Origin: Planctomycetota bacterium | Lineage (GTDB): Bacteria > Planctomycetota > B15-G4 > SIAN01 | Assembly (NCBI GenBank): GCA_031409275.1 | Contig: JANNXA010000043.1 | Location: 1 to 64,000 of the forward strand | DNA length: 64,000 nucleotides | Direction: 5' to 3' | Shown here: in pieces, positions 1 through 64,000 of the stretch | How positions within the stretch are numbered: the stretch's first letter is position 1 | How the letters are laid out: each line of letters opens with the position of its first letter | Program-made: the position numbers and the translations under genes | The notes under the pieces: model-generated | Told to the model about the DNA's origin: nothing | Database searches by the model: none | Seen by the model: only the letters and a program-made list of their open reading frames with translations

Positions 1-203
1 ATGCCGCGATCGCAGATCCGCGACCTGTTCGCGCCTTACCGACCACGGGACCCTCGCTCGCTCTGCCATTGGGAAGTCTCCAGACGGAGACGATCGACCA
101 GGCTCGGCGACGAGGCAAGGCGGGGTTCACGTGACGCGTACTCTGGGACAAGCAGGACGGGAACACGCACTTCGGCCCCGGCCCTTGGGATCAGCGCTTC
201 TCG

Positions 204-1679
204 GTGGGTGCTCCCGAGGCGAGTCCGCCCCAGTTCGACAACTACTCGATCGTGATTCCAACAGGGCTTGGCGACCTCTTCTGCGCGGGGCATGTCTGGA
301 TGCCGGATGGCCGCCTCTTCGTCGCCGGCGGAACGATCAAGTACCCCGACCCGAACCCGTTCGGTCCGCAGAACTACTTGGGCAGCGCTTTCGCCGGGAT
401 CTGGGACCCGGCGTTGGTCAACGCCGCCAACAACTCGGGTTGGACCTACGTCCAGCCCATGGCGCTCCCGCGTTGGTATCCGACGGTGACGCTGTTGGGC
501 AACAACACGATCATGGTCTCGGGTGGCGTGGTCGACACGTTCAACGCTCGCTGCATGGCCCTTCCGCCACCGAACGGAAACCTCGATCCGGCAGCGGACA
601 CGTACGAAGTGTGGGACATCGCGACTGCCAGTTGGCTGCCGGGGCCGATTTCTCCGGGCGTGCATCAGGGGCCAGAGTACGCCAACCAGAGCACCGCATG
701 CTACAGCTTGTTCGGTGAGTATCCGCGGCAGCATCTGCTCTCCTCCGGCCATCTCTTCGTTGCGGGGATGTACACCGGCGGCAACCGCGTGCATCCCACG
801 AACCACGGGGCATGGCTGCCGACTGGAAGCATCCTGAACAACGGACTGTTCCGGAATTACGGGTCATCGGTCCTCATGCCCAACGTTGGACGGCGTCCGA
901 ACAGTCAAGACAAGGTCATGATCCTCGGCGGAAGCAGCGGTGCGTCACCGAATGCCAGCTCCAGTGTCCAAGTCTGCAACGCCTTCAGCGGCACTGGAAG
1001 TTCGGCGTGGACACTTCTTCCTCCGCTGACCGTTGGCCGAATGGTCGCGAATGCAGTCCTGCTTCCCGATGGGGCGGTCCTCGTGATCGGAGGTAGTACC
1101 ACAGGATCCAGTTATTTCAGCGCGCCTTCGTTTGCTGTCGCGGAGTTCAGGCCCGAGATCTACCGAAGGTCAGTGAATCAGTGGATTCTTCAGGATCCGC
1201 AAGATTCGAAGCGCATGTACCACTCGACAGCAGCCTTGCTACCGAGCGGGGTGATCGTCTCTGCCGGTGGTGATGTCCGATCGTCGGACTACGAGGTCTT
1301 CACTCCCGACTATCTGGATGGTGTAACGGCTCTGACGAGACCCGTGTTCTCTGCCACGAGCAGCGGGCCGTTCTTGGCGTTCGACAGCATCTACGGGATC
1401 CCTTACGCCCCGTTGCCGATCGGCATGTCGGTGGACCGCGTCGTGCTGATGCGTCCTTGCTCCATCACTCACCACAGCGACATGGACCAGCGTTATGTCG
1501 AGCTGGAGGAGCCGCTGATCACAGCTCCACCGAACACCATCATGATCAAGACGCCTCCGACGCCGAACCCGACCGGCACCTCGCAAGGCTCAGTCGTGGC
1601 GCCGCCGGGGTGGTACATGATGTTCCTCATCAGCAATACGGGCGTGCCGTCAGTCGCCAAGTGGATCCATCTCCAGTGA
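204..1679 (+). CDS. Galactose/glyoxal oxidase-like copper radical oxidase (AA5, Kelch propeller + DUF1929); apparently 5'-truncated
   Basis: Motifs DLFCAGH (Cys), RWYPT (Tyr), RMYHS (Tyr/His) and SITHH (His), plus C-terminal PPGWYMMFL...GVPSVAKW. The frame is open back to 135 (RVLWDKQD...), preceded by TGA at 132-134, and has no signal peptide. Confidence 0.8.
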   Translation: MGAPEASPPQFDNYSIVIPTGLGDLFCAGHVWMPDGRLFVAGGTIKYPDPNPFGPQNYLGSAFAGIWDPALVNAANNSGWTYVQPMALPRWYPTVTLLGNNTIMVSGGVVDTFNARCMALPPPNGNLDPAADTYEVWDIATASWLPGPISPGVHQGPEYANQSTACYSLFGEYPRQHLLSSGHLFVAGMYTGGNRVHPTNHGAWLPTGSILNNGLFRNYGSSVLMPNVGRRPNSQDKVMILGGSSGASPNASSSVQVCNAFSGTGSSAWTLLPPLTVGRMVANAVLLPDGAVLVIGGSTTGSSYFSAPSFAVAEFRPEIYRRSVNQWILQDPQDSKRMYHSTAALLPSGVIVSAGGDVRSSDYEVFTPDYLDGVTALTRPVFSATSSGPFLAFDSIYGIPYAPLPIGMSVDRVVLMRPCSITHHSDMDQRYVELEEPLITAPPNTIMIKTPPTPNPTGTSQGSVVAPPGWYMMFLISNTGVPSVAKWIHLQ

Positions 1680-2094
1680 TCAGCGCAAACGCGTCTTGCG
1701 ATCCGGCGTGGGCGATGGCCGCGCTTCGACGTCCCGCATGGTCGGCGCTTCCGCGCCGCTCGTGACGCCTGCTTCGCCGCGTCCACCGCATTCGGCGGTC
1801 GTTCCGGTCGCGCCATTCAGTACCCATCGCACCACGGAACGGCTTCCAGCGGAGGCTGCGGTCGATGTCGTGGCGCGGCAGCGCCGAAGCGGACAGGTTG
1901 CGGGAGGCAACCGACCTGCGGCGCCTTTTCGGGACGTCGAGCCGTTCGCGCGGGCGCGCACCGCCTGGCGCCAGGCCTGCGTCACGTTCCCTTGCAAAGA
2001 AGGGCTGTAACGCTCGGCGCGAGAAGCGGGTGTTACGAGCGCCGGCGATGTTCGTCGGCACCAACGCGACTACCCCTTCCGACGAGGTCCCCCG

Positions 2095-3783
2095 ATGAAC
2101 TCGCGCCTTTCCTCCTCCTCTTTCTGCTCGCTCGCCGCATGGCTGCTCGCCGGCGCCGCCGCGAACGGTCAGATCGACACCGCCAGCTACTGGAACCCAG
2201 GCGACGGTCGCTTCGGGCAGTTCATCGCCGACCTCGGCGACGTGAACGGTGACGGCACCAGCGAGCTCTTCATCGGCGAGCCGGAGGCCGATCCCACCGG
2301 CGTGAGCAACGGTGGCCGCGCCTTCGTGATCGAGCCCAACAAGCTCTTCTATTGGATCCACTACCTCGAGGGCACTCAGGTCGACGCCGGGTTCGGCAGC
2401 GCGGCGTGCAAGCTCGGTGACGTCGACGGCGACGGCTACGGCGACTTCGCGATCAGCGCTCCCTTCTGGAACACGGCCGCGCACGCCGATGCCGGCCGGA
2501 TCGTCGCCTACAGCGGCAAGAGCGGCAGCGTGATGTGGACGTTCGATGGCGGTGGCACCGACGAGGAGCTCGGCACCGCGCTGGCGTGGCTCGGCGACGT
2601 CGACGGCGACGGGATCGACGAGTTCGCCGCCACGCGGCCGAACAACGGCGAGGTGCTGGTCCTCGACGGCAACGGCGACAAGAAGTACGCGATCATCCGC
2701 GGCCCGAACGTCGAGTTCGCCGCCGCCATCGCGCGCTGCGACGACCTCGATGGCGACGGCCGCGCCGACCTGATCGTCGGCGAGCCCGGCTACGACCAGT
2801 TCTTCCCGCCGCTGCTCGACTGCGGGCGCGCGGTGGTCTACTCGGGCGTCGACGGCACGCAGCTGACCCACGTCACCGGCTCGTTCGCCGGCGAGCGGCT
2901 CGGCACCTCGGTGTCGGGCTGCGGCGACGTCGACGGCGACAAGTACGGCGACTTCCTCACCGGCGCGATGGAGACCGACAAGGGCTACACCGACAACGGC
3001 TCGGTGTCGCTCTGGAGCGGCGCCACCTTCACGACGCTGCTCAAGATCTACGGCGAGGACGACGGCGATCGCCTCGGCCTGCGCGTGGTTGGCCTCGGCG
3101 ACTTCGACGGTGACGGCATCGAGGACATCGCGGCGTCCGCGAAGGACGGCGGCGCCGACGAGGTCGGACTCGTCGGTGTCTGGTCGGGCGCGGACGGCCA
3201 CGAGCTCTACCGATGGGAGGGCACGGACAGCACGGGAGCGCGCTTCTATGCCGAGATGGGTGCCGGACTGTGCGCAGGCGACTGGAATGGCGATTCGTTC
3301 GCCGACCTCGCCTGGGGCGACCCCGAGTACGCCTTCTATCCGTACGGTTCGCTCGAGATCACCGGCGTCTGCAACACCTTCATCGGAGCGCCCGCCGCTG
3401 CAGAGAACTACGGCGCCGGTTGGCCGGGTCGCTTCGGCGTGCCGTCGCTCACCGCGCTGAACGAGCCGGTGATCGGTTCGCCGATCAGCGTGACCGTCGG
3501 CAACTCGCTCGGTGCGCCGACGCTGGCGCTGCTGATGCTCGGCAGCCAGTCGGCCAGCATCCCGACTTCGAAGGGCGGCACGATCCTCTGCACCGATGAC
3601 CTGACCAGCTTCATCTTCTCGCTCGATGCCGCCGGCACCACGTTCACCGAGGACGTGCCGTGGGACTACTCGCTGGCGACGGTGGAGTTCTTCGTGCAGG
3701 TGCTCGAGGCCGACCCGTACGCCTCGAAGAAGCTTTCCTTCACGCCGGGACTCAAGCTGCGCATTGGCATCGACCTGCCGTGA
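2095..3783 (+). CDS. Secreted FG-GAP/integrin-alpha repeat protein
   Basis: Signal peptide and repeated GDVDGDG/GDFDGDG motifs with FG-GAP spacing, plus a C-terminal extension. Confidence 0.85.
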   Translation: MNSRLSSSSFCSLAAWLLAGAAANGQIDTASYWNPGDGRFGQFIADLGDVNGDGTSELFIGEPEADPTGVSNGGRAFVIEPNKLFYWIHYLEGTQVDAGFGSAACKLGDVDGDGYGDFAISAPFWNTAAHADAGRIVAYSGKSGSVMWTFDGGGTDEELGTALAWLGDVDGDGIDEFAATRPNNGEVLVLDGNGDKKYAIIRGPNVEFAAAIARCDDLDGDGRADLIVGEPGYDQFFPPLLDCGRAVVYSGVDGTQLTHVTGSFAGERLGTSVSGCGDVDGDKYGDFLTGAMETDKGYTDNGSVSLWSGATFTTLLKIYGEDDGDRLGLRVVGLGDFDGDGIEDIAASAKDGGADEVGLVGVWSGADGHELYRWEGTDSTGARFYAEMGAGLCAGDWNGDSFADLAWGDPEYAFYPYGSLEITGVCNTFIGAPAAAENYGAGWPGRFGVPSLTALNEPVIGSPISVTVGNSLGAPTLALLMLGSQSASIPTSKGGTILCTDDLTSFIFSLDAAGTTFTEDVPWDYSLATVEFFVQVLEADPYASKKLSFTPGLKLRIGIDLP

Positions 3784-3836
3784 TCGAACGATCTTGATCG
3801 AATGACGTTGATCGAACGTAGTTGACCGAACCGGCC
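3781..3836 (+). repeat. Four degenerate 14-nt tandem repeats (TGATCGAA-N5-T) starting at the FG-GAP stop codon
   Basis: tgatcgaacgatct / tgatcgaatgacgt / tgatcgaacgtagt / tgaccgaaccggcc. Confidence 0.8.
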
Positions 3837-3902
3837 GGGTGGCGCCACGAGCTCTCACCGCTCGTCGCGCTGCCCGGCCGGCGTCGTGACTTCGAGCGCC
3901 GA

Positions 3903-5519
3903 TCAGAACTTCACGCGCGCCTGCGCTTCCGCCAGCCGACGTTTGGCGGCCGGCGATTGCGGGAAGAGCTCGACGTTGCGCTGCAGCACCTCGACGGCGA
4001 ACTGCGGCAGGCGGGCGCTCAGGTAGACCTGCCCGACGGAGGTGAGGAACGCCTCGTCGATCGGCGGCGGCGCGCCCTCGGCCTCGAGCCGTGACGCTTC
4101 GCGCACCGCATCGAGCAGCATCCTCGGCGACTCGGGATTCACCAGGGTTGCCAGCTTCGCTTCGCGCGCGCAGCCCGCCTGACGTTGCGCCAGCAGCGCG
4201 TCGAGCATCGCGCGAGTGCGCCAGGTTCCGTGGCTCATCACGCCGACGATGCGACGGACGGCGGCGACGTCCGCCAGCGGATCAGCGTCGAGCAGCAGCA
4301 AGTCCGCTGCGCCATCCACGGCGATGCGGCCGATCGGCGGTGAGGTCCCCAGGAAGTCGCCGTTGTGCACGGTCGCCGCGGCAAGCGCCTGCCACGGCGT
4401 GAAGCCGGAGTCGACGAGGTTCTCGAGCTCGCGGCCGACGGCGTAGCCCGGCACGACGACCGGGATCATGCAATCGGTGCCGAGCAGGATCGAGACGCCT
4501 GCTTCGTGCAGCGCGCGCACGAGTCGGGTCTGGAACTCGCGGCTCGTGCGCAGAGCCGCTGCGTCGTTCTTGCTGAAGCGCTGCACGTAGTCGTTGAAGG
4601 GCGGTGAGAAGAGGCGGCGCGCCAGCGGCGGCAGGTAGGCAACCTGCGGGCGTGCCAGGACCGCCGCGAGGTCGTCGATCTGCGGCGCGATGTTCTCGAA
4701 GGCGACCAGCGTCGCTGTCACGCGCACGCCGCTCGATTTCACCAACGCGACGCACGCATCGATCGCGCGCGGGTCGTTGTGGTTGCCGAGCGGATCGAAG
4801 TGGGAGTAGAGCAGCTCCTCGACGTGCGAGATCTCGCTCAAGCCGCCGATCGCGAGCACGGTCGACAGCAGCAGGCCGCGCGGCACATGGCCGACCACCG
4901 GCAGGCCGACCTCCTCCGCGACGGCGACGAGGCGCTCGTAGCTCTCCTCCTGCAGTCGGCCGTGGATCTTGATGCAGTCGTAGCCCAGATCCGCCTGTTC
5001 GCGCACCGCCGCCTCGACCTCGTCGGGCGTGCGCGCGTCGGGCTCATTCACGTAGGGCCCGGCGGTCAGCAGGCGCGGGCCGATCCGCTCGCCGCGGCGC
5101 AGTTCCTCACGTAGCTCGAGATGCCACGGCGTCCCCTTCAGATTGCGGACCGTGGTCACGCCGAAGGCCAGGTGGAGCGGCAGGTCGCGTTCATCGAAGA
5201 GGTGGACGTGGTTGTCGATCAGGCCGGGCAGCAGCCAACGGCCCGCGCCTTCGATGCGCAGCGCGTCCGCTGGCACGGCAACTGCATCGTCAGCGGTCGT
5301 CGTCCCGCTGCTCCGACTCGGGCCGACGGCGACGATGCGATCGCCGCTCACGATCACCGTCTGGTGCGGCGGCGCGCCTTCGCGGTCCATCGGCAGCAGC
5401 GTGACGTCGACGAAGGCGATCGTCGGAGGCATCGGACGGGCGATGGGAGTGGCATCCTGCGCGGCGCCGGGTGTGGATCCGACGAGCGCCGCGAAGAGCC
5501 GTACACGGAGGGTGGTCAT
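3903..5519 (-). CDS. Metal-dependent amidohydrolase family protein with C-terminal TPR-like tail
   Basis: LLPGLIDNHVH, GVTTVRN, GYDCIKIH, VVGHVP, LLGTD and ADLLLLDADPL motifs. The start is uncertain (5519 or 5432). Confidence 0.85.
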   Translation of the reverse strand: MTTLRVRLFAALVGSTPGAAQDATPIARPMPPTIAFVDVTLLPMDREGAPPHQTVIVSGDRIVAVGPSRSSGTTTADDAVAVPADALRIEGAGRWLLPGLIDNHVHLFDERDLPLHLAFGVTTVRNLKGTPWHLELREELRRGERIGPRLLTAGPYVNEPDARTPDEVEAAVREQADLGYDCIKIHGRLQEESYERLVAVAEEVGLPVVGHVPRGLLLSTVLAIGGLSEISHVEELLYSHFDPLGNHNDPRAIDACVALVKSSGVRVTATLVAFENIAPQIDDLAAVLARPQVAYLPPLARRLFSPPFNDYVQRFSKNDAAALRTSREFQTRLVRALHEAGVSILLGTDCMIPVVVPGYAVGRELENLVDSGFTPWQALAAATVHNGDFLGTSPPIGRIAVDGAADLLLLDADPLADVAAVRRIVGVMSHGTWRTRAMLDALLAQRQAGCAREAKLATLVNPESPRMLLDAVREASRLEAEGAPPPIDEAFLTSVGQVYLSARLPQFAVEVLQRNVELFPQSPAAKRRLAEAQARVKF

Positions 5520-7080
5520 GAAGTGCGTACTCCGACGGGCGATCGAGGCAACGGCTGCCTTGGCGGTTGCAACTCTTTGCGGCTGCGCGACCGGCGATCG
5601 GTTGCTGCGCCTGTCGCCGTTCGATGACTCCGAACCGCCAGATCCCGATCGCGTCAACCTGTGGCCGTTCTGGTACGCCGATGGGGCGCGCGGCGCCGCG
5701 GCGTGGCCGCTCTTCGACTGGGACGACCACGGCTTTGCGGCGCGACCGTTCGTCTGCCGGGACGACGACGACCTCGACCTGCTGTGGCCGCTCGCCCACG
5801 TCGACTTGAACGATGGCGACTTCTGGGCGCTGACGGCTTACAGCGATGGCGACCTGCACGGCCTCTTTCCGCTGGTCGGCTGGGGAACACTCGCCTACGT
5901 CGGGCCGCTCTGGTGGACCTACGATCGCAAGGACTCCTACGAGCTCGACGGCTTCGGCCTCTTCCCGCTCGTCTGGCGCGATCGCGATGACGATTCGACG
6001 GTGGTCTTCCCGCTGTGGTGGGAGTTCGGCGATGCCGAACAGGGCGAGCACTCGCAGACCTTCTTTCCCCTGTGGCATTACGCGGCCGATGGCGACCGTC
6101 GGCGCCTGATCACGCCGCTGGGCGGGCGCGGCTGGAGCAGCGATGGCTCCACGCGCTTCGTCAACGTCCTCGGCCCGATCTACCACCGCAGCGCCGCCGG
6201 CGACGATTCCTACACCGCGGTCGCCTGGCCGCTGTTCACGGCGGAGCGCCACGCCGAGTCGTCGCAGACGAGCCTGTTTCCGTTCTGGTCGCACGAAGAG
6301 GTGACCACGGAAGGGCGAGAGAGCGAATCGACCGAGCTGCTGCTCGGCGCGATGCGCCACGCGCATGACTCGGAAGGCGATGCGTGGCGCGCCTGGCCGC
6401 TCTTCGCGACGACGAGCCATCCGGACCAGGAGCAGTGGATCGACCTCTTCGCGCTCTATGGCCATCAGAAGCATGGCGAAGGCGCCACGCTGCAACTGGG
6501 CACGGCACTGCTCTTCCAGCTCGAGCACCAGGAGGCGCCGCAGCGCGACGACACCTCGTGGGAGGCGCACGTCGCGACGTTCCTCTCGTTCGGCCACGAT
6601 GCCTCGCCGCCGTTGCGCGCCGACCTCCTCGAGGAAGTGAAGGAGAGTGCACCCGAGGCTCGCCTCACCCGCAACCATGTCGGCTTCCTCTTCGACTGGT
6701 TTCTCTGGTCCGCGACGGAGCAGTCGAGCGAGTCGACGCCCTCTGCCACCGTCGCGCGCCACGTCCGCGTGCCGCTCCTCTTCGAGTACGAGCGCGACCT
6801 GAAGGAGCGCGAGTGGGATGCGCTCCTGTGGTGCGTTCACGAGACGGAGAGGCGCGACGAGGAGCGCTTCGTCGCGGGCTGGGGGCTCTATCGCAGCGTC
6901 GAGCGCGCCGACTCGGTTTCGCGCGACGTCTTCCCGTTCATGACCTACGACCGCGATCCGCAGCGCACCGCGTTCTCGTTCCTCTGGCGTTTGTGGCGCT
7001 ACGAGCGGCGCGGCGACCAGACCGCCGGCCACCTCTTCTTCATCCCGTGGGGCGACGACTTCGAAGATGGTTCGCTTTGA
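5518..7080 (+). CDS. Lipoprotein of unknown function with repeated (L/A)WP / (L/F)FP aromatic motifs
   Basis: MKCVLRR...VATLCGC lipobox and many LWPF/LFPL/FPLW repeats. Confidence 0.7.
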   Translation: MKCVLRRAIEATAALAVATLCGCATGDRLLRLSPFDDSEPPDPDRVNLWPFWYADGARGAAAWPLFDWDDHGFAARPFVCRDDDDLDLLWPLAHVDLNDGDFWALTAYSDGDLHGLFPLVGWGTLAYVGPLWWTYDRKDSYELDGFGLFPLVWRDRDDDSTVVFPLWWEFGDAEQGEHSQTFFPLWHYAADGDRRRLITPLGGRGWSSDGSTRFVNVLGPIYHRSAAGDDSYTAVAWPLFTAERHAESSQTSLFPFWSHEEVTTEGRESESTELLLGAMRHAHDSEGDAWRAWPLFATTSHPDQEQWIDLFALYGHQKHGEGATLQLGTALLFQLEHQEAPQRDDTSWEAHVATFLSFGHDASPPLRADLLEEVKESAPEARLTRNHVGFLFDWFLWSATEQSSESTPSATVARHVRVPLLFEYERDLKEREWDALLWCVHETERRDEERFVAGWGLYRSVERADSVSRDVFPFMTYDRDPQRTAFSFLWRLWRYERRGDQTAGHLFFIPWGDDFEDGSL

Positions 7081-7115
7081 CGAACCATCGGGGGGGGCCT
7101 AAGACCCGCGCCACC

Positions 7116-7643
7116 ATGACGAACGGCGACGCCTCCTCGATGCGCGTGCTCTCGATCCAGAAGAGCTACCCGCAGATCTACTTCGCCTGTCACGTTGACC
7201 ACGTGCGGCGGCGCGATTCATCGCATCCGCTCTCGGCCGCCGACGGCAGCGTCCTTTCGCATCTCGACGCGCGGGTCGGGGTGCGGCCAGGCGAGCTCGC
7301 GGCCCATCTCGGCATTTCCGACTCCGCCTTCTCCGCGACGCTGGCTCGGTTGACGCGGCTCGGTTTCATCGAGCGCGCGCGCAGCAGCGTCGATCGCCGT
7401 GCGGTCGAGCTGCGTCTGACCGGACTTGGCATCGCGGCGCTGCAGGCGAGCTCGGTCCTCGACACGACCCGCGTCGGCGCGCTGCTCGCGAGGCTGACGC
7501 CAGCCGAGCAGAAGGCGGCCATCCGCGGAATCGAACTGCTGGTCGATGGGGCGCGAAGGCTGCTTGACGAGGAAGGCTGCGCCACGCGCTGGAAGCGTCG
7601 ACAGCGGCGACGCAAGGGAACGGCGACGAGGAGCGGACGATGA
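7116..7643 (+). CDS. MarR family transcriptional regulator
   Basis: ELAAHLGISDSAFSATLARLTRLGFIER...DRRAVELRLTGLG winged helix. Confidence 0.85.
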   Translation: MTNGDASSMRVLSIQKSYPQIYFACHVDHVRRRDSSHPLSAADGSVLSHLDARVGVRPGELAAHLGISDSAFSATLARLTRLGFIERARSSVDRRAVELRLTGLGIAALQASSVLDTTRVGALLARLTPAEQKAAIRGIELLVDGARRLLDEEGCATRWKRRQRRRKGTATRSGR

Positions 7644-8167
7644 CCTGGCTCAAGGTGGGTGGCGGAATCATCGGGGCGTTGCTGCTGCTCTTGGTGATCT
7701 CGGGAGCGTTGGCGGCGAAGAGCCACGTGGCGAGCGTGAAGGCGACGTTCGCGAAGCCGGCGGCCGAGCTCTGGCAACGCATCACCGATCACGCCAACCA
7801 GCCGAAATGGCGCAAGGAACTGAAGTCACTGGTGATGCTGCCGCCGCGCGATGGCAAGACCGCATTCGAGGAGGAGAGCGACTTCGGCAAGGTGCAGTTC
7901 GTCGTGGACGAGGCGGTGGCTCCGTCGCGCTACGTCACTCGCATCACGAGCGAAGGGCTCGGTTACCGCGGTCGTTGGATCTTCGACCTCGCGCCCGCCG
8001 GCGCCACGACGACCCTCTCCATCACCGAAGAGGGCGAGGTGACCAGCTTCTTCTTCCGCGCCCTCTCGCCGCTCTTCTCGAAGACGCAGACGATCGAGAA
8101 GTACCTCGCCGCGCTGGCGACCGAGCTTGGCGTGAGCACGACGCCGGAGATCGTGCGCGCGAAGTAG
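7640..8167 (+). CDS. SRPBCC/polyketide-cyclase family protein with N-terminal membrane anchor
   Basis: LWQRITDHANQPKWR...GRWIFDL...TTLSITEEG; ATGA overlap with the MarR gene. Confidence 0.75.
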   Translation: MTWLKVGGGIIGALLLLLVISGALAAKSHVASVKATFAKPAAELWQRITDHANQPKWRKELKSLVMLPPRDGKTAFEEESDFGKVQFVVDEAVAPSRYVTRITSEGLGYRGRWIFDLAPAGATTTLSITEEGEVTSFFFRALSPLFSKTQTIEKYLAALATELGVSTTPEIVRAK

Positions 8168-8184
8168 GGCGACGCCGCGGCCCT

Positions 8185-8280
8185 CCGCTACTCGCCCCCC
8201 GCGCTACCCGCCCCCCGCGCTACCCGCCCCCCGCGCTACCCGCCCCCCGCGCTACTCGCCCCCCGCGCTACTCGCCCCCC
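8185..8280 (-). repeat. Six 16-nt tandem repeats GGGGGGCG(A/G)GTAGCGC containing the Fpg stop codon
   Basis: Plus-strand unit gcgcta(c/t variant)cgcccccc at 8185, 8201, 8217, 8233, 8249 and 8265; lies between convergent genes. Confidence 0.9.
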
Positions 8281-9242
8281 TTCATCGCCTCCCACTCTTC
8301 GAGGCTCCGCGGCCAGTCGTCCTTCAGGAGCCGCGACAGCGCGCGATCGGCCAGCACCTTGCCGCCCGTCTGGCAGCGGGCGCAGTAGTTGGTCTCGTGG
8401 TCGGCGCGGACGATTCGCTGGACGGGCGATTGGCAGGCTGGACACGGTTCGCCGTAGCGGCCGTGCACGGCCATGTCGGGGCGAAACGCCGTGACCTTGT
8501 CGGGCCAGCGATCGCCGGTTTGCGTTCGCAGCCGCGTACACCAATCCGCCAGCGTGACGCGCGTGGCGGCGTGCAATCGCACGAGGGACTCCTCGTCGAG
8601 GCGCGACGTCCACACGTAGGGCGACAACTGCGCGCGCCAGAGGATCTCGTCCGAGTAGGCGTTGCCGATGCCGCTGAAGGCGCGCGGGTCGGTCAGCGCT
8701 CGCTTCAGCGTGTGGTTCTCGCGGGTCAGCGCGGCGCGGAAGGTCGCGACGTCGGCGGTCAGCGGATCCATGCCGCCCGGATCGTGGGCCGCCAGCGCGG
8801 CGCGCCCGGCGACGACGTGCAGTGCGGCGCGCTTCTTGGTCCCCGCCTCGGTGAGCGTGAGCGTTGCCTCGCCGTTGTTTTGCTCGCCGAACGCGAAGTG
8901 CGCCAGCACGTGGCGGCCCGCCTTCACCTTGGCGCCCGCTTCCGCCCACTGAAGCCGCCCCGCGATCATGAGGTGGAGCACCAGGAAGAGCGGCTCGTCG
9001 GTGTGGCGAGCGTTCCCGTCCGCACCGCGGTTCTCGCCGCCGCTCTCGCCGCCCAGCTCGAAGACGATTCGCTTGCCGAGCCGCGCCAGACCGACCACCG
9101 GTCGTCCCACGACCGCGCGCAGTGGCGGCACGACGGAACGCAACAGGAACGGCGTCAGCAGCTTGACGCTGGTCAGCGTCTTGCCGACGACGCGCGGCGC
9201 CAGCGCGTGCAGATAGAGCTCGACGTCGGGGAGTTCGGGCAT
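8268..9242 (-). CDS. Fpg/Nei family DNA glycosylase/AP lyase
   Basis: N-terminal MPELPDVE, HLMIAG, GIGNAYSDEIL (H2TH) and C-terminal CPAC...CARCQ zinc finger. Confidence 0.92.
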   Translation of the reverse strand: MPELPDVELYLHALAPRVVGKTLTSVKLLTPFLLRSVVPPLRAVVGRPVVGLARLGKRIVFELGGESGGENRGADGNARHTDEPLFLVLHLMIAGRLQWAEAGAKVKAGRHVLAHFAFGEQNNGEATLTLTEAGTKKRAALHVVAGRAALAAHDPGGMDPLTADVATFRAALTRENHTLKRALTDPRAFSGIGNAYSDEILWRAQLSPYVWTSRLDEESLVRLHAATRVTLADWCTRLRTQTGDRWPDKVTAFRPDMAVHGRYGEPCPACQSPVQRIVRADHETNYCARCQTGGKVLADRALSRLLKDDWPRSLEEWEAMKGGE

Positions 9243-9291
9243 CGGGGCGCGAGCGTAGCCTTGGCGCTCGGTTGCGGGTGGAGTCCGGAGG

Positions 9292-10383
9292 ATGCAGGTG
9301 ATTCCGAGGCGGGGCGTGTTGCGGATCGCGGCGGCGGTCGTGTTGCTGGTACGGCCGGCGGCAGCGCAGCACACGCTGCTGCTCGATCCGACGGCGGCGA
9401 CGGTCGAGAGGGTCGCGGCAAGCAAGGCGGCGGGCGCGGCCGAGATTGCGCTGCGACTCGAACTGATCACGCCACCGAAGGTCGACGATCCGAAGCGACC
9501 GCTCCACCGTTTCCACGTGGTGCTCGAGGATGGCCCGCTCGAGCTCGCCATCGAACGCGAGTGCTTCCTCGCCGCCGGCCGCGTGCGCGGCGCGGGGCTG
9601 AAACTCGCTTACTGGCTCGAGGTCGCGCGCCAGCCGGCGCTCGCCGTCGCTCGACCGCAGTACGTCCTGCCGCGTGCAACGTCCTGGATCGCGCTGACCA
9701 GCGTCGAAGGCGGCCGACTCCACGCCGCGTGGATCGAGGCGCTCTTGCGCGAGCCGCTGCCGCAAGCGTCCACCTGGTTCCTTGCCGCGTTGCAGGAAGG
9801 GCCCGGTGCCTGCGGTTGCGAGGAGCCTGCTTGTCAGAGCGCGCCGTTCGATGGCACGCGCGCGGACGGATTGCGTCCCGCGACACCGAACGCCGCAGCG
9901 CTGCTGGTCGAGCAGGTGCGATCGACGCTCGCCGAGAAGCAAACCAGCGGGCGCTCGGCCCATGCGGCGGCCGTCGCGAACACGACGTCGCCGATCGTGG
10001 TGCCCGTCTGGCTGCCCGGCTGCGAGTCGGGGCACGACGCGCCGCTCGTAAAGCATCGCTGCCTCCGTTCGTGCGCGCTGCAGGTTCGCCCGCTCGCGAG
10101 CGGCCACGAGGCGCTGGCGCTGCTGCTGCTCGCACCGCTGCGCTCGAAGTCGGGTGCGACGGGCGATGCAACGGCATGGATCGACGCGACGCTGCGACAG
10201 TTCTCGTCTCGCCTCGAGACACCCGCGCTGACGCCCGACCATCTCGTGGCGGTGATCGCGGCGCTGGAACTCGATGGCCGCGCGCGCGATGGCGTCGCGG
10301 TGGCCGCAGAAGTCGCGGCGGCGAAGGCGGCGGGGGCGCGCGGCGTGGTGGTCGCGGAAGCGCAGCTGCCGCAGGGGCGCTGA
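9292..10383 (+). CDS. Hypothetical secreted protein with Cys-rich segments
   Basis: Signal peptide ending AAAQ; CGCEEPAC and GCESGH...CLRSC; stop directly abuts the convergent cytochrome stop (tgatca). Confidence 0.55.
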   Translation: MQVIPRRGVLRIAAAVVLLVRPAAAQHTLLLDPTAATVERVAASKAAGAAEIALRLELITPPKVDDPKRPLHRFHVVLEDGPLELAIERECFLAAGRVRGAGLKLAYWLEVARQPALAVARPQYVLPRATSWIALTSVEGGRLHAAWIEALLREPLPQASTWFLAALQEGPGACGCEEPACQSAPFDGTRADGLRPATPNAAALLVEQVRSTLAEKQTSGRSAHAAAVANTTSPIVVPVWLPGCESGHDAPLVKHRCLRSCALQVRPLASGHEALALLLLAPLRSKSGATGDATAWIDATLRQFSSRLETPALTPDHLVAVIAALELDGRARDGVAVAAEVAAAKAAGARGVVVAEAQLPQGR

Positions 10384-11544
10384 TCAACGCGGCCGCGCGT
10401 CGTCCCGCATTCCTTCACGTGAGCCGTGATAGGCGTGGCATTCGAGGCAGTCGCCGCGAGCGGCGCCGCCCGATTGCTGCGCCTGGTGGCACTTCGCGCA
10501 GTCGGCGAGCCGTGGAAGGTGCAGGTCGCTGGTGGCGTGGCTCGACCTCACGTCGTGGTGGCACTCGTCGCAGCGGGTCGCGCGATGGGCTTGGTGGTCG
10601 AAGCGGGCGCCAGCGAACCAGCTTGCCGGCACCCCCGGCGGCGCGATCGCTTGAAGGCCGCCGTCCTCACCGCGCTCGACCGCGTGGCATTCGGCACAGC
10701 GGGTGGCGGCGAGGAAGTGCTCCGCTTGCGCGACGGTCGTGGTGAGCCACGCCTGCACGGTGGGGTCGGCGAGCGCGGCGCGGCGGCTGCGCTCGACCAT
10801 CTGCGGTGTGTCGCGCAACACGCGCGCGGAGGCGAGGCGGGTGAGCTCCTCGCGCAGCGCGGTCGGCTGCAAGCCGTGGGTCACCGTGGCGCCAGCGAGC
10901 TCGCCGTTCAGCTCGAGCGAGTGGCAACCGGCGCAGTGGTGCTCGTAGACGATCGGCGCCATGCGCCTGCCGGTGGTGTCGAGCGAATGGCAGTCGGCGC
11001 ACTCGAGGCGGCGCGCGAGCCCGGGCAGGTCGAGCGCGAGGTGGAGCGCGTGGTCGAGGCGGATCGTGCCGGGATCGGGGCGTGCGTCGCGATGGAGCGC
11101 GAACTCGGGATGGTCGGTGAAGCTCGCGACCGCGGCCACGCCGCTTCGCTCCGTCGCATGGCATTGCGTGCAGTGCGCGTCGGCGGTGCGCGAGTTCGAG
11201 CCGTGTTCGCGATGGCAGGAGGCGCACGCGGGCGCCGCCACTGCTTCGCCGCGAACGTGGGGCGTGCCCGCGTGGCAGCGGCTGCAAGCGCGGTCATCGA
11301 CGCCGGTGCCGGGCGCGTGGCACTCCTCGCAGCTCGCTTCGAACGAGGCATGCGCCGGCGCAAGCGGTCCGGGCGACCACGGCTGCTGGCGGCCCGCGAC
11401 CACAAGACCTGACAGCGCGATCAGCGGTGCCACGAACGCGCCTACGGCGAGGCGCGCACGCCACTGCCGCAGCGGATGGGGCCGCCGGTAGTAGTCGAGC
11501 TCGATGCGGCTGGCGAGCGTCTTGGTGGTGCGGGTGCGGGCCAT
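10384..11544 (-). CDS. Membrane-anchored decaheme c-type cytochrome (cytochrome c3/c7-like)
   Basis: Ten CxxCH: CEECH, CSRCH, CASCH, CTQCH, CADCH, CAGCH, CAECH, CDECH, CAKCH, CLECH; N-terminal hydrophobic helix. Confidence 0.92.
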   Translation of the reverse strand: MARTRTTKTLASRIELDYYRRPHPLRQWRARLAVGAFVAPLIALSGLVVAGRQQPWSPGPLAPAHASFEASCEECHAPGTGVDDRACSRCHAGTPHVRGEAVAAPACASCHREHGSNSRTADAHCTQCHATERSGVAAVASFTDHPEFALHRDARPDPGTIRLDHALHLALDLPGLARRLECADCHSLDTTGRRMAPIVYEHHCAGCHSLELNGELAGATVTHGLQPTALREELTRLASARVLRDTPQMVERSRRAALADPTVQAWLTTTVAQAEHFLAATRCAECHAVERGEDGGLQAIAPPGVPASWFAGARFDHQAHRATRCDECHHDVRSSHATSDLHLPRLADCAKCHQAQQSGGAARGDCLECHAYHGSREGMRDDARPR

Positions 11545-11553
11545 GGATCGCTC

Positions 11554-12384
11554 TCAGAGGTAGCGCAGCGCGCCGAGCGCGTGGAAGAGCGTCGCCGCGA
11601 GCGTCGCCCATGACACCGGCACATGGAACAGCAGCCAGCCGTGCAGCCAGTGGTGGAGTCGGCGCTGCTGTTCGAGCCCGCAACGTTCGTCGCAGAGATC
11701 GAAGAGATCATCGACCGCTTCATGCATCGGCGCCGGCAGCAGTCGCTTCAGGTGCGCTCGCTGCATCGGCGCGGTCGAGCGCTGCTCGAAGAGGCTTGCG
11801 CGCGGGCGTGCGGCAGCGAGGAAGGGCCGCACTTGCGACTCGTAGAAATCGCGCAACGGCGCGTGCTCCGGATGGGGCGCCTTCGCGCCGCACCACTTCT
11901 CGATCAGCGCGCTTGCCTCCTCGCGCAGCAGCTGCGCCACGTGGTCGATCTGCTCGTAGATCGTCTCGCGCACGACCTGCTCGGTCATGACGCGCGGCAG
12001 GAAATGTTGCAGCGCGACGCCGACCACTCCGCTCGCCCAGCTAGCGAGGAAGAGCGCCATCAGCCAGCTCGTGAGCGAGCCGCCGCAAGCGAAGTCGCCG
12101 TGGAAGAGCACCAGCGGCAACGACAGCGCGCCAAGCCAGACGTGCCCCGACAGCCAGCGCGACGTCTTGCCGAGCCGCCACGCCTTCCGCCGCTTGCGCA
12201 GCGTGAGCGCCGCGCCGGTCACCATGCAAGCCAGCGCCGCGATCCCGAAGGCGAGCCCCCACGCGCTGCCGCCCGTCAGCGGCGCGAGCGGATCGCGTCG
12301 CACGAGCCACCAGCAGCCGGTGGCGACCAGCAGCGTGGCGCTGCAGCCGACGATCCAGGGACGCTGGCGCGCGTCGATGCGCAT
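11554..12384 (-). CDS. Integral membrane protein, probable di-heme cytochrome b / ferric-reductase-like
   Basis: About 5 hydrophobic helices; two intramembrane His pairs 14 residues apart (HVWLGALSLPLVLFH; HVPVSWATLAATLFH). Confidence 0.7.
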   Translation of the reverse strand: MRIDARQRPWIVGCSATLLVATGCWWLVRRDPLAPLTGGSAWGLAFGIAALACMVTGAALTLRKRRKAWRLGKTSRWLSGHVWLGALSLPLVLFHGDFACGGSLTSWLMALFLASWASGVVGVALQHFLPRVMTEQVVRETIYEQIDHVAQLLREEASALIEKWCGAKAPHPEHAPLRDFYESQVRPFLAAARPRASLFEQRSTAPMQRAHLKRLLPAPMHEAVDDLFDLCDERCGLEQQRRLHHWLHGWLLFHVPVSWATLAATLFHALGALRYL

Positions 12385-13958
12385 CAGCGAGCCCCCTTCG
12401 GCGGCGTCGTGACGCCTTGCAACGGGAAGAGGCGCTGCTCGAAGAACTTCAGCGGATCGACGCGATGGGCGGCGTCATGCGGGCAGCCCGCGACGCAGGC
12501 CGGCTCGCCCTGGTCCATGCAGAGGTCGCAGGTGGTCGCTTTCGTCTTCGGCTTGGCGGCGCGTTCCGGGGCGCCCGCGCCCGCGCCCGCTTCCGCGAGC
12601 TCGACCATCGAGATGTTCCCGTACGGGCATTGCTTGGCGCACAGGCTGCAGCCGATGCACCAATCCTCGATCACGATCTCGAGCGACTCCTTGCGGCGGA
12701 TGGCGCCGACCGGGCAGCCGACCATGCAGAGCGGGTCGCGGCAGGTGCGGCAGGTGGTCGCGACGAGGTACTGGTCGAAGCGCAGTCCGTCGCGGATGAG
12801 GCGCGTGACGCCTTCGTGGGCGCTGGCGCAGCCATGCACGCACTCGTCGCAGCGCGTGCAGCGGTCGAGGTCGAGCAGCAGGAGGTTCTGCGCCTGCATG
12901 AGCCCCTGCGAGAGGAACTGCTCGAGGTCGACCGAAGCGCCGCGCTGCGCGAGCGTCGCGTTCTGCGCCGCCCGCTCGGTCGCCAGCGTCGCCAACCGCG
13001 CGCGCACGTCCGGGAAGCGCGCGACCATCTCGGCGAAGTCGCTGCTCTCGATCTTCACGACTTCGACGTGATCGAGCGCCATGCAGGTTGCGTTGCGCGG
13101 CACGGAAGAGAGCAACGCCATCTCGCCGAAGCAGCTGCCGCGCGGCAGGTAGGAGAGCACCATGTCGCCGCCGGGCCAGTGCTTCGACACCTTGACGAAG
13201 CCGATGCGCACCAGGAAGAAGCCGTCCGCGACGTCGCCTTCCTTGAAGATCACCTGGCCCGGATCGAAGCGCAGCAGCTTCACCCGCGGCCGCAACGCGT
13301 CGACGAACTCGCGCGAGAGCCCCTGCAGCAGCGGTACGCCGGCGAGGTGCTGATCGAGGGCGCGCGCGCGGTACTTCTCCTCGAGCGCGGCGCGGAACGT
13401 GGTGTTCCTCTGCAGCTCGACCAGGATGTTGCGCAGCATCTCGACCACGACGACGCGCGTCTTGGCGCGGACCGTCGCGGAGCGAGGGTAGAAGCTCAAG
13501 CACGCCATCTCGCCGAAGAGGTCGCCGGCGCCGAGTTGTGCGATCGGCCGCTGCGAGTCGAGGTCGACGGGTGCGTCGATCGGGATGTAGCGGCGCGGCG
13601 TCGCCGTCTCCGCTTCGGCCGGCGCGCGCGTCAACACCTGCTTCAGGCGACGAAAGAAGCCGCCGCTCGCCTGCTTCTGCACGCGGCCCAGCGTCGCCTG
13701 CAGATAGACCTCGGCGCTGCCTTCGAGGATCACGAACGCCGTCGAGCCGAACTCCCCTTCGCGGCACAGCAGCTCGCCCGGTTCGAAGACGCGGCGCACG
13801 ATGGCGCCGGGGTTCTTCTCGAGCTTGCTGCGCGAGAAGCCTTGGAAGAGCGGCAGGGCGAGCACGGCGTCGGGCGACAGCGGCTCGCCGTAGTCGAGAC
13901 GCTGCTCGACGGGCGCGAGCGGCGTGGGCGGCGCAGCGGTTACAGGTTCGGCGCTCAT
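12384..13958 (-). CDS. Tandem cyclic-nucleotide-binding domains fused to a DmsB/NrfC-like 4x[4Fe-4S] ferredoxin
   Basis: Phosphate-binding cassettes FGEMACLSFYPRSA and FGEMALLSSVPRNA; 16 Cys in CTRCDECVHGC, CRTCRDPLCMVGCP, CIGCSLCAKQCP and CDLC-x7-CVAGCP; no signal peptide. Confidence 0.9.
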   Translation of the reverse strand: MSAEPVTAAPPTPLAPVEQRLDYGEPLSPDAVLALPLFQGFSRSKLEKNPGAIVRRVFEPGELLCREGEFGSTAFVILEGSAEVYLQATLGRVQKQASGGFFRRLKQVLTRAPAEAETATPRRYIPIDAPVDLDSQRPIAQLGAGDLFGEMACLSFYPRSATVRAKTRVVVVEMLRNILVELQRNTTFRAALEEKYRARALDQHLAGVPLLQGLSREFVDALRPRVKLLRFDPGQVIFKEGDVADGFFLVRIGFVKVSKHWPGGDMVLSYLPRGSCFGEMALLSSVPRNATCMALDHVEVVKIESSDFAEMVARFPDVRARLATLATERAAQNATLAQRGASVDLEQFLSQGLMQAQNLLLLDLDRCTRCDECVHGCASAHEGVTRLIRDGLRFDQYLVATTCRTCRDPLCMVGCPVGAIRRKESLEIVIEDWCIGCSLCAKQCPYGNISMVELAEAGAGAGAPERAAKPKTKATTCDLCMDQGEPACVAGCPHDAAHRVDPLKFFEQRLFPLQGVTTPPKGAR

Positions 13959-16900
13959 CGCGACTCCTCGTCGGCGACGGTGTAGAGCGCGCCCGCGCGC
14001 AGGTAGAGGCGGCGCATCTCGTCCAGCGTGAAGGGGCGCGCGCCGCGTCGATTGAAGACGGAGAGCTGGTTCCCGCTTTCGTCGACGGCGCGGTCGCGAT
14101 CGAGCCCCTCCGAGATGGCGAGCGCGGGCCCGTCCGTCGCGAACGTCGCGATCAGGCGCGGCGTCGGTTGCTGCGTGAAGCCGGCGAAGCCGGGCGTCTC
14201 GCCGGCCGTTACCAACTCGATCACGCGCAAGCCGTTCACGCCGTCAGCGACGTAGCCAAAGACGCTGTTGTTGGTCATCGCGACCTTGACGTCGTTCACG
14301 TCGGTGAGCGCGCCGTCGGCGTCGAACGTCGCGAGCAGGAGTGGCGCGCGCGGTCGCTCGACGTCGACGATGGCGATGCCGTGGCGGCCGGCGGCGACGT
14401 AGGCGTGGGTGCGCGAGAGGTAGACGTTGCGCGCGTCGGCGATGGCGACGGTCGCGTCATCGATCGGCCGTGGCGCGTCGGGATCGGTGAGGTCGAGGAG
14501 GCGCAGCCCGCGCGCGTCGCTGACGAAGGCGTAGCGAAACTGCACTTGCACGGCAGTCGGCGCCTCGACGTGCGGCGCGCCGATGACGGTGACGAGACGC
14601 GGTTGGAGTGGATCGGCGAGGTCGACGATCGCGAGGCCGCCGCGGCAGCCGACGTAGGCGCGCGTGCCGGCGACCGTGACGCTGGTGGCGCCGCTCAACG
14701 CTTGCCCAGGGTTGAAGGTGACGCTGCGCTCGAGGAAGTTGTTCTGCGGGTTGCCATCGAGCAGCGTCGCCGCGTTGACGAGGATCAATCCCTCCTCGAA
14801 GTCGGCGACGTAGAGGAAGGCGTAGAGCAGGTGGATCGCCGCTTCCTCGTTCTCGGCGCGCCGCGTGCGGCCGGGATCGAGCGCCGTGGTCGCGGGCGAG
14901 GCGACGCCGCGCGCGTCGCGGGTCGCCACGTGAAGACGCTGCCCGAGCGGCGAGACGGGCGCGGAGACGCTCTTCTCGGAGAGCCCTTTGTGGTCGACGT
15001 TGGCGACGTCGAAGACGCGCAAGCCACCGCTGCCGCACGCCGCGTAGACGTACTCGCCGCGCAGCTGCAGCGAGCGAATCGTCGGCGCCGAGCCGGGCAG
15101 CAGCCGCTCGCCCACGTCGTCGGCCGGATGGTGGACCGAGAGGGTCAGCTTCGAGTCGCCGGCGCGGTGCGCGGCGAACGCTTCGGGATAGGCGATTCGA
15201 TGGAGGTTGCTGCCGACCACGGCCTGCGGCTCATCGCGCTCGGTGACGACGACCGCCTCGAAGCCGGCGGCGCCGGTCGCGACGTAGCAGTAGCGGCCGA
15301 TGAAGCTCGTTTGGTTGGTGCCGAGCAGCAGCAGCTGCGCCATCCACGCATTGTTGTCGTCGGCGCCGCTCACGTGGCAGTCGCTGCACTTCTTGGTGGC
15401 GCCAGCGCCGCGGACGGTGTGGGGGACGTAGGTGCAGAACGCCTGGCCGGAGAAGCCCTCCGCTGACACGGTCTGCTGCTGCGCGTAGACCCACTCGCGA
15501 TCCTCGTTCTGCGAGGAGACCAGCACCGCGCAGGTCGAGCGCGCCGGCGAGATGCGGCCGCCCGCCACCGCGCCATCGACGGCCAGCATGTAGCAGTCGT
15601 CGCGCAGCGTCTGGAAGTTGTAGGAGGTCCAGTTGCGCGCGATCTGCCCGTCGGCGTGGAGATTCGGCGTGCGCTGGTTCGCTTCCATCGGCAGGTGGCA
15701 GCCGAAGCACGACGTCGTCCAGCTCGTGTGACAGGCGGCGCAGGTCATGCGCGAGTCGGCGTGGGCGCGATCGCCGGCAGCGTTGCGCATCGTCTTCGCG
15801 CGGGCCGACTTCGCGTTGTAATGCGCGGCGCCCGGAGTCACCGTGTCCTGCACCTGCACCACTTCCCAGGTCAGCTTCGGCGTGACGACGCTGCGCTGAT
15901 AGAGGCGCTCGCCCTGCCAGAAGAAGCGCCGCTCGCCAAACGGAGTGGTCAGCGCTTCGAGGTCGTGGCCCGGTTCGCCGCCATTCGTCGGCACGCCCGC
16001 GGCGTTCGCTGCCGGACCGCTGGTGCGCAAGTTCGCCTTGGCGTCGACGCTGCCGTGGCAATCGTCGCAGTCGATCTCGATGGCGCCGCGCACCTCGTTG
16101 TGCAGCCGACCGGTGCCGTGGCTGTCCTGCTCGAAGTGGCAGTCGACGCAGTGCATCCCCTTCTCGAGGTGGATGTCCATCAAGTGGACCGCGCGCGCGA
16201 ACTTGTCGGGCGCGTCGTCCGGGATCACGGCGCCGGCGCCATCGAGCAGCTCGCCATGCCGGTTGCGCTGATAGACGTTGCGGAAGAGCCAGCCGTGGCC
16301 ATGGAAGTCGGCGAACTGCGTCTGCTCCAGCTTCGCGTTGAACTCCGGCGTGCCCGTCTTCGCGAGGAATTGCGGATCGCTCCAGAGGCCGCGCAACGCG
16401 GCGCCTTCGGGGTTCTTCGCGCGGATCGCCGCCTTCTCTTCGGCGGTCAGCTGCTTGCTCTGCGCCGGATAGAGGTGCTCTCCGTCGGTTTCGTTGTCCC
16501 ACCAGAGCGTGCCGTAGTAGCTGTTGGTGACCGTCGTGCCGGGATGCATGTGGCAGACGACGCATTGGCTCGATGGGATCGCGCGCGTGAAGCGGTGCTT
16601 CAGCGGATGGCCCGGCTCGTCGTGCGGGATCGTCGGATCGGCGGTGACGCTGGTGCCGCCGTTGCCGTGCGCTGCGATCGCGCCGGAGTGGCGCGGATCG
16701 CGGTCGTTGGCGTAGAGGACGTGGCACGCGCTGCAACCGCTGGCGCGGTAGTCGCCGGGATGGTCGTTCGTCCCGAATTGGTTCAACGTCGGATCGAGCA
16801 GTCGCGTCTTCTGCAAGCCGAGGAAGACTGGATCGGTGCGAGTCTGCGTCCCGTAGCCGCGGTTGCTGAGCTTCGCTTCGGGATCGCCAGGTGGCTCGAA

Positions 16901-17722
16901 GGGGTTGGGCAGCCCGATCTCCGGCTTCCTGCGCCCGCCGCGCTCGAAGACGCGCAGCACGTTGCCCGGCTGCGTGATCTCCCATCGCGCCAGCGGTTGC
17001 AGCGACGGCAACCATCCGCGCGCGCGTTGCTCTTCGTCGGTGGGTGCCGGACGCGCGACGAGCTGCGCCGCCTCGCCCGACTGGTGAACCGCCTCGCCGA
17101 AGCGCGCGTCCTTCCACGGCACGGCGCCGTTGTTGTAGAGCGCCGCGCCCCACAGCATCGCGCCGTGCGCCATCATCCCGCCGCGCACGCGTTGCACGAG
17201 GTCGCCGTGGCAACCCGCCGTGCCGCAGCTCTGCGGCGCCGCGCGCAGGTCGCCGGGATTGACGAAGCGGATCCAGTCGAGCGACTCGTGCAGCGAACCG
17301 GTCGCGAGGCGTTCCGGATTCGCAGAGGACAGCACGCCGCCGCGCTGCCAGAGTTCAGGGCGGCCTGGCTGCGGATGAGCCGCTTCCTTCGTCGCCGCCG
17401 TCGCGTCACCGCCGTGGCAGTCGACACATCCGAGATGAAGAGCGCCGCTCGCGTGCATGTCGAGGTCGTCGACGAAGGCGGCGGCATCGGTCGTTTCGAC
17501 GTAGCCCGAGTGGCAGGCGACACAGCCGCTCGACTTCGCGAGCGCGGCCGAGGGGTCCTGGTCGAGCAGGGAGCGCGGCGTCGAGGTGGAGCGCCCGAGA
17601 TCCGTGGTCGCCTCCGCGGAGCCGTCGCGTTCGTGCGCGCCCGTGCAGGCGTAGGCCAGCAGCGCCAGCGCCGCCGCGATGAATGCGGCGCCGCGGGCAC
17701 GCCGATGCGTCCCGAGCTTCAC
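13955..17722 (-). CDS. Large multiheme c-type cytochrome lipoprotein with C-terminal LVIVD beta-propeller
   Basis: GTG start after GGAG; MKLGTHRR...LALLAYAC lipobox; 9 CxxCH plus one CX4CH (CGTAGCH); repeats YVAT/YAAC/YVAD...GLRVFDV/GLAIVDL/GIAIVDV. Confidence 0.88.
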   Translation of the reverse strand: MKLGTHRRARGAAFIAAALALLAYACTGAHERDGSAEATTDLGRSTSTPRSLLDQDPSAALAKSSGCVACHSGYVETTDAAAFVDDLDMHASGALHLGCVDCHGGDATAATKEAAHPQPGRPELWQRGGVLSSANPERLATGSLHESLDWIRFVNPGDLRAAPQSCGTAGCHGDLVQRVRGGMMAHGAMLWGAALYNNGAVPWKDARFGEAVHQSGEAAQLVARPAPTDEEQRARGWLPSLQPLARWEITQPGNVLRVFERGGRRKPEIGLPNPFEPPGDPEAKLSNRGYGTQTRTDPVFLGLQKTRLLDPTLNQFGTNDHPGDYRASGCSACHVLYANDRDPRHSGAIAAHGNGGTSVTADPTIPHDEPGHPLKHRFTRAIPSSQCVVCHMHPGTTVTNSYYGTLWWDNETDGEHLYPAQSKQLTAEEKAAIRAKNPEGAALRGLWSDPQFLAKTGTPEFNAKLEQTQFADFHGHGWLFRNVYQRNRHGELLDGAGAVIPDDAPDKFARAVHLMDIHLEKGMHCVDCHFEQDSHGTGRLHNEVRGAIEIDCDDCHGSVDAKANLRTSGPAANAAGVPTNGGEPGHDLEALTTPFGERRFFWQGERLYQRSVVTPKLTWEVVQVQDTVTPGAAHYNAKSARAKTMRNAAGDRAHADSRMTCAACHTSWTTSCFGCHLPMEANQRTPNLHADGQIARNWTSYNFQTLRDDCYMLAVDGAVAGGRISPARSTCAVLVSSQNEDREWVYAQQQTVSAEGFSGQAFCTYVPHTVRGAGATKKCSDCHVSGADDNNAWMAQLLLLGTNQTSFIGRYCYVATGAAGFEAVVVTERDEPQAVVGSNLHRIAYPEAFAAHRAGDSKLTLSVHHPADDVGERLLPGSAPTIRSLQLRGEYVYAACGSGGLRVFDVANVDHKGLSEKSVSAPVSPLGQRLHVATRDARGVASPATTALDPGRTRRAENEEAAIHLLYAFLYVADFEEGLILVNAATLLDGNPQNNFLERSVTFNPGQALSGATSVTVAGTRAYVGCRGGLAIVDLADPLQPRLVTVIGAPHVEAPTAVQVQFRYAFVSDARGLRLLDLTDPDAPRPIDDATVAIADARNVYLSRTHAYVAAGRHGIAIVDVERPRAPLLLATFDADGALTDVNDVKVAMTNNSVFGYVADGVNGLRVIELVTAGETPGFAGFTQQPTPRLIATFATDGPALAISEGLDRDRAVDESGNQLSVFNRRGARPFTLDEMRRLYLRAGALYTVADEESR

Positions 17723-17847
17723 TACTCCCTGCGACACGATCGTGGGGCTCCCCGGGCGCGCAGCGCGCCACGAGGTCAGCGATCGGCGGCCGGGAAGCCG
17801 CGGCTTGAGAAGTTCTTTCCGCTCCGACCGGCCGTCGCGCTGCCGTC

Positions 17848-19254
17848 CTACGCGACGATCCCCTTCACCACTTCTCCGTGCACATCGGTGAGCCGGAAGT
17901 CGCGTCCCTGGTGGCGGTAGGTGAGCCTGGTGTGGTCGAAGCCGAGCTGCTGGAGCAGCGTGGCTTGCAGGTCGTGGACGTGGACCGGGTCCTGGACGGC
18001 GTGGTAGGCGAAGTCGTCGCTGGCGCCGTGGACGTGGCCGGCGCGGAAGCCACCGCCCGCCATCCACATCGAGAAGCAGCTCCCGAGGTGGTCGCGTCCG
18101 TGGGCGTCGCGACGGTTGACGTCGCCTTGCACGAAGACGGTGCGGCCGAACTCGCCACCCCACAGGACGATCGTGTCTTCGAGCAGGCCGCGTTGCGCGA
18201 GGTCCTGCACCAGCGCGGCGGAGGGCTGATCGGTGTCGCGGCACTGCACTTCGAGCTGCGTCGCGAGGTTCTGGTGCTGGTCCCAGCCGGCATGCATGAG
18301 CTGGACGAAACGCACTCCGCGCTCGAGCAGCCGGCGCGCGAGCAGGCAGTTGCGCGCGAAGCTGCCCTGCCGCTGCACGTCGGGGCCGTAGAGATCGAGC
18401 ACGCTCTGCGGCTCGCCGCGCAGATCGAGCAGCTCGGGCACGCTCGCCTGCATCCGGAACGCCAGTTCGTACTGGGTGATGCGCGTGTCGATCTCGGGAT
18501 CGCCGAACTCCGCGAAGTGCTTGGCGTTCAGCGCGGCCAGATCATCGAGCGTTCCGCGCTTCAGCTCGCGCGGAATGCCCGGCGGATCGCCGAGGTAGAG
18601 GACCGGCTCGCCTTCGGCGCGGAAGCGGACGCCTTGGTGTCGGCTCGGCAGGAAGCCCGAGCCCCAGTAGTGGTCGTAGAAGAGCTGCCCGCAGGTCTTG
18701 TCGGCGTCGGACGAAGTCATCACCACGAACGCCGGCAGATCGCTCGAAAGGCTGCCGAGCCCATAGACCGTCCATGCGCCGAAGCTCGGTCGTCCTGGAA
18801 TCTGGCTGCCGGTCATCCACAGGGTGACGCCGGGCGCGTGGTTCACCGCCTCGGTGTGGAGCGAGCGCACGAGGCAGAGCTCGTCGGCGATGGAACCGAT
18901 GTGGGGCAGCAGCGTCGAGAGCTCCATGCCGCACTTGCCGTAGCGCTGGAACGGTCGGATCGCCGGCAGGATCGGATAGCGGCCCTGGCCCGACGTCATC
19001 GTCGAGAGACGCGCGCCGGAAAGGATCGACGCGGGCAGTTCGCTTCCACGCAGTGCTTCGAGGCCGGGCTTGGGATCGAAGAGATCGACGTGGGAAGGCG
19101 CGCCACCTTGCCACAGCACCACCACGCGTTTCGCCTTCGGCGCGAGTTGGGGCGCCGCCTGCGCGAGGCCATCGCGGCCGAGCAGGCCGTGCAGCGCCGC
19201 GAGCCCAAGGCCCGCGCCGCTCTGCTGCAGGAACGCACGGCGCGTCACTCGCAT
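17848..19254 (-). CDS. DUF1501 domain protein with Tat signal
   Basis: MRVTRRAFL Tat motif; GAPSHVDLFDPKP, GRPSFGAW, WDQH, GEFGRT and FRLTDVHGEVV motifs. Confidence 0.9.
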   Translation of the reverse strand: MRVTRRAFLQQSGAGLGLAALHGLLGRDGLAQAAPQLAPKAKRVVVLWQGGAPSHVDLFDPKPGLEALRGSELPASILSGARLSTMTSGQGRYPILPAIRPFQRYGKCGMELSTLLPHIGSIADELCLVRSLHTEAVNHAPGVTLWMTGSQIPGRPSFGAWTVYGLGSLSSDLPAFVVMTSSDADKTCGQLFYDHYWGSGFLPSRHQGVRFRAEGEPVLYLGDPPGIPRELKRGTLDDLAALNAKHFAEFGDPEIDTRITQYELAFRMQASVPELLDLRGEPQSVLDLYGPDVQRQGSFARNCLLARRLLERGVRFVQLMHAGWDQHQNLATQLEVQCRDTDQPSAALVQDLAQRGLLEDTIVLWGGEFGRTVFVQGDVNRRDAHGRDHLGSCFSMWMAGGGFRAGHVHGASDDFAYHAVQDPVHVHDLQATLLQQLGFDHTRLTYRHQGRDFRLTDVHGEVVKGIVA

Positions 19255-22166
19255 GTCATCGCCTCGTCGAGGTTCAGGATCGAGAGGCACGCGATGGCGA
19301 GCGCGGCGTGGTCGACGACATCGAGCGCCGCGTCGCGCGGGCTCGCGCCGACCGACAACAGCTGCAGGGCGGCGCTGGCTCCCGCGCCGCGATCGGCGGT
19401 GAAGTGGTCGCGCGCGCGTTCGACGGTCCGGCGCAGGAGCGCCAGCTCGTCGCGATCGGGCGCGCGCGCGCAGACGCGGCGGAACGCGCTCGCGAGCTGC
19501 GCGTCGAGCCCTTGCTCGCGTTGCAATGCCCATTGCGCCAGCGCGCGCGCCGCTTCGATCCAGGTCGGGTCGTTCTGCATCGTCAGCGCATGGAGTGGCG
19601 TCGACGTGACCGAGGGTCGCACCTTGCAGGTCTGGCGCGCCGAGGCGTCGAAGAGGTTCCCCGGCGCCACCGTGCGTCGCCAGAAGGTGTAGAGGCTGCG
19701 TCGCCACAGGTCGGGCCCGCTCGACAGCGGATAGGCGAAGTCGCGCTCCTTCGTGATCGAGAGGCCATCCCAGATCCCTGCCGGCTGATAGGGGTAGACC
19801 GGCGCGCCACCGACGTTGGGCACCAGAAGGTCGCTGGCCGCGAGCGCCACGTCGCGCAGCACCATCGAGCTCAGCCGCTGCCGCGGCCCGCGCGCGAGCA
19901 GTCGGTTCTCCGGATCGCGCTCGCGCAGCTGCGCGCCACGCTCGCCCGCGAGCCGCGAACTCTGGCGGAACGCGGCGCTGCGCACGATCGAGCGGTGCAG
20001 CGCTTTCATGCTCATCGCATGCGTCGTGCGCAGCTCCACGGCCAGCCAGTCGAGCAGCTCCGGGTGGCTTGGTGCCTCGCCCTGCAGGCCGAAGTTCTCG
20101 CTCGTCTTCACCAGCCCGGTCGCGAAGAAGTGCTGCCACGCGCGATTGACCAGCACGCGCGCGAAGAGCGGATTCGTCGGCGCGGTGAGCCATTGCGCGA
20201 GGCCGAGCCGATCGTGCGGCGCGCCCTCGGGCAGCGGCGGCAGGAAGGCGGGCGGTGCCGGCTCGACCGTCTCGAGCGGCGTCTCGTAGTTGCCGCGTGC
20301 CAGTCGGTGCGTCGCGCGCGGCTCGCCATCGGACATCACCATCACGCGCGGGAGCTGCGCCTGCAGCGTTTCGAGCGCGGTGCGCGCCGCGGACTGCTGC
20401 GCCAGCGCGGCGGCGAGTGGCGCAGGCGGCGTGAACTCGGCCAGCGCGCCGGCGGGGCTCGCGTCGAACCAGAAGCCGCCGGGTCCGCCGCCATTCACGA
20501 TCTGCATCAGCAACTCGTGGTCGCCGGTAGCGAGCGACACCTCGGCGCGCTCCTGATCGGGCGCGGCGCCGCGCATCACCCGCCGCTCGAGCAGCAGCGC
20601 TCCATCGAGCCAGACGCGCAGCGCATCGTCGCTGCCGAAGCGCAACGTCACGTTGAGCGGCGCGGTGGTGCGCAGCGTGCGACGGAAGAAGAACGCCGTG
20701 TTCTCGCCGGCGAGCGGATGGACGACGCCGTCCGCAAGGTCGGGTCGCTCGGTCCAACTCGCGACGTTTGCGACGGGGAGCGCGTCGGCTGCATCGAAGC
20801 TCGCCGCTGTCAGCGGTGCCGCCGCCTCCCAAGGCGATCGTTCCAGTCGCGCCATGGCCGCGTCGCGCTCTCTCTCGAAGTCGCGTTTCGCCGCGACCAC
20901 GGCCGGATCGGCGAGCGCCGCGGCCGCGGCTGCATCGGCTGCGAGCGCCGCCTGCTCGAGCGCGAGGCGCTGCTGGTTCTGCTCGTTCGTGCCGGCGTAG
21001 ATCCACGGATCGGCGATGCGGTACTGCCCGCTACCGCTCGGCACGCCGCTCTCCGGCACCCGGTTCCAGAAGGTGAAGAGCGAGTAGTAGTCGCGCTGCG
21101 TGAGCGGGTCGTACTTGTGGTCGTGGCACTGCGCGCAGGCGGCGGTGAGGCCGAGGAACGTCGTTGCGAAGACGTCGACGCGATCGAAGACGAGGACGTT
21201 CCTCTGCTCCTCGGCGATGGCGCCGCCCTCGCCGTTCAACAAGGCGCAACGCTGCAGGCCGCTCGCCACTTGCTGTTCGATGCGCTGCAGTGGATCGGGC
21301 GCCGGCAGCAGGTCACCTGCGATCAGCCGCGTTGCGAGCACGTCTTGCGGCAGGTCGTCGTTGAGCGCGCGCACCATCCAATCGCGCCAGACCCACTGGA
21401 AGGTGTCGCCGTCCTGCTGGTAGCCGTTGCTGTCGGCGTAGCGCGCGGCGTCGAGCCACGGCAGCACCATCCGCTCGCCGTAGTGGGGGCTCGCGAGAAG
21501 CCGGTCGACCGCGCGGTCGTAGGCATCGGGCCGGGGCCGCTCGCGCGGCTCCGCCGCCGACTCGGCGACGAACGCATCGATCTCCGCGAGGGTGGGCGGC
21601 AGTCCGGTGAGCGCGAGCGTCGCGCGCCGCAGCAGCGTGATCGGCGCCGCCTCCGCCGACGGCGCCAGCCCTTCCTGCTCGAGTCGCGCCAGCACGAAGC
21701 GATCGAGCGGCTCGCGACACCATGCCGCGTCGCGCACCTCGGGCAACGGCGCGGCGCGCGGCGCTTCCCATGCCCAATGGCCGGCCCACTTCGCGCCCTG
21801 CTCGATCCAGCGGATCAGCGTCGCCCGCTCGGCCTCGCTCAACTCCTTGCCCGAACTCGCCGGCGGCATCCGCTTGCGCGGGTTCACTTCGGTGATGCGC
21901 GCGACGAGTTCGCTGGCATCGATGTCGCCGGGCACGATCGCCACGTTCCCCGACTTCGCTGCTGCGAACGCTGCCGCGCGAACGTCGAGCCGCAGCCCCG
22001 CCTTGCGCGCCGCCTCGTCGGGCCCATGGCACTTGAAGCAGCGATCGGACAGCAGCGGCTGCACGTCGCGAGCGAAGTCGACGGGGAGGTCGGCGACACC
22101 GTTCCCGACCGCGTCGCCGCGCGGCGCGATGGAGCTGGCAACCACGATCAGCAGCGACACGACCAT
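19245..22166 (-). CDS. Planctomycete cytochrome c + DUF1549 + DUF1553 (PSD1) protein
   Basis: DFARDVQPLLSDRCFKCHG, HYGERM..WLDAARYADSNG, CAQCHDHKYDP, PSHPELLDWLA and STPLHALT. ATG 22166 chosen (alternative GTG 22184). Confidence 0.9.
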   Translation of the reverse strand: MVVSLLIVVASSIAPRGDAVGNGVADLPVDFARDVQPLLSDRCFKCHGPDEAARKAGLRLDVRAAAFAAAKSGNVAIVPGDIDASELVARITEVNPRKRMPPASSGKELSEAERATLIRWIEQGAKWAGHWAWEAPRAAPLPEVRDAAWCREPLDRFVLARLEQEGLAPSAEAAPITLLRRATLALTGLPPTLAEIDAFVAESAAEPRERPRPDAYDRAVDRLLASPHYGERMVLPWLDAARYADSNGYQQDGDTFQWVWRDWMVRALNDDLPQDVLATRLIAGDLLPAPDPLQRIEQQVASGLQRCALLNGEGGAIAEEQRNVLVFDRVDVFATTFLGLTAACAQCHDHKYDPLTQRDYYSLFTFWNRVPESGVPSGSGQYRIADPWIYAGTNEQNQQRLALEQAALAADAAAAAALADPAVVAAKRDFERERDAAMARLERSPWEAAAPLTAASFDAADALPVANVASWTERPDLADGVVHPLAGENTAFFFRRTLRTTAPLNVTLRFGSDDALRVWLDGALLLERRVMRGAAPDQERAEVSLATGDHELLMQIVNGGGPGGFWFDASPAGALAEFTPPAPLAAALAQQSAARTALETLQAQLPRVMVMSDGEPRATHRLARGNYETPLETVEPAPPAFLPPLPEGAPHDRLGLAQWLTAPTNPLFARVLVNRAWQHFFATGLVKTSENFGLQGEAPSHPELLDWLAVELRTTHAMSMKALHRSIVRSAAFRQSSRLAGERGAQLRERDPENRLLARGPRQRLSSMVLRDVALAASDLLVPNVGGAPVYPYQPAGIWDGLSITKERDFAYPLSSGPDLWRRSLYTFWRRTVAPGNLFDASARQTCKVRPSVTSTPLHALTMQNDPTWIEAARALAQWALQREQGLDAQLASAFRRVCARAPDRDELALLRRTVERARDHFTADRGAGASAALQLLSVGASPRDAALDVVDHAALAIACLSILNLDEAMTCE

Positions 22167-22218
22167 CGCGCAGAGCGTAGCCACCGACCCGGAACGGGGC
22201 GTGCCGCCGCGCGCCCCC

Positions 22219-23982
22219 TCACCAGGTCAACGTCACCCCGACGAAGCCGGCGTAGAGCGTCTGCCCGCCGCCGAAGAGGTCGCGCGCCCCTTCGCCGGGG
22301 AGGAGCCACGCGCTGCCGGCGGTCACGATCACGTTGTCGGTGAGCCACGGTCGCCACGTCGCGCCGATCGAGAGGTCGAGGCCGATGGTGGGGGCGATCT
22401 GGTCGTCGTTCAACGCCAGCTCGAGCGGAGCGGTCCGATCGAAGCGCAGCCAGCTGGCGTTCAGTTCGACCTTGAGTTCCTGCGTCAGCTTCGCGTCGAG
22501 GCCGGCGTTCACGATCAGCAGGCCGGGGTTCACGTGGTTGGCGGCGTCGTGCAGCTTCGAGGTGCGCAGGTGGGGGAGCAGCGAGGCGCGGTCGACCAGC
22601 GTGACGGGAGTTCCCGTCAGCGCGATGCCCTGCCGGTTCCAGAAGGAGAAGGGCCCGCCGACGAAGTTCACCTGATCGAAGATCGAATCGAAGCCGCGCG
22701 CGACGGAGTCGGTCGGATCGTCGTCGCCGCTCGCCCAGAAGAGCGAGCCCTTCGGCCGCAGCCAGTCGAAGTCGCGCGACAGTTCGAGCGCCGCCATCTG
22801 CGCGTTCACGCGCGTGCGCCGTCCCGCCAGCGGGTTCAGCGTGTCGCGGCCGACGACCTCGTAGAGCGCGTGGCTGACGTTCAGCCAGCCGACGTGCCCT
22901 TCGCTGGTCCAGCCCATGTAGACGGTGTCGAGTTCGTGGTCGGCCGCGCTGCCCAGTCGCGTCGGCCGCGCCGGGAAGCCGTTGTCGTCGCGGAACGCGC
23001 CGCCGCGATCCTGGTTCCAGTGCAGCGACGCCTGATGCGTCCAGCCGGGCGCGAAGCAGTCCTGCACGTACCAATTCGCCACCAGCACGCGCTGCTCGCG
23101 CAGGTCGGTGAAGTCGACCAGTCCGCTGTTGGTGTCCTTCTCGGCCAGCGCGAACCAGGCGAGGTTCCACTGGTCGCGGTTGCTGCGCCGGCTGCCGAAG
23201 AGGCGCACGCCCGGCTCGAAGTCATTGAAGATGAAGCCGCGGAAGTCGCTGAGGAACGGCTGCAACCCGGTTCGGGAGGAGATGAAGTCGTAGTGAGGCG
23301 AGGTGTCGGCGAGGTGGATCTCGACGAACGCCTCCTGCAGCGCGAAGAAGCGATCGGAGCGCGTGTCGCCTTCGCGCGGATCGATCGCGGTGGCGTTCTT
23401 CTCCTGCAGGCGCAGCTCGTTGCGCTGGAAGACGGGAGTGAGGCGCAGCTCGAAGTCGCGCGGGCGGTAGGCGGCGTCGCCGTGGAAGAGTTCGAACGAG
23501 AGCAGCAGCGTCTCGCTGGCGAAGAACTGCTCGCCGCTCCCGAAGAAGGTGTCGCTGCCGGGAGTGGCGGTCGACACGCCGCTTGGCGTCGGCAGGCGCC
23601 GCCGCTCGACGAGCGTGTCGCTGGTGGCGGTCAACGCGAGGAACCACTCCTGGCCGACGATCGGCAGGTCGCCCTTCAACACGTTGCGGCGGTAGGGATT
23701 CCACCACTGGTCGGCGACGTAGGGGTACTCCTCGTTCCCGACGTCGTAAGGCGAGCCGGCCGCGTAGCGCGCCCACTCGTCGAAGTCGATGCGCCAACGA
23801 TCGGGCAGCGGCAACACGTCCACCGTCGGCACGGGCGAGGGCGGCTGCGGCGGCTCCTGCGCGAGCGCTCGCGCGGGCGCGGGCGTGGCGAGGCCGATCG
23901 CCATGAAGGCGAGCGGCAGCGTGACTCGTCGCGCGATTCGCCCTGACACTCCCAAGTTGCTCCGCGTCGCACGGCGCCTCAT
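22219..23982 (-). CDS. Probable outer-membrane beta-barrel protein
   Basis: Signal peptide ending ALAQE; alternating amphipathic strands; C-terminal ...YAGFVGVTLTW Bam-type motif. Start uncertain. Confidence 0.75.
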   Translation of the reverse strand: MRRRATRSNLGVSGRIARRVTLPLAFMAIGLATPAPARALAQEPPQPPSPVPTVDVLPLPDRWRIDFDEWARYAAGSPYDVGNEEYPYVADQWWNPYRRNVLKGDLPIVGQEWFLALTATSDTLVERRRLPTPSGVSTATPGSDTFFGSGEQFFASETLLLSFELFHGDAAYRPRDFELRLTPVFQRNELRLQEKNATAIDPREGDTRSDRFFALQEAFVEIHLADTSPHYDFISSRTGLQPFLSDFRGFIFNDFEPGVRLFGSRRSNRDQWNLAWFALAEKDTNSGLVDFTDLREQRVLVANWYVQDCFAPGWTHQASLHWNQDRGGAFRDDNGFPARPTRLGSAADHELDTVYMGWTSEGHVGWLNVSHALYEVVGRDTLNPLAGRRTRVNAQMAALELSRDFDWLRPKGSLFWASGDDDPTDSVARGFDSIFDQVNFVGGPFSFWNRQGIALTGTPVTLVDRASLLPHLRTSKLHDAANHVNPGLLIVNAGLDAKLTQELKVELNASWLRFDRTAPLELALNDDQIAPTIGLDLSIGATWRPWLTDNVIVTAGSAWLLPGEGARDLFGGGQTLYAGFVGVTLTW

Positions 23983-24054
23983 CCCGCGGGCGCCTCCGTG
24001 CCGACGAGAGGGGATCGGCAGAAAAGGGTTCCCATCCGCAGCGGAGATCCAGAG

Positions 24055-25686
24055 GTGAGTGAGCCGCTCGCAGCAACCGCTCGCACCGCGGCAGCGTCGG
24101 CGTTGCTGGCCGCGCTGTCGCTGCTGATTCCGTCGAGCTGCAGCGGCGGCAGCGATTACGGCGCCGCGGGCGGCAGCGTCTCGACGCCGCTGGTGCCGCT
24201 GACGCAAGCCGAGGTCGAGCAGGTCGTCGCGCAGGCGGTGACGCAAGCGGTGGCGCGCGGCGTCGTCGTGACGGTGGCCGTCAGCGATCGCGAAGGCGAC
24301 GTGCTGGCGCTGTTCCGCATGAGCGGCTCGACCGCCGACGAGGACGACGCCGTCTCCGCTGCCGGCACCGCCGCCTACTTCGCCAGCAATCAGAACGCGT
24401 TCACCACGCGCACCGCCGAGTTCATCATCCAGGACCATTTCCCGCCGACGACGAAGCAGACGCCGGGCGGGCCGCTCTACGGCGTGCAATTCAGCAATCG
24501 AGTCGCCACCGACGAGCCGGGCGGCCTGCTGCTCACCACCGATGGCCAGCCGATCGGCCGCGATGCGCTCGCCAACGCGGTTGGCGAAGGGATCACCGGT
24601 TTGACCGTCGCGGGCGGCGGCGGCGGCGTTCCGCTCTACAAGTCGGGCGCAGCGGCGGGCGGCATCGGCGTGGTCGGGGATGGCGTTGCGCCCGATGAGC
24701 TCGAGCGGATCGCAGTCGCTGGCAGCGCTGGCTTCGCGGCGCCCGCTTCGATTCGCGGCTCGCAGATCGTGATCGACGGGATCCGGCTGCCCTTCACCGA
24801 GACGACACCGGTCGAAGATGGTTCGACGCTCGCCTTCGCCTCGTTGCCCGGTGCGGTCGAGTCAGGCTTGGCGCCGCGCGCGAGCCCGATGCCCGCCCTC
24901 TTCCCGAGCGCGACGTTCGGTGGCGCGACGTGCGAGCTGCGCCTGCCGATCATCGACAGCCCGCTCGGCGATCCGGTGCAGCTCGAAGCGGCGGAAGTCA
25001 GCGCGATCCTCGCCGCCGCGGTCGCCCGTTCGCAGCGCACGCGCGCCGCGATCCGCCGTCCGCTCGGCACCGCGATGCAGTGCTTCATCGTCGTCGTCGA
25101 TCGCGCCGGCAACGTGGTTGGCGCGTTGCGGACGCCCGATGCGACGCTCTTCAGCTTCGACGTCGCGATCCAGAAGGCGCGCAGCGCGGCCTTCTTCAGC
25201 GACGACGACCACGGCTACACGACCCGCGCGCTCGGCTTCCTTGCGCAGGGGCTCTTCCCGCCGGGAATCGACGGCACGAGCGCCGGTGCGCTGAACGGAT
25301 TGCAGGCAGCGCTCACGGCGTCGGGCGAGACGGCGGCCGGCGCGCTCGCGAACGGCCTGACCGTCTTCCCAGGCGGCGTGCCGCTCTACGAAGCGGGAGT
25401 AAGAGTCGGGGCGATCGGAGTCTCCGGCGACGGGGTCGATCAAGACGACCGGGTCGCCGACAGCGGCGCGAATGCCGGCTTCGCCGCGACTCGTCGCGTG
25501 CGCTGCGACTTCCTGACCGAGTCCGAGGCGCTGGCGGGACTCGATGCCGCGCTGGCGCGTCTCGACGGCGTCAGTAGCGACGCGACCTTGCGCGCGCAGA
25601 TCGCGAGTTGCCGAGCGCGCCTGCAGGACGGGCTCGACGGACTGCGCCTGCCGTGGGTGAAGCTCCCTCGCAACGGCGATCGCTGA
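24055..25686 (+). CDS. Lipoprotein with two GlcG/HbpS (heme-binding, Haem_degrading) domains
   Basis: GTG after GGAG; LLIPSSC lipobox-like; VAVSDREG...GGVPLYKSG..GGIGVVGD and VVDRAGN...QKARSA...PGGVPLY..VGAIGVSGD. Confidence 0.82.
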   Translation: MSEPLAATARTAAASALLAALSLLIPSSCSGGSDYGAAGGSVSTPLVPLTQAEVEQVVAQAVTQAVARGVVVTVAVSDREGDVLALFRMSGSTADEDDAVSAAGTAAYFASNQNAFTTRTAEFIIQDHFPPTTKQTPGGPLYGVQFSNRVATDEPGGLLLTTDGQPIGRDALANAVGEGITGLTVAGGGGGVPLYKSGAAAGGIGVVGDGVAPDELERIAVAGSAGFAAPASIRGSQIVIDGIRLPFTETTPVEDGSTLAFASLPGAVESGLAPRASPMPALFPSATFGGATCELRLPIIDSPLGDPVQLEAAEVSAILAAAVARSQRTRAAIRRPLGTAMQCFIVVVDRAGNVVGALRTPDATLFSFDVAIQKARSAAFFSDDDHGYTTRALGFLAQGLFPPGIDGTSAGALNGLQAALTASGETAAGALANGLTVFPGGVPLYEAGVRVGAIGVSGDGVDQDDRVADSGANAGFAATRRVRCDFLTESEALAGLDAALARLDGVSSDATLRAQIASCRARLQDGLDGLRLPWVKLPRNGDR

Positions 25687-25752
25687 GCGCCACCGATCGA
25701 ACGCTCGCGGCGCGCGCCCGCCGCGAGGCGAACGCGCGCCGTCGCGAGAACG

Positions 25753-27348
25753 TCACTGCGTGACGAAGCTCAAGCGGATCTCGTCGATCCCCTGCGTGAA
25801 GTCGGCGCCGACCCCGGTGCGGACGCTGCGGATCTGGATCTGGCCCGCGCCCGAAACGTAGGGCGAGACACCCGCCGCGGGGCCGGTGAAGAGGCGCTGC
25901 GTGTCGCTGGTGAGCCACGCGACGTTCGCGAGCGTGTCCCACGTGTTGGTCGTGAAGTCGAAGGCCTGCAGCGTGACCGAGGCGTTCGCGCTGAGTTGCG
26001 TCTCGTAGATCAACTCGACCTGGACGAGCGTGCCGGTGAGGCTCGTGTTGAACGTGGCGTACCAGTCGAGGACGGGCGCGCCGGTCGCCGAGCTGCTCTG
26101 CAGGCTGAGGCGCGTGTCGTCGCTGGAGTTGACGTCGGCGATGGAGCCGCCGACCGACGAGCCGCTCATCACCGTGATGGTGGCGGGCCAGAAGTGGCTC
26201 TTGTTGACGCCGCCCCCCTGGTTCTTCAGCGCGTTCTCGGCGTTGACGCGGCCGTTGCTGACGAAGGTGCCGACGTTGTCGCCGGTGAACTGGAGGCGCT
26301 CGCGCACTTCGGTCGCGGTGGCGTAGGGGCCGACGTGGCTGCGGATCAGGCCGGCGAGTCCGGCGACGTGCGGGCAGGCCATCGAGGTGCCCGAGAGCGT
26401 CGCGTAGGTATTGCCGTCGTAGCTGCTGTAGACGTTGACGCCCGGCGCCGCGACATCGACCCAGGTGCCGTAGGTCGAGAAGCTCGCGCGCGCATCGTTG
26501 CTGTCGGTCGCCGCCACCGCGATGCAGTTGCCGTAGGCAGCGGGATAGAACTTCGTCTGGTTGCCGTTGTTGCCGGCGGCCGCGACGACGACCACGCCCT
26601 TGCCCCAGGCGTAGTTCACGGCGGATTCGAGGGTCGTCGACTTGCTGCTGCCGCCGAGGCTCATCGAGATCACGTGAGCGCCGTGGTCGGCCGCCCAGTT
26701 GATGCCCGCCGCGATGTCGGAGTTGCTGCCGCTTCCCGCCGCGCTGAGCACCTTGATCGGCATCAGCGAGCAGTTCGAGGCGACGCCTGCGATGCCGAGC
26801 GAGTTGTCGGTGATCGCGGCGGCGATGCCGGCGCAGTGACTGCCGTGGCCGTTGTTGTCGTCGGCGTCGGTGTCGTTGCTGACGAAGTCGTAGCCGGCGA
26901 CCAGTTTCGCGGCGAGATCGGTGTGGTTCTTGTCGATGCCCGTGTCGACGATGGCGATGACGACGCTCGCGTCACCCTTCTGCATGTCCCACGCCTGCTC
27001 GCAACGGATCTTGGTGGGTCCGTACTGCGACGCCCAGCTGGTGTCGTTGGGGACGTGGATCGCGTGCGCGATGAAGTTCGGCTCGGCGAAGAGGACCTCG
27101 GGCAGCCGCGAATAGAACTCGACGGCCTGCTCGGGCGTGACCCCGGCCGGCAGCTTCACCAAGGTGACGCCGATCGCCGCGAGCTCCTCGATCGGCGTGG
27201 CGCCGAGTCGCGCGTGCGCCGCAGCAGCGGCGCGCACGTCGCGGAACTTGACCAGCACCTCGTCCGGAACTCGTTCGACCGCGCCTTGCGCGAAGGCGCC
27301 ACCGACCAGCAGCGCGAAGCCGAGCGTGAGGAGGAGCGGTCGCTTCAT
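25753..27348 (-). CDS. S8 subtilisin/thermitase-like serine protease
   Basis: Signal peptide and prodomain; catalytic IVDTG, GHGSH and GTSMA; oxyanion AAAGN. Confidence 0.93.
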   Translation of the reverse strand: MKRPLLLTLGFALLVGGAFAQGAVERVPDEVLVKFRDVRAAAAAHARLGATPIEELAAIGVTLVKLPAGVTPEQAVEFYSRLPEVLFAEPNFIAHAIHVPNDTSWASQYGPTKIRCEQAWDMQKGDASVVIAIVDTGIDKNHTDLAAKLVAGYDFVSNDTDADDNNGHGSHCAGIAAAITDNSLGIAGVASNCSLMPIKVLSAAGSGSNSDIAAGINWAADHGAHVISMSLGGSSKSTTLESAVNYAWGKGVVVVAAAGNNGNQTKFYPAAYGNCIAVAATDSNDARASFSTYGTWVDVAAPGVNVYSSYDGNTYATLSGTSMACPHVAGLAGLIRSHVGPYATATEVRERLQFTGDNVGTFVSNGRVNAENALKNQGGGVNKSHFWPATITVMSGSSVGGSIADVNSSDDTRLSLQSSSATGAPVLDWYATFNTSLTGTLVQVELIYETQLSANASVTLQAFDFTTNTWDTLANVAWLTSDTQRLFTGPAAGVSPYVSGAGQIQIRSVRTGVGADFTQGIDEIRLSFVTQ

Positions 27349-27495
27349 ACGGGAATGTCCTTATATGGGTGCGCGTCGCCGCCAGCGGCGCCATTGCTTT
27401 GGCCATCTCGCGAGGCGAGACGATCGAGCGAATCGTGGCCGCTGTCAAGGAGTTGCATGTGCCCGGTCGCCGCGGCCGCCAGAATGACGTGCCGA

Positions 27496-28104
27496 ATGGA
27501 AGAGCTTCTCGACGCCCCTGACGTCTACGCGCGCTGGTTCGCGCGTTGGTTGCGTTCCGCCGATCGCGAGCGGCGCGGGGCCGAATCGCTGCGCCCCGAC
27601 CTGATCGAGGTGGCGGCGTTTCGTGCGGTCCCGGCCGCCGAGCTCTCCACGCTGGCGAGCGAGGTGCAGCAGAAAGTTCTCGATCAGATCGGCCGCATGG
27701 TCGCCGCAGCGCGCGTCGACTGGAAGGAGTGGTGCGGGCGCCACGACGTGCTGTCGCGCGAGGGGCTCGGCGCGATCGACGCGGGCTTCGATCCGGCGGC
27801 CATCGCGCAGATCCACTCGAGCAGCGACCCCGAAGATTTCGGCAATACGTTGCTGGTCACGGCGTGCGAGCTTGGCGGCGTGATCGGCAGCGCGCTCGCG
27901 GCGGCGCGCCCGTCGTTGCACTGGGTTCCCGACTGGCCCTACTTCGAGTCGACGCTGGTCGATCGGCCGACGGGTGTGGTGATCCCGCCGTTCCACTGGG
28001 CGATCCGCAAGCTCTCGGCGCAAGGTGCCGGCGGCGGGCTGGTCGAACGCGTGGGCGTCGTGCTGTCGCACCTGGCCCAACGCGCGCAGGAGCTGAATCG
28101 ATGA
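27496..28104 (+). CDS. Hypothetical protein
   Basis: Coding-like ORF (MEELLDAPDVY...) coupled by ATGA overlap to the next gene. Confidence 0.55.
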   Translation: MEELLDAPDVYARWFARWLRSADRERRGAESLRPDLIEVAAFRAVPAAELSTLASEVQQKVLDQIGRMVAAARVDWKEWCGRHDVLSREGLGAIDAGFDPAAIAQIHSSSDPEDFGNTLLVTACELGGVIGSALAAARPSLHWVPDWPYFESTLVDRPTGVVIPPFHWAIRKLSAQGAGGGLVERVGVVLSHLAQRAQELNR

Positions 28105-29021
28105 CCCCGCCGCCGCTGTCGACAGCGCGCCTGCTGCTGCGGCCGTTCGTCGCCGCCGATGCGGCCGCGGTGCAGGAGCTGGCCTCGGCGCGCGAGATCG
28201 CGGCGACGACCGCGAACCTTCCGCATCCCTATCCCGAGGGGGCTGCGGCGACGTGGATCGCGACTCACGCGGCGCTGAACGCGGCCGGTACCGCGGTCAT
28301 CTACGCGATCACGACGCCCGAGGATGGCGTCGTCGGGGCCATCGAGCTGCGCGTCGCCCCGGCGCAGATGCACGCGGAGCTCGGCTACTGGATCGGCCTT
28401 CCGTTCTGGGGCCGCGGCTTCGCGACGGAAGCGGCGCAGGCGCTCGTCCGTCACGGCTTCGTGACGCTCGGCCTGAAGCGGATCTTCGCGCACCACATGT
28501 GCAGCAACCCGGCTTCGGGCGAAGTGCTGCGGAAGGTCGGCATGCATTGGGAGGGGCGGTTGCGCGCGCACCTCCATCGCGGACGACAGTTCCACGACGT
28601 CGATCTGTGGGGAATGGTCGACGAGGAGCACGAGAAGCTCGCGACCCGTCGCCTGGCCGCCACCGCCTTCGAACATGCGACCCCGGTGCTGCCGGCCCTC
28701 GACCTTGCGCAAGCGCTCGATTTCTATGAGCGCCGTCTCGGCTGGAGGAAGGTCTTTTGTTTTCCTGAGCTAGGCTACGCCGGCCTCGAGCGCAATGGCG
28801 CCACGCTCCATCTTTGGAAGTGCGACGACCCCGAGATCCCTCGCAACAGCAGCTGCCGTTTCCGCGTGCGCGGTGTTGATGCGCTGTACGCCGAGTATCA
28901 AGCCGCCGGAGTCGTCCATCCGAATGGGGCGCTGGAGCTCAAACCCTGGGGCTCGCGGGAGTTCATCGCTCTAGATCGGGATGGCAATGCGCTGCACTTC
29001 GCCGAAACCACGCCTGGATGA
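28101..29021 (+). CDS. RimJ/RimL-type GNAT acetyltransferase fused to a VOC/bleomycin-resistance-protein domain
   Basis: TARLLLRP, ELGYWIG..FWGRGFATEA and NPASGEVLRKVGM; then ATPVLPALD..ALDFY...KPWGSREF..LDRDGN. Confidence 0.85.
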   Translation: MTPPPLSTARLLLRPFVAADAAAVQELASAREIAATTANLPHPYPEGAAATWIATHAALNAAGTAVIYAITTPEDGVVGAIELRVAPAQMHAELGYWIGLPFWGRGFATEAAQALVRHGFVTLGLKRIFAHHMCSNPASGEVLRKVGMHWEGRLRAHLHRGRQFHDVDLWGMVDEEHEKLATRRLAATAFEHATPVLPALDLAQALDFYERRLGWRKVFCFPELGYAGLERNGATLHLWKCDDPEIPRNSSCRFRVRGVDALYAEYQAAGVVHPNGALELKPWGSREFIALDRDGNALHFAETTPG

Positions 29022-30126
29022 ATCGCCGCTGCGGCGTTGGCGTCGACGTCTCGTGAAGGGGTTGCTCGGGACGCTGGGCGCGGTGGCGCTGCTGGCCACG
29101 ATCGAGGGGCTGATCTCGTTCGCGATCGTGGCACGCTCGATCGCCAACAAGACCAGCCCGATCCTGCGCGCCTCGCGCCAGAAGATGACACGCTTCGACG
29201 CCGAACTGGGCTGGTCGCCGACTCCAGGCCACCGCGATCCCGATGCCTTGGGTCCCGGTCGCGCCACTTCGATCGGCGCGCAAGGTTTCCGCGGCATGCG
29301 TCCGGTCACGCCGCAAGTCGAGCCGGGGCGATTGCGCGTCGTGATCGCTGGCGACTCGTTCGCGTTCGGGACCGGAGTCGCCGACGAGGAGACCTGGGCG
29401 CGCGGTCTCGAGCGGGTGGAGCCGAAGCTCGAGACGGTGAATCTCGCGGTGGGCGGCTACGGTTGCGATCAGGCGTTCCTGCGCTACCGCCGCGACGGCG
29501 CAGCGCTCGAGCACCAGATCGTGCTGTTCTGCTTCATCACGGAAGATCTGCGACGCATGGTGGTGCCGCCCGAGTGGGGCGCCGAGAAGCCGCACCTCGT
29601 CGTGCGCGACGGCGTGCTGGCCGTGGCGGGCGTGCCGGTGAAGCAAGTCGATCCGACGTTGCGCTTCCTGCGCCAGGCCGGAACCTTCGTCCAGGAATTG
29701 CGCCTCGTGCAACTGCTCGATCGGGCGATCGGCTCGGCCGCGCCGCGCCCCGCGCTGTCGCAGGATGGCGCGCTGCGCGAGCTGTCGCGCGCGCTGTTCG
29801 CCGAGTTGGCGACGCTCGCCAAGACGCGTGGCGCGCACCTCGTCGTCCTCCATCTGCCGGTCGAGAGCGAGCGCGGCGGTGGCAGCATCGACACGCTGGC
29901 ACCGGAGCTTGCGCAGCATGTGCGCGCGCAGGGCGGCGACTGGATCGACCTGCTGGACGAGTTCCGCGGCCTGAACGAGTCGGACCACGCTGCGCTTTTC
30001 CTGCGCGCGCCTGAGTACGGTGCGGGCCACTACAACGTCTCGGGTTGCGCGCGCGTCGCCGACTGGGTGCACGCCAGGTTGAGCGCGCTGCCGGTGCCGT
30101 CCACGCACCTCGCCGACGGTCGCTGA
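28981..30126 (+). CDS. Membrane-anchored SGNH/GDSL hydrolase-like protein
   Basis: GDSFAFG, NLAVGGY and GHYN motifs. Start uncertain. Confidence 0.75.
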   Translation: MAMRCTSPKPRLDESPLRRWRRRLVKGLLGTLGAVALLATIEGLISFAIVARSIANKTSPILRASRQKMTRFDAELGWSPTPGHRDPDALGPGRATSIGAQGFRGMRPVTPQVEPGRLRVVIAGDSFAFGTGVADEETWARGLERVEPKLETVNLAVGGYGCDQAFLRYRRDGAALEHQIVLFCFITEDLRRMVVPPEWGAEKPHLVVRDGVLAVAGVPVKQVDPTLRFLRQAGTFVQELRLVQLLDRAIGSAAPRPALSQDGALRELSRALFAELATLAKTRGAHLVVLHLPVESERGGGSIDTLAPELAQHVRAQGGDWIDLLDEFRGLNESDHAALFLRAPEYGAGHYNVSGCARVADWVHARLSALPVPSTHLADGR

Positions 30127-30138
30127 AGCGCTCGCGGT

Positions 30139-30864
30139 TCAGGGTGTCGAAGGCTCCTTCACGACCAGCACTTCGTCGAGCGTCTTGCGGGTGAGGTCGG
30201 GCACCAGTGCATTCGCGGCTGGATAGCCCACCGGCAGCAGCAGGAACGCCTTCTCGTTGCGCGGCCGCTCGAGGATCTCGGCGAGGAACCCCATCGGGCT
30301 TGGCGTGTGGGTCAGCGTGACGAGGCCCGCGGCATGGACGGCCGCGAGGAAGAAGCCCGCGGCGATCCCGACCGACTCGTTCACGTAGTAGTGCTTCGCG
30401 GTCGTCCCGTCCGCGCGCAGCGCGTGCTCCTGCTTGAAGAGCACGACCAACCATGGAGCGGTCTCGAGGAACGGCTTCTCCCAGGTCGTGCCGAGCGGCG
30501 CGAGGTCGCGTCGCCACTCCTCCGACATGCGGCCGCCGTACGCGAGCTGCTCTTCGTGCTCGGCGGCGACGCGGATCTTCCGCTTGAGCAGCGGATCGGC
30601 GACGGCGACAAAGGTCCACGGCTGTTTGTGGGCACCGGACGGAGCGCTCGCCGCAGCGCGCACCAGCTCCTCGATCACCACGCGTGCGACTGGCGCGTCG
30701 CTGAAGTCGCGAATCGAGCGGCGCGTCGCGAGCGCCATCCGGAAACGGGTCGCTGCCGCAAGCACCTCATCTGGCGTGCGCACGGTCCCGTCGTAGCGAA
30801 CGAAGCGGGATCTCAGGGCGTCGTCGACTTCGTCTCGACCGCGAGGAGGCTCTGACGCAGGCAT
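30139..30864 (-). CDS. Nitroreductase family, iodotyrosine deiodinase (IYD)-like flavoprotein
   Basis: RRSIRDFS, APSGAHKQPW, EE..Y.GRM..EW..DL.PLGT.WEKPFL, YYVNESVG and LTHTPSPM. Confidence 0.85.
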   Translation of the reverse strand: MPASEPPRGRDEVDDALRSRFVRYDGTVRTPDEVLAAATRFRMALATRRSIRDFSDAPVARVVIEELVRAAASAPSGAHKQPWTFVAVADPLLKRKIRVAAEHEEQLAYGGRMSEEWRRDLAPLGTTWEKPFLETAPWLVVLFKQEHALRADGTTAKHYYVNESVGIAAGFFLAAVHAAGLVTLTHTPSPMGFLAEILERPRNEKAFLLLPVGYPAANALVPDLTRKTLDEVLVVKEPSTP

Positions 30865-32981
30865 CGCTCGAGTTCCAGGAGGCCAAACGGCTTCTGCAGG
30901 AAGCCGGCCAGTCCGGCGCCTTGGAAGCGCTCGAGCGCGTCGCCCGCCGAGTATCCGGTCATCAGCACGACGCGCAGCTTCGGGCGCAGGCGGCGCATGC
31001 TACGGAAGACCTCCTCGCCCGACATGCGCGGCATCGTGAGGTCGAGCAGGACCAGGCTCACCGTGTCGCCAAGGTCGTTCAACGCGCGCAGCGCCTCCGC
31101 GCCGCCGGCGACGGGATGCGCGGTGAAGCCGATGCGCTCCAGCATGCGCGTCGTCGCGGCGCGCACCATCGGCTCGTCTTCGACCAGCAGCACGACGCCG
31201 CGGAGCGCTCCTTGCCCGGCGGCTTTCGCCGGCGGCGCGGGGACGACGCTGGGCGTCGGGGCGCCGTCCACGGCGGCCGTCGGCAGCAGCAGGCGGAAGC
31301 GGCTGCCGCGACCGGGAGCGCTGCGCACGGTCAATGCCCCGCGATGGCCGCGCGCGATGCCATGCGCCACCGCCAGACCCAGCCCGCGTCCCGGCTCCTT
31401 GGTGCTGAAGAACGGCTCGAAGATGCGACCAAGCGCCTTCTCATCGATGCCGCAGCCGTCGTCGCCGACCTCGACGAAGAGATGCTCGCCGTCCTCGAGG
31501 TCAGCGGTCGCTCGCAACGCCTGGCGTGCCGCGCCATCGATGGCGATCCGCCCGGTCGCGAGGCGCAGCCGGCCACCGCTGGCGGGAAGCGCTTCGATGG
31601 CATTCCGCACGAGCAGCTCGACGAGCTGCGTGAGTCGCGCGCCGTCCCCCTTCACCGCGGGCAACGACCGCGCGAGGTCGAGCTCGACCCGAACGGTTGG
31701 CGGCAGCGACGCGAGCAGTGGCTGCGCCGCGAGTTGGGCGAGATCGGAGAGGTCGTGCGGTTGCGGGTCGCGGATGCAGTGTCCCGCGCACGCCAGCATC
31801 TGCTGCGCGACTTCGGCGGCACTCCGCGTGGAACGCTCGATCGCCTCGAGGTGGCGGGCGAGGCTCGAGTGTTCCGTCGTCTCGATGTCCGTTCGCGCCA
31901 TCGTCACGTGGCCGAGCACCCCCGTGAGGCGGTTGTTGAGGTCGTGCGCGAGCCCCGCCGCCAGGACTCCGAGCCCCTCGTTCTTGCGGGCCTCGAACAG
32001 CTCGCGTTCGGCCGCGCGACGCTTCTCGTCGGAATCGCGCCACTCGATCTCGGCGGCGATGCGGTCGGCGTAGAGGCGCGCGATCGGCAACTGCGCCAGC
32101 CGCTCACTCAGCGGCTGATCGTGCAGCACGCTCACGTGGCCGAGCAGACGTCCATCACGTGCCCGAATCTGGAGCCCGAGGTACGCGCGAGCAGGCAGCA
32201 GTCGCAACAACGGCCAATCGGGGAAGCGCTGCGCGAATCCATCGGCCACCAGGAACGTCGGCTGCTGGTAGACGACGGCGCACGGCGTGCCTTCGAGGTT
32301 CGCCTCGCCGCCCGCCACCGACCCGCCATCGACGATGATCGCGGAGGTGCGGACGTGGCCGGGGCGTTGCGGCAGCAGCTCGCACACGAAGCCGGCACGA
32401 ACGTGCAACGCCCGCGCCAGCGAACGGGTCAATCCCTCGATGACGTCGTGGCCGTGACGGCCATCGGCGACCGCGACCAGCTCTTCGAGCTCGTGGATCG
32501 CGCGCCGAGCCGCCAGTTCGCCGGAAACGCGCACCTCGAACAGCTTGAGCTTCGCGATGCGCGCCGCGGGATCGCTGCACGGTTCTCGATCGATCACGGT
32601 CAGGCTGCCAAGCGAGCGACCCGCCTCATCGGTGAGCCGCAGCCCGACGAAGCTATTCGCTCCGAGCGTCTTCAGGACGGCCAGATCAGGGAATGCGGCC
32701 TGCAGGTCGCTCGGGTAGACGCACTCGCCGCGTGCCAAGGTCTGCTCGCACGGCGTTCCCGCCAGATCGAGTTCGAGCGGGTCGTCGATATCTGCGCCTG
32801 CATGGCTCGCGGCCGCGACGCGCAGACGCTCCCACCCCGCGCCGACGCGCTCCCACACGATGACCCACTCGCACCCGAGCGCGCGCGCGAGGTGATGGAC
32901 CACCCAGCGGAGGAACGGAGTTCCGGGTGCGCAGCGAAGACCCTGCGAGAGTTCGACTGTGAGTTCATCTGGCGTGGGCAT
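30813..32981 (-). CDS. Hybrid sensor histidine kinase (2x GAF, HisKA, HATPase, REC)
   Basis: Two GTPC-containing GAF repeats; AHDLNN H-box; DDGCG, FFSTK and GLGL boxes; LVEDE...LDLTMP...QKPF receiver. Confidence 0.9.
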   Translation of the reverse strand: MPTPDELTVELSQGLRCAPGTPFLRWVVHHLARALGCEWVIVWERVGAGWERLRVAAASHAGADIDDPLELDLAGTPCEQTLARGECVYPSDLQAAFPDLAVLKTLGANSFVGLRLTDEAGRSLGSLTVIDREPCSDPAARIAKLKLFEVRVSGELAARRAIHELEELVAVADGRHGHDVIEGLTRSLARALHVRAGFVCELLPQRPGHVRTSAIIVDGGSVAGGEANLEGTPCAVVYQQPTFLVADGFAQRFPDWPLLRLLPARAYLGLQIRARDGRLLGHVSVLHDQPLSERLAQLPIARLYADRIAAEIEWRDSDEKRRAAERELFEARKNEGLGVLAAGLAHDLNNRLTGVLGHVTMARTDIETTEHSSLARHLEAIERSTRSAAEVAQQMLACAGHCIRDPQPHDLSDLAQLAAQPLLASLPPTVRVELDLARSLPAVKGDGARLTQLVELLVRNAIEALPASGGRLRLATGRIAIDGAARQALRATADLEDGEHLFVEVGDDGCGIDEKALGRIFEPFFSTKEPGRGLGLAVAHGIARGHRGALTVRSAPGRGSRFRLLLPTAAVDGAPTPSVVPAPPAKAAGQGALRGVVLLVEDEPMVRAATTRMLERIGFTAHPVAGGAEALRALNDLGDTVSLVLLDLTMPRMSGEEVFRSMRRLRPKLRVVLMTGYSAGDALERFQGAGLAGFLQKPFGLLELERCLRQSLLAVETKSTTP

Positions 32982-33099
32982 CGCTCGCTCGTCGGACCGC
33001 CTGGCGCGGAACCAACGAAGATCTTCGGATCGAGGTGCGCTGCGAGGAAGTCGTGAAAACCCCCGACGCAGCCAGCGTTCCTAGGTAGTTCGTCGGGGG

Positions 33100-36000
33100 C
33101 TATTGCCGCAGCGTCTCGAGCCAGCTCACGAGGTCGGCGAGTTCCTGGCGTCGCAGCGGTTCCGCGAGTCCGCTCGGCATCGCGGAGAGCTTGCTCTCCT
33201 TGCGCGAACGCACCTGGTCGGTGCGCAGCGTCCGCGGCCGAGCGGTCGCATCGACCATCGTCAGCACTCCTTCCGCTTCCTTCGTGATGAGTCCGCTGAT
33301 CACGTCGCCGTCCGCCAGCACGAGGTTGGTCGCGCGGTAGCCGTCCTGGATGCGCTGCGACGGTTCGAGGATCGAGGTGATCAGCTCGGCGCGCGGATAC
33401 TTCGTGCCGACGTCGCGCAGGTCGGGGCCCACGAGCGGTCCGACCCCTGCGACGGCGTGGCAACGAAAGCAGCCTGGCCCCTGTTCCGAGAAGAAGAGCG
33501 CCTTGCCACGCGTCGGGTCGCCGCGATTCACCACAGCGAACTCGCGCCATGTCGCGAGGTCGAAGGCGATCTCCGCCGGGCCGGCGGCGGCGGTGGCACC
33601 GTCGAAGAGCGGGCCGGTCGATTCCTCGCTCACCTTGACGTTGAACGCCCAGTCGCCGCCGTTCTGTTCGATTCGCAGGAGCAGCTCGTTGCGTCCGGCG
33701 ACCAGCGCCACCTGGAAGCGATCCTGATCGGGGCCCCATGCACGGTCGCCGAGGTTGCTGTGCACCAGCGTGCCGTTGCACCAGACCGTGACGCCATCGT
33801 CGCTGCCCAGCGAGACCTGGGCTGCGCGGGCGCGCGTCGAGTCGAAGGTGGCGCGCGCGTAGGCCGCAACGTGGTCCCGCGGCGCGAGGCGCTGCTTCAA
33901 GTCGACGAAGCCGTGCGGCAATGCGGCGGTGACGTCGACGCGAGTGGCTGACGCGGTCGCGAAATCGGCCGGGCTCGCCAGCGCCACCTCGCGTTCGAAC
34001 GGGCCGAGCAGCTGCCACGCGAGCAGCGGCTGCGGGACGTCGTAGATCTCGCGCACCTGAGCCAGCGCGTCGCCCGCCAGCACGCCGCGGGTGGCCAGCT
34101 TCTCGAGTTCGCCGCGCACCTCGTGACGCAGCGCGATCAGGGCGCCGCGACAGGCGGCCTGCTCTTCCGGGCTGCCCGAAAGTCCGGCGACGAAACTGCC
34201 AAGCTCCGTGCGCTGCGGCCATTGCGACAACCCGATCCGCGCGGCGCGAACGACGGCGGCATCAGTGTCATCGAGCGCGTGTCGCAACTCCTCGCCCGCC
34301 CCCGAACCCAGCAGCGTCGCGAGCGACGTCACGGCCGCCGCCCGCACGACCGCAGCGGAGTCGGCGAGCTGCGCTCGCAGCCAATCGACCGCGTCCGTGT
34401 CGCGCAGCTCGGCCAGCAATGCGATCCGTTGCGCTCGCTCCGCCAGATCGGTGCACTGTTGCGCGAGCCGACGCAGCGGCGGCAGCAGCGCGGGGGAGCG
34501 AGTCAGACGAGCGATGGTGGCGAGCGTTTCGCGCAGCTCCGGCGGCGGGTCGCCCTCGAAGGCGCGCTGGATCACGGCGGCGATGCGAGCGGTTCCTTCC
34601 CAGCGCTCGCTCTTCGCGGGCGGGGGGTTCTTCGCCGGCTGCGTCAGCCACCACTTGCCATCCCACGGTGGCGCGCGCTTCTCCACCTCGGCGAGCGTGA
34701 GGAGTGCCTGCGCGCGCAGCTGCGGCGCGACGGTGCTCTTCTCGACGGCTGCGATCAGCGCATCGACGAGGCGCAAGTCGTAGAGCTCGCGCAGCGCGAG
34801 CCACAGCTCCGCCTGGGCCGCGGGATTCGTCACGACGACGAACTTCTGCAGCAGCAGCTTGGCGTCGAACTCGGGGCGCGACACCAGCGCGCGCAACGCC
34901 TGGCGGCTGGCGAAGCGGAGGAAACGGTCGTCGCTGGTCGTGAGCGTCTCGATCAGCGGCTCGGTTGCCGTCACGTCCCCGCGCCGGCCGAGCGCGATCG
35001 CCGCTTCACGTCGCGCCACCGGTTCCGACGTCGCGGCGAGCAGCGTGCGCAGCCAACTCACCATCGATTCGCTGGTCGAGCGCAGCTGGCCGAGCGCGCG
35101 CGCCAGCTGGGCCCGGTCGTCGCCGCGACCGGCTTCGGTCCGGATCGAAGCGGCCAGCGACTGCAGCCTGCCGGCGGCATCGGCGCCGACGCTTCCGCTC
35201 GCGCGACTCGCCTCGGCGAGCGCCCAGATCGCGTGCCGCCGCGCCCGCTCGTCGAGGTTCTGCGTGGCGGTGGCGGCGATCGCATGCAGCAGCGTCGGGT
35301 CGATCACGGCGCGCGCCGTGAGCTCGCGTTGCGCGGCGACGCGGCGGCGAAAGCTGGGATGCGCGAGGTTGGCCAGGAGGCCCGCCACCGTGGCTTTCGC
35401 GCGCGCGGCGAGGGTGCCGTCGACGAGGTCCCCGATCGGCATCGGGCCGGCGAGGTCGGGCTCCTGACGGACGCGCCAGACGTGCCCAGCCACGTCCGGC
35501 GTCGTCCAGCCCGGATGGTTCCAGTCGGCGACGTAGAGGTAGCGGCCGTCGGGGCTTTCACACAGATCGAGCGGCCGCAGCTCGCCGCTGCCGCCGGCGG
35601 CGAGGAAGTCGCTGCTGCCCGTGCAGCGAAAGGTCGCGCCATCGCGCTCGACCGTGTAGCGACGCACGACGCGATCGGTCCAGTCGCATGCCAGCACGGC
35701 GCCGCGATACTCCGAAGGCCACGCCGCCTCGCGATAGACCAGAGAGCCGACGCCCGACCCGCCGCCATCGTCCTTCATGCACGGCAGCATCCGCTCGGGA
35801 TGGTCGTGGTAGTCGTAGGGGTAGCCGTAGTAGCCGGTCGGCATCACGTGGGTGAAGCGCGTCCACCAGCCGAGCCCGTCGTCGGTGTTGTCGTAGGTGA
35901 AGATCTCGTCGCGTTCGTCGAGCGCGACATCGAGGTGGTTGCGCGTGCCGGTCGCCACGACTTCGAGCTGCGTCCCGTCGGGACGGACGCGCACCACGCC

Positions 36001-36591
36001 GCCGCCATGCAACTGGATCGTGCTGCCATCGACGCCATGCGCGCCGGGCACCCCCTTGTCGCCGACCGACACGTAGAGCCAGCCGTCCATGCCGAGCCGC
36101 AGCCCCGACACGATGTGGTCGTTGAAGCCGCCCGGCCACCCCGGCGCGTTGGGGCCGAGGTCGGTGAGGAGCTCGCGGCGCTCTTCGGCGACACCATCGC
36201 CATTGCGGTCACGCAGCACCGTGAGGTGCGGCATGTTCATCACGTAGATCGCGTCGTCGATCTCCTGGATCCCCATCACGGCAAAGAGGCGATCGCAGAA
36301 GAGCGTGCGCACGTAGCTGCCGTCGGCCGCGAACCGCAGCAGCCAGATCTTGTCGATCGGCTGATCGGCCGGGCCCGGCATGTCCATCGCGTCCTCGGCC
36401 ACCAGCAGTGCGCCGTCCTCGCGACAGTGGACCGCCGAAGGCCACTTCACCTGCGGATGGGAGACGACGAGGTCGACGGCGAAGCCCGGCGGCGCGGTGG
36501 GCGCCTCTGCGATGCTGCGGACCCGTTCCGAGGCGGCGAGGGGGGTGTCCTGCGCGAGCGTGGCGATCAGCGCGAGAAGAGGCGTGGGCAC
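33100..36591 (-). CDS. PVC-type heme-binding CxxCH protein (GSDH-like propeller, HEAT repeats, C-terminal cytochrome c)
   Basis: PPGFAVDLV, DRNGDGVAE, GMDGWLY and GTRNH; HEAT repeats; CFRCH...VGPDL...SAMPSGL. GTG start inferred. Confidence 0.88.
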   Translation of the reverse strand: MPTPLLALIATLAQDTPLAASERVRSIAEAPTAPPGFAVDLVVSHPQVKWPSAVHCREDGALLVAEDAMDMPGPADQPIDKIWLLRFAADGSYVRTLFCDRLFAVMGIQEIDDAIYVMNMPHLTVLRDRNGDGVAEERRELLTDLGPNAPGWPGGFNDHIVSGLRLGMDGWLYVSVGDKGVPGAHGVDGSTIQLHGGGVVRVRPDGTQLEVVATGTRNHLDVALDERDEIFTYDNTDDGLGWWTRFTHVMPTGYYGYPYDYHDHPERMLPCMKDDGGGSGVGSLVYREAAWPSEYRGAVLACDWTDRVVRRYTVERDGATFRCTGSSDFLAAGGSGELRPLDLCESPDGRYLYVADWNHPGWTTPDVAGHVWRVRQEPDLAGPMPIGDLVDGTLAARAKATVAGLLANLAHPSFRRRVAAQRELTARAVIDPTLLHAIAATATQNLDERARRHAIWALAEASRASGSVGADAAGRLQSLAASIRTEAGRGDDRAQLARALGQLRSTSESMVSWLRTLLAATSEPVARREAAIALGRRGDVTATEPLIETLTTSDDRFLRFASRQALRALVSRPEFDAKLLLQKFVVVTNPAAQAELWLALRELYDLRLVDALIAAVEKSTVAPQLRAQALLTLAEVEKRAPPWDGKWWLTQPAKNPPPAKSERWEGTARIAAVIQRAFEGDPPPELRETLATIARLTRSPALLPPLRRLAQQCTDLAERAQRIALLAELRDTDAVDWLRAQLADSAAVVRAAAVTSLATLLGSGAGEELRHALDDTDAAVVRAARIGLSQWPQRTELGSFVAGLSGSPEEQAACRGALIALRHEVRGELEKLATRGVLAGDALAQVREIYDVPQPLLAWQLLGPFEREVALASPADFATASATRVDVTAALPHGFVDLKQRLAPRDHVAAYARATFDSTRARAAQVSLGSDDGVTVWCNGTLVHSNLGDRAWGPDQDRFQVALVAGRNELLLRIEQNGGDWAFNVKVSEESTGPLFDGATAAAGPAEIAFDLATWREFAVVNRGDPTRGKALFFSEQGPGCFRCHAVAGVGPLVGPDLRDVGTKYPRAELITSILEPSQRIQDGYRATNLVLADGDVISGLITKEAEGVLTMVDATARPRTLRTDQVRSRKESKLSAMPSGLAEPLRRQELADLVSWLETLRQ

Positions 36592-36774
36592 CGTGCGGCT
36601 CCGACGAGGCGGGGAGGGAAACGGTCGCGATCGGCGATGCGGTCGGCGCCCCACTCTGCCGGACCGTTGGCGACGCGCAAGGCACGTTCGCGTCGCGCGA
36701 ATCGCGGTGGCAGACTGCGCCGCGGCACGATCTGGAAGCGCGAGATTGCAAGGGCCTCGACGAGGAGCGAAGTG

Positions 36775-37650
36775 ATGACGAGCGGAATCCTGGTGCGTTG
36801 GTGCAGTTGGATCGTGGCAGCGGCGGTTTCTGCCAATGGGGTGACGATGGGGCAGGGCGCGCCCGCGGCGACTGCGCCAGCGCAGGGCAAGCCCGCCGGC
36901 ACCACCGGCGTCCTCTCCGAAGAGGAGTTCGCCAAGCTCCACACGCTGAAGGCCGAGGAAGCGCCCGCGCCGCTCGGGACGATGGTCGATCTCGCGGATG
37001 GCACCAAGGGCTACCTCGCGCTGCCGGAAGGTTGGAAGCCGGGCGGGCCGGCGATGGTGGTGATCCACGAGTGGTGGGGACTCAACTCCCACATCAAGCA
37101 CTGGGCTGATCGCTTCACCGCCACGGGTCGCGCCGCGCTCGCCGTCGATCTCTATGGCGGACAGGTGGCGAGCGCTCCGAAGGACGCCATGGCGATGATG
37201 CGCGCAGTCGACGAGAAGAAGGCCGTCGCCACGATGTTGTCGGGACTCGCGTTCCTGAAAGAGGATGCGCGCGTCAAGGCGGGCAAGTGCGGCTCGATCG
37301 GCTGGTGCTTCGGCGGCGGCATGTCGCTGCAGCTCGCGCTGCATGCGCCGACGCTCGACGCGGCGGTGATGTACTACGGCAAGCCGGTCACCGATGCCGC
37401 CGAACTGAAGCAGCTGAAGGCGCCGTTGCTCGGCATCTTCGGCGAGCGTGATGCCGCCTTCCCGCCCGCGTTGATCGAGCAGTTCAAGGCGGGGCTGACC
37501 ACGGCGGGCGCTGCCGGCGCGATCCATCTGTTCCCGGCGGATCACGCTTTCGCCAACCCGTCCGGCGCGAAGTACGACGCCAAGGCGGCCGCGGCGGCAT
37601 GGGCGAAGGTGCAGGCCTTCCTCGACGACAAGCTGCCAGTCGTGAAGTGA
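36775..37650 (+). CDS. Dienelactone hydrolase family protein
   Basis: IHEWWGLN, GWCFGG nucleophile motif and HAFANP; GAGGAG RBS upstream. Confidence 0.9.
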   Translation: MTSGILVRWCSWIVAAAVSANGVTMGQGAPAATAPAQGKPAGTTGVLSEEEFAKLHTLKAEEAPAPLGTMVDLADGTKGYLALPEGWKPGGPAMVVIHEWWGLNSHIKHWADRFTATGRAALAVDLYGGQVASAPKDAMAMMRAVDEKKAVATMLSGLAFLKEDARVKAGKCGSIGWCFGGGMSLQLALHAPTLDAAVMYYGKPVTDAAELKQLKAPLLGIFGERDAAFPPALIEQFKAGLTTAGAAGAIHLFPADHAFANPSGAKYDAKAAAAAWAKVQAFLDDKLPVVK

Positions 37651-37657
37651 GCGCGCG

Positions 37658-38392
37658 ATGCGACTGCGCACCGCCAACCCCGCGCTGACGGCGAAGGCGT
37701 TCCTCCAATCGCACGGGACGCTGGTGGCGCCGGCGGCGGGGATGCGGGTCGACGGCGTGCTGGTCAGGAGCACGCTGATGCTCGCGGCCCTGGTCGCGGC
37801 CGGTGTCGTCGGTTGGTGGCGTGATCCGGCGTGGTGGGCACTGCTTGGCGCTTCGATCGCTGCGGCAGTGAGTGGTGGCTTGATCGGTTCGCGGCCGGAG
37901 CGCGTCGCGTGGCTGGCGTGGCCCTACGTCCTGCTGCAGGGCTACGTCTACGGCGCCGTTTCGCGGCAGTTCGAGGCGCGCGCGCCAGGTCTCGTGCGCG
38001 ACGCGCTGCTGGTGACGCTCGGCGTGATGGTCACCATGCTCCTGATCTACCGGCTGCGCCTGATCCGCCTCGACCGCAACTTCCGCGCGATGGTTGCTTG
38101 CGCCATCGGCGGTCTCGCCACGGTCTATCTCGTGACCTTCGTCGCCAGCCTGTTCGGCGTCCAGCTGCCGTGGATGCACGAGGGGAGCGGGTGGGCGATC
38201 GCGCTGTCGATCTACGCGGTGACCGCGGCCGCCTTCAACCTCGTCTGCGATTTCGACACGATCGAGAACGCCGTCGACGCCGGAACGCCGCGCGCGATGG
38301 AGTGGTACGCGGCGTTCGGACTGACCGTATCGCTGGTGTGGCTCTACGTGGAGGTGCTGCGGTTGCTCTTCTTCTGGCGAAAGCGGCGATGA
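37658..38392 (+). CDS. Bax inhibitor-1/YccA family membrane protein
   Basis: RTANPAL, AAFNLVCDFD and EWYAAFGLTVSLVWLYVEVLRLL. Confidence 0.88.
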   Translation: MRLRTANPALTAKAFLQSHGTLVAPAAGMRVDGVLVRSTLMLAALVAAGVVGWWRDPAWWALLGASIAAAVSGGLIGSRPERVAWLAWPYVLLQGYVYGAVSRQFEARAPGLVRDALLVTLGVMVTMLLIYRLRLIRLDRNFRAMVACAIGGLATVYLVTFVASLFGVQLPWMHEGSGWAIALSIYAVTAAAFNLVCDFDTIENAVDAGTPRAMEWYAAFGLTVSLVWLYVEVLRLLFFWRKRR

Positions 38393-39765
38393 GGTGGCTG
38401 CGGTGCTCTTCGCTCGCGCTTGGCATGGCGAGCGAGCCGTCGCAGGAGGCTCCGACCGTCGAGGAGTTCTTCGCTCGGATCGAGTCGACCTACGGCGAGC
38501 TGGCCAGCGTGATCGATGGCGGCAGCCTCATCCGCAGCGACGTCGATCCAAGGCGCGAGCAGCGCTACTCGCTGGCGTTTCGCCGCGACGCGGCGGGGCA
38601 CCTCACCTTGCGCTGGGATTGGTGGGAACTCAACGACGACGGTGCGTGCACGCGGATGGTCGCCCTCCATTGCGACGATCGCGGCGCGACGACGTGGTCG
38701 AAGGAAGACGCCGCACCGCGCGAGGCCCCATCGCTCGTCGCGGCGATCGAGCGGGCGAGCGATTGCAGCGGCTACGCCCCGTTGATCGTGGCGAAGCTGC
38801 TGTGGCCGAGTGCGCTGCCGATCGTTTCGCTCGACCAGTGGGATCGGCTTCCGACAATCGCGCAGGAGGAGGTTCTGGGGCGGCGCCGTTGGACGGCGTC
38901 TCTTGCTCTCAACGGAGCAGGCGTCAGCGCGACTCTCGACGTCGCGAGCGGAACGCTGATCGAGCTGGCGGTCGTCGAAGCGGACCGTTCGCGCTGGTTG
39001 ATGCTACTGGCTCCGCGCCTCGACGCCGTCGTGGAGGAGGCGCAGCTGGAACGAGCCCGGCCACGCCCGCCAGCGGTCCCCGAGAAACCCGCCGATGAGC
39101 GGCGCCGACGCCGCCGCGAGGAGAAAGAGCGCGAACGGCAGGGCACGGCGCAGCTCCTCTCGGCGGCCGCCCTGGTGGCGGGGATCGCGTTGCTGCGGAT
39201 CGGCCTCGCGCTGTGGCGGTGGCGGCGGCCCATCGTCGTGCCGTTGTACTGGGTGTGGCCGGTCGTTGCCGCGTTCGCCTTGTACGAACTCAACCATTTC
39301 GTCGGTCGCTGGTTCGTCTCCAGCAGCATCTGGATCACCGTGGCGACCCTGGTGGGCGTCGGCTGGTTCGTGATGGCGAAGTGGCGCGAGGTGCAAACTC
39401 GGCTGGTGGTGGGCGGGATCACGTTGCGCGACGCTCACGCGCTCGCGCGCGCGGCGCTGAAGGCGTTGCGCGCGCCGGAGGACGTCACGACGGACGTCGT
39501 CGAGGACGCCGAGGAGCACACGTTGCGTCTGGGCAAGTCCGGGCCGGCGGTCCTGGTGAAACAGAATCGCGCGCTCGGGGTGGTCTGGTTCGCGATGCGG
39601 CAACCGGAGACGGAGGCACCGCGCACGGAAGTGCTCGCAGCGATCGCCAGCTGCCTGTCTTCGGAGGTGATCGACGTGCCACGCGGGATGGCCGTGCGCT
39701 ACCTGCTCGCCGGCGCGTTCTGTCTCGCGGTGGGCTCGATGTTCCTGTGGTCGACACTCCCGTGA
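38389..39765 (+). CDS. Hypothetical membrane protein (LolA-like N-terminal domain, TM C-terminal part)
   Basis: ATGA overlap; N-terminal domain resembles the next gene; several TM helices. Confidence 0.55.
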   Translation: MRWLRCSSLALGMASEPSQEAPTVEEFFARIESTYGELASVIDGGSLIRSDVDPRREQRYSLAFRRDAAGHLTLRWDWWELNDDGACTRMVALHCDDRGATTWSKEDAAPREAPSLVAAIERASDCSGYAPLIVAKLLWPSALPIVSLDQWDRLPTIAQEEVLGRRRWTASLALNGAGVSATLDVASGTLIELAVVEADRSRWLMLLAPRLDAVVEEAQLERARPRPPAVPEKPADERRRRRREEKERERQGTAQLLSAAALVAGIALLRIGLALWRWRRPIVVPLYWVWPVVAAFALYELNHFVGRWFVSSSIWITVATLVGVGWFVMAKWREVQTRLVVGGITLRDAHALARAALKALRAPEDVTTDVVEDAEEHTLRLGKSGPAVLVKQNRALGVVWFAMRQPETEAPRTEVLAAIASCLSSEVIDVPRGMAVRYLLAGAFCLAVGSMFLWSTLP

Positions 39766-40511
39766 CCCTCGTCGAAGAGGCTGCGGCGCTGCTCGCTTCG
39801 GCGCGCGCGCGCTACGCGACCTGCACCACCTACGCCGACTCCGGCACCGTCGTCATCGAGTATCGACAGCAGGATGGCGCCACGAGTCGGGCGGAGTTCA
39901 CGTTCACGACGGCGTTCTCGCGGCCTGACCGCTTCCGCTTCGAGTGGGGCGAGCGCAGCCCGGAGGCGGAGCGTGGGCGCGAAGTCGTGGTGCACGAAGA
40001 GGGGGTGGTGCGCAGCTGGCCGCTCGGGGCGAGCGAGCCGGTGCGCTGCACTTCACTGGTGGGCGCGCTGGCCAACGACGCGGGCGGCGCGGCCCCGCTC
40101 GTCGCGGCGCTGCTGATGCCCGACCGCTTCGACCACGGCGGGCGGCTGGCGCCGACGAGCGCAACGGCGGAAGCGCATCGCGTCGTGCTCGAGGGGGTCG
40201 AATGCTGGCGGTTCGATCGCAGCGACGGCGACATCCGGCAGCGCCTGTGGTTCGAGATCGACTCGCGGCTGCTGCGCCGGCTCGAGGAATCGCAGTCGCT
40301 CGGCGGCGTCGAGGTCGTGACGACGACGACCTACGCGCCTCGGTTCGATGGCCGGCTCGCGGCCGACGATTTCGCGCTGACCGAGCCGGCGGCGGAGCGA
40401 CGCCTCGATGGGGGTGGCGCGCTACTCGGTCCCGTGGCCGCGGGCGCGTTCGTCTGCGCCGCGCTGTTCCTGCTGATCTCGGTGCTGTTGCGTCGCCGCC
40501 GAGCGACGTAG
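39762..40511 (+). CDS. Hypothetical LolA-fold-like protein with C-terminal anchor
   Basis: GTGA overlap; ARYATCTTYADSG...FTTAFSRPDRFRFEW...LWFEIDSRLLRR; TM helix followed by RRRR tail. Confidence 0.6.
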   Translation: MTLVEEAAALLASARARYATCTTYADSGTVVIEYRQQDGATSRAEFTFTTAFSRPDRFRFEWGERSPEAERGREVVVHEEGVVRSWPLGASEPVRCTSLVGALANDAGGAAPLVAALLMPDRFDHGGRLAPTSATAEAHRVVLEGVECWRFDRSDGDIRQRLWFEIDSRLLRRLEESQSLGGVEVVTTTTYAPRFDGRLAADDFALTEPAAERRLDGGGALLGPVAAGAFVCAALFLLISVLLRRRRAT

Positions 40512-40560
40512 CCTGCGCCGATTCCGTCGGCAGGGCCAACGCGGACCAAGGGAGCAGACG

Positions 40561-41856
40561 ATGAGCAAGCGACGTGGAACGACCCGGCGCGACTTCCTGC
40601 GCACCTCCGCCGCCGGTGCGGCGGCATTCGCGATCGGCCGCTATCCCGGGGTCGCGCATGGCTATCCAGCCAACGGGAAACTGCGACTCGGCGTCATCGG
40701 CGTGGCGGGGCGCGGCGGCGACAACATGAACGGCGTCGCTGGCGAGGAGATCGTCGCGCTGTGCGACATCGACGGCGGCAACCTCGCGAAGGCGTGCGAG
40801 CGCTTCCCGCTGGCGAAGAGCTTCGTCGACTTCCGCAAACTGATCGAAGCCGGCGGGCTCGACGGCGTCGTGATCAGCACCCCCGATCACACACACGCGC
40901 CGGCCGCTGCGCAGGCGTTGCGCGCCGGGCTCCACGTCTACTGCGAGAAGCCGCTGACTCACTCGATCCACGAGTGCCGCACGCTGCTTCAGTTGGCGCG
41001 CGCGTCGAAGGCCGCGACGCAGATGGGCACGCAGATCCATTCGAACGACAACTATCGACGGGTCGTCGAGCTGGTGCAGGGCGGTGCGATCGGCGACGTG
41101 ACCGAGGTGCATGTCTGGGTCGGCGGCGGCTACTGCGGCGGCGAGCGTCCGACCGACAAGCCCGCGCTGCCGGCCGGACTCGATTGGGATCTGTGGCTCG
41201 GTCCGGCGCCGCAACGCGACTACCACCCGGCCTACGCTCCGTTCGCATGGCGCGGTTGGTGGGACTACGGCAACGGCACGCTCGGCGACATGGCGTGCCA
41301 CCACATGGACCTCCCGTTCTGGGCGCTCGCCCTGTCCGGTCCGACGCAGATCGCGGTCGAGGGGCCGCCGCCGCATGCCGACGCCTGCCCGCCGTGGCTG
41401 ATCGTGAAGTACACGATGGCGAAGAAGGCCGGCGGCAGCGTGCCGCTCACCTGGTACCACGGTGACAAGCGACCGCACCACTTCGCTGACGGCCTGCTGC
41501 CGCAGTGGGGCAACGGGACGCTCTTCGTCGGCACCAAGGGAACGCTGCTGGCCGACTACGACCGCAACGTGCTGCTGCCGGAGAAGCGGTTCGAAGGATT
41601 CGTGCGGCCGGCGCCGACCATCGCGGCCTCGCCCGGCCACTACGCCGAGTGGATCGGCCAAGCGAAGGGGGAGGCGATCGTGGCGACCTGCCGCTTCGAC
41701 TACGCGGCGCCGCTGACCGAGGCCGTGCTGCTCGGGTGTGTCGCCCATCGCGCGGGCAACGCGACGCTGAGTTGGGACTCCGTGAAGGGGACCACCGGCA
41801 GGCCCGAAGTCGACGCGCTCCTGCGCCGCGACTACCGAGCGGGGTGGAGCCTGTGA
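40561..41856 (+). CDS. Gfo/Idh/MocA oxidoreductase with Tat signal
   Basis: TRRDFL, IGVAGRG, STPDHTH, YCEKP and WDLWLGPA. Confidence 0.92.
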   Translation: MSKRRGTTRRDFLRTSAAGAAAFAIGRYPGVAHGYPANGKLRLGVIGVAGRGGDNMNGVAGEEIVALCDIDGGNLAKACERFPLAKSFVDFRKLIEAGGLDGVVISTPDHTHAPAAAQALRAGLHVYCEKPLTHSIHECRTLLQLARASKAATQMGTQIHSNDNYRRVVELVQGGAIGDVTEVHVWVGGGYCGGERPTDKPALPAGLDWDLWLGPAPQRDYHPAYAPFAWRGWWDYGNGTLGDMACHHMDLPFWALALSGPTQIAVEGPPPHADACPPWLIVKYTMAKKAGGSVPLTWYHGDKRPHHFADGLLPQWGNGTLFVGTKGTLLADYDRNVLLPEKRFEGFVRPAPTIAASPGHYAEWIGQAKGEAIVATCRFDYAAPLTEAVLLGCVAHRAGNATLSWDSVKGTTGRPEVDALLRRDYRAGWSL

Positions 41857-42015
41857 ACCGCGAAAGGGCGCGTCGCGGGCGACGGAACGGGCACGATCGG
41901 CCGCTGCGACCGCGTGCCCCCCTGGGGGAGTTGACGGCACACGCTTCGCCTCGGTGACCGACGTCGCCCGCGGACGGACCTCATTCCGCCTCGCCGCGCG
42001 ATCCCGGAGAACCGC

Positions 42016-42489
42016 ATGTTTGCCACCCCGAGTCAGCTGTCGGAAGGCTCGCGCAAGAGCATCTCGGCAGCGCTCTTGTCGCTGCTCGCCGATGGTCTGG
42101 ACCTCTACAGCCAGATCAAGGTCGCCCATTGGAACGTGCGCGGGCCGCAGTTCGCCGCGCTCCATCCGCTGTTCGAGACGTTTGCGGTCAGCCTCGCCAA
42201 CCACACCGACGAGATCGCCGAGCGCGCGGTGACGCTCGGGTCGCTGGCGCGCGGCACGTCACGACACGTCGCTGCGAGCTCGCGAATTCCCGAGTACCCG
42301 CAAGAAGTCACGCGCGACCTCGAGCACGTCGGCCTGCTCGCCGAGCGCTTCGACGTCTTCCTGAAGAGTCTGCGATCCACTCGCTCGGTGGCCGAGAAAG
42401 AGGTCGACACCGATACCGTCGACCTCCTGACCGGTGTCATCAGCGAGTTCGAGAAGCACGGCTGGATGCTGCGCGCCTCGCTCTCCTGA
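42016..42489 (+). CDS. dps: Dps DNA-binding ferritin-like protein
   Basis: KVAHWNVRGPQFAALHPLFE...DEIAER ferroxidase motif; EKHGWML. Confidence 0.93.
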   Translation: MFATPSQLSEGSRKSISAALLSLLADGLDLYSQIKVAHWNVRGPQFAALHPLFETFAVSLANHTDEIAERAVTLGSLARGTSRHVAASSRIPEYPQEVTRDLEHVGLLAERFDVFLKSLRSTRSVAEKEVDTDTVDLLTGVISEFEKHGWMLRASLS

Positions 42490-42490
42490 T

Positions 42491-42622
42491 CGGTGGCGGG
42501 GATCTTTCTCCCGCCGAATCAGCACTCCGCGTCCCAGCACGCCGACGAACCGGTGGCGGGGATCTTTCCTCCGCTCGCGCCGCACCTGGCGCGGAAACAG
42601 TGGTGGAAAGATCCCCGCCACC
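42491..42622. repeat. REP-like element: two direct copies and one inverted copy of GGTGGCGGGGATCTTTC
   Basis: Copies at 42491-42508 and 42551-42568, inverted copy at 42605-42622; lies between convergent genes. Confidence 0.8.
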
Positions 42623-42679
42623 AATCGTGCGCGTCACCGATCGCGCGCGCCATCGAGGCGGTGCCGGGTGGCGGGAGGG

Positions 42680-43717
42680 TCAGTGTTGCAGGAGCGGTGC
42701 CGCGATCGGGGCGATCAGCTCGGCGGCGAGCTTGCATCCCTTGGCGTTGAAGTGGGTGTCGATCGGGTCGAGCGAGAGGAAGAGCTTCTCGAACGCTTTG
42801 ACCTTGGTGAGCAGGCCGGCGCGCAGGTCGACGAACGGCCAGCCATGATCGGCGGCGAGCCGCACGACGCTCGCGTGGTCCTTCCACACTTCGTGGGTCT
42901 CGTCCTGCAGTTCCTTGGTCGATGACATCTCCGGGATCGCGGCGAGCAGGAAGGGGATGCCGCGCGCGGCGCAGTCGGCCGCGATCGCCTCGATCCGCTG
43001 CGCCGTCAACGGCCAGTGCGTCGACCCGCGCGCGTCGTAGTCGCCGCGCTCGTAGCGCCGACCCGCCTCGAGCTTCGCGGCGACGGCGTAGAGGAAACTG
43101 CGCGCGAGGTACGGCTTCCACGAGTAGGGCAACGGCAGATCGTCGTGGTAGAGGACGTGCAGCGCGGGCGCCCACGTCAGCGCGTTGGGCTCCTTGTCGT
43201 TGGCGAAGTAGAGCAGGATCACGAGGTCCGGCGCGAGCTCGAACCCGACGCGCTGCAGCAGCAGCGCCTCCTGTCGCGTCTGGTAGCCCGGGACACCGAG
43301 GTTCAGCACCTCGGTCGCCGGCAGCAGCGACTGCAGCTGTGCCGCGATCGCATCGCCTTCCGTGACGCCGAGCCCGAAGGCGTAGCTGTCGCCGACCAGC
43401 AGGACGCGCTGCTTGCCGTCCGGCTTGCGCGCATCGACCTCCGCTCCGCGCAGGCCGCGTGAATTGACGCGATAGTCGATCCCGTCGACCTCCGCGCGAA
43501 ACCCGGGCGCCAGGCGAAAACGCAGCTCGCGATCGTCGAGCGTCAACAGCCCTTCCTGTGCGAGCTTCCAATAGCCCGAGAGGTCGTCGATCTGGCGATC
43601 GATGCGGTCGTAGCGCGGATCGCCGATCAGCTGGATCGCGAGCTCCACCAGCATCGGGGTCAGCAGCGTCGCCGCCAACGCCAGCGCGAGCCGCTTGCGC
43701 CAATCGCGTCCGCTCAT
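42680..43717 (-). CDS. Membrane-anchored SGNH/GDSL hydrolase
   Basis: VNSRGLRG, GDSYAFG, NLGVPGY, YFAND and DTHFN. Confidence 0.85.
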   Translation of the reverse strand: MSGRDWRKRLALALAATLLTPMLVELAIQLIGDPRYDRIDRQIDDLSGYWKLAQEGLLTLDDRELRFRLAPGFRAEVDGIDYRVNSRGLRGAEVDARKPDGKQRVLLVGDSYAFGLGVTEGDAIAAQLQSLLPATEVLNLGVPGYQTRQEALLLQRVGFELAPDLVILLYFANDKEPNALTWAPALHVLYHDDLPLPYSWKPYLARSFLYAVAAKLEAGRRYERGDYDARGSTHWPLTAQRIEAIAADCAARGIPFLLAAIPEMSSTKELQDETHEVWKDHASVVRLAADHGWPFVDLRAGLLTKVKAFEKLFLSLDPIDTHFNAKGCKLAAELIAPIAAPLLQH

Positions 43718-44778
43718 CGCGACGCCCCGCCGCCGCCGAGGGCACGGACGCGCACCGGATTGCAGAAGTCAGGCGAGGCGATGGCGAGCTTGACGGCGCG
43801 CGTTTCGACGTCGACCTCGAACAGGGCGCCACGGCCGTGGCCGGCGAAACCCTTGCCGGAGCCGTCATCGCCGAGGTCGAGCGGATCAGCGCTGCCATCG
43901 GTGACGAAGAGGCGGCCGCAGTAGACCGTCGCGCACGTCGGGTCGCGCAGCTCGCGACTCCACGCGAAGAGCTCGGAATGGCCGTCGCGCTGCAGTTCGT
44001 AGAGGCCGCCGCGAAACCGCGCCGGCACTTTCGGATCGGCATTGACGTCGGCGACGAGGAAGCGGTCGCCGTGCCAGGGCTGCAACGAGAACGGGCTCAC
44101 CAGCGCGAGCCGGCCCGCCTCGGCGAATCCGCTGCCGTCGAGCGCGGCACGGAAGAGCCCGCCTTCGTGGAGTGCCGCGATGTCGACTCGCCACGCGTCC
44201 GCATCGAGGATCCACGCGACTCCATCGACGAAGGCGACGTCGACCGGCACTTCGAGCGGCGCGCCGCAAGCCACGATCGACACCGTGCTCCCATCGGCGC
44301 TGAATCGGAAGACGGCGCCGGGACCGCTGCCGTCCGCGAAGGTGACGCCGCGATCGGTCACCCAGATGCTGCCGTCAGGCGCTCGCGCGAAGCTGGTCGG
44401 ATCGACAAGCACCGGCGGCAACCTCAGCTCCCGCGTCGTGCCGTCGGCGTCGAGTCGGAGGATCGTGCCGCGACCGGCGCTCTCGATCTGGTCGAGGATC
44501 AGCAGGCCGCCGTCGGCGTCGGCGAGGACGTCGACCGGATCGACGAATGCCCGCGACGAATGGAGCAGCGAGAGCGTTCCGCTCGCCACGTCGTAGAGGA
44601 AGAGGGCTCCGGGTCGCCCGCCGAGGGCCAGCGGATCGGCATCGACGTCGACGATCACCAGCCGCGAAGCGGCGGCGTCGCTGGCGCGCGGCGACGGGGC
44701 TGCCGGGTCAGGCGCGCCGCATCCGGCGCTCGCCACGGCAAGCGCGCTCGCGGCAAGGAGTCGGCGCGATGCGTTCAT
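43714..44778 (-). CDS. Beta-propeller lipoprotein of unknown function
   Basis: ASAGC lipobox; repeated DPVDV/DPTS/VPVDV blades with D(A/V)DADP motifs. Confidence 0.65.
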   Translation of the reverse strand: MNASRRLLAASALAVASAGCGAPDPAAPSPRASDAAASRLVIVDVDADPLALGGRPGALFLYDVASGTLSLLHSSRAFVDPVDVLADADGGLLILDQIESAGRGTILRLDADGTTRELRLPPVLVDPTSFARAPDGSIWVTDRGVTFADGSGPGAVFRFSADGSTVSIVACGAPLEVPVDVAFVDGVAWILDADAWRVDIAALHEGGLFRAALDGSGFAEAGRLALVSPFSLQPWHGDRFLVADVNADPKVPARFRGGLYELQRDGHSELFAWSRELRDPTCATVYCGRLFVTDGSADPLDLGDDGSGKGFAGHGRGALFEVDVETRAVKLAIASPDFCNPVRVRALGGGGASR

Positions 44779-44808
44779 GAGCGGCGGACGATAGCGGCTG
44801 CGTTCCGC

Positions 44809-45879
44809 TCACTCGCGGGGGCCGCGCGAGTCGGCGAGCCAGTGGAGCTGCGCATCCTGGCGCGCAACGACCAGGCCGAGCACCTGCGCGGCCATCGCCG
44901 TCGTCGCGAGGATGAAGAACGCCTTCACCACCGGTCCGATCCACGGCACGGCGCCAAACAGCAGGCCGCCGCCGAGCATGGCGCCGAGCGCGGCGCAGAA
45001 GAGCGCCACCACCAACGCGTACTCGATGCCGCACGCGCGCATTCCTCTGCCGATTCGCACGGGATCGAGTCCTCGAAGCGAGCCATCGACGGCCACCGAC
45101 GCGAGCGCCATCGGGAACGCGACGAAGCCCAGTGCCGACAGCACCATTCCGAAGAGCAGCGGTAGCGGTCCGATCGTCATGGCCAACAGGCCCGGTCCGA
45201 CGCACGCGGCGAGCGTTGCGAACGACTCCACCGCCGGAATCGCGACGCTCTCTTGCACGCTCGTGAAGGTGGGGAACCGTTCCAGCGCGGGGCGGCCGAG
45301 CGCGCTGTCGCAGATGACCTGCTGCACCCACGCGAACTGGTATCCGAGCACCAGCAGGAAGAGGACGATGCCGGTCGCCGACAGCAACAGGTCGTGCATC
45401 AGCGGGACGGGCGCTGCGCCCGCGGATCGAGTGAGGTTCTGGAAGGCGGCGAAGAGCGTCGCGCGCGTCGCGGTGCCGAGCAGTGCATCGAGCGTGCCGT
45501 AGCAGACGCTGCCCGCCAGCATGAGCTGCAGGCCGGTGCCCGACAGTGGCGCGCGAATGGCGTTGCCGAGGTGGCGTTCGTACCGGCGACGCTCGCCGAC
45601 CGACGGGTCCGGCAACGACTCGCCGCGGCCACCGCAGTTGCACAACCAGTAGGTGTTGCCGTGGTCGTTCAGCCGGCGGACGCAGTTGGCGCACCAATGC
45701 GTCTTGCAGCGGTCGCAACGCACCAGCGCGTCGACTTCGCGGTGGCGCGCGCAGCGCTGCATCGACTGCGCCGGCGCGGCGTCGACGTGGCCGCCGATCA
45801 CCTTGCGCGGTGATTCCGGCGGCGTCGCAGCGCCGGTTCCGGCGGACGCTTCCGTTGGTTTCGAGCCGACCCCTGCCAC
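44809..45879 (-). CDS. Membrane protein with N-terminal B-box-like zinc finger
   Basis: CARH...CDRC...WCANC...CNCG followed by several TM helices. Start uncertain. Confidence 0.65.
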   Translation of the reverse strand: MAGVGSKPTEASAGTGAATPPESPRKVIGGHVDAAPAQSMQRCARHREVDALVRCDRCKTHWCANCVRRLNDHGNTYWLCNCGGRGESLPDPSVGERRRYERHLGNAIRAPLSGTGLQLMLAGSVCYGTLDALLGTATRATLFAAFQNLTRSAGAAPVPLMHDLLLSATGIVLFLLVLGYQFAWVQQVICDSALGRPALERFPTFTSVQESVAIPAVESFATLAACVGPGLLAMTIGPLPLLFGMVLSALGFVAFPMALASVAVDGSLRGLDPVRIGRGMRACGIEYALVVALFCAALGAMLGGGLLFGAVPWIGPVVKAFFILATTAMAAQVLGLVVARQDAQLHWLADSRGPRE

Positions 45880-45909
45880 GGGCAGATCTCCAGTGATCTC
45901 CTCGATCGG

Positions 45910-46851
45910 CTAGCGGCCACCCGGAACTGGACTGCTCCCGCTCGCGCCCTCCCCGTCGCTCGGGAGCGCTCCCCCCAGGCGCGCGCGCAAGCGCTCGATC
46001 AGCTCGCGGATGGTGGCAGGGCCGTGGCCGGCGTAGTGGTTGTTCGCGTAGACCCAGACATCGCGTCCCGCTTCGAGCGTCGCCGCGAGCAGCTCGGCCC
46101 ACTTCGCAAGGCGAGCCGACTGGTCGACGACCACCTCGCCCCAGCTCGTCGTGCGCCGTTCGATCGCTTCGCGGTCGCCCAGGAGTCGCAGGTAGCACCA
46201 CGGCGCGGGCGCGACGTCGACGCGCGTCGCCACCCGTTCGGGTCCGTCCATCCACGGATGGTCGATCCAGACCAGCCCGCGTCCGCCGGCGCGCAGGACG
46301 TCCAGCACGGGCGTCGACCACAGGGTCTTGTTGCGAACTTCGAGCGCCACTCGCATCGACTTCGGGAAGAGCTCGAGGAACGGCGCGAGCCGCTCCGCGA
46401 ACGGCTCGGGTTCGATCCCTTCCGCTTTTCGAAAGTAGCGCAACTGCACGACGACGACGCCGAGCCGATCGCCAAACGCCTCGAGCGCATCGACGAACGC
46501 GCGCGTCTCGTCGCCGACTCCGAGCAGCAGCTTCTCGTGCGTGATCGACTGCGGGACCTTCGGGCAGAAGAGGAAGCCCGGCGGCGTGCGCTGCACCCAG
46601 CCTTCCACCGTGCGGCGCGTCGGCATCCGATAGAAGGTGCTGTCGATCTCGACGCTGCGGAACTGCTCGGCGTAGCGAGTCAGCAGCGCCTTCTTCGCGG
46701 TCCCTTCGGCATAGAAGGGGCCGATCCAGTCAGGGTAGTCCCAGCCCGAAGTGCCGAAGTGCACGCGTCCCTGCAATGCCGCGAGCGTCGCCGGCGCAGC
46801 GGCGGGCGGTGGTGGTGACGACGGAGGCGGCGGCGGTCCGGCGGGAGGCAT
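45910..46851 (-). CDS. DUF72 (YecE-like) protein
   Basis: GTSGWDY..W.GPFY, VEIDSTFY, KVPQSITH, ALEVRN and YANNHYAG. Confidence 0.9.
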   Translation of the reverse strand: MPPAGPPPPPSSPPPPAAAPATLAALQGRVHFGTSGWDYPDWIGPFYAEGTAKKALLTRYAEQFRSVEIDSTFYRMPTRRTVEGWVQRTPPGFLFCPKVPQSITHEKLLLGVGDETRAFVDALEAFGDRLGVVVVQLRYFRKAEGIEPEPFAERLAPFLELFPKSMRVALEVRNKTLWSTPVLDVLRAGGRGLVWIDHPWMDGPERVATRVDVAPAPWCYLRLLGDREAIERRTTSWGEVVVDQSARLAKWAELLAATLEAGRDVWVYANNHYAGHGPATIRELIERLRARLGGALPSDGEGASGSSPVPGGR

Positions 46852-46938
46852 GCGTGCGATTCTGCCCTGCGAGCGGTGGGCGCGGCTACGCTGCGACCTC
46901 GTCGCGGCGGGGGCTGGCGACGGAACGACGAGGGGTGA

Positions 46939-49011
46939 ATGGAGCCGCAATCGGATCGCGCGTCGCGGCGCGGCACGCTGCTCGTGCTGGCGCTGATGGC
47001 GGCGTTGCTGCTGCTCGCGGCCGGGGCGTGGTGGTGGTTGCGAGTGGCGAGCGCGAAGCCGCGTTCCGGCTCGCCGACGATCGTCGGAGTGGGCGCGGCG
47101 TCGGGCCGCGGTCGCGACGCCCGCGCGAACTCGGCGGCGGATGACGCAAGCGCAGGGCATGGCGGCTCGTTGACGAGCGCCGACGCGCTCTCGGCGCGGC
47201 GCGCTGCCGAGACCTTCGATCCGTTGGCGACGCCGGCGCCGTCCGAGATCGATGGAGTGGAGCGCGAAGGGAAGGCGCTCTTCTGGGGACGCGTGTTGGC
47301 GCCCGACGGCTCGCCGTGTGCCGGCGCGACGCTGTGGCACGACGGCGTCATCTCTGGAACCAGCGACGAGCAAGGCCACTACCGTCTGGTCGTCGCGCAA
47401 CGAACCTGGGATTCAGGGCGCACCAGCAACCAAGGGTTCGAGCATTGGCTCCACGCGCGCAAGGAAGGCGTGGGGGTGACGCAGGCGTGGTGCGGTCGCT
47501 GCAGCGGCCGCTGCGATCTGCGGCTCGATCCTGGCTACGCGGTGGCGGGTCGCGTCGTCGCGCGTGGGAGCGGGGCGCCGCTGTCCGGAATTGTCGTCGA
47601 GTACCATCTACCGCTCGTCGCGCCGACCGGCGCGTTGCGCCGCTTGCTTCCGCTGCGCACGGTGAGCGATGAAGCTGGTGCCTTTCGCTTCCAGACGCTG
47701 ATGGGGTCGCGCTTCGCGTTGCGGGCGAGCGGCGCGGAGTGGGCGTCGGATGGGTGGTTCGAATTCGACGTCGATCCGAAGCGCGGCCGCGACCGCCTCG
47801 ACTTCGAGCTCGAGCCGCGACTGATCGCGAAGGGTTGGTTCACGCCCTGGCCGCCTCTCGGTTTCCCGCCGGCTGCGGCGCTCGACGCACGCGTCGTCGC
47901 GCTGGCGGCCGGTGGCCAGGCGATCGCGGACGAGCCGGACGCGACACGAGTCGCGGACGATGGCTCCTTTGCGCTGCGCTTCGCCGCCACTGGCACGCTC
48001 GAACTGCGGCTGCAAGTGGCCGATGACTCGCCCTGGAGCTGCCGGATCGACCTGCCGTGGGAGCCGACGCCGGTCGATCTCGGTCGCATCGAACTCCCCG
48101 CTCCCGCGCGCGTGACCGGGCGGGTCGCACTGCCGGCGGAGCTGCTCGAACTGGGCTTCGAGTTCGTCGTCGTGCAACCGACTCTGGCGGCGCCGCGCAT
48201 CGTGCGAGTCGCGCTGGACGCGCAAGGCCGTTTCACCTCGCCCCCGCTGGCGAATGGCGGCTTCCTGCACGGAGTCGTGCTGGGTGATGAGCTGGCGATC
48301 GCGGGGACGTTGGCGAACTTCGCGCCGCGCAGCGGCATCGCGGTGGGCGATGGCGAGGCGCAGCCGCCGCTGGCCGCCGGCGAGACGCGCGACCTCGGGA
48401 CGCTGGCGCCGCCGGGGCCGCTGCTGGCGGGCCGGTTGACGCTCGCCGACGGCAGCGCCGCGTTCAATGCGATCGTCGAGCTGGCGTGGGACGTCGAGGA
48501 CGCAGGGGATTCGTTCGCGACGCTCGCCGACGCTGCGGGGCGCTACGTGATCGGCCGACGCCTCGGCTTCGAACCCGAAGAGCTCGCGGCGATCGCGAAG
48601 GGAAACGGGCGCATCGTCGCCCATCACCACGCGGAGCGCGGACGCTCGCAACCGCTGCCGGCGCTCACCGCCGGTGGATCGATGCGCGTGGATGTTGCGC
48701 TCGATCGCGGCGCAGCGGCCAGCGGCCGCGTCGTCGATGCGCAGGGTGCGCCGCTGGCGGGCGCGCGCTTCCTCTTCTTCCCGGTCGGATGGACCGGGGG
48801 GCGGTCGCAGGAGCGCGTGGCTTGGAGCGATGCAGAGGGGCGCTTCAAGGTCGCAGGGCTCGCGCCGGCCGGCTACTTCGTCATTCGCGATCTGCTCGAA
48901 GGCGACGGCGAGGAGGGCACCTCGATGGAGTCGTTTGGCCTGTTCGGCCAGTTCACGGCGCCGGCGAGCGACCTCGAGTTGCGTCCGCTCCAGGGCGATC
49001 GGGAGGAGTGA
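46939..49011 (+). CDS. Membrane-anchored carboxypeptidase-regulatory-like repeat protein
   Basis: Repeated GRV..G.P..GA...SD..G.F/Y modules after an N-terminal TM helix. Confidence 0.7.
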   Translation: MEPQSDRASRRGTLLVLALMAALLLLAAGAWWWLRVASAKPRSGSPTIVGVGAASGRGRDARANSAADDASAGHGGSLTSADALSARRAAETFDPLATPAPSEIDGVEREGKALFWGRVLAPDGSPCAGATLWHDGVISGTSDEQGHYRLVVAQRTWDSGRTSNQGFEHWLHARKEGVGVTQAWCGRCSGRCDLRLDPGYAVAGRVVARGSGAPLSGIVVEYHLPLVAPTGALRRLLPLRTVSDEAGAFRFQTLMGSRFALRASGAEWASDGWFEFDVDPKRGRDRLDFELEPRLIAKGWFTPWPPLGFPPAAALDARVVALAAGGQAIADEPDATRVADDGSFALRFAATGTLELRLQVADDSPWSCRIDLPWEPTPVDLGRIELPAPARVTGRVALPAELLELGFEFVVVQPTLAAPRIVRVALDAQGRFTSPPLANGGFLHGVVLGDELAIAGTLANFAPRSGIAVGDGEAQPPLAAGETRDLGTLAPPGPLLAGRLTLADGSAAFNAIVELAWDVEDAGDSFATLADAAGRYVIGRRLGFEPEELAAIAKGNGRIVAHHHAERGRSQPLPALTAGGSMRVDVALDRGAAASGRVVDAQGAPLAGARFLFFPVGWTGGRSQERVAWSDAEGRFKVAGLAPAGYFVIRDLLEGDGEEGTSMESFGLFGQFTAPASDLELRPLQGDREE

Positions 49012-50882
49012 CGCGGCGCGCCGCGGCGCTCACCTCCGCCAGGAGTCGCGCGAAGTCGATCGGCTTCTCCAGCAACGGAAAAGCGCGCCGCTGGATGAAG
49101 CGAGCCACTTCGGGGGCGACCACGTCGCCGGTGATCGCGATGGCACGCGTGGCGAGCTCCGGCCAGCGCGATTGCACGCGCTCGAGCAGCTCGATGCCGC
49201 TCATGCCGGGCATGCGCAGGTCGGTCACCAGCACGTCGATCGGCTCGGTCGAATCGAGCAGGGCCAACGCCGCGGCGCTGTTCTCGGCCTCGCGAATCAC
49301 GAAGCCGTGGCCGCTGAGATAGCGGCGCAGCAGTTCGCGGACCGGCGCCTCGTCGTCGACGAGGAGCACGCGTGGCGAAGGCGGCTCGACGCGCGGAGCA
49401 TCGCGGGAGGGAGGCTCGATGGCTGCGGTGTGCGCGGGGGTGGCCGCAAGCTGGCCATCGCGGCGGGCGAGATCCGTCGACTCGCCCACCGGCAGTCGCA
49501 CGACGAAGCAGGCGCCGCGACCGCCGTCGATGCGCGTCGAGGTCGTGATCGAGCCGCCGTGCGCCCGCACGATGCGTTGCGAGATCGCCAGGCCCAGCCC
49601 CGCGCTTCGCTGCGCGGACTTCGTGGTGAAGAACGGATCGAAGACGCGCTCGCGCAGCGCGGCTGCAACGCCGGGGCCATCGTCGCTGCAACGAAGGAGC
49701 ACGTGTTGCGGACCGTCGCGGAGCGCCTCGATCTCGATGTGTCCATCCGGTGGCAGCGCTTCGAGCGAGTTGGCGAGGAGGTTGGCGATCACCTGCTCGA
49801 GCCCGGTGGCGTCGGCATGGATCTTCGGCAGGTCGGCAGCGAGTTGCGTCGTCACCGTCACGCGCGTGCGCGCGAGCTGCGGACCGATGTCGCGCTTCAC
49901 CCGTGCCACGACTTGCGCGATCGACACCGGCGCGTAGCTCACGTGGCGCTGGCGCGTGATGTCGAGCAGGCCGCGCACGATGGTGCTGCATCGTTGCGAC
50001 TGCTCGATGATGGTGCGCGCGGGCTGGCGCAGATCGTCGGAGAGGCGAGGATCGAAGTCAGCGGGTTGTTGAGCTCATGTGCGACGCCTGAGACGAGGAC
50101 GCCGAGCGCTTCGAGCTTCTCCGATTCGGCGAGACGGCGGTGCAATGCCGCTCGTTCGGCCCGCGCATCCTCCGCTTCGTGCTCGACCCGCTGGAAGACG
50201 GTGATCAAGAGCGCCACGGCGAGCGCCGTCTGCATCAGCAGGTCGATGAACGAGTTGTAGTGGGCGAGCCCCCAGATGAACGAGGCCAAGAACTCGGACT
50301 GGAACCGGATCGAACCGAAGGAGATGGCGTAGAGCACCCACAGCAGCGCGAGCAGCGCGAACACGATGCTCGCGGCGCGCGAGCCGAAGCTGCGCCACTG
50401 CGCGGGAGCGCGCGCCAGGTAGAGGGCGGCCATCGTGCAGCACACGGCTGCAAATGGAGCCTGCAGCGCCATGGCCGAGTTGAGCTGCGGGGAGAGGAGC
50501 GGGGTCGCGGCCGCGCTGAGGCAGAAGGCGCCGGCGACGAGCGGCGTGGCGCGCGGCAGCGGCTTGCCGACGTAGCGCGCCACGCCGGTCAGCAGCCCAC
50601 CGAAGTAGGCGAGCTTGCTCAACTGGTAGACGACGTCGAACGGCACACGCAGCCACGAAGGACCCCACAACGTGCCGGGCGGCGGCAGTTCGAGCACCTG
50701 GTAGCGCGTGAAGACCGTGACCAGCGCGACACCGAGCGCGCCGAACGCGACGCTCCAATCGCGCAGGTAGCGATGGCTCGAAGCAAGGCGGCGCAGCGCG
50801 ACGAACGTGCCCGCCAACAGCAGCGGGCGACGGTTTGGACCGAGATCCCGATGAACGAGAGCCGAGCGTCTTCGAGGTTCAC
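48953..50882 (-). pseudogene. Membrane hybrid histidine kinase (TM sensor, HisKA, HATPase, REC) broken by two frameshifts
   Basis: MNLEDARLSFIGISVQTVA / LLLAGTF shift near 50825; HELNNPLTSIL / LSDDLRQPARTIIEQSQRC shift near 50045; downstream DDGPG, FFTTK, GLGL and LVDDE...DLRMP...EKP intact. Confidence 0.75.
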
Positions 50883-50970
50883 GCGAGGTGTCGTCCTACG
50901 GCCGGTCGCGGATGCGGGCGATGCTAGCATCGCTCGTTGCGCGCGCCGGGCGTCGCCAAGGAGCAATGAG

Positions 50971-52404
50971 ATGACGCTGTGGCTTTCGTGCCTGCTCGCC
51001 GTGCATGTCGGATCCGCCAGCGAAGGCCAGACGGATCGCTACCGCCCGCTTGGTGTGAATGCGCAGGGGATGGCGCTCTTCGAGCGGCCGCGCGACGGTG
51101 CGCGAGTGGTCTGGATCCCGGCCGGCTCGTTCAAGATGAACGGCTACTTCCCGCGCCCGACCAGCGAGCCCGAGCATGAGTGGGTCTGGGTCGACGGCTA
51201 CGCGATCGACGAGACCGAAGTGACCAATCGTCAGTTCGCGGCGTTCCTGAATGCCACCAAGATCGAGAGCGATGCCGACGGCCATCCCCTGCTGGTCGAA
51301 GTCGAGCATGGGCTCGAGCAGGTCGATGGCCTCTGGCGGCCAAAGCTCGGCTGCGAACAACTGCCCGCGCTCGGCGTCACCGGCTTCGGCGCGATCGCCT
51401 TTGCGCGCTTCGTCGGCGGTGATCTACCGCTGCTGCCGGAATGGCAGAAGGCCGCGGGCGGCTTCGAGGGGCGCATCTTTCCTTGGGGCAGCGAGGAGCC
51501 TGACGCGACGCGCGCGAACTTCCGTCGCTTCGGTCCCGACCTGCCGATGCCAGTGAAGAGCTACCCCGCTGGAGTGAGTCCGTTCGGCTGCTACGACATG
51601 GCGGGCAACGTCTACGAGCGTGTCTACTCGGGTCGGGGTCGCGGCGGCAGCGCCGGGGCGCCCGCGATGATCCGCGGCGGGAGCTGGGCGTCGCCCCATC
51701 CGCTCAATCTGCGCACCTTCGACCTGTGCATGCAACCGCTCGAGGTGGGCGACCGCACGGTCGGCTTCCGTTGCGTGGTACGCAGCGGCGCCGGCTTGCC
51801 GGTGGCGCCAAGCGACCCGCTGCGCATGGCGCGGCACTGGGACGCCGCGCTGCGCGAGGCGCGCGAGCGCAACGTGCCGATCCTTCTTTCGCTGCAGTAC
51901 GACACCTGCGGCCAGTGCGATCGCACGAAGGTCGGTCTCTTCCGTGATCCGGAGTTCATCCGCGGCTGCAATGCCGGCGCGGTGCTGGTGGTGGGCCACG
52001 TCGCGCACGACGGCGCCGACGATCCGCATCCCGAGGACGCGAGCGGACGCTGCACGCTCTACCCGCAGCTCGAATGCATGGAGCACATCGACCTCTTCTA
52101 CGAGGGGATCAAGCGAGTCGACGGCTTCCGCGTGTCGCCCGGCAACTTCCTCCTCGATCCGCGTGCCGACGACGCTTCCCGCAATCGCGACGATTGGGTC
52201 CTGGTCGACGAGGCGATGCTGCCGAAGTCGGGCGTCGGCACCGAGGCGTACCTCGACGCGATCGCGGAGGCGCAGACGATGCTCGGTGCGCCGAAGCTCA
52301 CTCACGAAGAGTGGGTGGCGATCGACGCGGCGCGACCGAAGGCGGAGCCGGAAGACGCTGGCGACGAGGCAGCGGACGATGACGATGACGATCAAGATCG
52401 GTGA
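50971..52404 (+). CDS. FGE-sulfatase (SUMF1-like) domain fused to a thioredoxin-like CxxC domain, with acidic tail
   Basis: IPAGSFKM, ETEVTN.QF, SPFGCYDMAGNV, RGGSW and VGFRC; then WDAALREARERNVPILL...CGQC; AGGAG RBS. Confidence 0.82.
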   Translation: MTLWLSCLLAVHVGSASEGQTDRYRPLGVNAQGMALFERPRDGARVVWIPAGSFKMNGYFPRPTSEPEHEWVWVDGYAIDETEVTNRQFAAFLNATKIESDADGHPLLVEVEHGLEQVDGLWRPKLGCEQLPALGVTGFGAIAFARFVGGDLPLLPEWQKAAGGFEGRIFPWGSEEPDATRANFRRFGPDLPMPVKSYPAGVSPFGCYDMAGNVYERVYSGRGRGGSAGAPAMIRGGSWASPHPLNLRTFDLCMQPLEVGDRTVGFRCVVRSGAGLPVAPSDPLRMARHWDAALREARERNVPILLSLQYDTCGQCDRTKVGLFRDPEFIRGCNAGAVLVVGHVAHDGADDPHPEDASGRCTLYPQLECMEHIDLFYEGIKRVDGFRVSPGNFLLDPRADDASRNRDDWVLVDEAMLPKSGVGTEAYLDAIAEAQTMLGAPKLTHEEWVAIDAARPKAEPEDAGDEAADDDDDDQDR

Positions 52405-52587
52405 TCGACGCGTCGCGCGGGTGGATCGGTACGGCGCCGTCGTCGCGCGAGCTACGACGCGCTCTTCTTCATCGCGCAAGCCCACCGCGCGACGCCGAAC
52501 CGCTGAATCTCGCGTGCCCCGAAACGAGCGCGGCCGGGAGCGGATCGCCCCCGGCCGCCGTCGATCGAATTTCCTGCTCGCCCGTCG

Positions 52588-53577
52588 TCAGCTGCCGACG
52601 AGTTCCGCCATGTGCTTGGCGCGCTTGCCGGCGCGCGTCTCGCCGAACTTCTCGCCGAAGGCGTTCAGCGCCTTCACGACGGCCGCATCGAGGCCGTCCT
52701 TGGCGATGCGCTTCTCGAGCTTCTCGAGCTGCTTGGCCGCTTCGCGCTCGGGAGCCATCTCCTTGGCGGTCAGCTTGCTGCTCAGCTCGGTCAGCTTCGT
52801 CGCCAGTTCGTGGCCCGCGAGCCCCTTCGCCAGCGTCGCCGCCAGCTTGTCCGCCTGCTCGAACTCGGCCGACTCGATCAGCCAATCGAGCCGCGCGAGC
52901 TTCGCCTTCGCGCGCACGGCGAGCTTGCCGGAGAGTTTGTCGGCCGCGTCCTTCTCGACGCCATCGGGGACCGCTTCGAGCGACTTGATGGCCGCCGCGA
53001 AGTTGCCCTTCTCGAAGTCCACCCACGCGGCTCGGCAGAGCGGTCCGAGATCGCTGGGGCCCTTCTTGGCGAGCTTCAACTGCTCCTTCAGCGCTTCCTC
53101 GATGGCCGTGTGCGCCGAGAGCGGGTTGTCATTGATCAGGACTTCACCGTCGTTGCTGAGCACGACGCAGTGCGGGATCCCGCCGGCGCCGGTCTCGAAC
53201 GGCGGCTCGCACGTCCAGATGGCGGCGTCGCTGAACCACTTCTTCTGCAGGACGAACTTCTCCATGTCCTTGGCCGAAGCGCCCTGCGACTCGATGAAGA
53301 GGAACTGCACGTCGTCGCCGTACTCTTCTTGCATCTTGATGGCCAGCGGCACGGCTGACCCGACACAAGGTCCTCAGCGAGTTCCCCAGAACTCCACGAC
53401 GACCGGCCGCCCTTGCAGGTCGGCCAGGCTCTTCACGCCGCGGCCGTTCACCAGTGGCTGTTGCCAAGTGTAGCTCTGTTTGGCGCCGACTTTGGCGACG
53501 CCTTGCGCCACCGCAGTGCTGCCGGCCGTCAGGACGACGGCGGCCGCTGCGAAGCGCAACGTGCTCACGAACGACAT
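52588..53577 (-). CDS. Probable secreted TlpA/thioredoxin-like selenoprotein (UxxC), read through TGA at 53374-53376
   Basis: One frame: signal peptide ...GRPVVVEFWGTR-TGA-GPCVGSAVPLAIK...GIPH; U at codon 68 of 329; SECIS-like hairpin downstream. Confidence 0.85.
53341..53360 (-). promoter_or_regulatory. Putative bacterial SECIS element
   Basis: mRNA GGUCAGC-CGUGCC-GCUGGCC: 7-bp stem (one G-U) beginning 13 nt after UGA; G at loop position 2. Confidence 0.7.
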
Positions 53578-53823
53578 GTCTTCGATCTCCCTCTGGAAAC
53601 AGGCGGAGCGGTGGGTCCACCCCGCCGCGGAACTGTGTGCACGGTTGGGACGCACGCTCGGAACCGAGGGCCCCTGTTTCATGGCCGCGGTCGGAAGTGC
53701 GTGGCGCCGGTTTACCGTTTCGTCTTCGGTACGACTGCAACGGAGATGAGGAGCGTCATTTCCAAGTCATCTGGCGTGCGGATTCGCCGCTTCGGGCGCC
53801 GCGCGTCGCTCGACTGCCGCGAC

Positions 53824-53857
53824 CTCGATCACTTCTTGACGCTCGATCACTTCTTGA
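53824..53857 (-). repeat. Exact 16-nt direct repeat duplicating the vWA gene's last codons and stop
   Basis: ctcgatcacttcttga at 53824-53839 and 53842-53857. Confidence 0.8.
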
Positions 53858-55397
53858 TGAACGTCGCCTGGCCGCTGTTCTGCTTCGCGAGCGCCTTGAT
53901 GAAGTTCTCGACCGTCTGCGCGCCGATGCCGACGGCGTGGATGGTGATGCGGCGCGTCTCGTTCCACTTCTTCACCTCGGCGAGGATCTCCTCGCAGTCG
54001 GTGGTACGGCCGCAGGTGGGGCCGCCATCGGAGAGGAAGAGGATCGTGTCGCCGGTCGTGGCGTAGTACTTGTCCTTGGTCGAGAGCGGGGCCAGTCGGA
54101 ACGCCGTCTCGAGCGCGTCGAAGATGTTGGTCTGGCCCACCGCCGCGAGGCCGTCGAGCCACTCACCGACCTTCTTCTTGTTGTCGGCCGTCGCCATCAC
54201 GTTGCGGTCGTTCCACGGGATCACGACGTCGCTGTAGGCGATGACGTTGAAGCTCGCCTCGGGCGGCAGCCCCTGGATCGACGCCTTCACCTCGCGGCGC
54301 GCGAGGTCGATGCGCGACTTGCCGGGCTCGGGGGTGAGATTCTCGTAGTCGTCGACGGCGGCAAGCATCGAGCCGGAAATGTCGACGACGTAGACCACCT
54401 TCAGCGAGTCGAACTTGATGTGGAAGAAGTCGGCGTACTTGCCGCTCTCCTTGGTGACCTGCGCCGGCTGCGTGACGTCGATGCCGCGCGGCTCGAACGT
54501 CGTGCGCGCCTTCTGCCACCAATCGACCCATGCCGCTGGCGTCTTCCCGAACTTCTGGCCGGTGATCTGCTCGAGCCGCCCGCACAGGTCGGCGAGCGGC
54601 TTGCCCGTTTCCTTCGCCGTCTGATTCACCAGCATCTCGAGCGCCGTGCGATCGCCGATTCGCGCGAGCGCGTCGACCGCGATCGACCGTTCCTGCCATT
54701 CCGGTCCGCGCAGCAGCGGCGCGAGCGCGCCCGGTGGGATGAACTCCGGGCGCTGTTTCAGCAGTGCCGCGGCCACGGCGAGCCGCACCTCGACCACCGG
54801 ATCGTCGAGCAACCCGATCAGGTGCTCGGCCACCTTGCCGTGGTCGATGCGCCCCAGCACTTCGAGCAGCACCAGCCGCAGCCGCTCCGGCTTCTTCGGT
54901 GGCGCCGCCATCAGGTACTCGAGCGTCTCCTCGCGCTTGCACTTCGCGAAGGCGTCGACGTAGCCGCGCACCGCTTTCTCTTCGTAGCCGATGCGTGCGC
55001 CGAGCACCTTCTGGTCGAGCTGCAGTTCCTCGACGCCGGAGTAATTGGGCTTCGCCCCTTTGCCGCCCTTCTCGATCTGCGCCTTCAGGATCTTCTCGAG
55101 CTTGCCGTCGACTTCGTCGCGCTCCGCGGCGAACTCGTCGAGCTTCACGAGGGTCGCGGTGAGGAACTCCATCAGCAGCTTCGCGGTGCCGACGGTGTCG
55201 TAGAAGGCGACGTTCTCGATGGCGGCCAGCCGCTTCTCGATCTCGGCGCCGGGCGCGAGCTCCTTGCGGTAGCGCTTCACGTCGTCGGCGGGCGGCGCCG
55301 ATTGGCAGCGGCCGAGCGGCGGGGCGACGGCCAGCGTCGCCAGCGCGGCAACGACGGCGTGAACCAGGAGGAGCGGTCGCGAGGTGGGGAGGCGCAT
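53847..55397 (-). CDS. Secreted HEAT-repeat + von Willebrand factor A domain protein
   Basis: HEAT repeats; MIDAS VVDISGSM, TNIFDAL and FLSDG. Confidence 0.85.
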   Translation of the reverse strand: MRLPTSRPLLLVHAVVAALATLAVAPPLGRCQSAPPADDVKRYRKELAPGAEIEKRLAAIENVAFYDTVGTAKLLMEFLTATLVKLDEFAAERDEVDGKLEKILKAQIEKGGKGAKPNYSGVEELQLDQKVLGARIGYEEKAVRGYVDAFAKCKREETLEYLMAAPPKKPERLRLVLLEVLGRIDHGKVAEHLIGLLDDPVVEVRLAVAAALLKQRPEFIPPGALAPLLRGPEWQERSIAVDALARIGDRTALEMLVNQTAKETGKPLADLCGRLEQITGQKFGKTPAAWVDWWQKARTTFEPRGIDVTQPAQVTKESGKYADFFHIKFDSLKVVYVVDISGSMLAAVDDYENLTPEPGKSRIDLARREVKASIQGLPPEASFNVIAYSDVVIPWNDRNVMATADNKKKVGEWLDGLAAVGQTNIFDALETAFRLAPLSTKDKYYATTGDTILFLSDGGPTCGRTTDCEEILAEVKKWNETRRITIHAVGIGAQTVENFIKALAKQNSGQATFIKK

Positions 55398-55547
55398 GGC
55401 GGGTGCTCGAGGGGACCTTTGGCCCGCAAGATAGGCGGTGCGCGCGGTCGCTGCAGCAGCGGGCGGCGCCACCGCCGTTGAGCGGCTCGTTGCTGCCAGC
55501 TACAAACGTCGGCCCTTTCCTGTCACGCGAAGCGCGGAGCGCCTGTC

Positions 55548-57545
55548 ATGAGCAGCACCGATTCCCACGGCCACGACGACCACGGTCACGGCGGCGGCCA
55601 CGGTCACGACAGCCACGACGAAGCTCCCGCCGGACCGCCGACCGATTGGGCGAAGGTGCGCAACGTCGGCGCCATCGTGCTGATGCTGCTGGTCGTCGTC
55701 ATCCTCGGCACGCTCGTCTCCTGCACCCACCCCGAGGCCGATGCGCAAGTCGCGGCGCGTCAGCAGGCGGAGTCCGCGCAGAAGGGCTTCTCCATGGCGC
55801 GACTCGCCGAGGCCGACTCCTTCCTCGCGGCCTACCAGAGCGAGTACCAGAAGCTCTACGCCGCGGCCAACGAGGCGGAATGGCTCTCGAACACCCACAT
55901 CGTCGAGGGCGACGATCGCAACGCGAAGAACTCCGACGCCACGAAGTCGGCGCTCGCGGCGTTCACCGGCAGCGAGCGGGTGATCACCCGTTGCCGTGAG
56001 CTGCTGGCCGACGAGTCGCGCCTCGCTCCGGTGCAGGTGCGGCAGCTCAAGGCGATCCTCTACCTCGCGGGCGACAAGCCGGCCATCGCCAAGGAGCTCG
56101 TCGATCAACGCATCGCCGCCGAGACGCGCCAGACCGAGGCGCTGTTCGGCTACACGTTCCACCTCGACGGCAAGGAGGTCACGGTCAACGACCTCGATCG
56201 CGTCCTGCGCGAGGAGAAGGACCTGACCAAGCGGCAGGCGGCGTGGGAGGCCAGCAAGGCGGTCGGCAGCACCCTGAAAGATGGGCTCGCCAACCTGCAG
56301 CGGCTGCGCAACAGCACGGTGCGCGCGCTCGGCTACTCCGACTTCTTCAGCTACCAGGTCTCCGAATACGGGATGACCACCGACGAGATGCTCGCGCTGA
56401 ACGACCTCGCGCTGAAGCAGCTGCGACCGCTCTATCGCGAGCTGCACACCTGGGCGCGGCACGAGCTGGCGAAGCGCTACGGAGTGCCGGTGCCCGACAT
56501 GATCCCGGCGCATTGGCTGCCCAACCGCTGGAGCCAGGACTGGAACGCGCTGGTCGACGTCGAGGGGGTGAACCTCGATGCCGCGCTCGCCGACAAGACG
56601 CCGCAGTGGCAGGTCGAGCAGGCGGAACGCTTCTACGTGAGCCTCGGCTTCGAGAAGCTGCCCGCCATCTTCTGGGAGAAGTCGTCGCTCTACCCGGCGC
56701 CCGAAGGCGCGGGCTGGAAGAAGAACAACCACGCTTCCGCGTGGCACATGGACCTCGACCACGACGTGCGCTCGCTGATGAGCGTCGAGAGCAACTCCGA
56801 GTGGTACGAGACGACGCACCACGAACTCGGCCACATCTACTACTACCTCTCCTACTCCAACCCGAAGGTCCCCTTGATCCTGCGTTCCGGTGCGAACCGC
56901 GCCTACCACGAGGCGGTCGGCACGATGATGGGGCTCGCTGCGATGCAGCCGCGCTTCATGGCGGCGGTCGGCCTCACGCCGGACGGCAAGGCGCCGGTGC
57001 TGAGCGACGAAACCAAGCGCCAGCTCCTGATGCGCGATGCGCTGAACTACCTCGTCTTCATGCCGTGGAGCTCCGGCGTGATGACCCACTTCGAGCAGGA
57101 GCTCTACGGCAAGGAACTGCCCAAGGAGAAGTGGAACCAGCGCTGGTGGGAGCTGGTGGCGAAGTACCAGGGAGTGGTTCCGCCGACGGCGCGCGGCGAG
57201 GAGTTCTGCGACGCTGCCACCAAGACGCACATCAACGACGACGCGGCCCAGTACTACGACTACGGCCTCTCCTTCCTGCTGCTGTTCCAGCTCCACGACC
57301 ACATCGCGCGCAACCTGCTGCACGAGGATCCGCACGACACCAACTACTACGGCCGCAAGGAGGTCGGCGACTTCCTGAAGCGGATCCTGGCACCGGGCGC
57401 GAGCGTCGACTGGCGCCAGCTGATGCGCGACTCGATCGGCGAAGAGCTCTCCGCCGGCGCGATGCTGCGCTACTTCGAGCCGCTGATGGAGTGGTTGAAG
57501 AAGGAAAACTCCGGCCGTACCTGCACGCTGCCTGAACTGAACTGA
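55548..57545 (+). CDS. Peptidase M2 (ACE-like peptidyl-dipeptidase)
   Basis: IPAHWLPNRWSQDW, HASAW, HHELGH (HEXXH), GANRAYHEAVG and DAATKTHI; His-rich N-terminus and TM helix. Confidence 0.92.
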   Translation: MSSTDSHGHDDHGHGGGHGHDSHDEAPAGPPTDWAKVRNVGAIVLMLLVVVILGTLVSCTHPEADAQVAARQQAESAQKGFSMARLAEADSFLAAYQSEYQKLYAAANEAEWLSNTHIVEGDDRNAKNSDATKSALAAFTGSERVITRCRELLADESRLAPVQVRQLKAILYLAGDKPAIAKELVDQRIAAETRQTEALFGYTFHLDGKEVTVNDLDRVLREEKDLTKRQAAWEASKAVGSTLKDGLANLQRLRNSTVRALGYSDFFSYQVSEYGMTTDEMLALNDLALKQLRPLYRELHTWARHELAKRYGVPVPDMIPAHWLPNRWSQDWNALVDVEGVNLDAALADKTPQWQVEQAERFYVSLGFEKLPAIFWEKSSLYPAPEGAGWKKNNHASAWHMDLDHDVRSLMSVESNSEWYETTHHELGHIYYYLSYSNPKVPLILRSGANRAYHEAVGTMMGLAAMQPRFMAAVGLTPDGKAPVLSDETKRQLLMRDALNYLVFMPWSSGVMTHFEQELYGKELPKEKWNQRWWELVAKYQGVVPPTARGEEFCDAATKTHINDDAAQYYDYGLSFLLLFQLHDHIARNLLHEDPHDTNYYGRKEVGDFLKRILAPGASVDWRQLMRDSIGEELSAGAMLRYFEPLMEWLKKENSGRTCTLPELN

Positions 57546-57611
57546 GTGGATCTGAATTGAACGGAGGCCGCCAGTCGCGCCGGGTGCCTGCGCCGGTCGA
57601 TGAGGTCCGCG

Positions 57612-59225
57612 ATGCAGACTGGCGAAACGCTCCTCCTCATCCTGGCCGCGGTGACCGGTTTCGGCGCGTTGGCGCGTCGAATCGGCCTGCCCGAGCCGAT
57701 CGTGCTGGTGCTGGCCGGGCTCGGACTCTCGCTCGTGCCGGGTGTGCCCGAGGTCGACCTCAATCCCGACTGGATCTTCCTGCTGGTCCTCCCGCCGCTG
57801 CTGCATGCGCAGGCGTGGGTCACCTCGTGGAAGGAGTTCCGCTCGCACCTGCGGACGATCAGCTTGATGGCGGTCGGGCTGGTCCTCTTCACGGCGTTGG
57901 TGGTGGCGTGGGTCACCAAGCTCGTGGTGCCCGAGCTGCCGTGGGCCGCTGCCTTCGCGTTCGGCGCGATCGTCTCGCCGCCTGACGCGGTGGCCGCGTC
58001 CGCGATCGCCGGCAAGCTGCGGCTGCCGCGCCGGCTCGTGACGATCCTCGAAGGCGAGAGCCTGGTGAACGACGCGACCGGCCTGGTCGCCTATCGCTTC
58101 GCGTTGGCGGCGATCGCCAGCGGCAGCTTCGCGCTGGAGGAAGCGGCAGCGAACTTCTTCGTCGTCGCGCTCGGCGGCATCGCGATCGGGCTGATCGTCG
58201 GCGTCGCGGTCGCCTGGGTCTTCCGTCGCGTGAAGGACGCTTCGATTGCCATCGCGCTGTCGTTGGTCGCGCCTTACCTCGCCTACCTGATCGCCGAACG
58301 CAGCCATGTCTCGGGCGTCCTCGCGGTGGTGGCCGAAGGCATCGTGCTCGGCACGTTGGCGTCGGAAGTGCTCTCGGCGAGCGCTCGGCTCGAGGGGTTC
58401 AGCTTCTGGCAGATGGTCGTCTTCCTGCTGAACGGGACGGCGTTCCTGCTGATCGGCCTGCAGTTGCCGGCCGTCGCGCAACGCAGCTGCGAGGAGTCGT
58501 GGGCCACGCTGCTGCTCGACGCGATCGTCGTGGTCGGGGCCGCGATCGGCGCGCGCCTCGCCTGGGTGACGGTCAGCGGATTCGTCGCCCGATTGATGGG
58601 CCGCTTCGGTCTCAACCGCCATCGTCCGCTGCCGTGGCGGCAGGTCTTCGTGGTGGGCTGGGCGGGGATGCGCGGCGTCGTCTCGCTGGCGGCGGCGCTG
58701 GCGCTGCCGCGCACCATGGAGGGCGCCGGCGCCTTCCCGTGCCGCGATCTGGTGATCTTCCTCACCTTCTCGGTGATCCTCGGCACGCTGGTGCTGCAAG
58801 GATTGTCGCTGCCGTTCGTCATCCGGCGGCTCGGCGTGGCCGGTGATGGAGTCGAGGAAGCGGAGCGTGAACGCGAGGCGCGCGTCGCCGCGGCGACCTC
58901 GGCCATCGCGCATGTGAAGACGCTGGCGAAGAGCGGTCAGTACCTCGCCACGGCGACGCAGCTCGTGTCGGCCGAGTACACCGATCGCATCCGCCGCCTC
59001 CACCAAGGTCGCGCGTCGCTGATCGGCGAAGCGGGCAGCGAGGTGATGCGAGTGCAGGGCACGGCAGCGCTGCGACGGGCCGGGCTGCATCGCGAGCGCG
59101 AGACGCTGCTCGACCTGCACCGCCGCCACCTGGTCGAGAAGGAGACGCTGCTCAAGCTCGAGCGCGAACTCGACCTCGAGGAGACGCGTCTGCAGGGCGC
59201 CGAGGGCCACGTCACCGGGACGTGA
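57612..59225 (+). CDS. CPA1 family Na+/H+ antiporter
   Basis: LPPLL, SPPDAVA, EGESLVNDA, SGVLAVV and GMRGVVSLAAAL. Confidence 0.9.
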   Translation: MQTGETLLLILAAVTGFGALARRIGLPEPIVLVLAGLGLSLVPGVPEVDLNPDWIFLLVLPPLLHAQAWVTSWKEFRSHLRTISLMAVGLVLFTALVVAWVTKLVVPELPWAAAFAFGAIVSPPDAVAASAIAGKLRLPRRLVTILEGESLVNDATGLVAYRFALAAIASGSFALEEAAANFFVVALGGIAIGLIVGVAVAWVFRRVKDASIAIALSLVAPYLAYLIAERSHVSGVLAVVAEGIVLGTLASEVLSASARLEGFSFWQMVVFLLNGTAFLLIGLQLPAVAQRSCEESWATLLLDAIVVVGAAIGARLAWVTVSGFVARLMGRFGLNRHRPLPWRQVFVVGWAGMRGVVSLAAALALPRTMEGAGAFPCRDLVIFLTFSVILGTLVLQGLSLPFVIRRLGVAGDGVEEAEREREARVAAATSAIAHVKTLAKSGQYLATATQLVSAEYTDRIRRLHQGRASLIGEAGSEVMRVQGTAALRRAGLHRERETLLDLHRRHLVEKETLLKLERELDLEETRLQGAEGHVTGT

Positions 59226-59258
59226 GCGCTTGCCGGGCGACCGCTACGATCCGCGCCG

Positions 59259-60404
59259 ATGATTCCCACCCGCAAGACGCGCACGATCCACATCCGTCAC
59301 CTCGCCATCGGCGGCGTCGCCCCGATCGCGGTCCAGAGCATGGCGGCCACCCGCACGCGCGACGTCGCGGCGACGATCCGCCAGGTGCAGTTGATCGCCG
59401 CGGCCGGCGCCGACCTCGTGCGCATCGCGGTCGACAACGACGCGGACGTCGAGGCGCTCGCGCTGGTCCGCAAGGCGACCACCGCGCTGCTCTCGGTCGA
59501 CCTGCAGGAGAACTGGCGCCTCGCCGAGAAGGTGGCGCCCTTCGTCGACAAGGTGCGCTACAACCCCGGCCATCTCCATCACCACGAGAAGTCGATGGCG
59601 GTGAAGGAGAAGGTGGCGTGGATCGTCGGCGTGGCGAAGCGTCACGGCCTCGCGCTGCGCATCGGCGTCAACGCGGGCTCGATCGATCCGGCGCTCGAGG
59701 CGAAGTTCCCGGGCGACCATGTCGCGGCCATCGTGCAGTCGGCGGTCGACCATTGCGCGATCGTCGATGACCTTGGCTTCCTCGACTACTGCGTCTCGAT
59801 CAAGGACAGCGATCCGCGCCTCGTCATCGACGCGAACCAGCGCTTCGCTGCCGTGCGCCCCGACGTGCCGATCCATCTGGGGGTGACCGAAGCGGGCATG
59901 CCGCCGGACGGGATCATCAAGACGCGGATCGCCTTCGAGCAGCTGCTCTCCCGCGGCATCGGCGACACGCTGCGCGTCTCCCTCACGCTGCCCTTCGACG
60001 ACAAGGGGCAGGAGATCACGGTCGGCCGCGCGCTGCTCGCCGACGTCGAGGCTGGCCGCTTCCGCTCGGTCCCGCCCAACTTCTTCAACCAGCTGAACAT
60101 CGTGAGCTGCCCCTCCTGCAGCCGCGTCGAGAACGAGAAGTTCATCGAGCTCGCGCAGGAGATCCAGCGCATGACGGCATGGGCCAAGGAGCACGCCATC
60201 ACGATCGCCGTGATGGGCTGCCGCGTGAACGGCCCCGGTGAGACCGACGACGCCGACTTGGGCCTCTGGTGCGGCCCGACCCACGTCAACCTGAAGCGCG
60301 GCGAAGAGACGGTCGGCGCCTACACCTACGAGCAGATCCTCCCGAAGGTGAAGGCGGAGGTGGAGCGGCTCGTCGTCGCGAAGGGCGGCGCGCTGCCGAA
60401 GTAG
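59259..60404 (+). CDS. ispG: 4-hydroxy-3-methylbut-2-en-1-yl diphosphate synthase
   Basis: [45 protein letters not shown] and [11 protein letters not shown]. Confidence 0.95.
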
Positions 60405-60435
60405 CGGCGAGGTGGGGCGCGGAACGCAAGGTCGC

Positions 60436-63363
60436 TCAGCGCGGTCGCGCGGTGATTCGGAGCGGCGCGTCGATCGGCGTGTCGCCGATCTCGACGATGA
60501 GTTCGTCGGCGACGATCAACGCGGAGCGGACGAAGAGGCGCCAGCGGCCGGGCGGGAGCTCGAGCGCGAAGCGGCGCAACGCGGGATCGTCGTCGTCGCG
60601 CGGCTCGACCGGGGTCGCGCCGCCGATCGGAGCGCTCGTTTTGCCCTCGGCAGCGAAGACGTGCACCTCGCACGGCGCATCGCGGACGTCGGGGTCGATC
60701 GAGGACTGGTCGATCTCGACCGACATCGACAAGCGGGGCGGCAGCGTGATCGGCAGCGCGTCGCCGGCCGGCCAGGCGGGGAGCTCGAGCTCGATCACGG
60801 GCGGCAGCACGAAGGTGCCCGGCGACCGTTTCGGCACGAGGCGCAGCCGCGCGACGGGCGGCAGATCGGCGTGCAGCGTGACAACACCGTCGCTATCGGT
60901 CGCCGCCTGCGCCAGCGGCTGCGCGCGCCGCCGATCCGCGGACGCGTCGAAGAGCCATACCTGGCAGCCGTCGGCGGCGGTCGTCCCGCCCGCTTCGAGG
61001 ACGCGCAGTCGCTGATCGGGCTTCGGTTCGAGGGTGATCGTGCCGAGGTCGAGATCTTGTTCGCTCGCGACGTCGACGGTGCGCGGCGCCGGCGGGCGAT
61101 AGCGGTCGGTCTCGAACCGCAGCGTCCACTCGCCGGGCGCGGCCTGCGCCGTGAAGGGCGCATCGCCGCCGCCCTTGCGCTGCCAGATGCGCGGCGAAGG
61201 CCAGCGCTCGAGCGACCATTCGGCGGTGTAGAGCAAGTCGGTCGCGATCGGTCGCCCCGTCGTCGCATCGACGAAGCGCGCCATGAGCCGGCCCGGCTTC
61301 GGCGGCTCCTCGCCGCGTGCCTGTCGCGCGAGCCCTTCGTCGAGCCGCGCTCTCCACGCGGCGCTCACCGGCGGCAGCGTCACCTCGTACGGTTCCTCGC
61401 GCGGCTCGAACACGCCGAGCTCGATCGGACTGCAGAACAGGCCGCTCGGTTCGCCCCACGGTCCGACCACCACGACGTGCCACGGCCCGCCGACCGGCAA
61501 CTGCAGAATGACTCGCTGGTCGGGCATCGCGGCGAGATCGGACTGTGCTTGCAGCAGCATCAACCAGTCGTCGCCAGCAGCGGATGCCGCCTGCGCCTCC
61601 GCGAGCGGCAGCTTGAGCGCGCCGATGGACAAGAACGCTCCCGCGGCAAGGAGGTAGCGCACCTCATCGGCGTCAGTCGGGTCGGCGATCGCCACGTCGA
61701 GCGTCAGTAGATGCTGCTGGCGCCTCGCCAGCTTCACCTCGAAGGTCGGCCGACCGCGCGGCGGGACGGTCACGAAGAGCTCGCCCGGCCGATGCTCGGC
61801 AGTGCGCACCAGCAGGCGCGTGATCTCGGCGGCATCGATGGCCACCGCGACGCCGAAGGTCGAATCGCCGGCTTCGAAGAGCTGCCCCCTGCGCCGCCGT
61901 CCGACGCGGGAGCTGGCCAGCACCTCGAGCAGCCAGCCGCTGGCGAGCCGCTCCTTCACCTGCAGCGGGGCGCCGTCAGCCTCGGTGACGCGCACGAAGA
62001 ACTGCGTCTCGCTGCGTAGCCGAACCTCGATCGGCTCGGAGCGAGCACCGGGGGCGACCTTCGGCAGCGAGACGTCGCGCCGTCGCCAATCGGGAGCAAC
62101 CACCAGCACGCTGCGATCGGCGCTCGTCGTGACCAGCTCGAAACGACCCGCGGCGTCGGTGATCGCCTCCTCATCGTCGAGAGCGAACCCCTCCTCCCAC
62201 GGTGCGAGCGCGTCGGGACCGGCGTTGCGGCGCGACAGCAGTGCGACCGGCTCGAGTCTGCGCCGCGACCAAGGCCGATCGAACGCTCGCTCGGTCAGGA
62301 AGGAGTAGCGGGCCCCCGCGGTCACCAGCGCGCCCGCGATCGGCGCGCTCGAGGCATCGTCGACGACGACACCCTCGAAGGTGCGGTGGCGCTCGAAGAC
62401 GACGTCGGGCAGCTCCGTCGTCGCGCCGTCGTTCACCAGCACGTTGCGGGTTCGCATCGTCTGCCCGCGCCGGAAGAGGAGAGCGAGTGGCTCTTCGCGG
62501 CGCGGATCCATCCGCCCGTCGTCGGTGATCCAGATCGCGCCCGCGCGCGAGCGGAGCGCATCGACCTGGTAGCGCCCCTTCGCGTCGGTCGTGGTGATCG
62601 CCTCGAAGCGGCCGCGGAGTCGCTGCGCGAGTGGCGAGTCGGGCTCGCGCCACTGGAGCTCGAGTTGAGCGGCGAGCAGCTGGCCGCCCGGCTGCGGATC
62701 GACGCCGACCTCGACGCCGGCGAGCGGCTGGCCGAGGTCGTCGACGACGCGGCCCGTCGCCGTGCCGCCGTAGCCGACCTCCATCGTGAACGACTTCTCT
62801 TGGCCGTCGGAGAGCCACGTCGCGGCGATCGTGTTGGCGTGCGGTGCGCGGCGCGGCGTCTCGAAGATCACGACGTCTTCAGGAAGCTGCTCGATCGTCA
62901 GCTCGCCCTCCTCGTCGGTCAGGCCGCAGACGAAGACGTGCGTGTTCGGCCGCTCGCTCCAGACGACCACCGGCAGGTCGGCGAGCGGCTCGCGGGTGTC
63001 GCCATCGACCACTCTGAGCTCAATGGCCCCGCGGCCGCGGTAGTGAGCTTCGGCGGGGCGCAGTGCGCCGCCGCTCGTCTCATCGCTGTCGACGGTCCGG
63101 GTACTGGCGTCGATCGAAGTACGCGCGACATCCTCGACGCGCTCCGGGGTCGCCGTCGCGGCCGCCGCCGCCGCGCTGCGATCGCCACCGCCGCGCTCCT
63201 TCGGAAGCGCAGGTCGGCGCAGCGTCACGCCACTGTTCTGCAGCGAGTGCACGACGATGCCGCCGACCGCGATCGGCACGCCGAGCCAGAGCAGCGCCCG
63301 CGGCCATCGCCGCCAACGACGCGCCTCCTCCGGCTGCTGTCGAGCGTGTCGCATCCGGTTCAC
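60436..63363 (-). CDS. Membrane-anchored carboxypeptidase-regulatory-like repeat protein
   Basis: N-terminal TM helix; repeated VVD..G.P.AG...TD..G.F/Y modules. Confidence 0.7.
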   Translation of the reverse strand: MNRMRHARQQPEEARRWRRWPRALLWLGVPIAVGGIVVHSLQNSGVTLRRPALPKERGGGDRSAAAAAATATPERVEDVARTSIDASTRTVDSDETSGGALRPAEAHYRGRGAIELRVVDGDTREPLADLPVVVWSERPNTHVFVCGLTDEEGELTIEQLPEDVVIFETPRRAPHANTIAATWLSDGQEKSFTMEVGYGGTATGRVVDDLGQPLAGVEVGVDPQPGGQLLAAQLELQWREPDSPLAQRLRGRFEAITTTDAKGRYQVDALRSRAGAIWITDDGRMDPRREEPLALLFRRGQTMRTRNVLVNDGATTELPDVVFERHRTFEGVVVDDASSAPIAGALVTAGARYSFLTERAFDRPWSRRRLEPVALLSRRNAGPDALAPWEEGFALDDEEAITDAAGRFELVTTSADRSVLVVAPDWRRRDVSLPKVAPGARSEPIEVRLRSETQFFVRVTEADGAPLQVKERLASGWLLEVLASSRVGRRRRGQLFEAGDSTFGVAVAIDAAEITRLLVRTAEHRPGELFVTVPPRGRPTFEVKLARRQQHLLTLDVAIADPTDADEVRYLLAAGAFLSIGALKLPLAEAQAASAAGDDWLMLLQAQSDLAAMPDQRVILQLPVGGPWHVVVVGPWGEPSGLFCSPIELGVFEPREEPYEVTLPPVSAAWRARLDEGLARQARGEEPPKPGRLMARFVDATTGRPIATDLLYTAEWSLERWPSPRIWQRKGGGDAPFTAQAAPGEWTLRFETDRYRPPAPRTVDVASEQDLDLGTITLEPKPDQRLRVLEAGGTTAADGCQVWLFDASADRRRAQPLAQAATDSDGVVTLHADLPPVARLRLVPKRSPGTFVLPPVIELELPAWPAGDALPITLPPRLSMSVEIDQSSIDPDVRDAPCEVHVFAAEGKTSAPIGGATPVEPRDDDDPALRRFALELPPGRWRLFVRSALIVADELIVEIGDTPIDAPLRITARPR

Positions 63364-63450
63364 CCCCGCTCGTCACCCTCGCTGCCCGGTCCTGCGGTGC
63401 CGCACCGGGTACCGTACAGCGAAGTATCGCCTCCGCCGCGGAGCAGTCCC

Positions 63451-64000
63451 ATGACGTCAATCGCGCTCCTCGCCCTTTCAGCCGTCGCGGTCCTGCAGCC
63501 GGTGGGTCACGAAGGGCCGCGGCCGCTCGCACCCGCCGACGTCGCTGCGCTGCATCGCGAGCTCCTTCCCGCGCGCGACGAACCGTGGCAGACGATCGGC
63601 TGGCGCGTCGATCTGCTCGCCGCGCGCGACGAGGCGATCCGCGCGAAACGTCCGCTCTTCCTGTGGGCGATGAACGGCCATCCGCTCGGCTGCGTCTGAA
63701 ACAACGGGGTGCTCGACCGTGAGTCGAGCTTCGCCGACCAGGACGTGATCGAGCTGCTGCAGCGCCGCTTCGTGCCGGTCGCGCTCGACGTCTGGTACGA
63801 GGAGCGGCGCCAGGACGCGGCGGGGGAGTTCTTTCGCAAGGTCGTTGCGCAGCGCGCCGGGCTGCAGCCTGGCCAGACGACGCAGGGCTTCTACGCCTTC
63901 GGGCCCGACGGAACGCTGCTCGAGGGGTGGAACCATCGTGGCGTCGATCGGCTGAAGGAGCGGCTGAAGGCGGCGCTCGAGGAGTGGAAGCCATCGGTCG
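63451..64000 (+). CDS. Probable SelN-like thioredoxin-fold selenoprotein (CxU), read through TGA at 63697-63699; runs off the window
   Basis: Signal-like N-terminus, WRVDLLAARDEA..RPLFLWAMNGHPLGCV-TGA-NNGVLDRESSFADQDVIELLQRRFVPVA...; frame stays open to the window end; SECIS-like hairpin. Confidence 0.82.
63711..63729 (+). promoter_or_regulatory. Putative bacterial SECIS element
   Basis: GCUCGAC-CGUGA-GUCGAGC: perfect 7-bp stem beginning 11 nt after UGA; G at loop position 2. Confidence 0.72.

Follow-up and report, generated by a model that had tools for sequence, protein, structure and literature searches.

A planctomycete locus pairing homologues of the putative PCC4/ptd inner electron-export module with a predicted AlgE-like barrel and a decahaem propeller cytochrome

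Among the described porin-cytochrome clusters, the one closest to the locus analysed here is subgroup II of PCC4 (He et al. 2017, PMC5566968), which is identical to the ptdABCDEFG cluster (Elbon et al., bioRxiv 10.1101/2023.11.21.568154) and to which neither paper assigns a function. The MtrCAB, MtoAB and PioAB systems combine an outer-membrane barrel with two decahaem cytochromes, and barrels of the MtoB/PioB type have 24-32 strands (PMC5566968). According to the available text of its description, the Geobacter cluster extHIJKLMNOPQS, with its ExtI porin, is proposed to serve selenite/tellurite uptake and reduction (PMC5877670).

The present locus lies in a window of 64,000 nucleotides of planctomycete DNA (contig JANNXA010000043.1, positions 1 to 64,000; Table 1). 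It shares with PCC4/ptd a cNMP/Fe-S gene, a five-helix inner-membrane protein (IMP) and a decahaem cytochrome in identical order but lacks the pentahaem PtdA, the PtdB-type porin, PtdC and the tetrahaem PtdD, having instead an AlgE-like barrel, an LVIVD decahaem cytochrome and a tandem GlcG protein. Like MtrCAB, MtoAB and PioAB, it encodes a barrel and two decahaem cytochromes, whereas its barrel is predicted to have 18 strands in an AlgE fold and its electron entry is via Fe-S/cytochrome b rather than CymA. The clustering of a small porin, conserved multihaem cytochromes, a cytochrome b and an Fe-S protein is also found in Geobacter ext; however, the Rieske, rhodanese and ExtKL genes of ext are not in the locus, and the cNMP domains and propeller of the locus are not described in the available text of that report (PMC5877670). 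The 18-strand fold is shared with AlgE/OprD/Occ channels, from which the barrel differs in its low identity (12-14%), the lack of alginate genes and the constant company of a cytochrome partner. The peat clusters EET1-EET4 (bioRxiv 10.64898/2026.05.27.727921) are likewise porin-multihaem clusters of Acidobacteriota, transcribed in peat, but their main text, on which the comparison is based, gives no propeller, cyclic-nucleotide domains or strand number. An earlier note on this DNA had regarded the composition as without a characterised precedent; its inner half has already been published, as PCC4 and ptdEFG, though uncharacterised. Here this known inner module, a putative electron exporter, is joined to a different outer module, in which a porin predicted to be narrow accompanies a propeller protein with ten haems.

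Table 1. Features of the locus, with positions in the window.
Feature	Position	Strand	Basis
Anchored decahaem cytochrome c, PtdG-like, P0001, 386 aa	10384..11544	-	10 CXXCH; hydrophobic helix 32-50
Inner-membrane protein with five helices (PCC4 IMP / PtdF), predicted di-haem cytochrome b, P0002	11554..12384	-	Motifs, hydropathy
Predicted cytoplasmic 2x cNMP + 4x[4Fe-4S] protein, P0003, 524 aa, short PtdE	12384..13958	-	Pfam, Cys
Secreted decahaem cytochrome fused to 7-bladed LVIVD beta-propeller, P0004, 1260 aa	13955..17737	-	Motifs, Pfam LVIVD, model
DUF1501 protein, probably non-core	17848..19254	-	PF07394, E 1e-148
PSCyt1/DUF1549/DUF1553 (PSD1) dihaem protein, 2 CXXCH	19245..22184	-	Pfam
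Predicted 18-strand AlgE/OprD-like outer-membrane barrel, P0005, 587 aa	22219..23982	-	AlphaFold2, Foldseek
Secreted tandem GlcG/HbpS/EfgA-fold protein, P0006, 543 aa	24055..25686	+	PF03928, two stretches

The six ORFs named in the earlier note, five on the minus strand and one divergent, are genuine, with coding-type GC3 and intact frames in all and every ligand conserved, and the tight junctions (overlaps of 4 and 1 nt, then a gap of 9 nt) are exact. The common orientation was also correctly described, but two genes between the barrel and LVIVD genes (PSD1 and DUF1501; 4.4 kb) had been overlooked. Of the longer LVIVD frame, which reaches 18244, the part upstream of about 17737 is non-coding, and a promoter and terminator scan was uninformative (0 promoters; 4 terminators versus 5.7 in shuffles). 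As proposed, the predicted locations of the parts cover every level between cytoplasm and outer membrane, and the locus encodes neither a catalytic Mo subunit nor a hydrogenase subunit.

By sequence comparison, the cNMP-ferredoxin, the membrane protein and the anchored decahaem are homologues of PtdE, PtdF and PtdG. Direct homology to PtdE, PtdF and PtdG was found in each of eight ptd-type loci rebuilt from planctomycete genomes: the cNMP protein matched PtdE in all eight (E 1e-43 to 1e-74), and the anchored cytochrome, whose ten motifs and N-terminal helix had been read correctly, matched the decahaems of all eight (E 2e-14 to 3e-4). The two cNMP domains reported earlier (PF00027, E 2e-37) are accompanied by Fer4 families and 16 invariant Cys, fitting four [4Fe-4S] clusters. 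The membrane protein bears every PCC4 IMP motif, namely five TM helices (five hydropathy peaks), SGXXG (SGVVG at 118) and two WX3HX13H (77-95 and 250-268), and its previously noticed His pairs (H81/H95/H254/H268) are invariant in 23/23 sequences. These make up two bis-His pairs with HX13H spacing, one on TM3 and one on TM5, as in ferric-reductase-like (FRD) proteins, and IMP motifs of the WX3HX13H type have been tied to ferric-reductase-type di-haem proteins (He et al. 2017, PMC5566968); the protein gave no Pfam match, to PF01794 (FRD) or otherwise, and its profile retrieved no meaningful sequence match from the PDB. The gene for the cNMP-binding Fe-S protein immediately precedes that for the IMP, and the decahaem gene follows, as PtdE and PtdG do in PCC4/ptd. 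In addition, PtdE-PtdF fusions occur in three loci (L066, L068 and L088).

The wire had been considered complete, but at this locus it is not, because the flavoprotein supplied in relatives is not encoded here: both the NAD(P)H flavoprotein and the usual tetrahaem cytochrome are missing, and homologues of the tetrahaem PtdD and of the FAD/NAD(P) oxidoreductase PtdC are found on other contigs only. In relatives, flavoproteins of three unrelated kinds, NuoEF, TrxB-like and FNR-like, occupy the same position. NuoEF fusions (Pfam) were found in 15/80 loci, with a NuoG-like N-terminus on PtdE; the N-terminal extension of PtdE comprises Fer2_4 and PF10588 domains, and PtdE exceeds 600 aa in 109 of its 120 closest homologues. 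A TrxB-like domain is fused to PtdE in Sphingobium herbicidovorans and lies beside, or is fused to, a PtdG-type cytochrome in three loci, while PtdC of the ptd-type loci reads as FNR-like from its sequence. PtdE at the present locus is of the short form, lacking a NuoG-like or TrxB extension. A short PtdE without adjacent NuoF/TrxB was also found in L033, L037, L038, L039 and L077, each with a Sth-like flavoprotein in the locus, and genes for two Sth-like proteins and three TrxB-ferredoxin flavoproteins are present in the source genome, as is an unlinked PtdD homologue.

Turning to the outer module, the product designated a barrel was indeed modelled as one by AlphaFold2 (18 strands in the DSSP list; pLDDT 87.8), with AlgE as the best Foldseek match (E 4.7e-15; Z 29.7, rmsd 2.9, 360 residues aligned) and further matches to OprD/Occ channels, and is predicted to be a narrow, AlgE/OprD-like porin. 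Its 70-residue loop 381-450, whose equivalent constricts the pore in AlgE/OprD, is more conserved than the barrel as a whole (0.74 versus 0.63), and the periplasmic turns are conserved too. Orthology to PtdB was rejected, as the barrel profile had no match to seven PtdB-type porins (E>=0.19, hhalign probability 0.4%), PtdA and PtdB having been chosen for comparison by composition and not via the papers' accessions. MtrB is not among the fold matches listed, which by itself is no exclusion, and the structure literature searched yielded no strand count for Geobacter OmbB.

The description of the LVIVD protein as a lipoprotein with about ten haems stands for the haems (nine CXXCH and one CX4CH), but anchoring is weakly indicated (LAYAC; lipobox in 2/73 homologues). 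The same applies to the divergent GlcG/HbpS protein, which has two HbpS-like domains as reported but an equally doubtful lipobox (IPSSC; 6/42 homologues). These counts come from a crude regular expression, and family-wide lipoprotein anchoring was rejected. Ten haem motifs are present in 63 of the 70 aligned LVIVD sequences, all ten in our protein end in His, with no CXXCK, and 11 conserved non-motif His would be enough for all-bis-His ligation. In the model (pLDDT 82.3) the propeller covers about 752-1153 and a conserved loop, 192-239, is of low confidence; searches with the full model returned propeller matches only, filling both lists, and thus barely probed the haem domain. An ESM Atlas search gave generic multihaem clusters only, and a 49-residue dihaem stretch matched octahaem nitrite reductase weakly (E 3e-4). 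The best NCBIfam match, Geobacter ExtM, scored far under the cut-off (E 1e-18; 67 bits versus 800); the likeness to PtdA is just a 37-column haem-motif match, and no MtrA or MtrC family match exceeded its cut-off. Orthology to ExtM, PtdA and MtrA/MtrC was rejected. Our literature searches found no paper on the barrel-LVIVD pair, the one Tenderia protein paper being unrelated. For the GlcG protein, "heme-binding" proved to be a family label only: the closest entry is the GlcG/EfgA structure 6bws (E 2.6e-15), whereas HbpS-type matches reach E 1e-5 to 7e-4.

The co-occurrence anticipated for the cluster genes is widespread. The barrel and LVIVD genes are adjacent in 73/80 GTDB loci, the pair occurs in at least 591 GTDB stretches, and across the 41 genomes of the relatives set their presence is concordant (5 with both, 0 discordant); the GlcG gene was found in 46/80 loci and in 28 of the 36 with full flanks. 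The carriers are mostly Acidobacteriota, Planctomycetota and sphingomonads, and the pair is very common among soil and freshwater bacteria. All six genes are together in the cultured S. herbicidovorans (strain MH, pMSHV), which makes the readings below testable. Because 17 of the 37 barrel-bearing planctomycete genomes have no IMP match at E<=1e-20 and Sphingopyxis pMC4 has, within 18-kb flanks, the outer module alone, the inner and outer modules are separable.

Taken together, these data suggest that the cluster probably passes electrons out of the cytoplasm as far as the outer membrane, and cAMP may control the flow. The electrons would come from NAD(P)H or ferredoxin in the cytoplasm, a flavoprotein encoded elsewhere in this genome presumably oxidising the NAD(P)H. 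The four [4Fe-4S] clusters of PtdE, assigned by motif, would pass them to PtdF, a contact to which the gene fusions point; two b-haems would then span the membrane, with H81/H254 on the cytoplasmic and H95/H268 on the periplasmic side in the predicted topology, and PtdG may carry the electrons into the periplasm. The last step is the least certain: the LVIVD decahaem may dock at the periplasmic face of the barrel and, as a terminal reductase, reduce a soluble acceptor that enters via the narrow channel, while the tandem GlcG protein may bind a small ligand. Our best reading, with a probability of roughly 0.45, is outward export to such a reductase, held in the periplasm beneath a solute channel. 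More tentatively, the cluster may be a widespread, modular export machine in which cAMP bound directly to the Fe-S subunit switches NAD(P)H electron flow across the inner membrane, the outer modules are interchangeable, and the AlgE-like channel with the decahaem-propeller protein constitutes a class of terminal reductases at the outer membrane that has not been described before.

A genuine conduit across the envelope, as first proposed, in which electrons cross at or through the barrel to extracellular humics or minerals, is less likely than the periplasmic reductase, and we consider it doubtful. The combination of porin, multihaem cytochromes and IMP follows PCC4 logic, the adjacency and concordance described above agree with a conduit, and the loop 192-239 of the LVIVD model could fold upon barrel binding. 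In 3 loci, and in 3/150 representatives, the barrel carries a tetrahaem domain fused to its N-terminus, as would be expected if electrons were delivered into the barrel, and the carriers come from soil and freshwater, where EET clusters have been reported (bioRxiv 10.64898/2026.05.27.727921). However, the predicted 18 strands of the barrel contrast with the 24-32 of MtoB/PioB, which argues against an Mtr-type conduit. MtrA is rod-shaped, unlike the 1200-aa globular haem-propeller protein; no fast-evolving surface cytochrome is encoded in the locus; and the carriers include Sphingobium, an aerobe that is not known to respire metals. Median identity to homologues in loci L019-L097, mostly Acidobacteriota, is 53.7% for the LVIVD decahaem versus 31.9% for PtdG. 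According to the available portion of one report (PMC12977616), outer-surface cytochromes are the fastest evolving and periplasmic cytochromes within conduits are likewise conserved, so that this conservation cannot separate enzyme from conduit. Should the outer module prove to be a solute-channel reductase, it would be misleading to take clusters of this kind in metagenomes as a sign of EET.

Flow in the opposite direction, in which the outer module would oxidise a soluble or extracellular donor and PtdF/PtdE would pass the electrons to the quinone pool or NAD+, seems improbable. NuoEF/NuoG modules are reversible. PCC4 was found in Fe(II) oxidisers, for which inward flow and an IMP active on quinone were proposed (He et al., PMC5566968); however, transfer from c-haem to NAD+ would be uphill without a coupling site, none of which is evident, and the prevailing carriers are not lithotrophs.

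Regarding regulation, both cNMP domains contain F-G-E...R (FGEMACLSFYPRSAT and FGEMALLSSVPRNAT), the phosphate-binding cassette motif of CRP/PKA-type cNMP domains, and both pockets look intact from their sequence. The binding Arg is kept in both domains in 119 of the 120 closest PtdE homologues; it is missing from both in 5/21 aligned PtdE sequences, one homologue clade having lost it. In 6/21 IMP-centred planctomycete regions and 4/80 LVIVD loci a class III cyclase is encoded no more than about 10 kb away, and in Sphingobium the flanks of the cluster encode Crp, a CHASE2 cyclase and two calcineurin-like phosphoesterases; the single cyclase of the source genome is unlinked to the cluster. Since the binding motifs are intact and adenylate cyclases are nearby in relatives, cAMP control is plausible, and cAMP on the two domains may alter electron entry. 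Direct allosteric control of an electron chain, not via a transcription factor, would, if true, represent a new regulatory logic in the redox metabolism of bacteria. A role mainly in signalling or envelope protection, with a low-flux electron chain sensing or detoxifying an oxidant and wired to cAMP and Ser/Thr-kinase networks rather than to respiration, appears a little less probable still than inward flow. FHA domains fused to PtdE or PtdG, kinase, phosphatase and cyclase neighbours, the patchy distribution (37/251 planctomycete genomes) and the annotation of 6bws as EfgA, described in the available source text as a formaldehyde sensor, are consistent with it, but twenty c-haems and, in relatives, a dedicated flavoprotein would be costly for sensing alone, and the signalling neighbours differ among loci.

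Least probable is that the source copy is a truncated or decaying remnant that lost its flavoprotein and tetrahaem cytochrome and gained inserts: the 4.4-kb insert, a same-genus copy that has another 3-kb insert and whose barrel gene is interrupted by a TAG, and the orthologue not found in 2/4 same-genus genomes would fit, but the six intact frames, the conserved ligands, the short PtdE of five other loci and the candidate partners elsewhere in the genome argue against it. The PSD1 and DUF1501 genes were rejected as core parts, being found in just 2/80 and 1/80 related loci, respectively, and are a lineage-specific insert of a pair expanded in planctomycetes, with many PSD1 paralogues and about 15 paralogous DUF1501 places in the same genome.

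The window cluster is a real and widespread variant of the PCC4/ptd kind, although not a strict member of it. As set out in the part of He 2017 consulted (PMC5566968), PCC4 combines a porin, 4-, 5- and 10-haem cytochromes and an inner-membrane protein (IMP) with five helices, an SGXXG motif and two WX3HX13H motifs, and in its subgroup II an Fe-S gene lies upstream of the IMP. The composition of ptdABCDEFG (Elbon; bioRxiv 10.1101/2023.11.21.568154) reads as the same as that of PCC4; in the portion of the preprint seen, PtdE is a cNMP-domain Fe-S protein, PtdF is ferric-reductase-like, PtdG is a decahaem cytochrome, and their function is given as unknown. The window IMP, a predicted di-haem cytochrome b, carries all of the PCC4 IMP motifs. 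Besides the window, the planctomycete genomes gave 35 IMP matches; the regions surrounding 20 of them, and one region from a relative, were fetched, and 8 of these 21 had the ptd composition, with the window trio homologous to PtdE/F/G in 8/8, and five others (L112, L114, L115, L118 and L119) held the barrel and the LVIVD gene inside the same 20 kb, which therefore indicates one inner module with alternative outer modules. The inner half is thus already in print, though uncharacterised. No relation was detectable between the barrel and the PtdB-type porins, and haem motifs were all that matched between the LVIVD protein and PtdA. A barrel-LVIVD-GlcG module was not found described in the literature as far as it was accessible; a peat preprint, seen in part, reports porin-cytochrome clusters in Acidobacteriota that may or may not match. 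PtdE-PtdF fusions occur among the relatives and so support a physical PtdE-PtdF complex, and an IMP with its N-terminus inside would place one His pair in each leaflet, forming a transmembrane two-haem wire.

The genome of the window contig comprises 5.6 Mb, and its closest homologues carry Planctomycetes labels. All six genes that the earlier note had listed lie where it placed them and its junctions of 4, 1 and 9 nt are exact, the most likely LVIVD start being 17737; its list had missed PSD1/DUF1549 and DUF1501 genes, which take up 4.4 kb between the barrel and LVIVD genes. As these are rare in the related loci (2/80 and 1/80, respectively) and have many paralogues within the genome, they were treated as an insert. 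A 363-aa gene without Pfam or NCBIfam match, whose end abuts the decahaem stop base-to-base, looks like another insert, because in a same-genus genome Fpg directly follows the decahaem gene. In same-genus genome G003, the barrel orthologue has an internal TAG, and a further 3-kb insert lies between DUF1501 and the LVIVD gene.

Scanning GTDB with the LVIVD alignment yielded at least 591 related stretches. The best 80, mostly from Acidobacteriota, served for neighbourhood counts with flanks of 10 kb, some of them truncated by a contig end. Of these 80 loci, 73 had the barrel and 46 had GlcG; the cNMP protein was seen in 33 (31 of them with E<1e-10), the decahaem gene in 25 and an IMP gene in 23. 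Where the flanks were complete (36 loci), the corresponding counts were 36, 28, 22, 15 and 15. The cluster genes thus recur together around the LVIVD gene, as the earlier note's reading demanded, and plasmid pMSHV of the cultured Sphingobium herbicidovorans MH holds homologues of all six inside 15 kb, its PtdE being B6S01_RS18455. The surroundings of this cluster encode Crp, a CHAT protease, a CHASE2 adenylate cyclase, two phosphoesterases, two ShlB/FhaC transporters and a 2092-aa protein without Pfam match. Within 18-kb flanks, Sphingopyxis pMC4 has the outer module only. Of the 57 loci without a stand-alone IMP match, 50 had their genomes searched (three were excluded for fusions inside the locus and four for very short contigs), and 48 had a match at E<=1e-8 (23 of them <1e-70), a threshold not specific for the IMP, since 15 of 41 relatives-set genomes also passed it, mostly with partial matches. 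Barrel and LVIVD orthologues occurred in the same 5 of those 41. Among 251 planctomycete genomes, including kin that are not independent, the IMP (E<=1e-20) was present in 36, the barrel in 37 and both in 20, versus 5.3 expected; 17 of the 37 had no IMP match at that threshold.

The 22219-23982 product, called a barrel in the earlier note, is indeed modelled as an 18-strand barrel. It belongs to a large family, with 7721 members among 8000 scored candidates and 2101 representatives at the 50% identity level. Its conserved long loop at residues 381-450 and its conserved periplasmic turns suggest that the pore is selective and has a partner in the periplasm. The LVIVD model (pLDDT 82.3) comprises a seven-bladed propeller and a haem region of roughly 750 residues, spanning about 60-810. 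Median conservation is 53.7% for the LVIVD decahaem versus 31.9% for PtdG, which argues against a surface-exposed cytochrome and, judging from the part of PMC12977616 seen, fits an enzyme and a conduit-bound periplasmic cytochrome alike. The nearest functional analogy for a small porin coupled to solute reduction is the Geobacter ext cluster (PMC5877670, seen in part). Weighing against a reading as a channel with a reductase are tetrahaem domains fused to the barrel (3 loci; 3/150 representatives, 0/119 closest homologues) and a C-terminal hydrophobic helix in 11/70 LVIVD sequences. An Mtr-type conduit was not borne out, the best structural matches of the barrel model being AlgE and OprD/Occ channels. 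The three fusion loci (L066, L072 and L088), whose barrels bear an N-terminal c3-like domain, also contain fusions of PtdE to PtdF, as well as an FHA-cytochrome-ferredoxin-TrxB fusion. In the LVIVD protein, haem site 3 has invariant Cys and His at variable spacing (CX4CH in 41 of 70 sequences, CX2CH in 11, 18 unparsed). A distant decahaem-propeller paralogue in the window genome occurs without the cluster's barrel family; weak matches of its kind were found in 38/41 relatives-set genomes.

Judging from sequence, cAMP may gate the predicted cNMP/Fe-S protein, which we consider a fair hypothesis and not a result. Both binding cassettes are intact in the window PtdE and in 119/120 closest homologues; one clade, 5 of 21 aligned PtdE sequences, has lost both, and two aligned fusions retain the first only. 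A class III cyclase lies within about 10 kb in 6/21 IMP-centred regions and 4/80 LVIVD loci (raw counts), to which the Sphingobium surroundings add Crp and the phosphoesterases. The single cyclase of the window genome is on a different contig, and some clusters have FHA domains or kinases as neighbours instead.

The earlier note saw no catalytic subunit. Several candidate electron sources adjoin related clusters: a NuoEF fusion in 15/80 loci, where the neighbouring PtdE has a NuoG-like N-terminus; a TrxB-like domain, which in Sphingobium is fused to PtdE and in 3 loci lies beside or is fused to a cytochrome; an FNR-like protein in ptd-type loci, as read from sequence; and a Sth-like flavoprotein in 17 of the 80 loci. 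A tetrahaem was present in 32 of the 80. None of these was found in the window locus. NuoF and TrxB were likewise lacking inside the flank in 17/31 cNMP loci, in some of which the flank ends there. Elsewhere, the window genome encodes one NuoF, two Sth-like proteins, three TrxB-ferredoxin flavoproteins, one cytochrome c assembly match and about 27 frames with at least four CXXCH. An unlinked homologue of the usual tetrahaem partner (32%, E 1e-49) adjoins a transposase-like frame and is possibly a displaced PtdD.

Coordinates of features in the window, its genome and related loci
Feature	Locus	Coordinates
363-aa gene (+ strand)	window	9292-10383
Stretch of the LVIVD gene with haem site 3 (model residues 109-115)	window	15000-17737
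Barrel	window	22219-23982
Barrel orthologue with internal TAG	L013 (G003)	3663-5420
Tetrahaem-barrel fusion	L066	7408-9762
Sphingobium cluster region	L104 (NZ_CP020539)	1-35447
Decahaem-propeller paralogue	L102 (G000, C14)	116915-122176
Stand-alone tetrahaem homologue	L101 (G000, C34)	168280-169455
Multihaem cluster, PCC3-like layout	L098 (G000, C28)	21559-31350
Multihaem cluster, PCC3-like layout	L099 (G000, C33)	133076-140090

The two further multihaem clusters of the genome contain 23-haem cytochromes, probable porins, TrxB-ferredoxin flavoproteins and IMP-like segments, and at the end of the C28 cluster stands a distant 11-haem paralogue of the haem region of the LVIVD protein.

Follow-up and report, generated by a model that had tools for sequence, protein, structure and literature searches.

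A PtdE-like protein joining two cyclic nucleotide-binding domains to a four-cluster ferredoxin at a planctomycete multihaem cytochrome locus

In bacteria, the known influence of cyclic nucleotides on respiration is exerted mainly via transcription factors. One gene in the 64,000-nucleotide stretch of Planctomycetota DNA analyzed here (the window) raises the question of whether they may also act on an electron carrier itself, because its 524-residue product joins two cyclic nucleotide-binding (CNB) domains to a ferredoxin. We considered the motifs of the protein, its genomic partners, and the conservation of both across related loci.

Domain content of the 524-residue protein

The gene and its domains are as follows.

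12384..13958, minus strand: PtdE-like protein, short form (P0001), with CNB-A, CNB-B and a 4x[4Fe-4S]-type ferredoxin; 524 aa in one open frame
13410..13862, minus strand: CNB domain A, residues about 33-183; cassette A at 13476-13517, with G, E and R in 57/58 homologues
12969..13346, minus strand: CNB domain B, residues about 205-330; cassette B at 13089-13130, with G, E and R in 46/58 homologues
12459..12890, minus strand: four-cluster ferredoxin domain, residues 357-500, with Pfam and NCBIfam matches; 16 Cys invariant in 58/58 homologues
13554..13697, minus strand: insertion of about 50 residues in CNB-A, with low pLDDT and an amphipathic basic segment at residues 101-111

The GC content of the frame by codon position (0.69/0.48/0.92) fits a real gene in the surrounding DNA of 70% GC. 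The product matched 13 Pfam families, including cNMP_binding (E 2e-37) and Fer4 families; neither an HTH family nor an output domain was among them. The G, E and R residues are retained in both cassettes (FGEMACLSFYPRSA, residues 148-161, in CNB-A and FGEMALLSSVPRNA, residues 277-290, in CNB-B), and both domains possess the beta2-beta3 glycine (G68 and G241) that is co-conserved with the cassette in CNB domains (PMC2246266). The protein thus has the canonical CNB signature, an FGE..L...PR cassette together with this glycine.

The 16 cysteines of the ferredoxin domain form four motifs of the DmsB/HydN type (residues 367-377, 403-415, 434-444, and 477-492) and are unchanged in all 58 aligned homologues. 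HydN and DmsB are among the best family matches, and the PDB matches include HycB3/HycB4 chains. All 16 ligands and their spacing are common to the DmsB, NrfC, HydN, and HycB ferredoxins; the window ferredoxin differs from them in its fusion to tandem CNB domains and in scoring below every family cut-off. No molybdoenzyme, hydrogenase, or NrfD-type partner was found among the neighboring genes scanned with Pfam. The protein has no twin-arginine (Tat) motif within its first 60 residues, and no hydrophobic segment or membrane helix was found in it. The initial annotation, which described two cNMP domains with intact cassettes fused to a 16-Cys DmsB/NrfC-type ferredoxin lacking an HTH and a Tat signal, is therefore borne out in these respects. 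A CRP/FNR-type regulator was ruled out by the absence of a C-terminal HTH, and a Tat-exported NrfC by the absence of a signal.

The AlphaFold model (pLDDT 83, pTM 0.79) comprises two CNB folds and the ferredoxin domain, and its pTM suggests a defined packing of the three. The top Foldseek matches are the tandem CNB domains (CNB-A/B) of PKG and PKA. The low-confidence insertion, at about residues 88-135 of the model, is at least 30 aa long in 49 of the 58 homologues; its segment at residues 101-111 has a hydrophobic moment of 0.86, within the top 1% of the protein, and is possibly a membrane anchor.

Tandem CNB domains with canonical cassettes are also a feature of the PKA/PKG regulatory subunits and of the Bact_Pyrredox family, where they are likewise fused to a redox domain, a pyridine nucleotide-disulphide oxidoreductase (PMC2246266, Table 1). 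In those proteins, however, the part under regulation is a kinase or a flavoenzyme, whereas in the window protein it would be an Fe-S wire.

Relation of the locus to the Ptd and PCC4 clusters

The genes surrounding the PtdE-like gene are as follows.

11554..12384, minus strand: PtdF / PCC4 protein of the inner membrane, predicted to be a two-haem cytochrome b, with five hydrophobic segments and His motifs
10384..11544, minus strand: decahaem cytochrome c, PtdG-like, with a single membrane segment at the N-terminus; 10 CxxCH, Pfam cytochrome c7/c3
13955..17725, minus strand: nine-haem cytochrome c with LVIVD repeats (Pfam LVIVD) and a probable lipoprotein signal; 9 CxxCH, start codon inferred
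17848..19254, minus strand: DUF1501 protein (Pfam E 1e-148), present in 1/80 related loci
19245..22184, minus strand: PSD1/PSCyt planctomycete cytochrome (Pfam), in the same insertion as DUF1501; 1/80 loci
22219..23904, minus strand: probable outer-membrane beta-barrel, start inferred; no Pfam match, counterpart in 38/80 loci
24055..25686, plus strand: HbpS-like haem-binding protein (PF03928 E 2e-27), divergent from the barrel gene, start inferred; 21/80 loci

The protein had initially been regarded as a free-standing oddity, a view that did not survive: it is homologous to a named protein, its gene is coupled to a PtdF-type gene, and most of its close relatives have an NADH-input module. A fusion of a cNMP domain with Fe-S clusters is already named in print as PtdE of the ptdABCDEFG cluster, in which it is described as a cyclic-nucleotide-binding domain plus 4Fe-4S clusters, two being counted, and precedes ferric-reductase-like PtdF and decahaem PtdG; pentahaem PtdA, porin PtdB, FAD/NAD(P) oxidoreductase PtdC, and tetrahaem PtdD complete the cluster (bioRxiv 10.1101/2023.11.21.568154). 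In the accessible text of that preprint PtdE has no assigned function, and cNMP control is not proposed. The names of the ptdABCDEFG/PCC4 clusters date from 2017/2024, and the clusters have so far been described from genomes and transcripts only.

Homology to PtdE was measured against locus L146, which has the described ptd gene order and Pfam content and served as a stand-in for the published sequences. The window protein is 31% identical to the product of its PtdE-position gene over 547 columns (E 1.8e-61), and the PtdF-type and decahaem neighbors match the PtdF- and PtdG-position genes with E 3e-19 and E 2.5e-12, respectively. By this comparison, the 524-aa protein is a homologue of PtdE, sharing the combination of a cNMP-binding domain and 4Fe-4S ligands, and the window locus has the E-F-G order. 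The differences are several: (i) the window sequence has ligands for four clusters, whereas the accessible PtdE description counts two; (ii) both cassettes are intact, whereas only cassette A is in canonical ptd-order copies; (iii) PtdA, PtdB, and PtdC are missing from the locus and a PtdD-like gene is unlinked; and (iv) the outer module consists of a nine-haem lipoprotein with LVIVD repeats, a barrel apparently of another family, and an HbpS-like protein. The nine-haem gene was ruled out as PtdA, having no blastp match at E 0.01. For the barrel, identity with PtdB is not supported: blastp at E 0.01 was equally empty, and profile comparison with four PtdB-position proteins gave a probability of 0.1 from shallow profiles; its language-model resemblance to alginate-export-family clusters (0.95-0.99) is a lead only.

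In PCC4 subgroup II, found in Planctomycetes, a pfam13247-type Fe-S gene immediately precedes the gene for a membrane protein that has five helices and carries SGXXG as well as two WX3HX13H motifs; a porin and three multihaem cytochromes, bearing 4, 5, and 10 haems, accompany the pair (He et al. 2017, PMC5566968). The window shares the Fe-S gene upstream of such a membrane protein, with a ten-haem cytochrome and a barrel-like gene nearby, but it has no five-haem and no linked four-haem cytochrome (its locus counts are 10 and 9, a 4-CxxCH homologue being on another contig), and its barrel is not detectably related. PF13247 falls below its cut-off in the window protein (E 2.4e-4) and above it in the L146 homologue. 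For Fe(II) oxidizers, PCC4 has been proposed to serve in electron uptake, with flow modeled inward to quinone, and its subgroup I has no Fe-S gene altogether (PMC5566968); thus, such a conduit can exist without one. The CNB domains go unmentioned in PMC5566968, the word 'cyclic' being absent from its main text and readable supplement text. The available text of a study of peat EET (bioRxiv 10.64898/2026.05.27.727921) contains none of 'cyclic', 'cNMP', and 'NADH', and no match between its four architectures and the window locus was made. Our survey of the open-access literature turned up no test of whether cNMPs control the PtdE/PtdF system.

The PtdF-type start overlaps the PtdE-like stop and, as judged from this arrangement, the two genes are translationally coupled. 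In the PtdF family, H81, H95, H254, and H268 are invariant, two WX3HX13H motifs are present in 57/57 members, and SGxxG in 50/57, the window's PtdF included. Its two HX13H motifs are on helices 3 and 5, as in ferric reductase-like proteins. Pfam Ferric_reduct was matched by 10/57 members at E<=0.05 (best 8.8e-6); the window's own PtdF had no Pfam match. A Foldseek search with its model gave nothing at E<=0.001, and the best hit of a profile search against solved sequences (E 0.2) was not a real match. Superpositions on STEAP4 (Z 7.4, rmsd 4.8, 154 aligned), cytochrome b561 (Z 7.4, rmsd 3.6, 136 aligned), and the designed two-haem 4D2 (Z 8.1, rmsd 2.6, 102 aligned) are within helical-bundle noise.

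On the other side, the stop of the nine-haem cytochrome gene overlaps the PtdE-like start, and a nine-haem LVIVD gene is located within 10 kb of the PtdE-like homologue in 53/80 loci. The DUF1501/PSD1 pair, inserted between the barrel and cytochrome genes, probably lies outside the system, being present in only 1/80 related loci.

Long and short forms and the electron input

A PtdF homologue was found in 79 and a decahaem in 75 of the 80 related loci; among 40 additional Planctomycetota loci, 30 also included PtdF, and in 5/5 tested genomes with none at the locus it was present elsewhere. A long form of the protein, with an added N-terminal [2Fe-2S]/NuoG-like Fe-S module, occurs in 75/80 loci, and a NuoE-NuoF gene precedes the PtdE homologue in 73/80. 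Thus, most close relatives have an NADH input; in L146, whose gene order is canonical, an FAD/NAD-binding 2Fe-2S reductase occupies this role. The long-form acidobacterial homologues, whose core is 56-59% identical to the window protein, have both cassettes intact, the F-G order, and the nine-haem/barrel/HbpS module; in contrast to them, the window lacks the N-terminal module of about 210 aa and the upstream NuoE-NuoF gene. We did not find their architecture (NuoG-like module, two CNB domains, and ferredoxin) in print.

The short form is found in the same gene order in two congeners (75-83% identity) and recurs in other lineages; the PtdE-like gene is absent from two of the four other genomes of the window's genus. 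In a tree built by a quick method, long and short forms are mixed; 'long' requires 6 changes, and strong branches force only 2 of them. Sequencing runs with matching DNA number four, and no RNA run is listed; all four come from one study, possibly the source itself, and were left out of the evidence.

In the window genome (92.9% complete), we found no input gene at the locus and no substitute elsewhere. It contains no NuoE-NuoF fusion and a single NuoF, in the complex I operon; the NuoF/NuoG of contig C55 were ruled out as a split-off input, both being in that operon. No clear PtdC or PtdA orthologue was found in this genome (only weak matches, E>=7e-12), and PtdB had no match. Its PtdD-like tetrahaem gene (4 CxxCH) is on another contig, adjoining a gene read from its sequence as transposase-like. 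In the L001 genome, NuoF is likewise of the complex I type only. Of the genomes with the short form, five encode a NuoE-NuoF fusion elsewhere; at least three of these five fusions lie near a large dehydrogenase subunit read as formate-dehydrogenase-like, and the unlinked fusion was not adopted as the short-form input.

A putative nucleotide-switched conduit and its alternatives

Cassette A is intact in 57/58 homologues and its allosteric glycine in 58/58, at about 30% identity. Class III cyclases are encoded in 72/75 carrier genomes versus 212/326 non-carriers, counts that are inflated by kinship in a phylum where cyclases are common (284/401 genomes). The three carriers without a class III cyclase all have eroded cassettes: the cassette arginine is lost from both domains in G128 and G372, and in G223 (locus L137) cassette B is degenerate and cassette A altered. 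In G074 (L151), a cyclase is present, yet both cassettes are degenerate. Within the window's genus, cyclases occur in 3/3 carriers and 0/2 non-carriers, the single cyclase of the window genome being on a third contig, apart from the PtdE-like and PtdD-like contigs. A class III cyclase was found within the fetched flanks in 14/120 loci, and in L148, L150, and L153 it is part of the cluster itself; five of the genomes with cyclase-flanked loci (5-12 Mb) encode only 2-15 cyclases each. Cassette A conservation and cyclase co-occurrence support a real cyclic-nucleotide ligand.

The domain content, the intact motifs, the coupling to the next gene, and the conserved order with a membrane protein and a decahaem are direct observations. 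On their basis, the PtdE-like protein is likely an Fe-S subunit, located in the cytoplasm, of a trans-membrane electron conduit of the Ptd/PCC4 type whose throughput would be switched by cAMP/cGMP, a reading we favor with modest confidence. The ferredoxin would very probably hold four [4Fe-4S] clusters and dock on the PtdF-type protein at its cytoplasmic face, a location with which the missing Tat signal is to be expected. PtdF would probably carry two b haems across the membrane, passing electrons to the anchored decahaem and on to the nine-haem lipoprotein and barrel. At least CNB-A is very likely to bind a nucleotide made by a class III cyclase, and binding may well move the helix between CNB-B and the ferredoxin, opening or closing electron transfer to PtdF, by analogy with NOX5, which is controlled by EF-hands. 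The inputs seen in relatives, whether NuoEF/NuoG-like or an FAD/NAD(P) reductase, suggest outward flow from NAD(P)H; a short form without a linked input gene would draw on a donor encoded elsewhere, e.g., a soluble ferredoxin or dehydrogenase.

A reverse route, with periplasmic cytochromes reducing the ferredoxin through PtdF and its redox state altering nucleotide binding or partner contact, appears unlikely. The output of such a relay would go to a cyclase/kinase network, and PtdF may exchange with quinone, as modeled for PCC4. It is consistent with the proposed electron uptake by PCC4 in Fe(II) oxidizers (PMC5566968), the N-terminal FHA domain of some homologues (L045 and L130), a cyclase-FHA fusion inside the L150 cluster, the L124 short form, which has no PtdF within 20 kb and lies beside a gene judged kinase-like by the start of its sequence alone, and the lack of a linked NADH input in the window copy. 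However, the NADH-oxidizing modules of most close relatives fit bulk electron flow better, and the absence of an output domain weakens the 'redox sensor' reading offered initially. CNB domains, moreover, are usually inputs.

Slightly more doubtful is a constitutive electron-transfer subunit, with the CNB domains binding a nucleotide or a different small ligand but controlling only assembly, stability, or membrane attachment, or acting as spacers. Cassette B is lost in 12/58 homologues, among them each of the 7 canonical ptd-order copies, and some lineages that retain all 16 Cys have lost both cassettes; therefore, the wire survives without the sensor. The near-invariance of cassette A and its glycine at such low identity argues against this reading, as does the loss of cassettes tracking cyclase absence in 3/3 cases. 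That the window copy is a remnant that lost its NADH module and, after the tetrahaem moved away, conducts no electrons is very improbable: the unfound input gene, the PtdD-like gene beside a transposase-like gene, and the two gene-free congeners would fit, but all frames and motifs are intact, and the short form persists in the same order in two congeners and in other lineages.

A second-messenger switch on an electron carrier, also put forward in the initial annotation, hence remains the best reading, somewhat favored by cassette conservation and cyclase co-occurrence. If an Fe-S-to-cytochrome wire is indeed gated directly, this would add a new level of control and would assign a function to the Ptd/PCC4 clusters of Acidobacteriota, Planctomycetota, and Proteobacteria. 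More tentatively, these may represent widespread bacterial trans-membrane conduits switched at the protein level by cAMP/cGMP, in which both the input and the multihaem output are swappable. Such a class might, by analogy, be a prokaryotic counterpart of a ligand-gated NADPH oxidase, its input being a NuoEF diaphorase, an FAD/NAD(P) reductase, or none in cis. The input-less short form could then conceivably be a minimal gate fed by a cytoplasmic donor and, at 524 aa, is a small natural version handy as a construct for binding and gating work.

Tandem cyclic-nucleotide-binding domains joined to a ferredoxin

The PtdE-like gene of the window is a single frame of 524 amino acids with a gene-like GC content by codon position, and its product matches the Pfam families cNMP_binding (E 2e-37) and Fer4, with no HTH family among its Pfam matches. 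The nucleotide-binding cassettes of its two domains, CNB-A (FGEMACLSFYPRSA) and CNB-B (FGEMALLSSVPRNA), agree with the canonical motif as given in the available text of PMC2246266, with two exceptions in cassette A: Cys occupies the Leu position, and Ser follows the Arg. The beta2-beta3 glycine is retained in both domains. The protein contains 20 Cys, 16 of them in four DmsB/HydN-type motifs, and neither a twin-arginine motif nor a hydrophobic segment was found in its sequence. A structure model (pLDDT 83, pTM 0.79) recovers both CNB folds together with a ferredoxin; the tandem CNB domains of PKG/PKA are the top fold matches to it. The initial annotation is thus borne out in three respects: two intact cNMP domains (Pfam match, near-canonical cassettes, glycines and model), the 16 ferredoxin Cys (the four motifs), and the absence of HTH and Tat signal (Pfam scan and twin-arginine search).

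Genes of the window locus:
10384-11544, minus strand: decahaem cytochrome
11554-12384, minus strand: PtdF-type membrane protein of 276 aa, with five hydrophobic segments and two WX3HX13H motifs
12384-13958, minus strand: PtdE-like gene
13955-17725, minus strand: nine-haem LVIVD cytochrome
between the nine-haem and barrel genes, minus strand: PSD1 and DUF1501 gene pair
22219-23904, minus strand: probable beta-barrel
24055-25686, divergent from the minus-strand genes: HbpS-like gene, starting from 24055

Stop and start codons of the PtdE-like gene overlap with the neighbor at either side. The four His of the PtdF-type protein are invariant in all 57 aligned sequences (the window copy and 56 of 60 non-redundant ones; L063, L141, L142 and L143 were omitted as short or doubtful in their starts; L-numbers denote homologue loci). 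Ten of the 57, the window copy not being one of them, match Pfam Ferric_reduct at E<=0.05. Fold searches with a model of the PtdF-type protein gave no Foldseek hit at E<=0.001. Three outer genes, encoding the nine-haem LVIVD lipoprotein, the barrel and the HbpS-like protein, form a co-travelling module, found in several arrangements at Acidobacteriota and Planctomycetota loci; the window nine-haem cytochrome has weak similarity to ExtM (E 5e-21, far under the cut-off).

Distribution and relation to the ptd clusters

With the PtdE-like query, 4695 of 8000 scored candidates were matched at E<=0.001, many of them probably via single domains, and lengths of at least 600 aa are seen in 109 of the best 120. 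A genome scan confirmed at least 476 of 600 stretches as PtdE-like, and the best 80 of these, nearly all from Acidobacteriota, were taken for locus counts. Within their flanks, partly bounded by contig ends, we observed PtdF (79/80), decahaem (75/80), nine-haem (53/80), barrel (38/80) and HbpS (21/80) genes, as well as the NuoG-like N-terminal module (75/80), the NuoE-NuoF gene (73/80) and a c554-type tetrahaem (69/80). In the phylum of the window, 75 of 401 genomes have a PtdE-like match at E<=1e-40, and the PtdE-like protein of L001 is likewise encoded by a genome of the window's genus. PtdF is present at 30 of 40 fetched Planctomycetota loci (20 top-ranked and 20 weaker, picked for long contigs), and all five tested genomes without PtdF at the locus carry it elsewhere.

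Several loci, such as L146, have the order pentahaem, porin, FAD/NAD(P) reductase, tetrahaem, PtdE homologue, membrane protein, decahaem. This is the gene order of ptdABCDEFG in the available text of bioRxiv 10.1101/2023.11.21.568154, which defines PtdE by cyclic-nucleotide binding together with 4Fe-4S clusters, its function being given as unknown. The cluster appears to be the same as PCC4 subgroup II (PMC5566968, as far as its text is available), whose membrane-protein motifs also occur in the PtdF-type proteins analyzed here. The available part of that paper makes no mention of cNMP domains and reports the Fe-S gene as missing from subgroup I; some clusters thus can do without the Fe-S subunit, consistent with a role in regulation or as an alternative input. 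The PtdE-like architecture is real, intact, widespread and already named in print.

The core genes of the window match those of L146 (PtdE, E 1.8e-61; PtdF, 3e-19; PtdG, the decahaem, 2.5e-12), whereas PtdA, PtdB and PtdC were not found at the window locus, the PtdD-like gene of this genome is unlinked (contig C34), and the outer module differs from that of ptdABCDEFG. A full ptd cluster is therefore ruled out; the window locus is a variant of it, with the protein studied here as its PtdE homologue. The tetrahaem PtdD-like gene (G000:C34:168170-169485, L081) adjoins a transposase-like gene; at L001, a PtdD-like homologue lies ~6 kb downstream of the decahaem.

The window protein has no N-terminal module, and a NuoE-NuoF gene was not found beside its gene. 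The window's genome (92.9% complete) has one NuoF, inside the complex I operon, as does the genome of L001; no clear PtdC was found in the former. Such short forms are recurrent (L041, L056, L057, L076, L114-L118, L124, L127, L129, L130, L133), and a quickly built tree intermingles them with long ones, a pattern compatible with either gain or loss of the module. This input-less form is new here, as is the co-variation of cyclase and cassettes.

Cassettes and cyclases

Among 58 sequences (the window and 57 from the 120 loci, non-redundant at 82%), G/E/R is retained in 57 copies of cassette A and 46 of cassette B, the latter being lost in 7/7 canonical-order PtdE copies. A Ser or Thr next after the cassette arginine fits either cAMP or cGMP as the ligand. 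A class III cyclase lies in the flanks of 14 of 120 loci (6/80 and 8/40) and within the cluster itself at L148, L150 and L153. Five of these genomes, chosen for having a cyclase in the locus flanks, contain no more than 2, 3, 2, 5 and 15 cyclases over 5-12 Mb, which makes adjacency by chance improbable.

Among the 401 genomes of the phylum, a cyclase is present in 72/75 PtdE carriers versus 212/326 non-carriers (Fisher p 5e-9, overstated by kinship). All three cyclase-less carriers have eroded cassettes: the arginine is missing in both domains in G128 and G372, and G223 has a degenerate cassette B and an altered cassette A. The counter-case is G074, from the family of G372, with a cyclase and both cassettes dead. 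In the window's genus, PtdE-like gene and cyclase occur together in three genomes, and both were not found in two; the window's genome has one cyclase, on a contig other than that of the locus. No test of cNMP control of a Ptd/PCC4 system was found in the open-access literature searched.

A third cluster type consists of a 17-18-haem cytochrome, PtdF-like, PtdE-like and a 15-haem cytochrome (L136, L139, L141, L142, L143, L151, L152), adjoined by a class III cyclase in L141-L143. FHA domains were found at the N-terminus of some PtdE homologues (L045:8912-11521, L130:8553-10745) and fused to a cyclase within a cluster (L150:5497-7236), hinting at additional phosphothreonine control.

Possible roles and further variants

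Domain content, motifs and gene order are seen directly in the sequence. As the mechanism we favor, at slightly better than even chances, a cyclic-nucleotide-gated ferredoxin that would feed the decahaem and the outer module. Its ferredoxin domain, presumably loaded with clusters, would dock at the cytoplasmic face of the PtdF-type protein, a predicted two-haem carrier, possibly held at the membrane by an amphipathic insertion of CNB-A. Through this putative PtdE-PtdF contact, electrons from a putative donor would pass from ferredoxin to decahaem and on to the outer cytochrome/barrel module, and ligand binding by the CNB domains may gate this step. An inward route or a signalling relay is considerably less probable, and a constitutive wire, in which the CNB domains would be of structural use only, is unlikely to a slightly greater degree. 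That the locus is a remnant is highly improbable: two congeners retain an intact short form of the same kind (75-83% identity), which speaks against decay.

The CNB-A insertion (window:13554-13697, minus strand) is present in 49 of 58 homologues, often with an amphipathic basic segment. The nine without it have a ferredoxin-domain loop of 37-87 aa, some with a similar segment, as if a membrane anchor had shifted between domains; besides the window, L151, L161, L164 and L165 are the loci noted for this pattern. Extra PtdE copies lie away from ptdF at L119-L121, L124 and L125; at L124 the neighboring genes, read from their sequence starts, resemble those of a two-partner secretion system together with a kinase gene. 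The window's genome has 28 open frames with at least three CxxCH motifs, two of them with 23 (C28, C33), and is that of a multihaem-rich organism. In G328, a PtdE copy upstream of ptdF (G328:C3:786665-788193) matches as two pieces and is possibly frameshifted; a separate intact long copy is located elsewhere in that genome.

Follow-up and report, generated by a model that had tools for sequence, protein, structure and literature searches.

Does the TGA that interrupts this thioredoxin-like reading frame end one gene ahead of another, or does it specify selenocysteine (Sec) inside a single gene, and if so, what would the product do? Thioredoxin-fold proteins with a UxxC active site are, as the original prediction stated, a known selenoprotein class: redoxin, Prx-like and cd02966 types are catalogued as selenoprotein families in Table 1 of PMC13188914. 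The locus was examined within the window (the whole 64,000-nucleotide stretch of planctomycete DNA analysed), in the source genome and across related genomes.

One reading frame with a single internal TGA

The two open reading frames reported separately at 53374–53682 and 52588–53352 lie in the same frame of the minus strand and join at the TGA at 53376–53374. Together they form one frame of 329 codons plus stop at 53577–52588 (−), matched by full-length orthologs; the only other TGA, at 52590–52588, is its genuine stop. The internal TGA falls exactly at the first Cys position of the thioredoxin motif, in the context VVEFWGTR-U-GPC-VGSAVP. The frame fusion claimed by the original prediction is thus borne out by the sequence. 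We refer to the codon at 53374–53376 as the putative Sec68 of the U-G-P-C motif, an assignment based on the sequence, the homolog column and independent contigs. The predicted resolving cysteine, Cys71 (53365–53367, −), is kept in all 12 close homologs.

Translation most likely starts at ATG 53577, because the Shine-Dalgarno-like sequence AGAGGGAG (53587–53594, −) places GGAG 9 nt upstream and the starts of orthologs match, and the product would therefore have 329 amino acids with U68. A start at ATG 53682 was rejected, as orthologs begin at the equivalent of 53577. Residues 1–24 (53506–53577, −) have the appearance of a cleavable signal peptide by eye (Arg, hydrophobic core, AVA-Q), and similar hydrophobic, signal-like N-termini were seen by inspection in homologs, which would fit the export originally predicted. 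A promoter and terminator scan returned no promoters and two terminator-like sites, against 1.1 expected, and no RNA runs were listed among the nine runs available.

Four sequencing runs, of which one possibly gave rise to the window, one comes from the same study and two from other studies, supply contigs that cover the codon at 53374–53376, and none of the four has any other letter there. Sequencing error at the TGA is ruled out by these contigs: in those from other studies the codon is retained as TGA, not TGC or TGT.

Decoding of the TGA

The source genome (G000, 92.9% complete) carries all of selA, selB, selC and selD, which settles the earlier question of whether it might lack Sec machinery. 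The selA (E 7.8e-123), selB (E 1.7e-99) and selD (E 6.4e-101) matches exceed curated cut-offs, selD with an in-frame TGA of its own in CAG-U-AAK, and a single tRNA-Sec with anticodon UCA scores 76 bits against a cut-off of 47. By eye, this tRNA-Sec (G000:C40:205337–205433) has an apparent G-G mismatch at the eighth acceptor-stem pair. TGA is in ordinary use as a stop in this genome, which also has tRNA-Trp(CCA), and its sole tRNA with a UCA anticodon is tRNA-Sec.

Homologs are informative on the same column. Searching 41 related genomes gave 12 full-length matches at E < 1e-60, with TGA in ten and TGC in two (L028 and a paralog in G004), so that Sec or Cys is present at the position, as had been anticipated. 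The Cys paralog of G004 (L052:7499–8491), with CPPC, divergently adjoins that genome's Sec copy. A family profile built from 47 rows and searched at E ≤ 1e-25 hit 170 of the 301 Planctomycetota genomes sampled. The best 150 of 328 matches comprise 123 with TGA, 26 stop-free and one with TAG, a tally that leaves outside it 178 weaker matches, some of which may be thioredoxin-only. At the motif, 46 distinct full-length loci (the top-scoring and therefore a biased sample) have TGA in 42 cases, Cys in three and Ser in one, and their tree needs four separate changes at the column, the direction of change not being established with a midpoint root. Among the matches listed, TGA copies occur in 91 genomes and always together with Sec machinery: selA is present in 89, and the other two have selB and tRNA-Sec. 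In G009, selB and tRNA-Sec are above cut-off. For comparison, selA was found in 221 of the 301 genomes; in the selA-negative genomes G049 and G068 neither selB nor tRNA-Sec was found, and the matches listed there are stop-free only.

A hairpin follows the TGA, as originally noted. Its apical stem-loop (53341–53360, −) consists of 7 bp closed by the 6-nt loop CGUGCC, which starts 20 nt after the UGA, and its lower stem reaches about 53369/53328. With −13.8 kcal/mol it fits the bSECIS consensus taken from Fig. 2A of PMC13188914 (a loop of 3–9 nt, G in the first two loop positions, 16–37 nt spacing and MFE ≤ −7.5). In the bSECIS search proposed earlier, the hairpin passes the model filter, but so do 72 of 120 ordinary TGA stops of this GC-rich genome, which makes the filter unspecific here. 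Folding energy was rejected as proof of a SECIS element, being no better than chance in four fragments (z −0.3 to −1.9). Covariation is more telling. In 11 orthologs, 72 of 77 cells are paired and five of the seven pairs show compensatory changes on both sides; the score is 0.634, a value that none of 500 shuffles reaches (0.144 in shuffles) and that sliding the partners brings down to 0.091 or less. These controls are somewhat inflated, since the structure was derived from the query sequence and the aligned rows are relatives of one another. The compensatory changes alter the encoded residues (SAVPLA, SAVPQA, SSVPTA, TSVPMS), and in both Cys copies the stem and loop are degraded. It is this covariation across orthologs that sets the hairpin apart from chance. 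At four-fold sites, 22 of 120 comparisons differ within the hairpin and 129 of 275 upstream of it (pairwise counts, not independent); codons 13–25 are likewise low (4 of 41), which means that a low count does not single out the hairpin. Of 30 loci from the wider family, 13 have no bSECIS-model match and six are unscorable, the former pointing to weak or different elements in other subfamilies.

Taken as a real stop, whether through pseudogenization, two separate genes or sequencing error, the TGA would account for the fragments that databases hold separately and would agree with the unremarkable folding energy of the hairpin. However, 42 of the 46 rows, drawn from many families, share the TGA at a single column whose only alternatives are Cys or Ser; this, its presence in contigs from other studies and its constant company of Sec machinery argue against a real stop. 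Reading as Cys or Trp is opposed by the tRNA complement and stop usage described above. We regard all these possibilities as extremely improbable, and decoding of the TGA in the 53577–52588 gene as selenocysteine, judged from sequence data, as very likely.

The gene is not isolated in this respect. A screen of the genome turned up 27 candidates for TGA read-through, among them this gene and selD. Pfam or NCBIfam families are matched by 21 of the remaining 25, three of these scoring over the cut-off of a model dedicated to the (seleno)protein (Trx7/PDZ, ArsC-like and VPGUxxT type 2). The list is incomplete, because a first coding-score screen with strict thresholds missed the 53577–52588 gene itself, and at least one candidate (C27:158314) is probably false. 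Since the largest known bacterial selenoproteomes comprise 46–63 genes (Table 2 of PMC13326102; section 10 of PMC13188914), that of this genome is large but no record.

Several candidates deserve mention in their own right. One lies in the window at 63451–64000 (+), continuing to G000:C43:64683, with its TGA at 63697 in GHPLGCV-U-NNG; it has a hairpin and a signal-like N-terminus, and no match in Pfam or NCBIfam. Another (G000:C23:24919–26079), with C-U-G-S-G and no family match, may resemble eukaryotic selenoprotein N. Two FG-GAP repeat proteins (G000:C3:1660–2625 and C30:17407–18714) have an in-frame TGA followed by Cys. A distant paralog of the gene under study (G000:C16:170267–171283) has the same two domains, the motif FRTW-U-GPC and an additional Cys-rich C-terminal tail; its helical domain is related to that of the 53577–52588 gene (94%), and it has no match to the bSECIS filter. 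The helical N-terminal part of another paralog, C7:85994, proved unrelated to the helical domain (probability 0.1).

A TlpA-type thioredoxin domain with a TPR-like tail

Modelled in its mature form, the protein has two domains (pLDDT 93.6, pTM 0.88). Residues 25–172, approximately (53062–53505, −), form a thioredoxin domain of the TlpA/ResA/DsbE type according to the model and to fold and profile matches: it superimposes on 3eyt_A with Z 17.0 (rmsd 2.3, 140 aligned residues), on 3gl3_A with Z 16.1 and on ResA 2f9s_A with Z 14.2, and the best PDB match of the profile is ResA 4nmu (E 6e-27). The GIPH motif noted in the original prediction is found at residues 133–136 (53170–53181, −), its Pro135 being unchanged in all 47 aligned rows and its cis geometry deduced from the fold. 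None of the Pfam and NCBIfam models reaches its cut-off for this protein (Pfam Redoxin 21.8 versus 26.6 bits, NCBIfam ResA 23.2 versus 170 and TlpA 17.9 versus 230), and more distant family members score far better on the same models (best E 5e-20 for Redoxin and 1.1e-26 for ResA).

The long helical C-terminal extension reported earlier corresponds to an all-alpha domain at residues 174–329 (52591–53058, −), modelled as eight helices with pLDDT 94.5. Its fold matches to TPR proteins are weak (at most Z 6.8, across some 50 residues), and searches with the domain alone reached neither E ≤ 0.001 in Foldseek nor Z ≥ 8, which does not imply a new fold. TPR-like is a fair label because its profile finds BamD (E 0.0036), LapB, CpoB and long TPR-repeat proteins.

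With the catalogued UxxC selenoproteins the protein shares UxxC in a TlpA/redoxin fold, a bSECIS inside the gene and Cys homologs; it differs from them in the fused 155-residue TPR-like domain and in the C-x-x-x-x-V-P spacing. Table 1 of PMC13188914 has no entry named for a TlpA plus TPR architecture; as this distinction is drawn from entry names, some overlap with those entries may exist. Nor did we find a paper on such a selenoprotein in a literature search that covered few subscription journals. The family may already be present in BSepDB under a generic name, as that resource covers Planctomycetota genomes.

That standard annotation would miss the gene is confirmed by the protein database, in which 32 of 33 homologs are fragments of 246–260 amino acids that begin after the TGA. 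Those fragments, lacking the active site, are named 'hypothetical protein', and the sole full-length homolog, P0006, has Cys and carries the name 'TlpA family protein disulfide reductase'. A helical-domain profile collected 631 protein representatives at E ≤ 1e-10; among the best 150, 109 are shorter than 285 amino acids, 34 have 285–420 and seven are longer. The 34 full-length representatives, a set that cannot include Sec copies, have CxxC in 16 cases, one Cys at the motif in six and none in 12, so redox catalysis is not required in every family member, 18 of the 34 being without an intact CxxC. The subgroup without motif Cys, mostly with the cis-Pro, includes P0120, P0133, P0151, P0155, P0176, P0185, P0186, P0202, P0205 and others.

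Predicted function and redox partners

Thioredoxin-fold proteins attack disulfides with the nucleophile at the first motif position, the second Cys resolves the mixed bond, and a membrane protein of the DsbD type recharges them. We consider it reasonably probable that the locus is a single Sec-decoded gene for an exported thiol-disulfide oxidoreductase with a TPR-like tail, recharged by DsbD. SelB would bind the hairpin and deliver Sec-tRNA at codon 68, and the signal peptide would export the protein. Sec68 would then attack a disulfide in an envelope protein held by the TPR-like domain, Cys71 would resolve the mixed bond, and the Se–S bond would be re-reduced by the DsbD of the genome, with its predicted Sec in the gamma domain. 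A role as periplasmic disulfide reductase is likely, the direction (reductase rather than oxidase or isomerase) being assumed from the fold class.

The genome has one DsbD_TM match over cut-off (C51:106234–108702). It has two domains at the N-terminus, and a TGA (FT-U-INC) lies in frame in its C-terminal thioredoxin domain, which makes it a predicted selenoprotein; in relatives, this domain has TGA in 14 of 24 among the matches listed. TrxA is the usual electron donor of DsbD, and its absence from the searches of the source genome counts against a textbook DsbD relay. Canonical TrxA (TIGR01068) was not found in any of the seven genomes of the source genus and its sister genus and is present in all 34 other genomes of the order, the surveyed genomes being drafts of 70–94% completeness. 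TrxB was matched in five of five genomes of the source genus. One possibility is that three tandem NrdH/YruB-like glutaredoxins (G000:C51:270211–271046), one of them with U-PPC, stand in for TrxA; such glutaredoxins also occur in TrxA-positive relatives.

Neighbouring genes encode a VWA/HEAT protein, an FGE-sulfatase–thioredoxin fusion, a peptidase M2, a Na+/H+ antiporter, IspG and a histidine kinase. The arrangement is kept only within the genus and partly within the family, changing beyond it, and no pathway clue or functional link was found in these genes. The convergent neighbour (50971–52404, +) bears a signal and combines, in one fusion, an FGE-sulfatase domain and a Thioredoxin_7-like domain containing CGQC; it adjoins the gene genus-wide. 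Further along, a histidine kinase/response regulator gene (48953–50817, −) is split into two overlapping ORFs; relative to G004, 31 bases are missing near 50045, by real frameshift or assembly error.

As the leading alternative, the same selenoprotein could act mainly as an exported chaperedoxin, with the TPR-like domain as holdase or scaffold and Sec68 protecting client cysteines. The order of domains, with the helical TPR-type part placed after the thioredoxin fold, is that of CnoX/YbbN, and some family members lack CxxC, like the E. coli CnoX with SxxC (PMC8129009). The representatives with no motif Cys or a single one nearly always keep the cis-Pro, and such redox-dead members suggest an independent binding or chaperone function for the TPR-like domain, by analogy with CnoX. 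Weak structure and profile matches to 2r5s and 3qdn, presumably YbbN proteins, point the same way; however, those to their TPR domains fall short of significance (E 0.086 to 0.17). In contrast to CnoX/YbbN, a cytoplasmic partner of GroEL/DnaK, the protein is moreover predicted to be exported, given its conserved signal-like N-terminus, and its thioredoxin domain is TlpA-type, not TrxA-type, with a Sec active site. Retention of Sec and hairpin in most of the family argues for catalysis, and we hold a mainly chaperone role to be rather unlikely. A broader version is also unlikely: that these are phylum-wide, uncatalogued exported selenium chaperedoxins (Sec-TlpA plus TPR holdase) at the end of a relay with the Sec-containing DsbD gamma domain, running without canonical TrxA in this lineage, in a bacterium that encodes heme-copper oxidases. 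The genome has two COX1-family matches; Sec-rich bacteria are mainly anaerobes according to a 2026 review (PMC13188914), which makes no mention of Planctomycetes.

More specialized reductant roles have been weighed as well. ResA, the best PDB sequence match, shares with the protein, as do TlpA and DsbE (CcmG), the fold, FW-x-x-x-CxxC, the cis-Pro loop and a predicted N-terminal export signal, and the single CcsA-like locus of the genome (C33:145601–149018) has no adjoining CxxC thioredoxin gene that would provide the ResA/CcsX-type reductant of cytochrome c maturation by System II. Unlike these, the protein has its first Cys replaced by Sec, carries an additional TPR-like domain and has a signal predicted to be cleavable rather than anchoring. 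Against such a role, it lacks the Glu two residues before Pro (ResA E80 in CxxC-x-x-E-x-P, here C-VGSAV-P), the gene lies outside any ccs or ccm locus and is unlinked to cytochrome c genes, and at least six other TlpA-like genes could serve; the role is quite improbable. TlpA-fold domains supply MsrAB or peroxiredoxin-type enzymes in other bacteria, and this genome has signal-bearing candidates for a Sec MsrAB and for Sec peroxiredoxin fusions. The gene is unlinked to any of these, and a dedicated reductant of periplasmic peroxiredoxin or MsrAB, like an exported oxidase or isomerase, appears highly doubtful. A DsbD-recharged exported oxidoreductase remains our preferred reading.

The gene is well supported and mis-split; it ranks as a rather ordinary case within an established class of selenium enzymes, and it leaves knowledge of Sec insertion and of thioredoxin-fold function unchanged. 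What it corrects is a systematic annotation error, the one behind the 109 short helical-domain fragments, and a curated model is merited because the family is common (170 of 301 genomes) and mostly Sec-encoding. Sec genes and a few selenoproteins have been described in some Planctomycetes (PMC4807772). In this regard, the locus adds to the evidence that many Planctomycetota use selenium in redox proteins predicted to be exported.

Follow-up and report, generated by a model that had tools for sequence, protein, structure and literature searches.

A Planctomycetota gene with an in-frame TGA belongs to a large family of very probable thioredoxin-fold selenoproteins that are likely exported

Among the closest described folds to the protein reported here are those of the Thioredoxin_7 (PF13899), DsbD-gamma, DsbH, DUF255 and UAS types (3f9u, 3ph9, 2dlx, 2lst, 3ira and 2ju5), with which it shares the thioredoxin fold. 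In the sections consulted of PMC2757866, the cis-proline of this fold is described as likely to bind substrate polypeptides and as possibly preventing metal binding, and peroxiredoxins carry an arginine instead. Selenoprotein N (SelN), a human myopathy protein, relays electrons to SERCA in the ER lumen (PMC8148124, consulted in part). Two catalogued families, Trx7/PDZ and TsoC, depend like the present one on recoding by a UGA and a downstream SECIS element, and Trx7/PDZ proteins also have a thioredoxin-type domain. The part consulted of Table 1 in PMC13188914 (119 families) contains neither the motif of the present family nor a SelN-like family, and literature searches, in the parts of the sources that they covered, returned no description of it. 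Table S9 of PMC4807772 names planctomycete selenoprotein candidates without sequences, of which one 'hypothetical' protein and two thioredoxins could belong to the family.

The window analysed here is a stretch of 64,000 nt, the start of contig JANNXA010000043.1 (C43) in the 5.6-Mb, 93% complete genome of Planctomycetota bacterium GCA_031409275.1. It holds, at 63451-64000 (+ strand), codons 1-183 of a putative selenoprotein gene of 411 codons, which runs past the window edge as far as a TAG whose last base is contig position 64686. The full product on the contig has 411 residues, with the presumed selenocysteine (Sec) at codon 83. Comparison with relatives indicates that the TGA at this codon is read as Sec, with a probability of about 0.96. 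The parts on either side of it very probably form one gene, for a likely exported redox enzyme of a large family absent from the selenoprotein lists checked.

About 30% of the sampled Planctomycetota carry the family (120/401, strong matches), as do Armatimonadota and other phyla. It is missing from NCBIfam and from the consulted part of the 119-family 2026 catalogue, and public protein sets carry it cut in two. Its active site is unusual in combining one Sec with no +3 resolving partner and no cis-proline, and its beta domain has no clear match among solved structures. Neither the protein nor its halves fit any Pfam or NCBIfam family, no NCBIfam 20.0 model matches any of 22 members, and a sequence search of the PDB gave chance carboxyl-transferase matches only.

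The in-frame TGA and the hairpin behind it

A possible ribosome-binding site, read from the sequence as GGAG, lies 7 nt 5' of the start codon (63440-63443, + strand). The hydrophobic residues 1-20 (63451-63510) are predicted from hydropathy to form a signal peptide, and a crude hydropathy cut finds an N-terminal hydrophobic stretch in 75 of 80 related loci. A sequence-only reading of the window had described an ORF of 82 codons from the ATG at 63451, ending GHPLGCV-TGA and followed in frame by 100 open codons to the window edge, as a hidden selenoprotein. Re-reading confirms this layout. The proposal itself has gained support from a TGA column that is fixed in relatives, from conservation on both sides of it and from the Sec machinery of the host. 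The TGA (63697-63699) would, judging by family conservation, encode Sec83 at the start of the second helix, which spans residues 84-91 in the structure model. In an assembled RNA-library contig from a relative the TGA is unchanged beside 11 other differences, a weak hint. An Rfam scan gave nothing at gathering level, and promoter or terminator matches were absent.

Of 492 candidate stretches from a scan with one genome per species, 486 were confirmed, and the best 80 were kept. In these best 80 of the 486 loci, TGA occupies one common column without exception (80/80). The frame behind it stays open for 287-351 codons in 74 of them, runs off the contig in five and stops after 64 codons in one. 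At their true ends, family genes use TAG, TGA and TAA interchangeably, so TGA serves these genomes as an ordinary stop codon. The record titles of the best 80 are mostly Planctomycetota, then Armatimonadota; a few rows come from Obscuribacterales, Latescibacterota, Hydrogenedentota, Marinimicrobia, Chloroflexi and others, and single MAG rows among them may be mis-binned. Two of the 80 (L079 and L082) belong to the unpublished isolate genome G069, which contributes them to the counts and alignments and a single row to the selA tally; no claim hangs on it. Within the host class, 23 of 42 genomes match the family. The codon is TGA at 23 of the 25 class-level loci where it can be placed and TGT (Cys) at the other two (L043 and L046), a count that leaves out two contig-cut loci lacking the motif codon (L024 and L044). 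The deep family alignment omits L043, L045, L047 and L028.

The TGA might instead be a true stop between two adjacent genes, or specify another residue in a reassigned code. Protein databases do place the start of the downstream part at a GTG four codons later (P0006 and 40-odd pieces like it) and list it separately as hypothetical; most of 49 matches have about 300 residues and cover 73-79% of the query. A true stop would, however, break the thioredoxin fold at its active site, and ATG, GTG or TTG occurs within eight codons behind the TGA in only 39 of 77 distinct loci, which amounts to no conserved start. Neither upstream-only conservation nor an independent downstream start in relatives, which the sequence-only reading had named as counter-evidence, was found, both flanks being conserved. 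Full-length Cys forms also exist (L043, L046 and P0004, a Ser/Thr kinase fusion with Cys at the Sec column), and a reassigned code is at odds with TGA serving as an ordinary stop at the true ends of the family. This alternative is very improbable in either form, and Sec insertion is the reading adopted here.

The selenocysteine genes of the host, selA (484 bits), selB (334), selD (338) and tRNA-Sec (76 bits), all exceed curated cut-offs. Its tRNA-SeC is the sole tRNA with a TCA anticodon, and its selD carries one TGA of its own. When 50 of the 80 loci were taken, 45 of the 50 carrier genomes had a selA above its cut-off. A broader sample of 401 Planctomycetota genomes contains 153 with a family match at E 0.001, 120 of them strong (cut about 1e-40), and 290 with selA. 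selA is present in 116 of the 120 strong carriers versus 174 of the 281 others; the Fisher p of 3e-15 for this link is overstated, since kin are not independent and selA is common in the phylum. Strong matches are found in only four of 111 selA-negative genomes, which also speaks against a true stop: two of the four lack the TGA and have neither Sec nor Cys, one is a motif-less fragment, and the last, a TGA form, comes from a genome that is 67% complete. The selA share of 290/401 is itself high for a phylum unnamed in the text of the 2026 review.

Other recoded genes accompany this one in the host. Among ten places inspected, four other thioredoxin-like genes have an active-site TGA with a hairpin behind it. 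In the window, two called ORFs at 52588-53682 (- strand) make up a single TlpA/redoxin-like gene with a TGA at the junction (VVVEFWGTR-U-GPC, a UxxC motif), again with a hairpin behind. Three UxxC thioredoxin-like selenoprotein genes lie on host contigs C9, C28 and C34 (L233, L234 and L236 of genome G000); the C28 gene runs into a stretch that is MsrA-like by eye, and the C34 gene belongs to the catalogued Trx7/PDZ family. The divergent neighbour of the family gene (60436-63363, - strand) encodes 975 residues and is beta-rich and probably membrane-anchored. Further upstream is a gene that is ispG-like by eye (59259-60404, + strand), which seems to stand directly before the family gene in L022. 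In the neighbourhoods of the 80 loci, no neighbour gene is kept beyond eight closely related loci.

A hairpin of the bacterial SECIS type follows the TGA (63711-63729, + strand), with a 7-bp stem and the 5-nt loop CGUGA, whose first base is 18 nt past the TGA. The sequence-only reading had remarked on a perfect hairpin here, and so it is, with support that comes from relatives and not from folding energy. The energy is -17.7 kcal/mol and the geometry fits the consensus rules in section 5 of PMC13188914; set against shuffled sequences, the energy is not beyond chance (z -1.66, 13/200, for 46 nt; -0.48 and +0.33 for longer pieces). Across 22 distinct sequences, 86.4% of the stem cells pair versus 76.4 +/- 2.1% after shuffling, a value that none of 500 shuffles equals, and slid controls pair at 30-44%. 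Double changes number 14 versus 5.5 in shuffles, none of 500 reaching 14, in a test favoured by the use of a structure taken from the host sequence and of related kin.

Codon choice in the 77 distinct loci is also biased at this place. Arginine at U+7, in the loop, is encoded by CGC in 3 of 70 cases versus 1028 of 2112 (49%) elsewhere in the same genes, and at U+8 the pairing G is the last base of 57 of 64 four-fold codons, versus 36% elsewhere in these genes. A simple SECIS-like scan passes 64 of the 77 loci versus 517 of 2849 control places. On this comparative evidence, the hairpin is under selection at the RNA level.

Active site and proposed chemistry

The product is divided into a thioredoxin-fold domain of the thioredoxin_7/DsbD-gamma/UAS type (residues 43-182; 63577-63996, + strand) and a C-terminal beta-sheet domain (residues 188-411), whose coding part lies past the window edge, on this contig and strand. 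The predicted model, built with Cys in place of Sec, contains a thioredoxin domain that presents Sec at the nucleophilic position (UxxG, without a cis-proline). A thioredoxin-like fold had been proposed from the sequence, and here the predicted model and the fold matches agree.

The active-site loop, placed by the family alignment, is W-A-M-N-G-H-P-L-G-C-V-U-N-N-G (residues 72-86; 63664-63708). WxMNGHP was the search pattern of the family scan and is invariant by construction; the U, the Asn at +2 and the Gly at +3 lie outside this pattern and occur in all 77 distinct loci. The residue directly before the Sec is Thr, Val or Ser in 77/77. Two residues before it, Cys81 (63691-63693) is a candidate resolving thiol and non-essential, with Cys in 67 of the 77 and Ser, Ala, Gly or Thr in the others. 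The CxU spacing suggested earlier has to be given up: the Sec is in register with the first Cys of WCxxC, which makes U-x-x-G the structural motif, and the family can do without the Cys at -2.

Gln145-Gly146 (63883-63888) replace the cis-proline loop of thioredoxins, with Gln in 107 of the 108 aligned family rows and Gly in all 108; SelN and CxxC thioredoxins have Pro at the Gln145 position of the alignment. The conserved polar residues are His77, Asn75, Asn85, Arg90 and Gln145; in the beta domain, Arg259, His264 and Asp267 are conserved. Two candidate assignments were rejected. The PF13899 model yields no match for the window protein, and family members score far below its cut-off (best E 0.0029, in 4 of 22 members). 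A dithiol oxidoreductase (CxxC or UxxC with a cis-proline) is at variance with Gly at +3 in 77/77 loci and Gln at the cis-proline site.

Redox catalysis at the Sec is quite probable from the sequence evidence. The combination of a single selenol, no +3 partner and a polar residue in place of the cis-proline points away from classical dithiol exchange on proteins, so a periplasmic selenol peroxidase or small-molecule reductase is favoured over a protein-disulfide reductase, an assignment that we hold at slightly less than even odds. SelB with Sec-tRNA would very probably bind the hairpin, 18 nt past the UGA, and so insert Sec83, and the signal peptide would probably export the protein. In the model, Sec83 is predicted to sit where thioredoxins keep their attacking Cys, with Gly in place of the +3 resolving Cys and Gln in place of the cis-proline. 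The selenolate might then attack a substrate that is held and activated by the conserved polar residues and perhaps selected with help from the beta domain. The oxidised Sec might be re-reduced through Cys81, where it is present, or by another exported CxxC or UxxC thioredoxin.

It is also conceivable, if rather unlikely, that the Sec together with the nearby His and Cys binds a metal or metalloid, or senses redox state, with no turnover of substrate. Loss of the cis-proline is thought to allow metal binding (PMC2757866, in the sections consulted), and 107 of 108 family rows have His77, the His falling within the search pattern for most of them. Fusions of the kind found in sensor modules occur: in P0004 a Ser/Thr kinase and then a membrane helix precede the family domain, and in P0002 the family domain stands ahead of one that is SecD-like by eye. 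Paralogues (L237-L241) have neither Sec nor Cys at the site, so a non-redox use of the fold is possible, and in G302 and G395 such a paralogue is found within a few kb of a Sec form on the same contig. Most members, however, stand alone, and no metal-resistance or transport neighbours are conserved. Most uncharacterised selenoproteins are, moreover, thought to be redox proteins in the part consulted of PMC13188914 (section 7). Redox catalysis at the Sec is the preferred account.

Relation to selenoprotein N

The sequence-only reading had seen a likeness to SelN and proposed a bacterial SelN-like family. The likeness is real and in register around the Sec, but the family assignment does not stand, because a SelN profile finds a different host gene. 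The eukaryotic SelN set was built from a short SelN motif, which led to 45 metagenome loci and from these to seven full-length frames. The seven-sequence profile, searched at E up to 10, finds only a gene on contig C23 of the host, and the window gene was rejected as a SelN orthologue. The C23 gene (L174; 24982-25821, - strand) matches at E 9e-50 and has one TGA. It encodes a SelN core and then a thioredoxin domain with DESC-U-GSG, and a hairpin lies behind the TGA.

Strong SelN matches (E under 1e-13) occur in 12 of the 401 Planctomycetota genomes, 11 of them with a TGA inside the match. A profile of the bacterial orthologues matches 462 representatives at E 0.001, not all of them checked as bacterial, and 110 of the best 150 of these 462 end in DESC or DQSC, that is, they are cut at the TGA. 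True SelN orthologues with an in-frame TGA occur in bacteria, and eukaryotic SelN is nested among them in both trees. Such bacterial orthologues may already be known, and a doctoral thesis reportedly deals with one from Poribacteria. Bacterial SelN goes unmentioned in the consulted parts of PMC12839072 and PMC8148124 and is absent from those of PMC13326102 and PMC7539508, and a term search of PMC12013277 found none.

Two further groups of sequences were seen on the way. Bacterial SelN-like domains stand behind sigma-70 domains in P0089 and P0100. The weaker SelN-profile matches (L186-L203) are further uncatalogued, exported thioredoxin_7-like TGA families with a long loop and no +3 Cys, for example, LDDGL-U-SAG, DAGKT-U-NNA and LDDEFC-U-ANA, and in most of them a comparable hairpin lies some 19-34 nt from the TGA.

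Both SelN and the family place a single Sec where helix 2 begins, in a domain of the thioredoxin_7 type located outside the cytoplasm (by predicted export for the family), and both have a second, beta-rich domain of similar size. They also have in common 5-6 inserted residues ahead of the Sec, a Gly at +3 and an Arg at +7. HHalign pairs the family with eukaryotic SelN at 16% with the Sec in register, or at 33-65%, and the thioredoxin domains of the family and of bacterial SelN at 97.5% (E 5.5e-12); the bacterial SelN thioredoxin profile reaches E 0.18 against the window gene. Thioredoxin-domain scores are 75-78 for bacterial SelN versus 69-73 for generic CxxC thioredoxin_7 proteins and 84-86 for another uncatalogued TGA family. 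Special SelN kinship on the strength of this domain was rejected, generic thioredoxin_7 nearly equalling bacterial SelN and another TGA family scoring higher.

Tree tests do not decide between a placement with SelN and one with the CxxC thioredoxins. Bacterial and eukaryotic SelN form a branch supported at 99/92 in the thioredoxin-domain tree, and this branch excludes the family. A group of long-loop single-Sec domains has support of 82/90 when the active-site loop is left out, and it then includes the Trx7/PDZ row; its support of 96 in the first tree comes from a quick tree that retained the loop. Three loci served as UxxC controls. AU tests reject neither a position as sister to SelN (p-AU 0.33) nor one with the CxxC thioredoxins (p-AU 0.48).

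The beta domain matches the bacterial SelN core weakly in HHalign (48-62%, E about 1e-4, score 33-35), and the match comes from another subfamily than that of the window protein. The null reaches 22.5 as the best of 50 shuffled sets and 19-20 for a DUF6263 set, with a maximum of 25 in a smaller first run. For the subfamily of the window protein (score 18-20) and for eukaryotic SelN taken alone, the match does not rise above the null, and HMMER cross-scores reach only 10.8 bits. A special link with SelN rests, in sum, on the shared long active-site loop and this weak beta-domain match.

A tentative proposal, held well below even odds, is that the family is a domain-swapped cousin of SelN, in which a long-loop single-Sec thioredoxin domain and the beta domain of the SelN core are joined in reversed order. 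The family and the bacterial SelN orthologues would then form one unrecognised exported superfamily of Planctomycetota from which eukaryotic SelN arose. If this is true, soluble bacterial models of the human myopathy protein would be at hand, and a beta-domain link that held up would make the origin and chemistry of SELENON testable in small bacterial proteins.

The family might also work in the manner of SelN and use its single selenol to reduce or isomerise cysteines of envelope or membrane proteins that dock on the beta domain, though we think this unlikely. The features shared around the Sec and the HHalign results, strong for the thioredoxin domain and weak for the beta domains, are in keeping with it, and the periplasm corresponds to the ER lumen in which SelN acts. 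Against it are the cis-proline of SelN (11/11), where the family has Gln, the closeness of the generic thioredoxin_7 scores to those of bacterial SelN, and a beta match that is at null level for the protein's own subfamily, with low HMMER cross-scores. A selenol peroxidase or small-molecule reductase is still the favoured function.

Comparison with known families

SelN has a Cys directly before the Sec (SCUG; PMC12839072, in the part consulted), whereas the family has it at -2 (67/77; GCVUN here). The cis-proline is present in 11 of 11 SelN rows, and Gln takes its place in 107 of 108 family rows. The beta core precedes the thioredoxin domain in SelN; in the family the beta domain follows it. 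Animal SelN has a type II membrane anchor and an EF-hand, and the window protein has neither: only 82 residues precede the Sec, which leaves no room for them, and Pfam scans found no EF-hand.

Catalogued bacterial selenoproteins were compared directly. The Trx7/PDZ test (NF041199, HMM over 300 bits plus a PDZ domain) is passed by another host gene (C34:79085-80257, 342 bits) and not by the window gene. TsoC (NF045708) has no match in the host at E up to 1, and none of five genomes exceeds its cut-off, although, going by its name (NEPxGxxU), its PxGxxU spacing resembles that of the family.

Peroxiredoxins and glutathione peroxidases serve as a working model only: like the family, they combine the thioredoxin fold with one reactive chalcogen. 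The reactive residue of peroxiredoxins stands at the second CxxC position, whereas that of the family stands at the first. Both groups are absent among the 50 fold matches listed, and the family does not have PxxxTxxC. A polar residue replaces the cis-proline in peroxiredoxins, as it does in the family (PMC2757866, in the sections consulted). Compared with the Thioredoxin_7 group, whose fold it shares, the family dispenses with CxxC and cis-proline and has a longer active-site loop and an extra beta domain.
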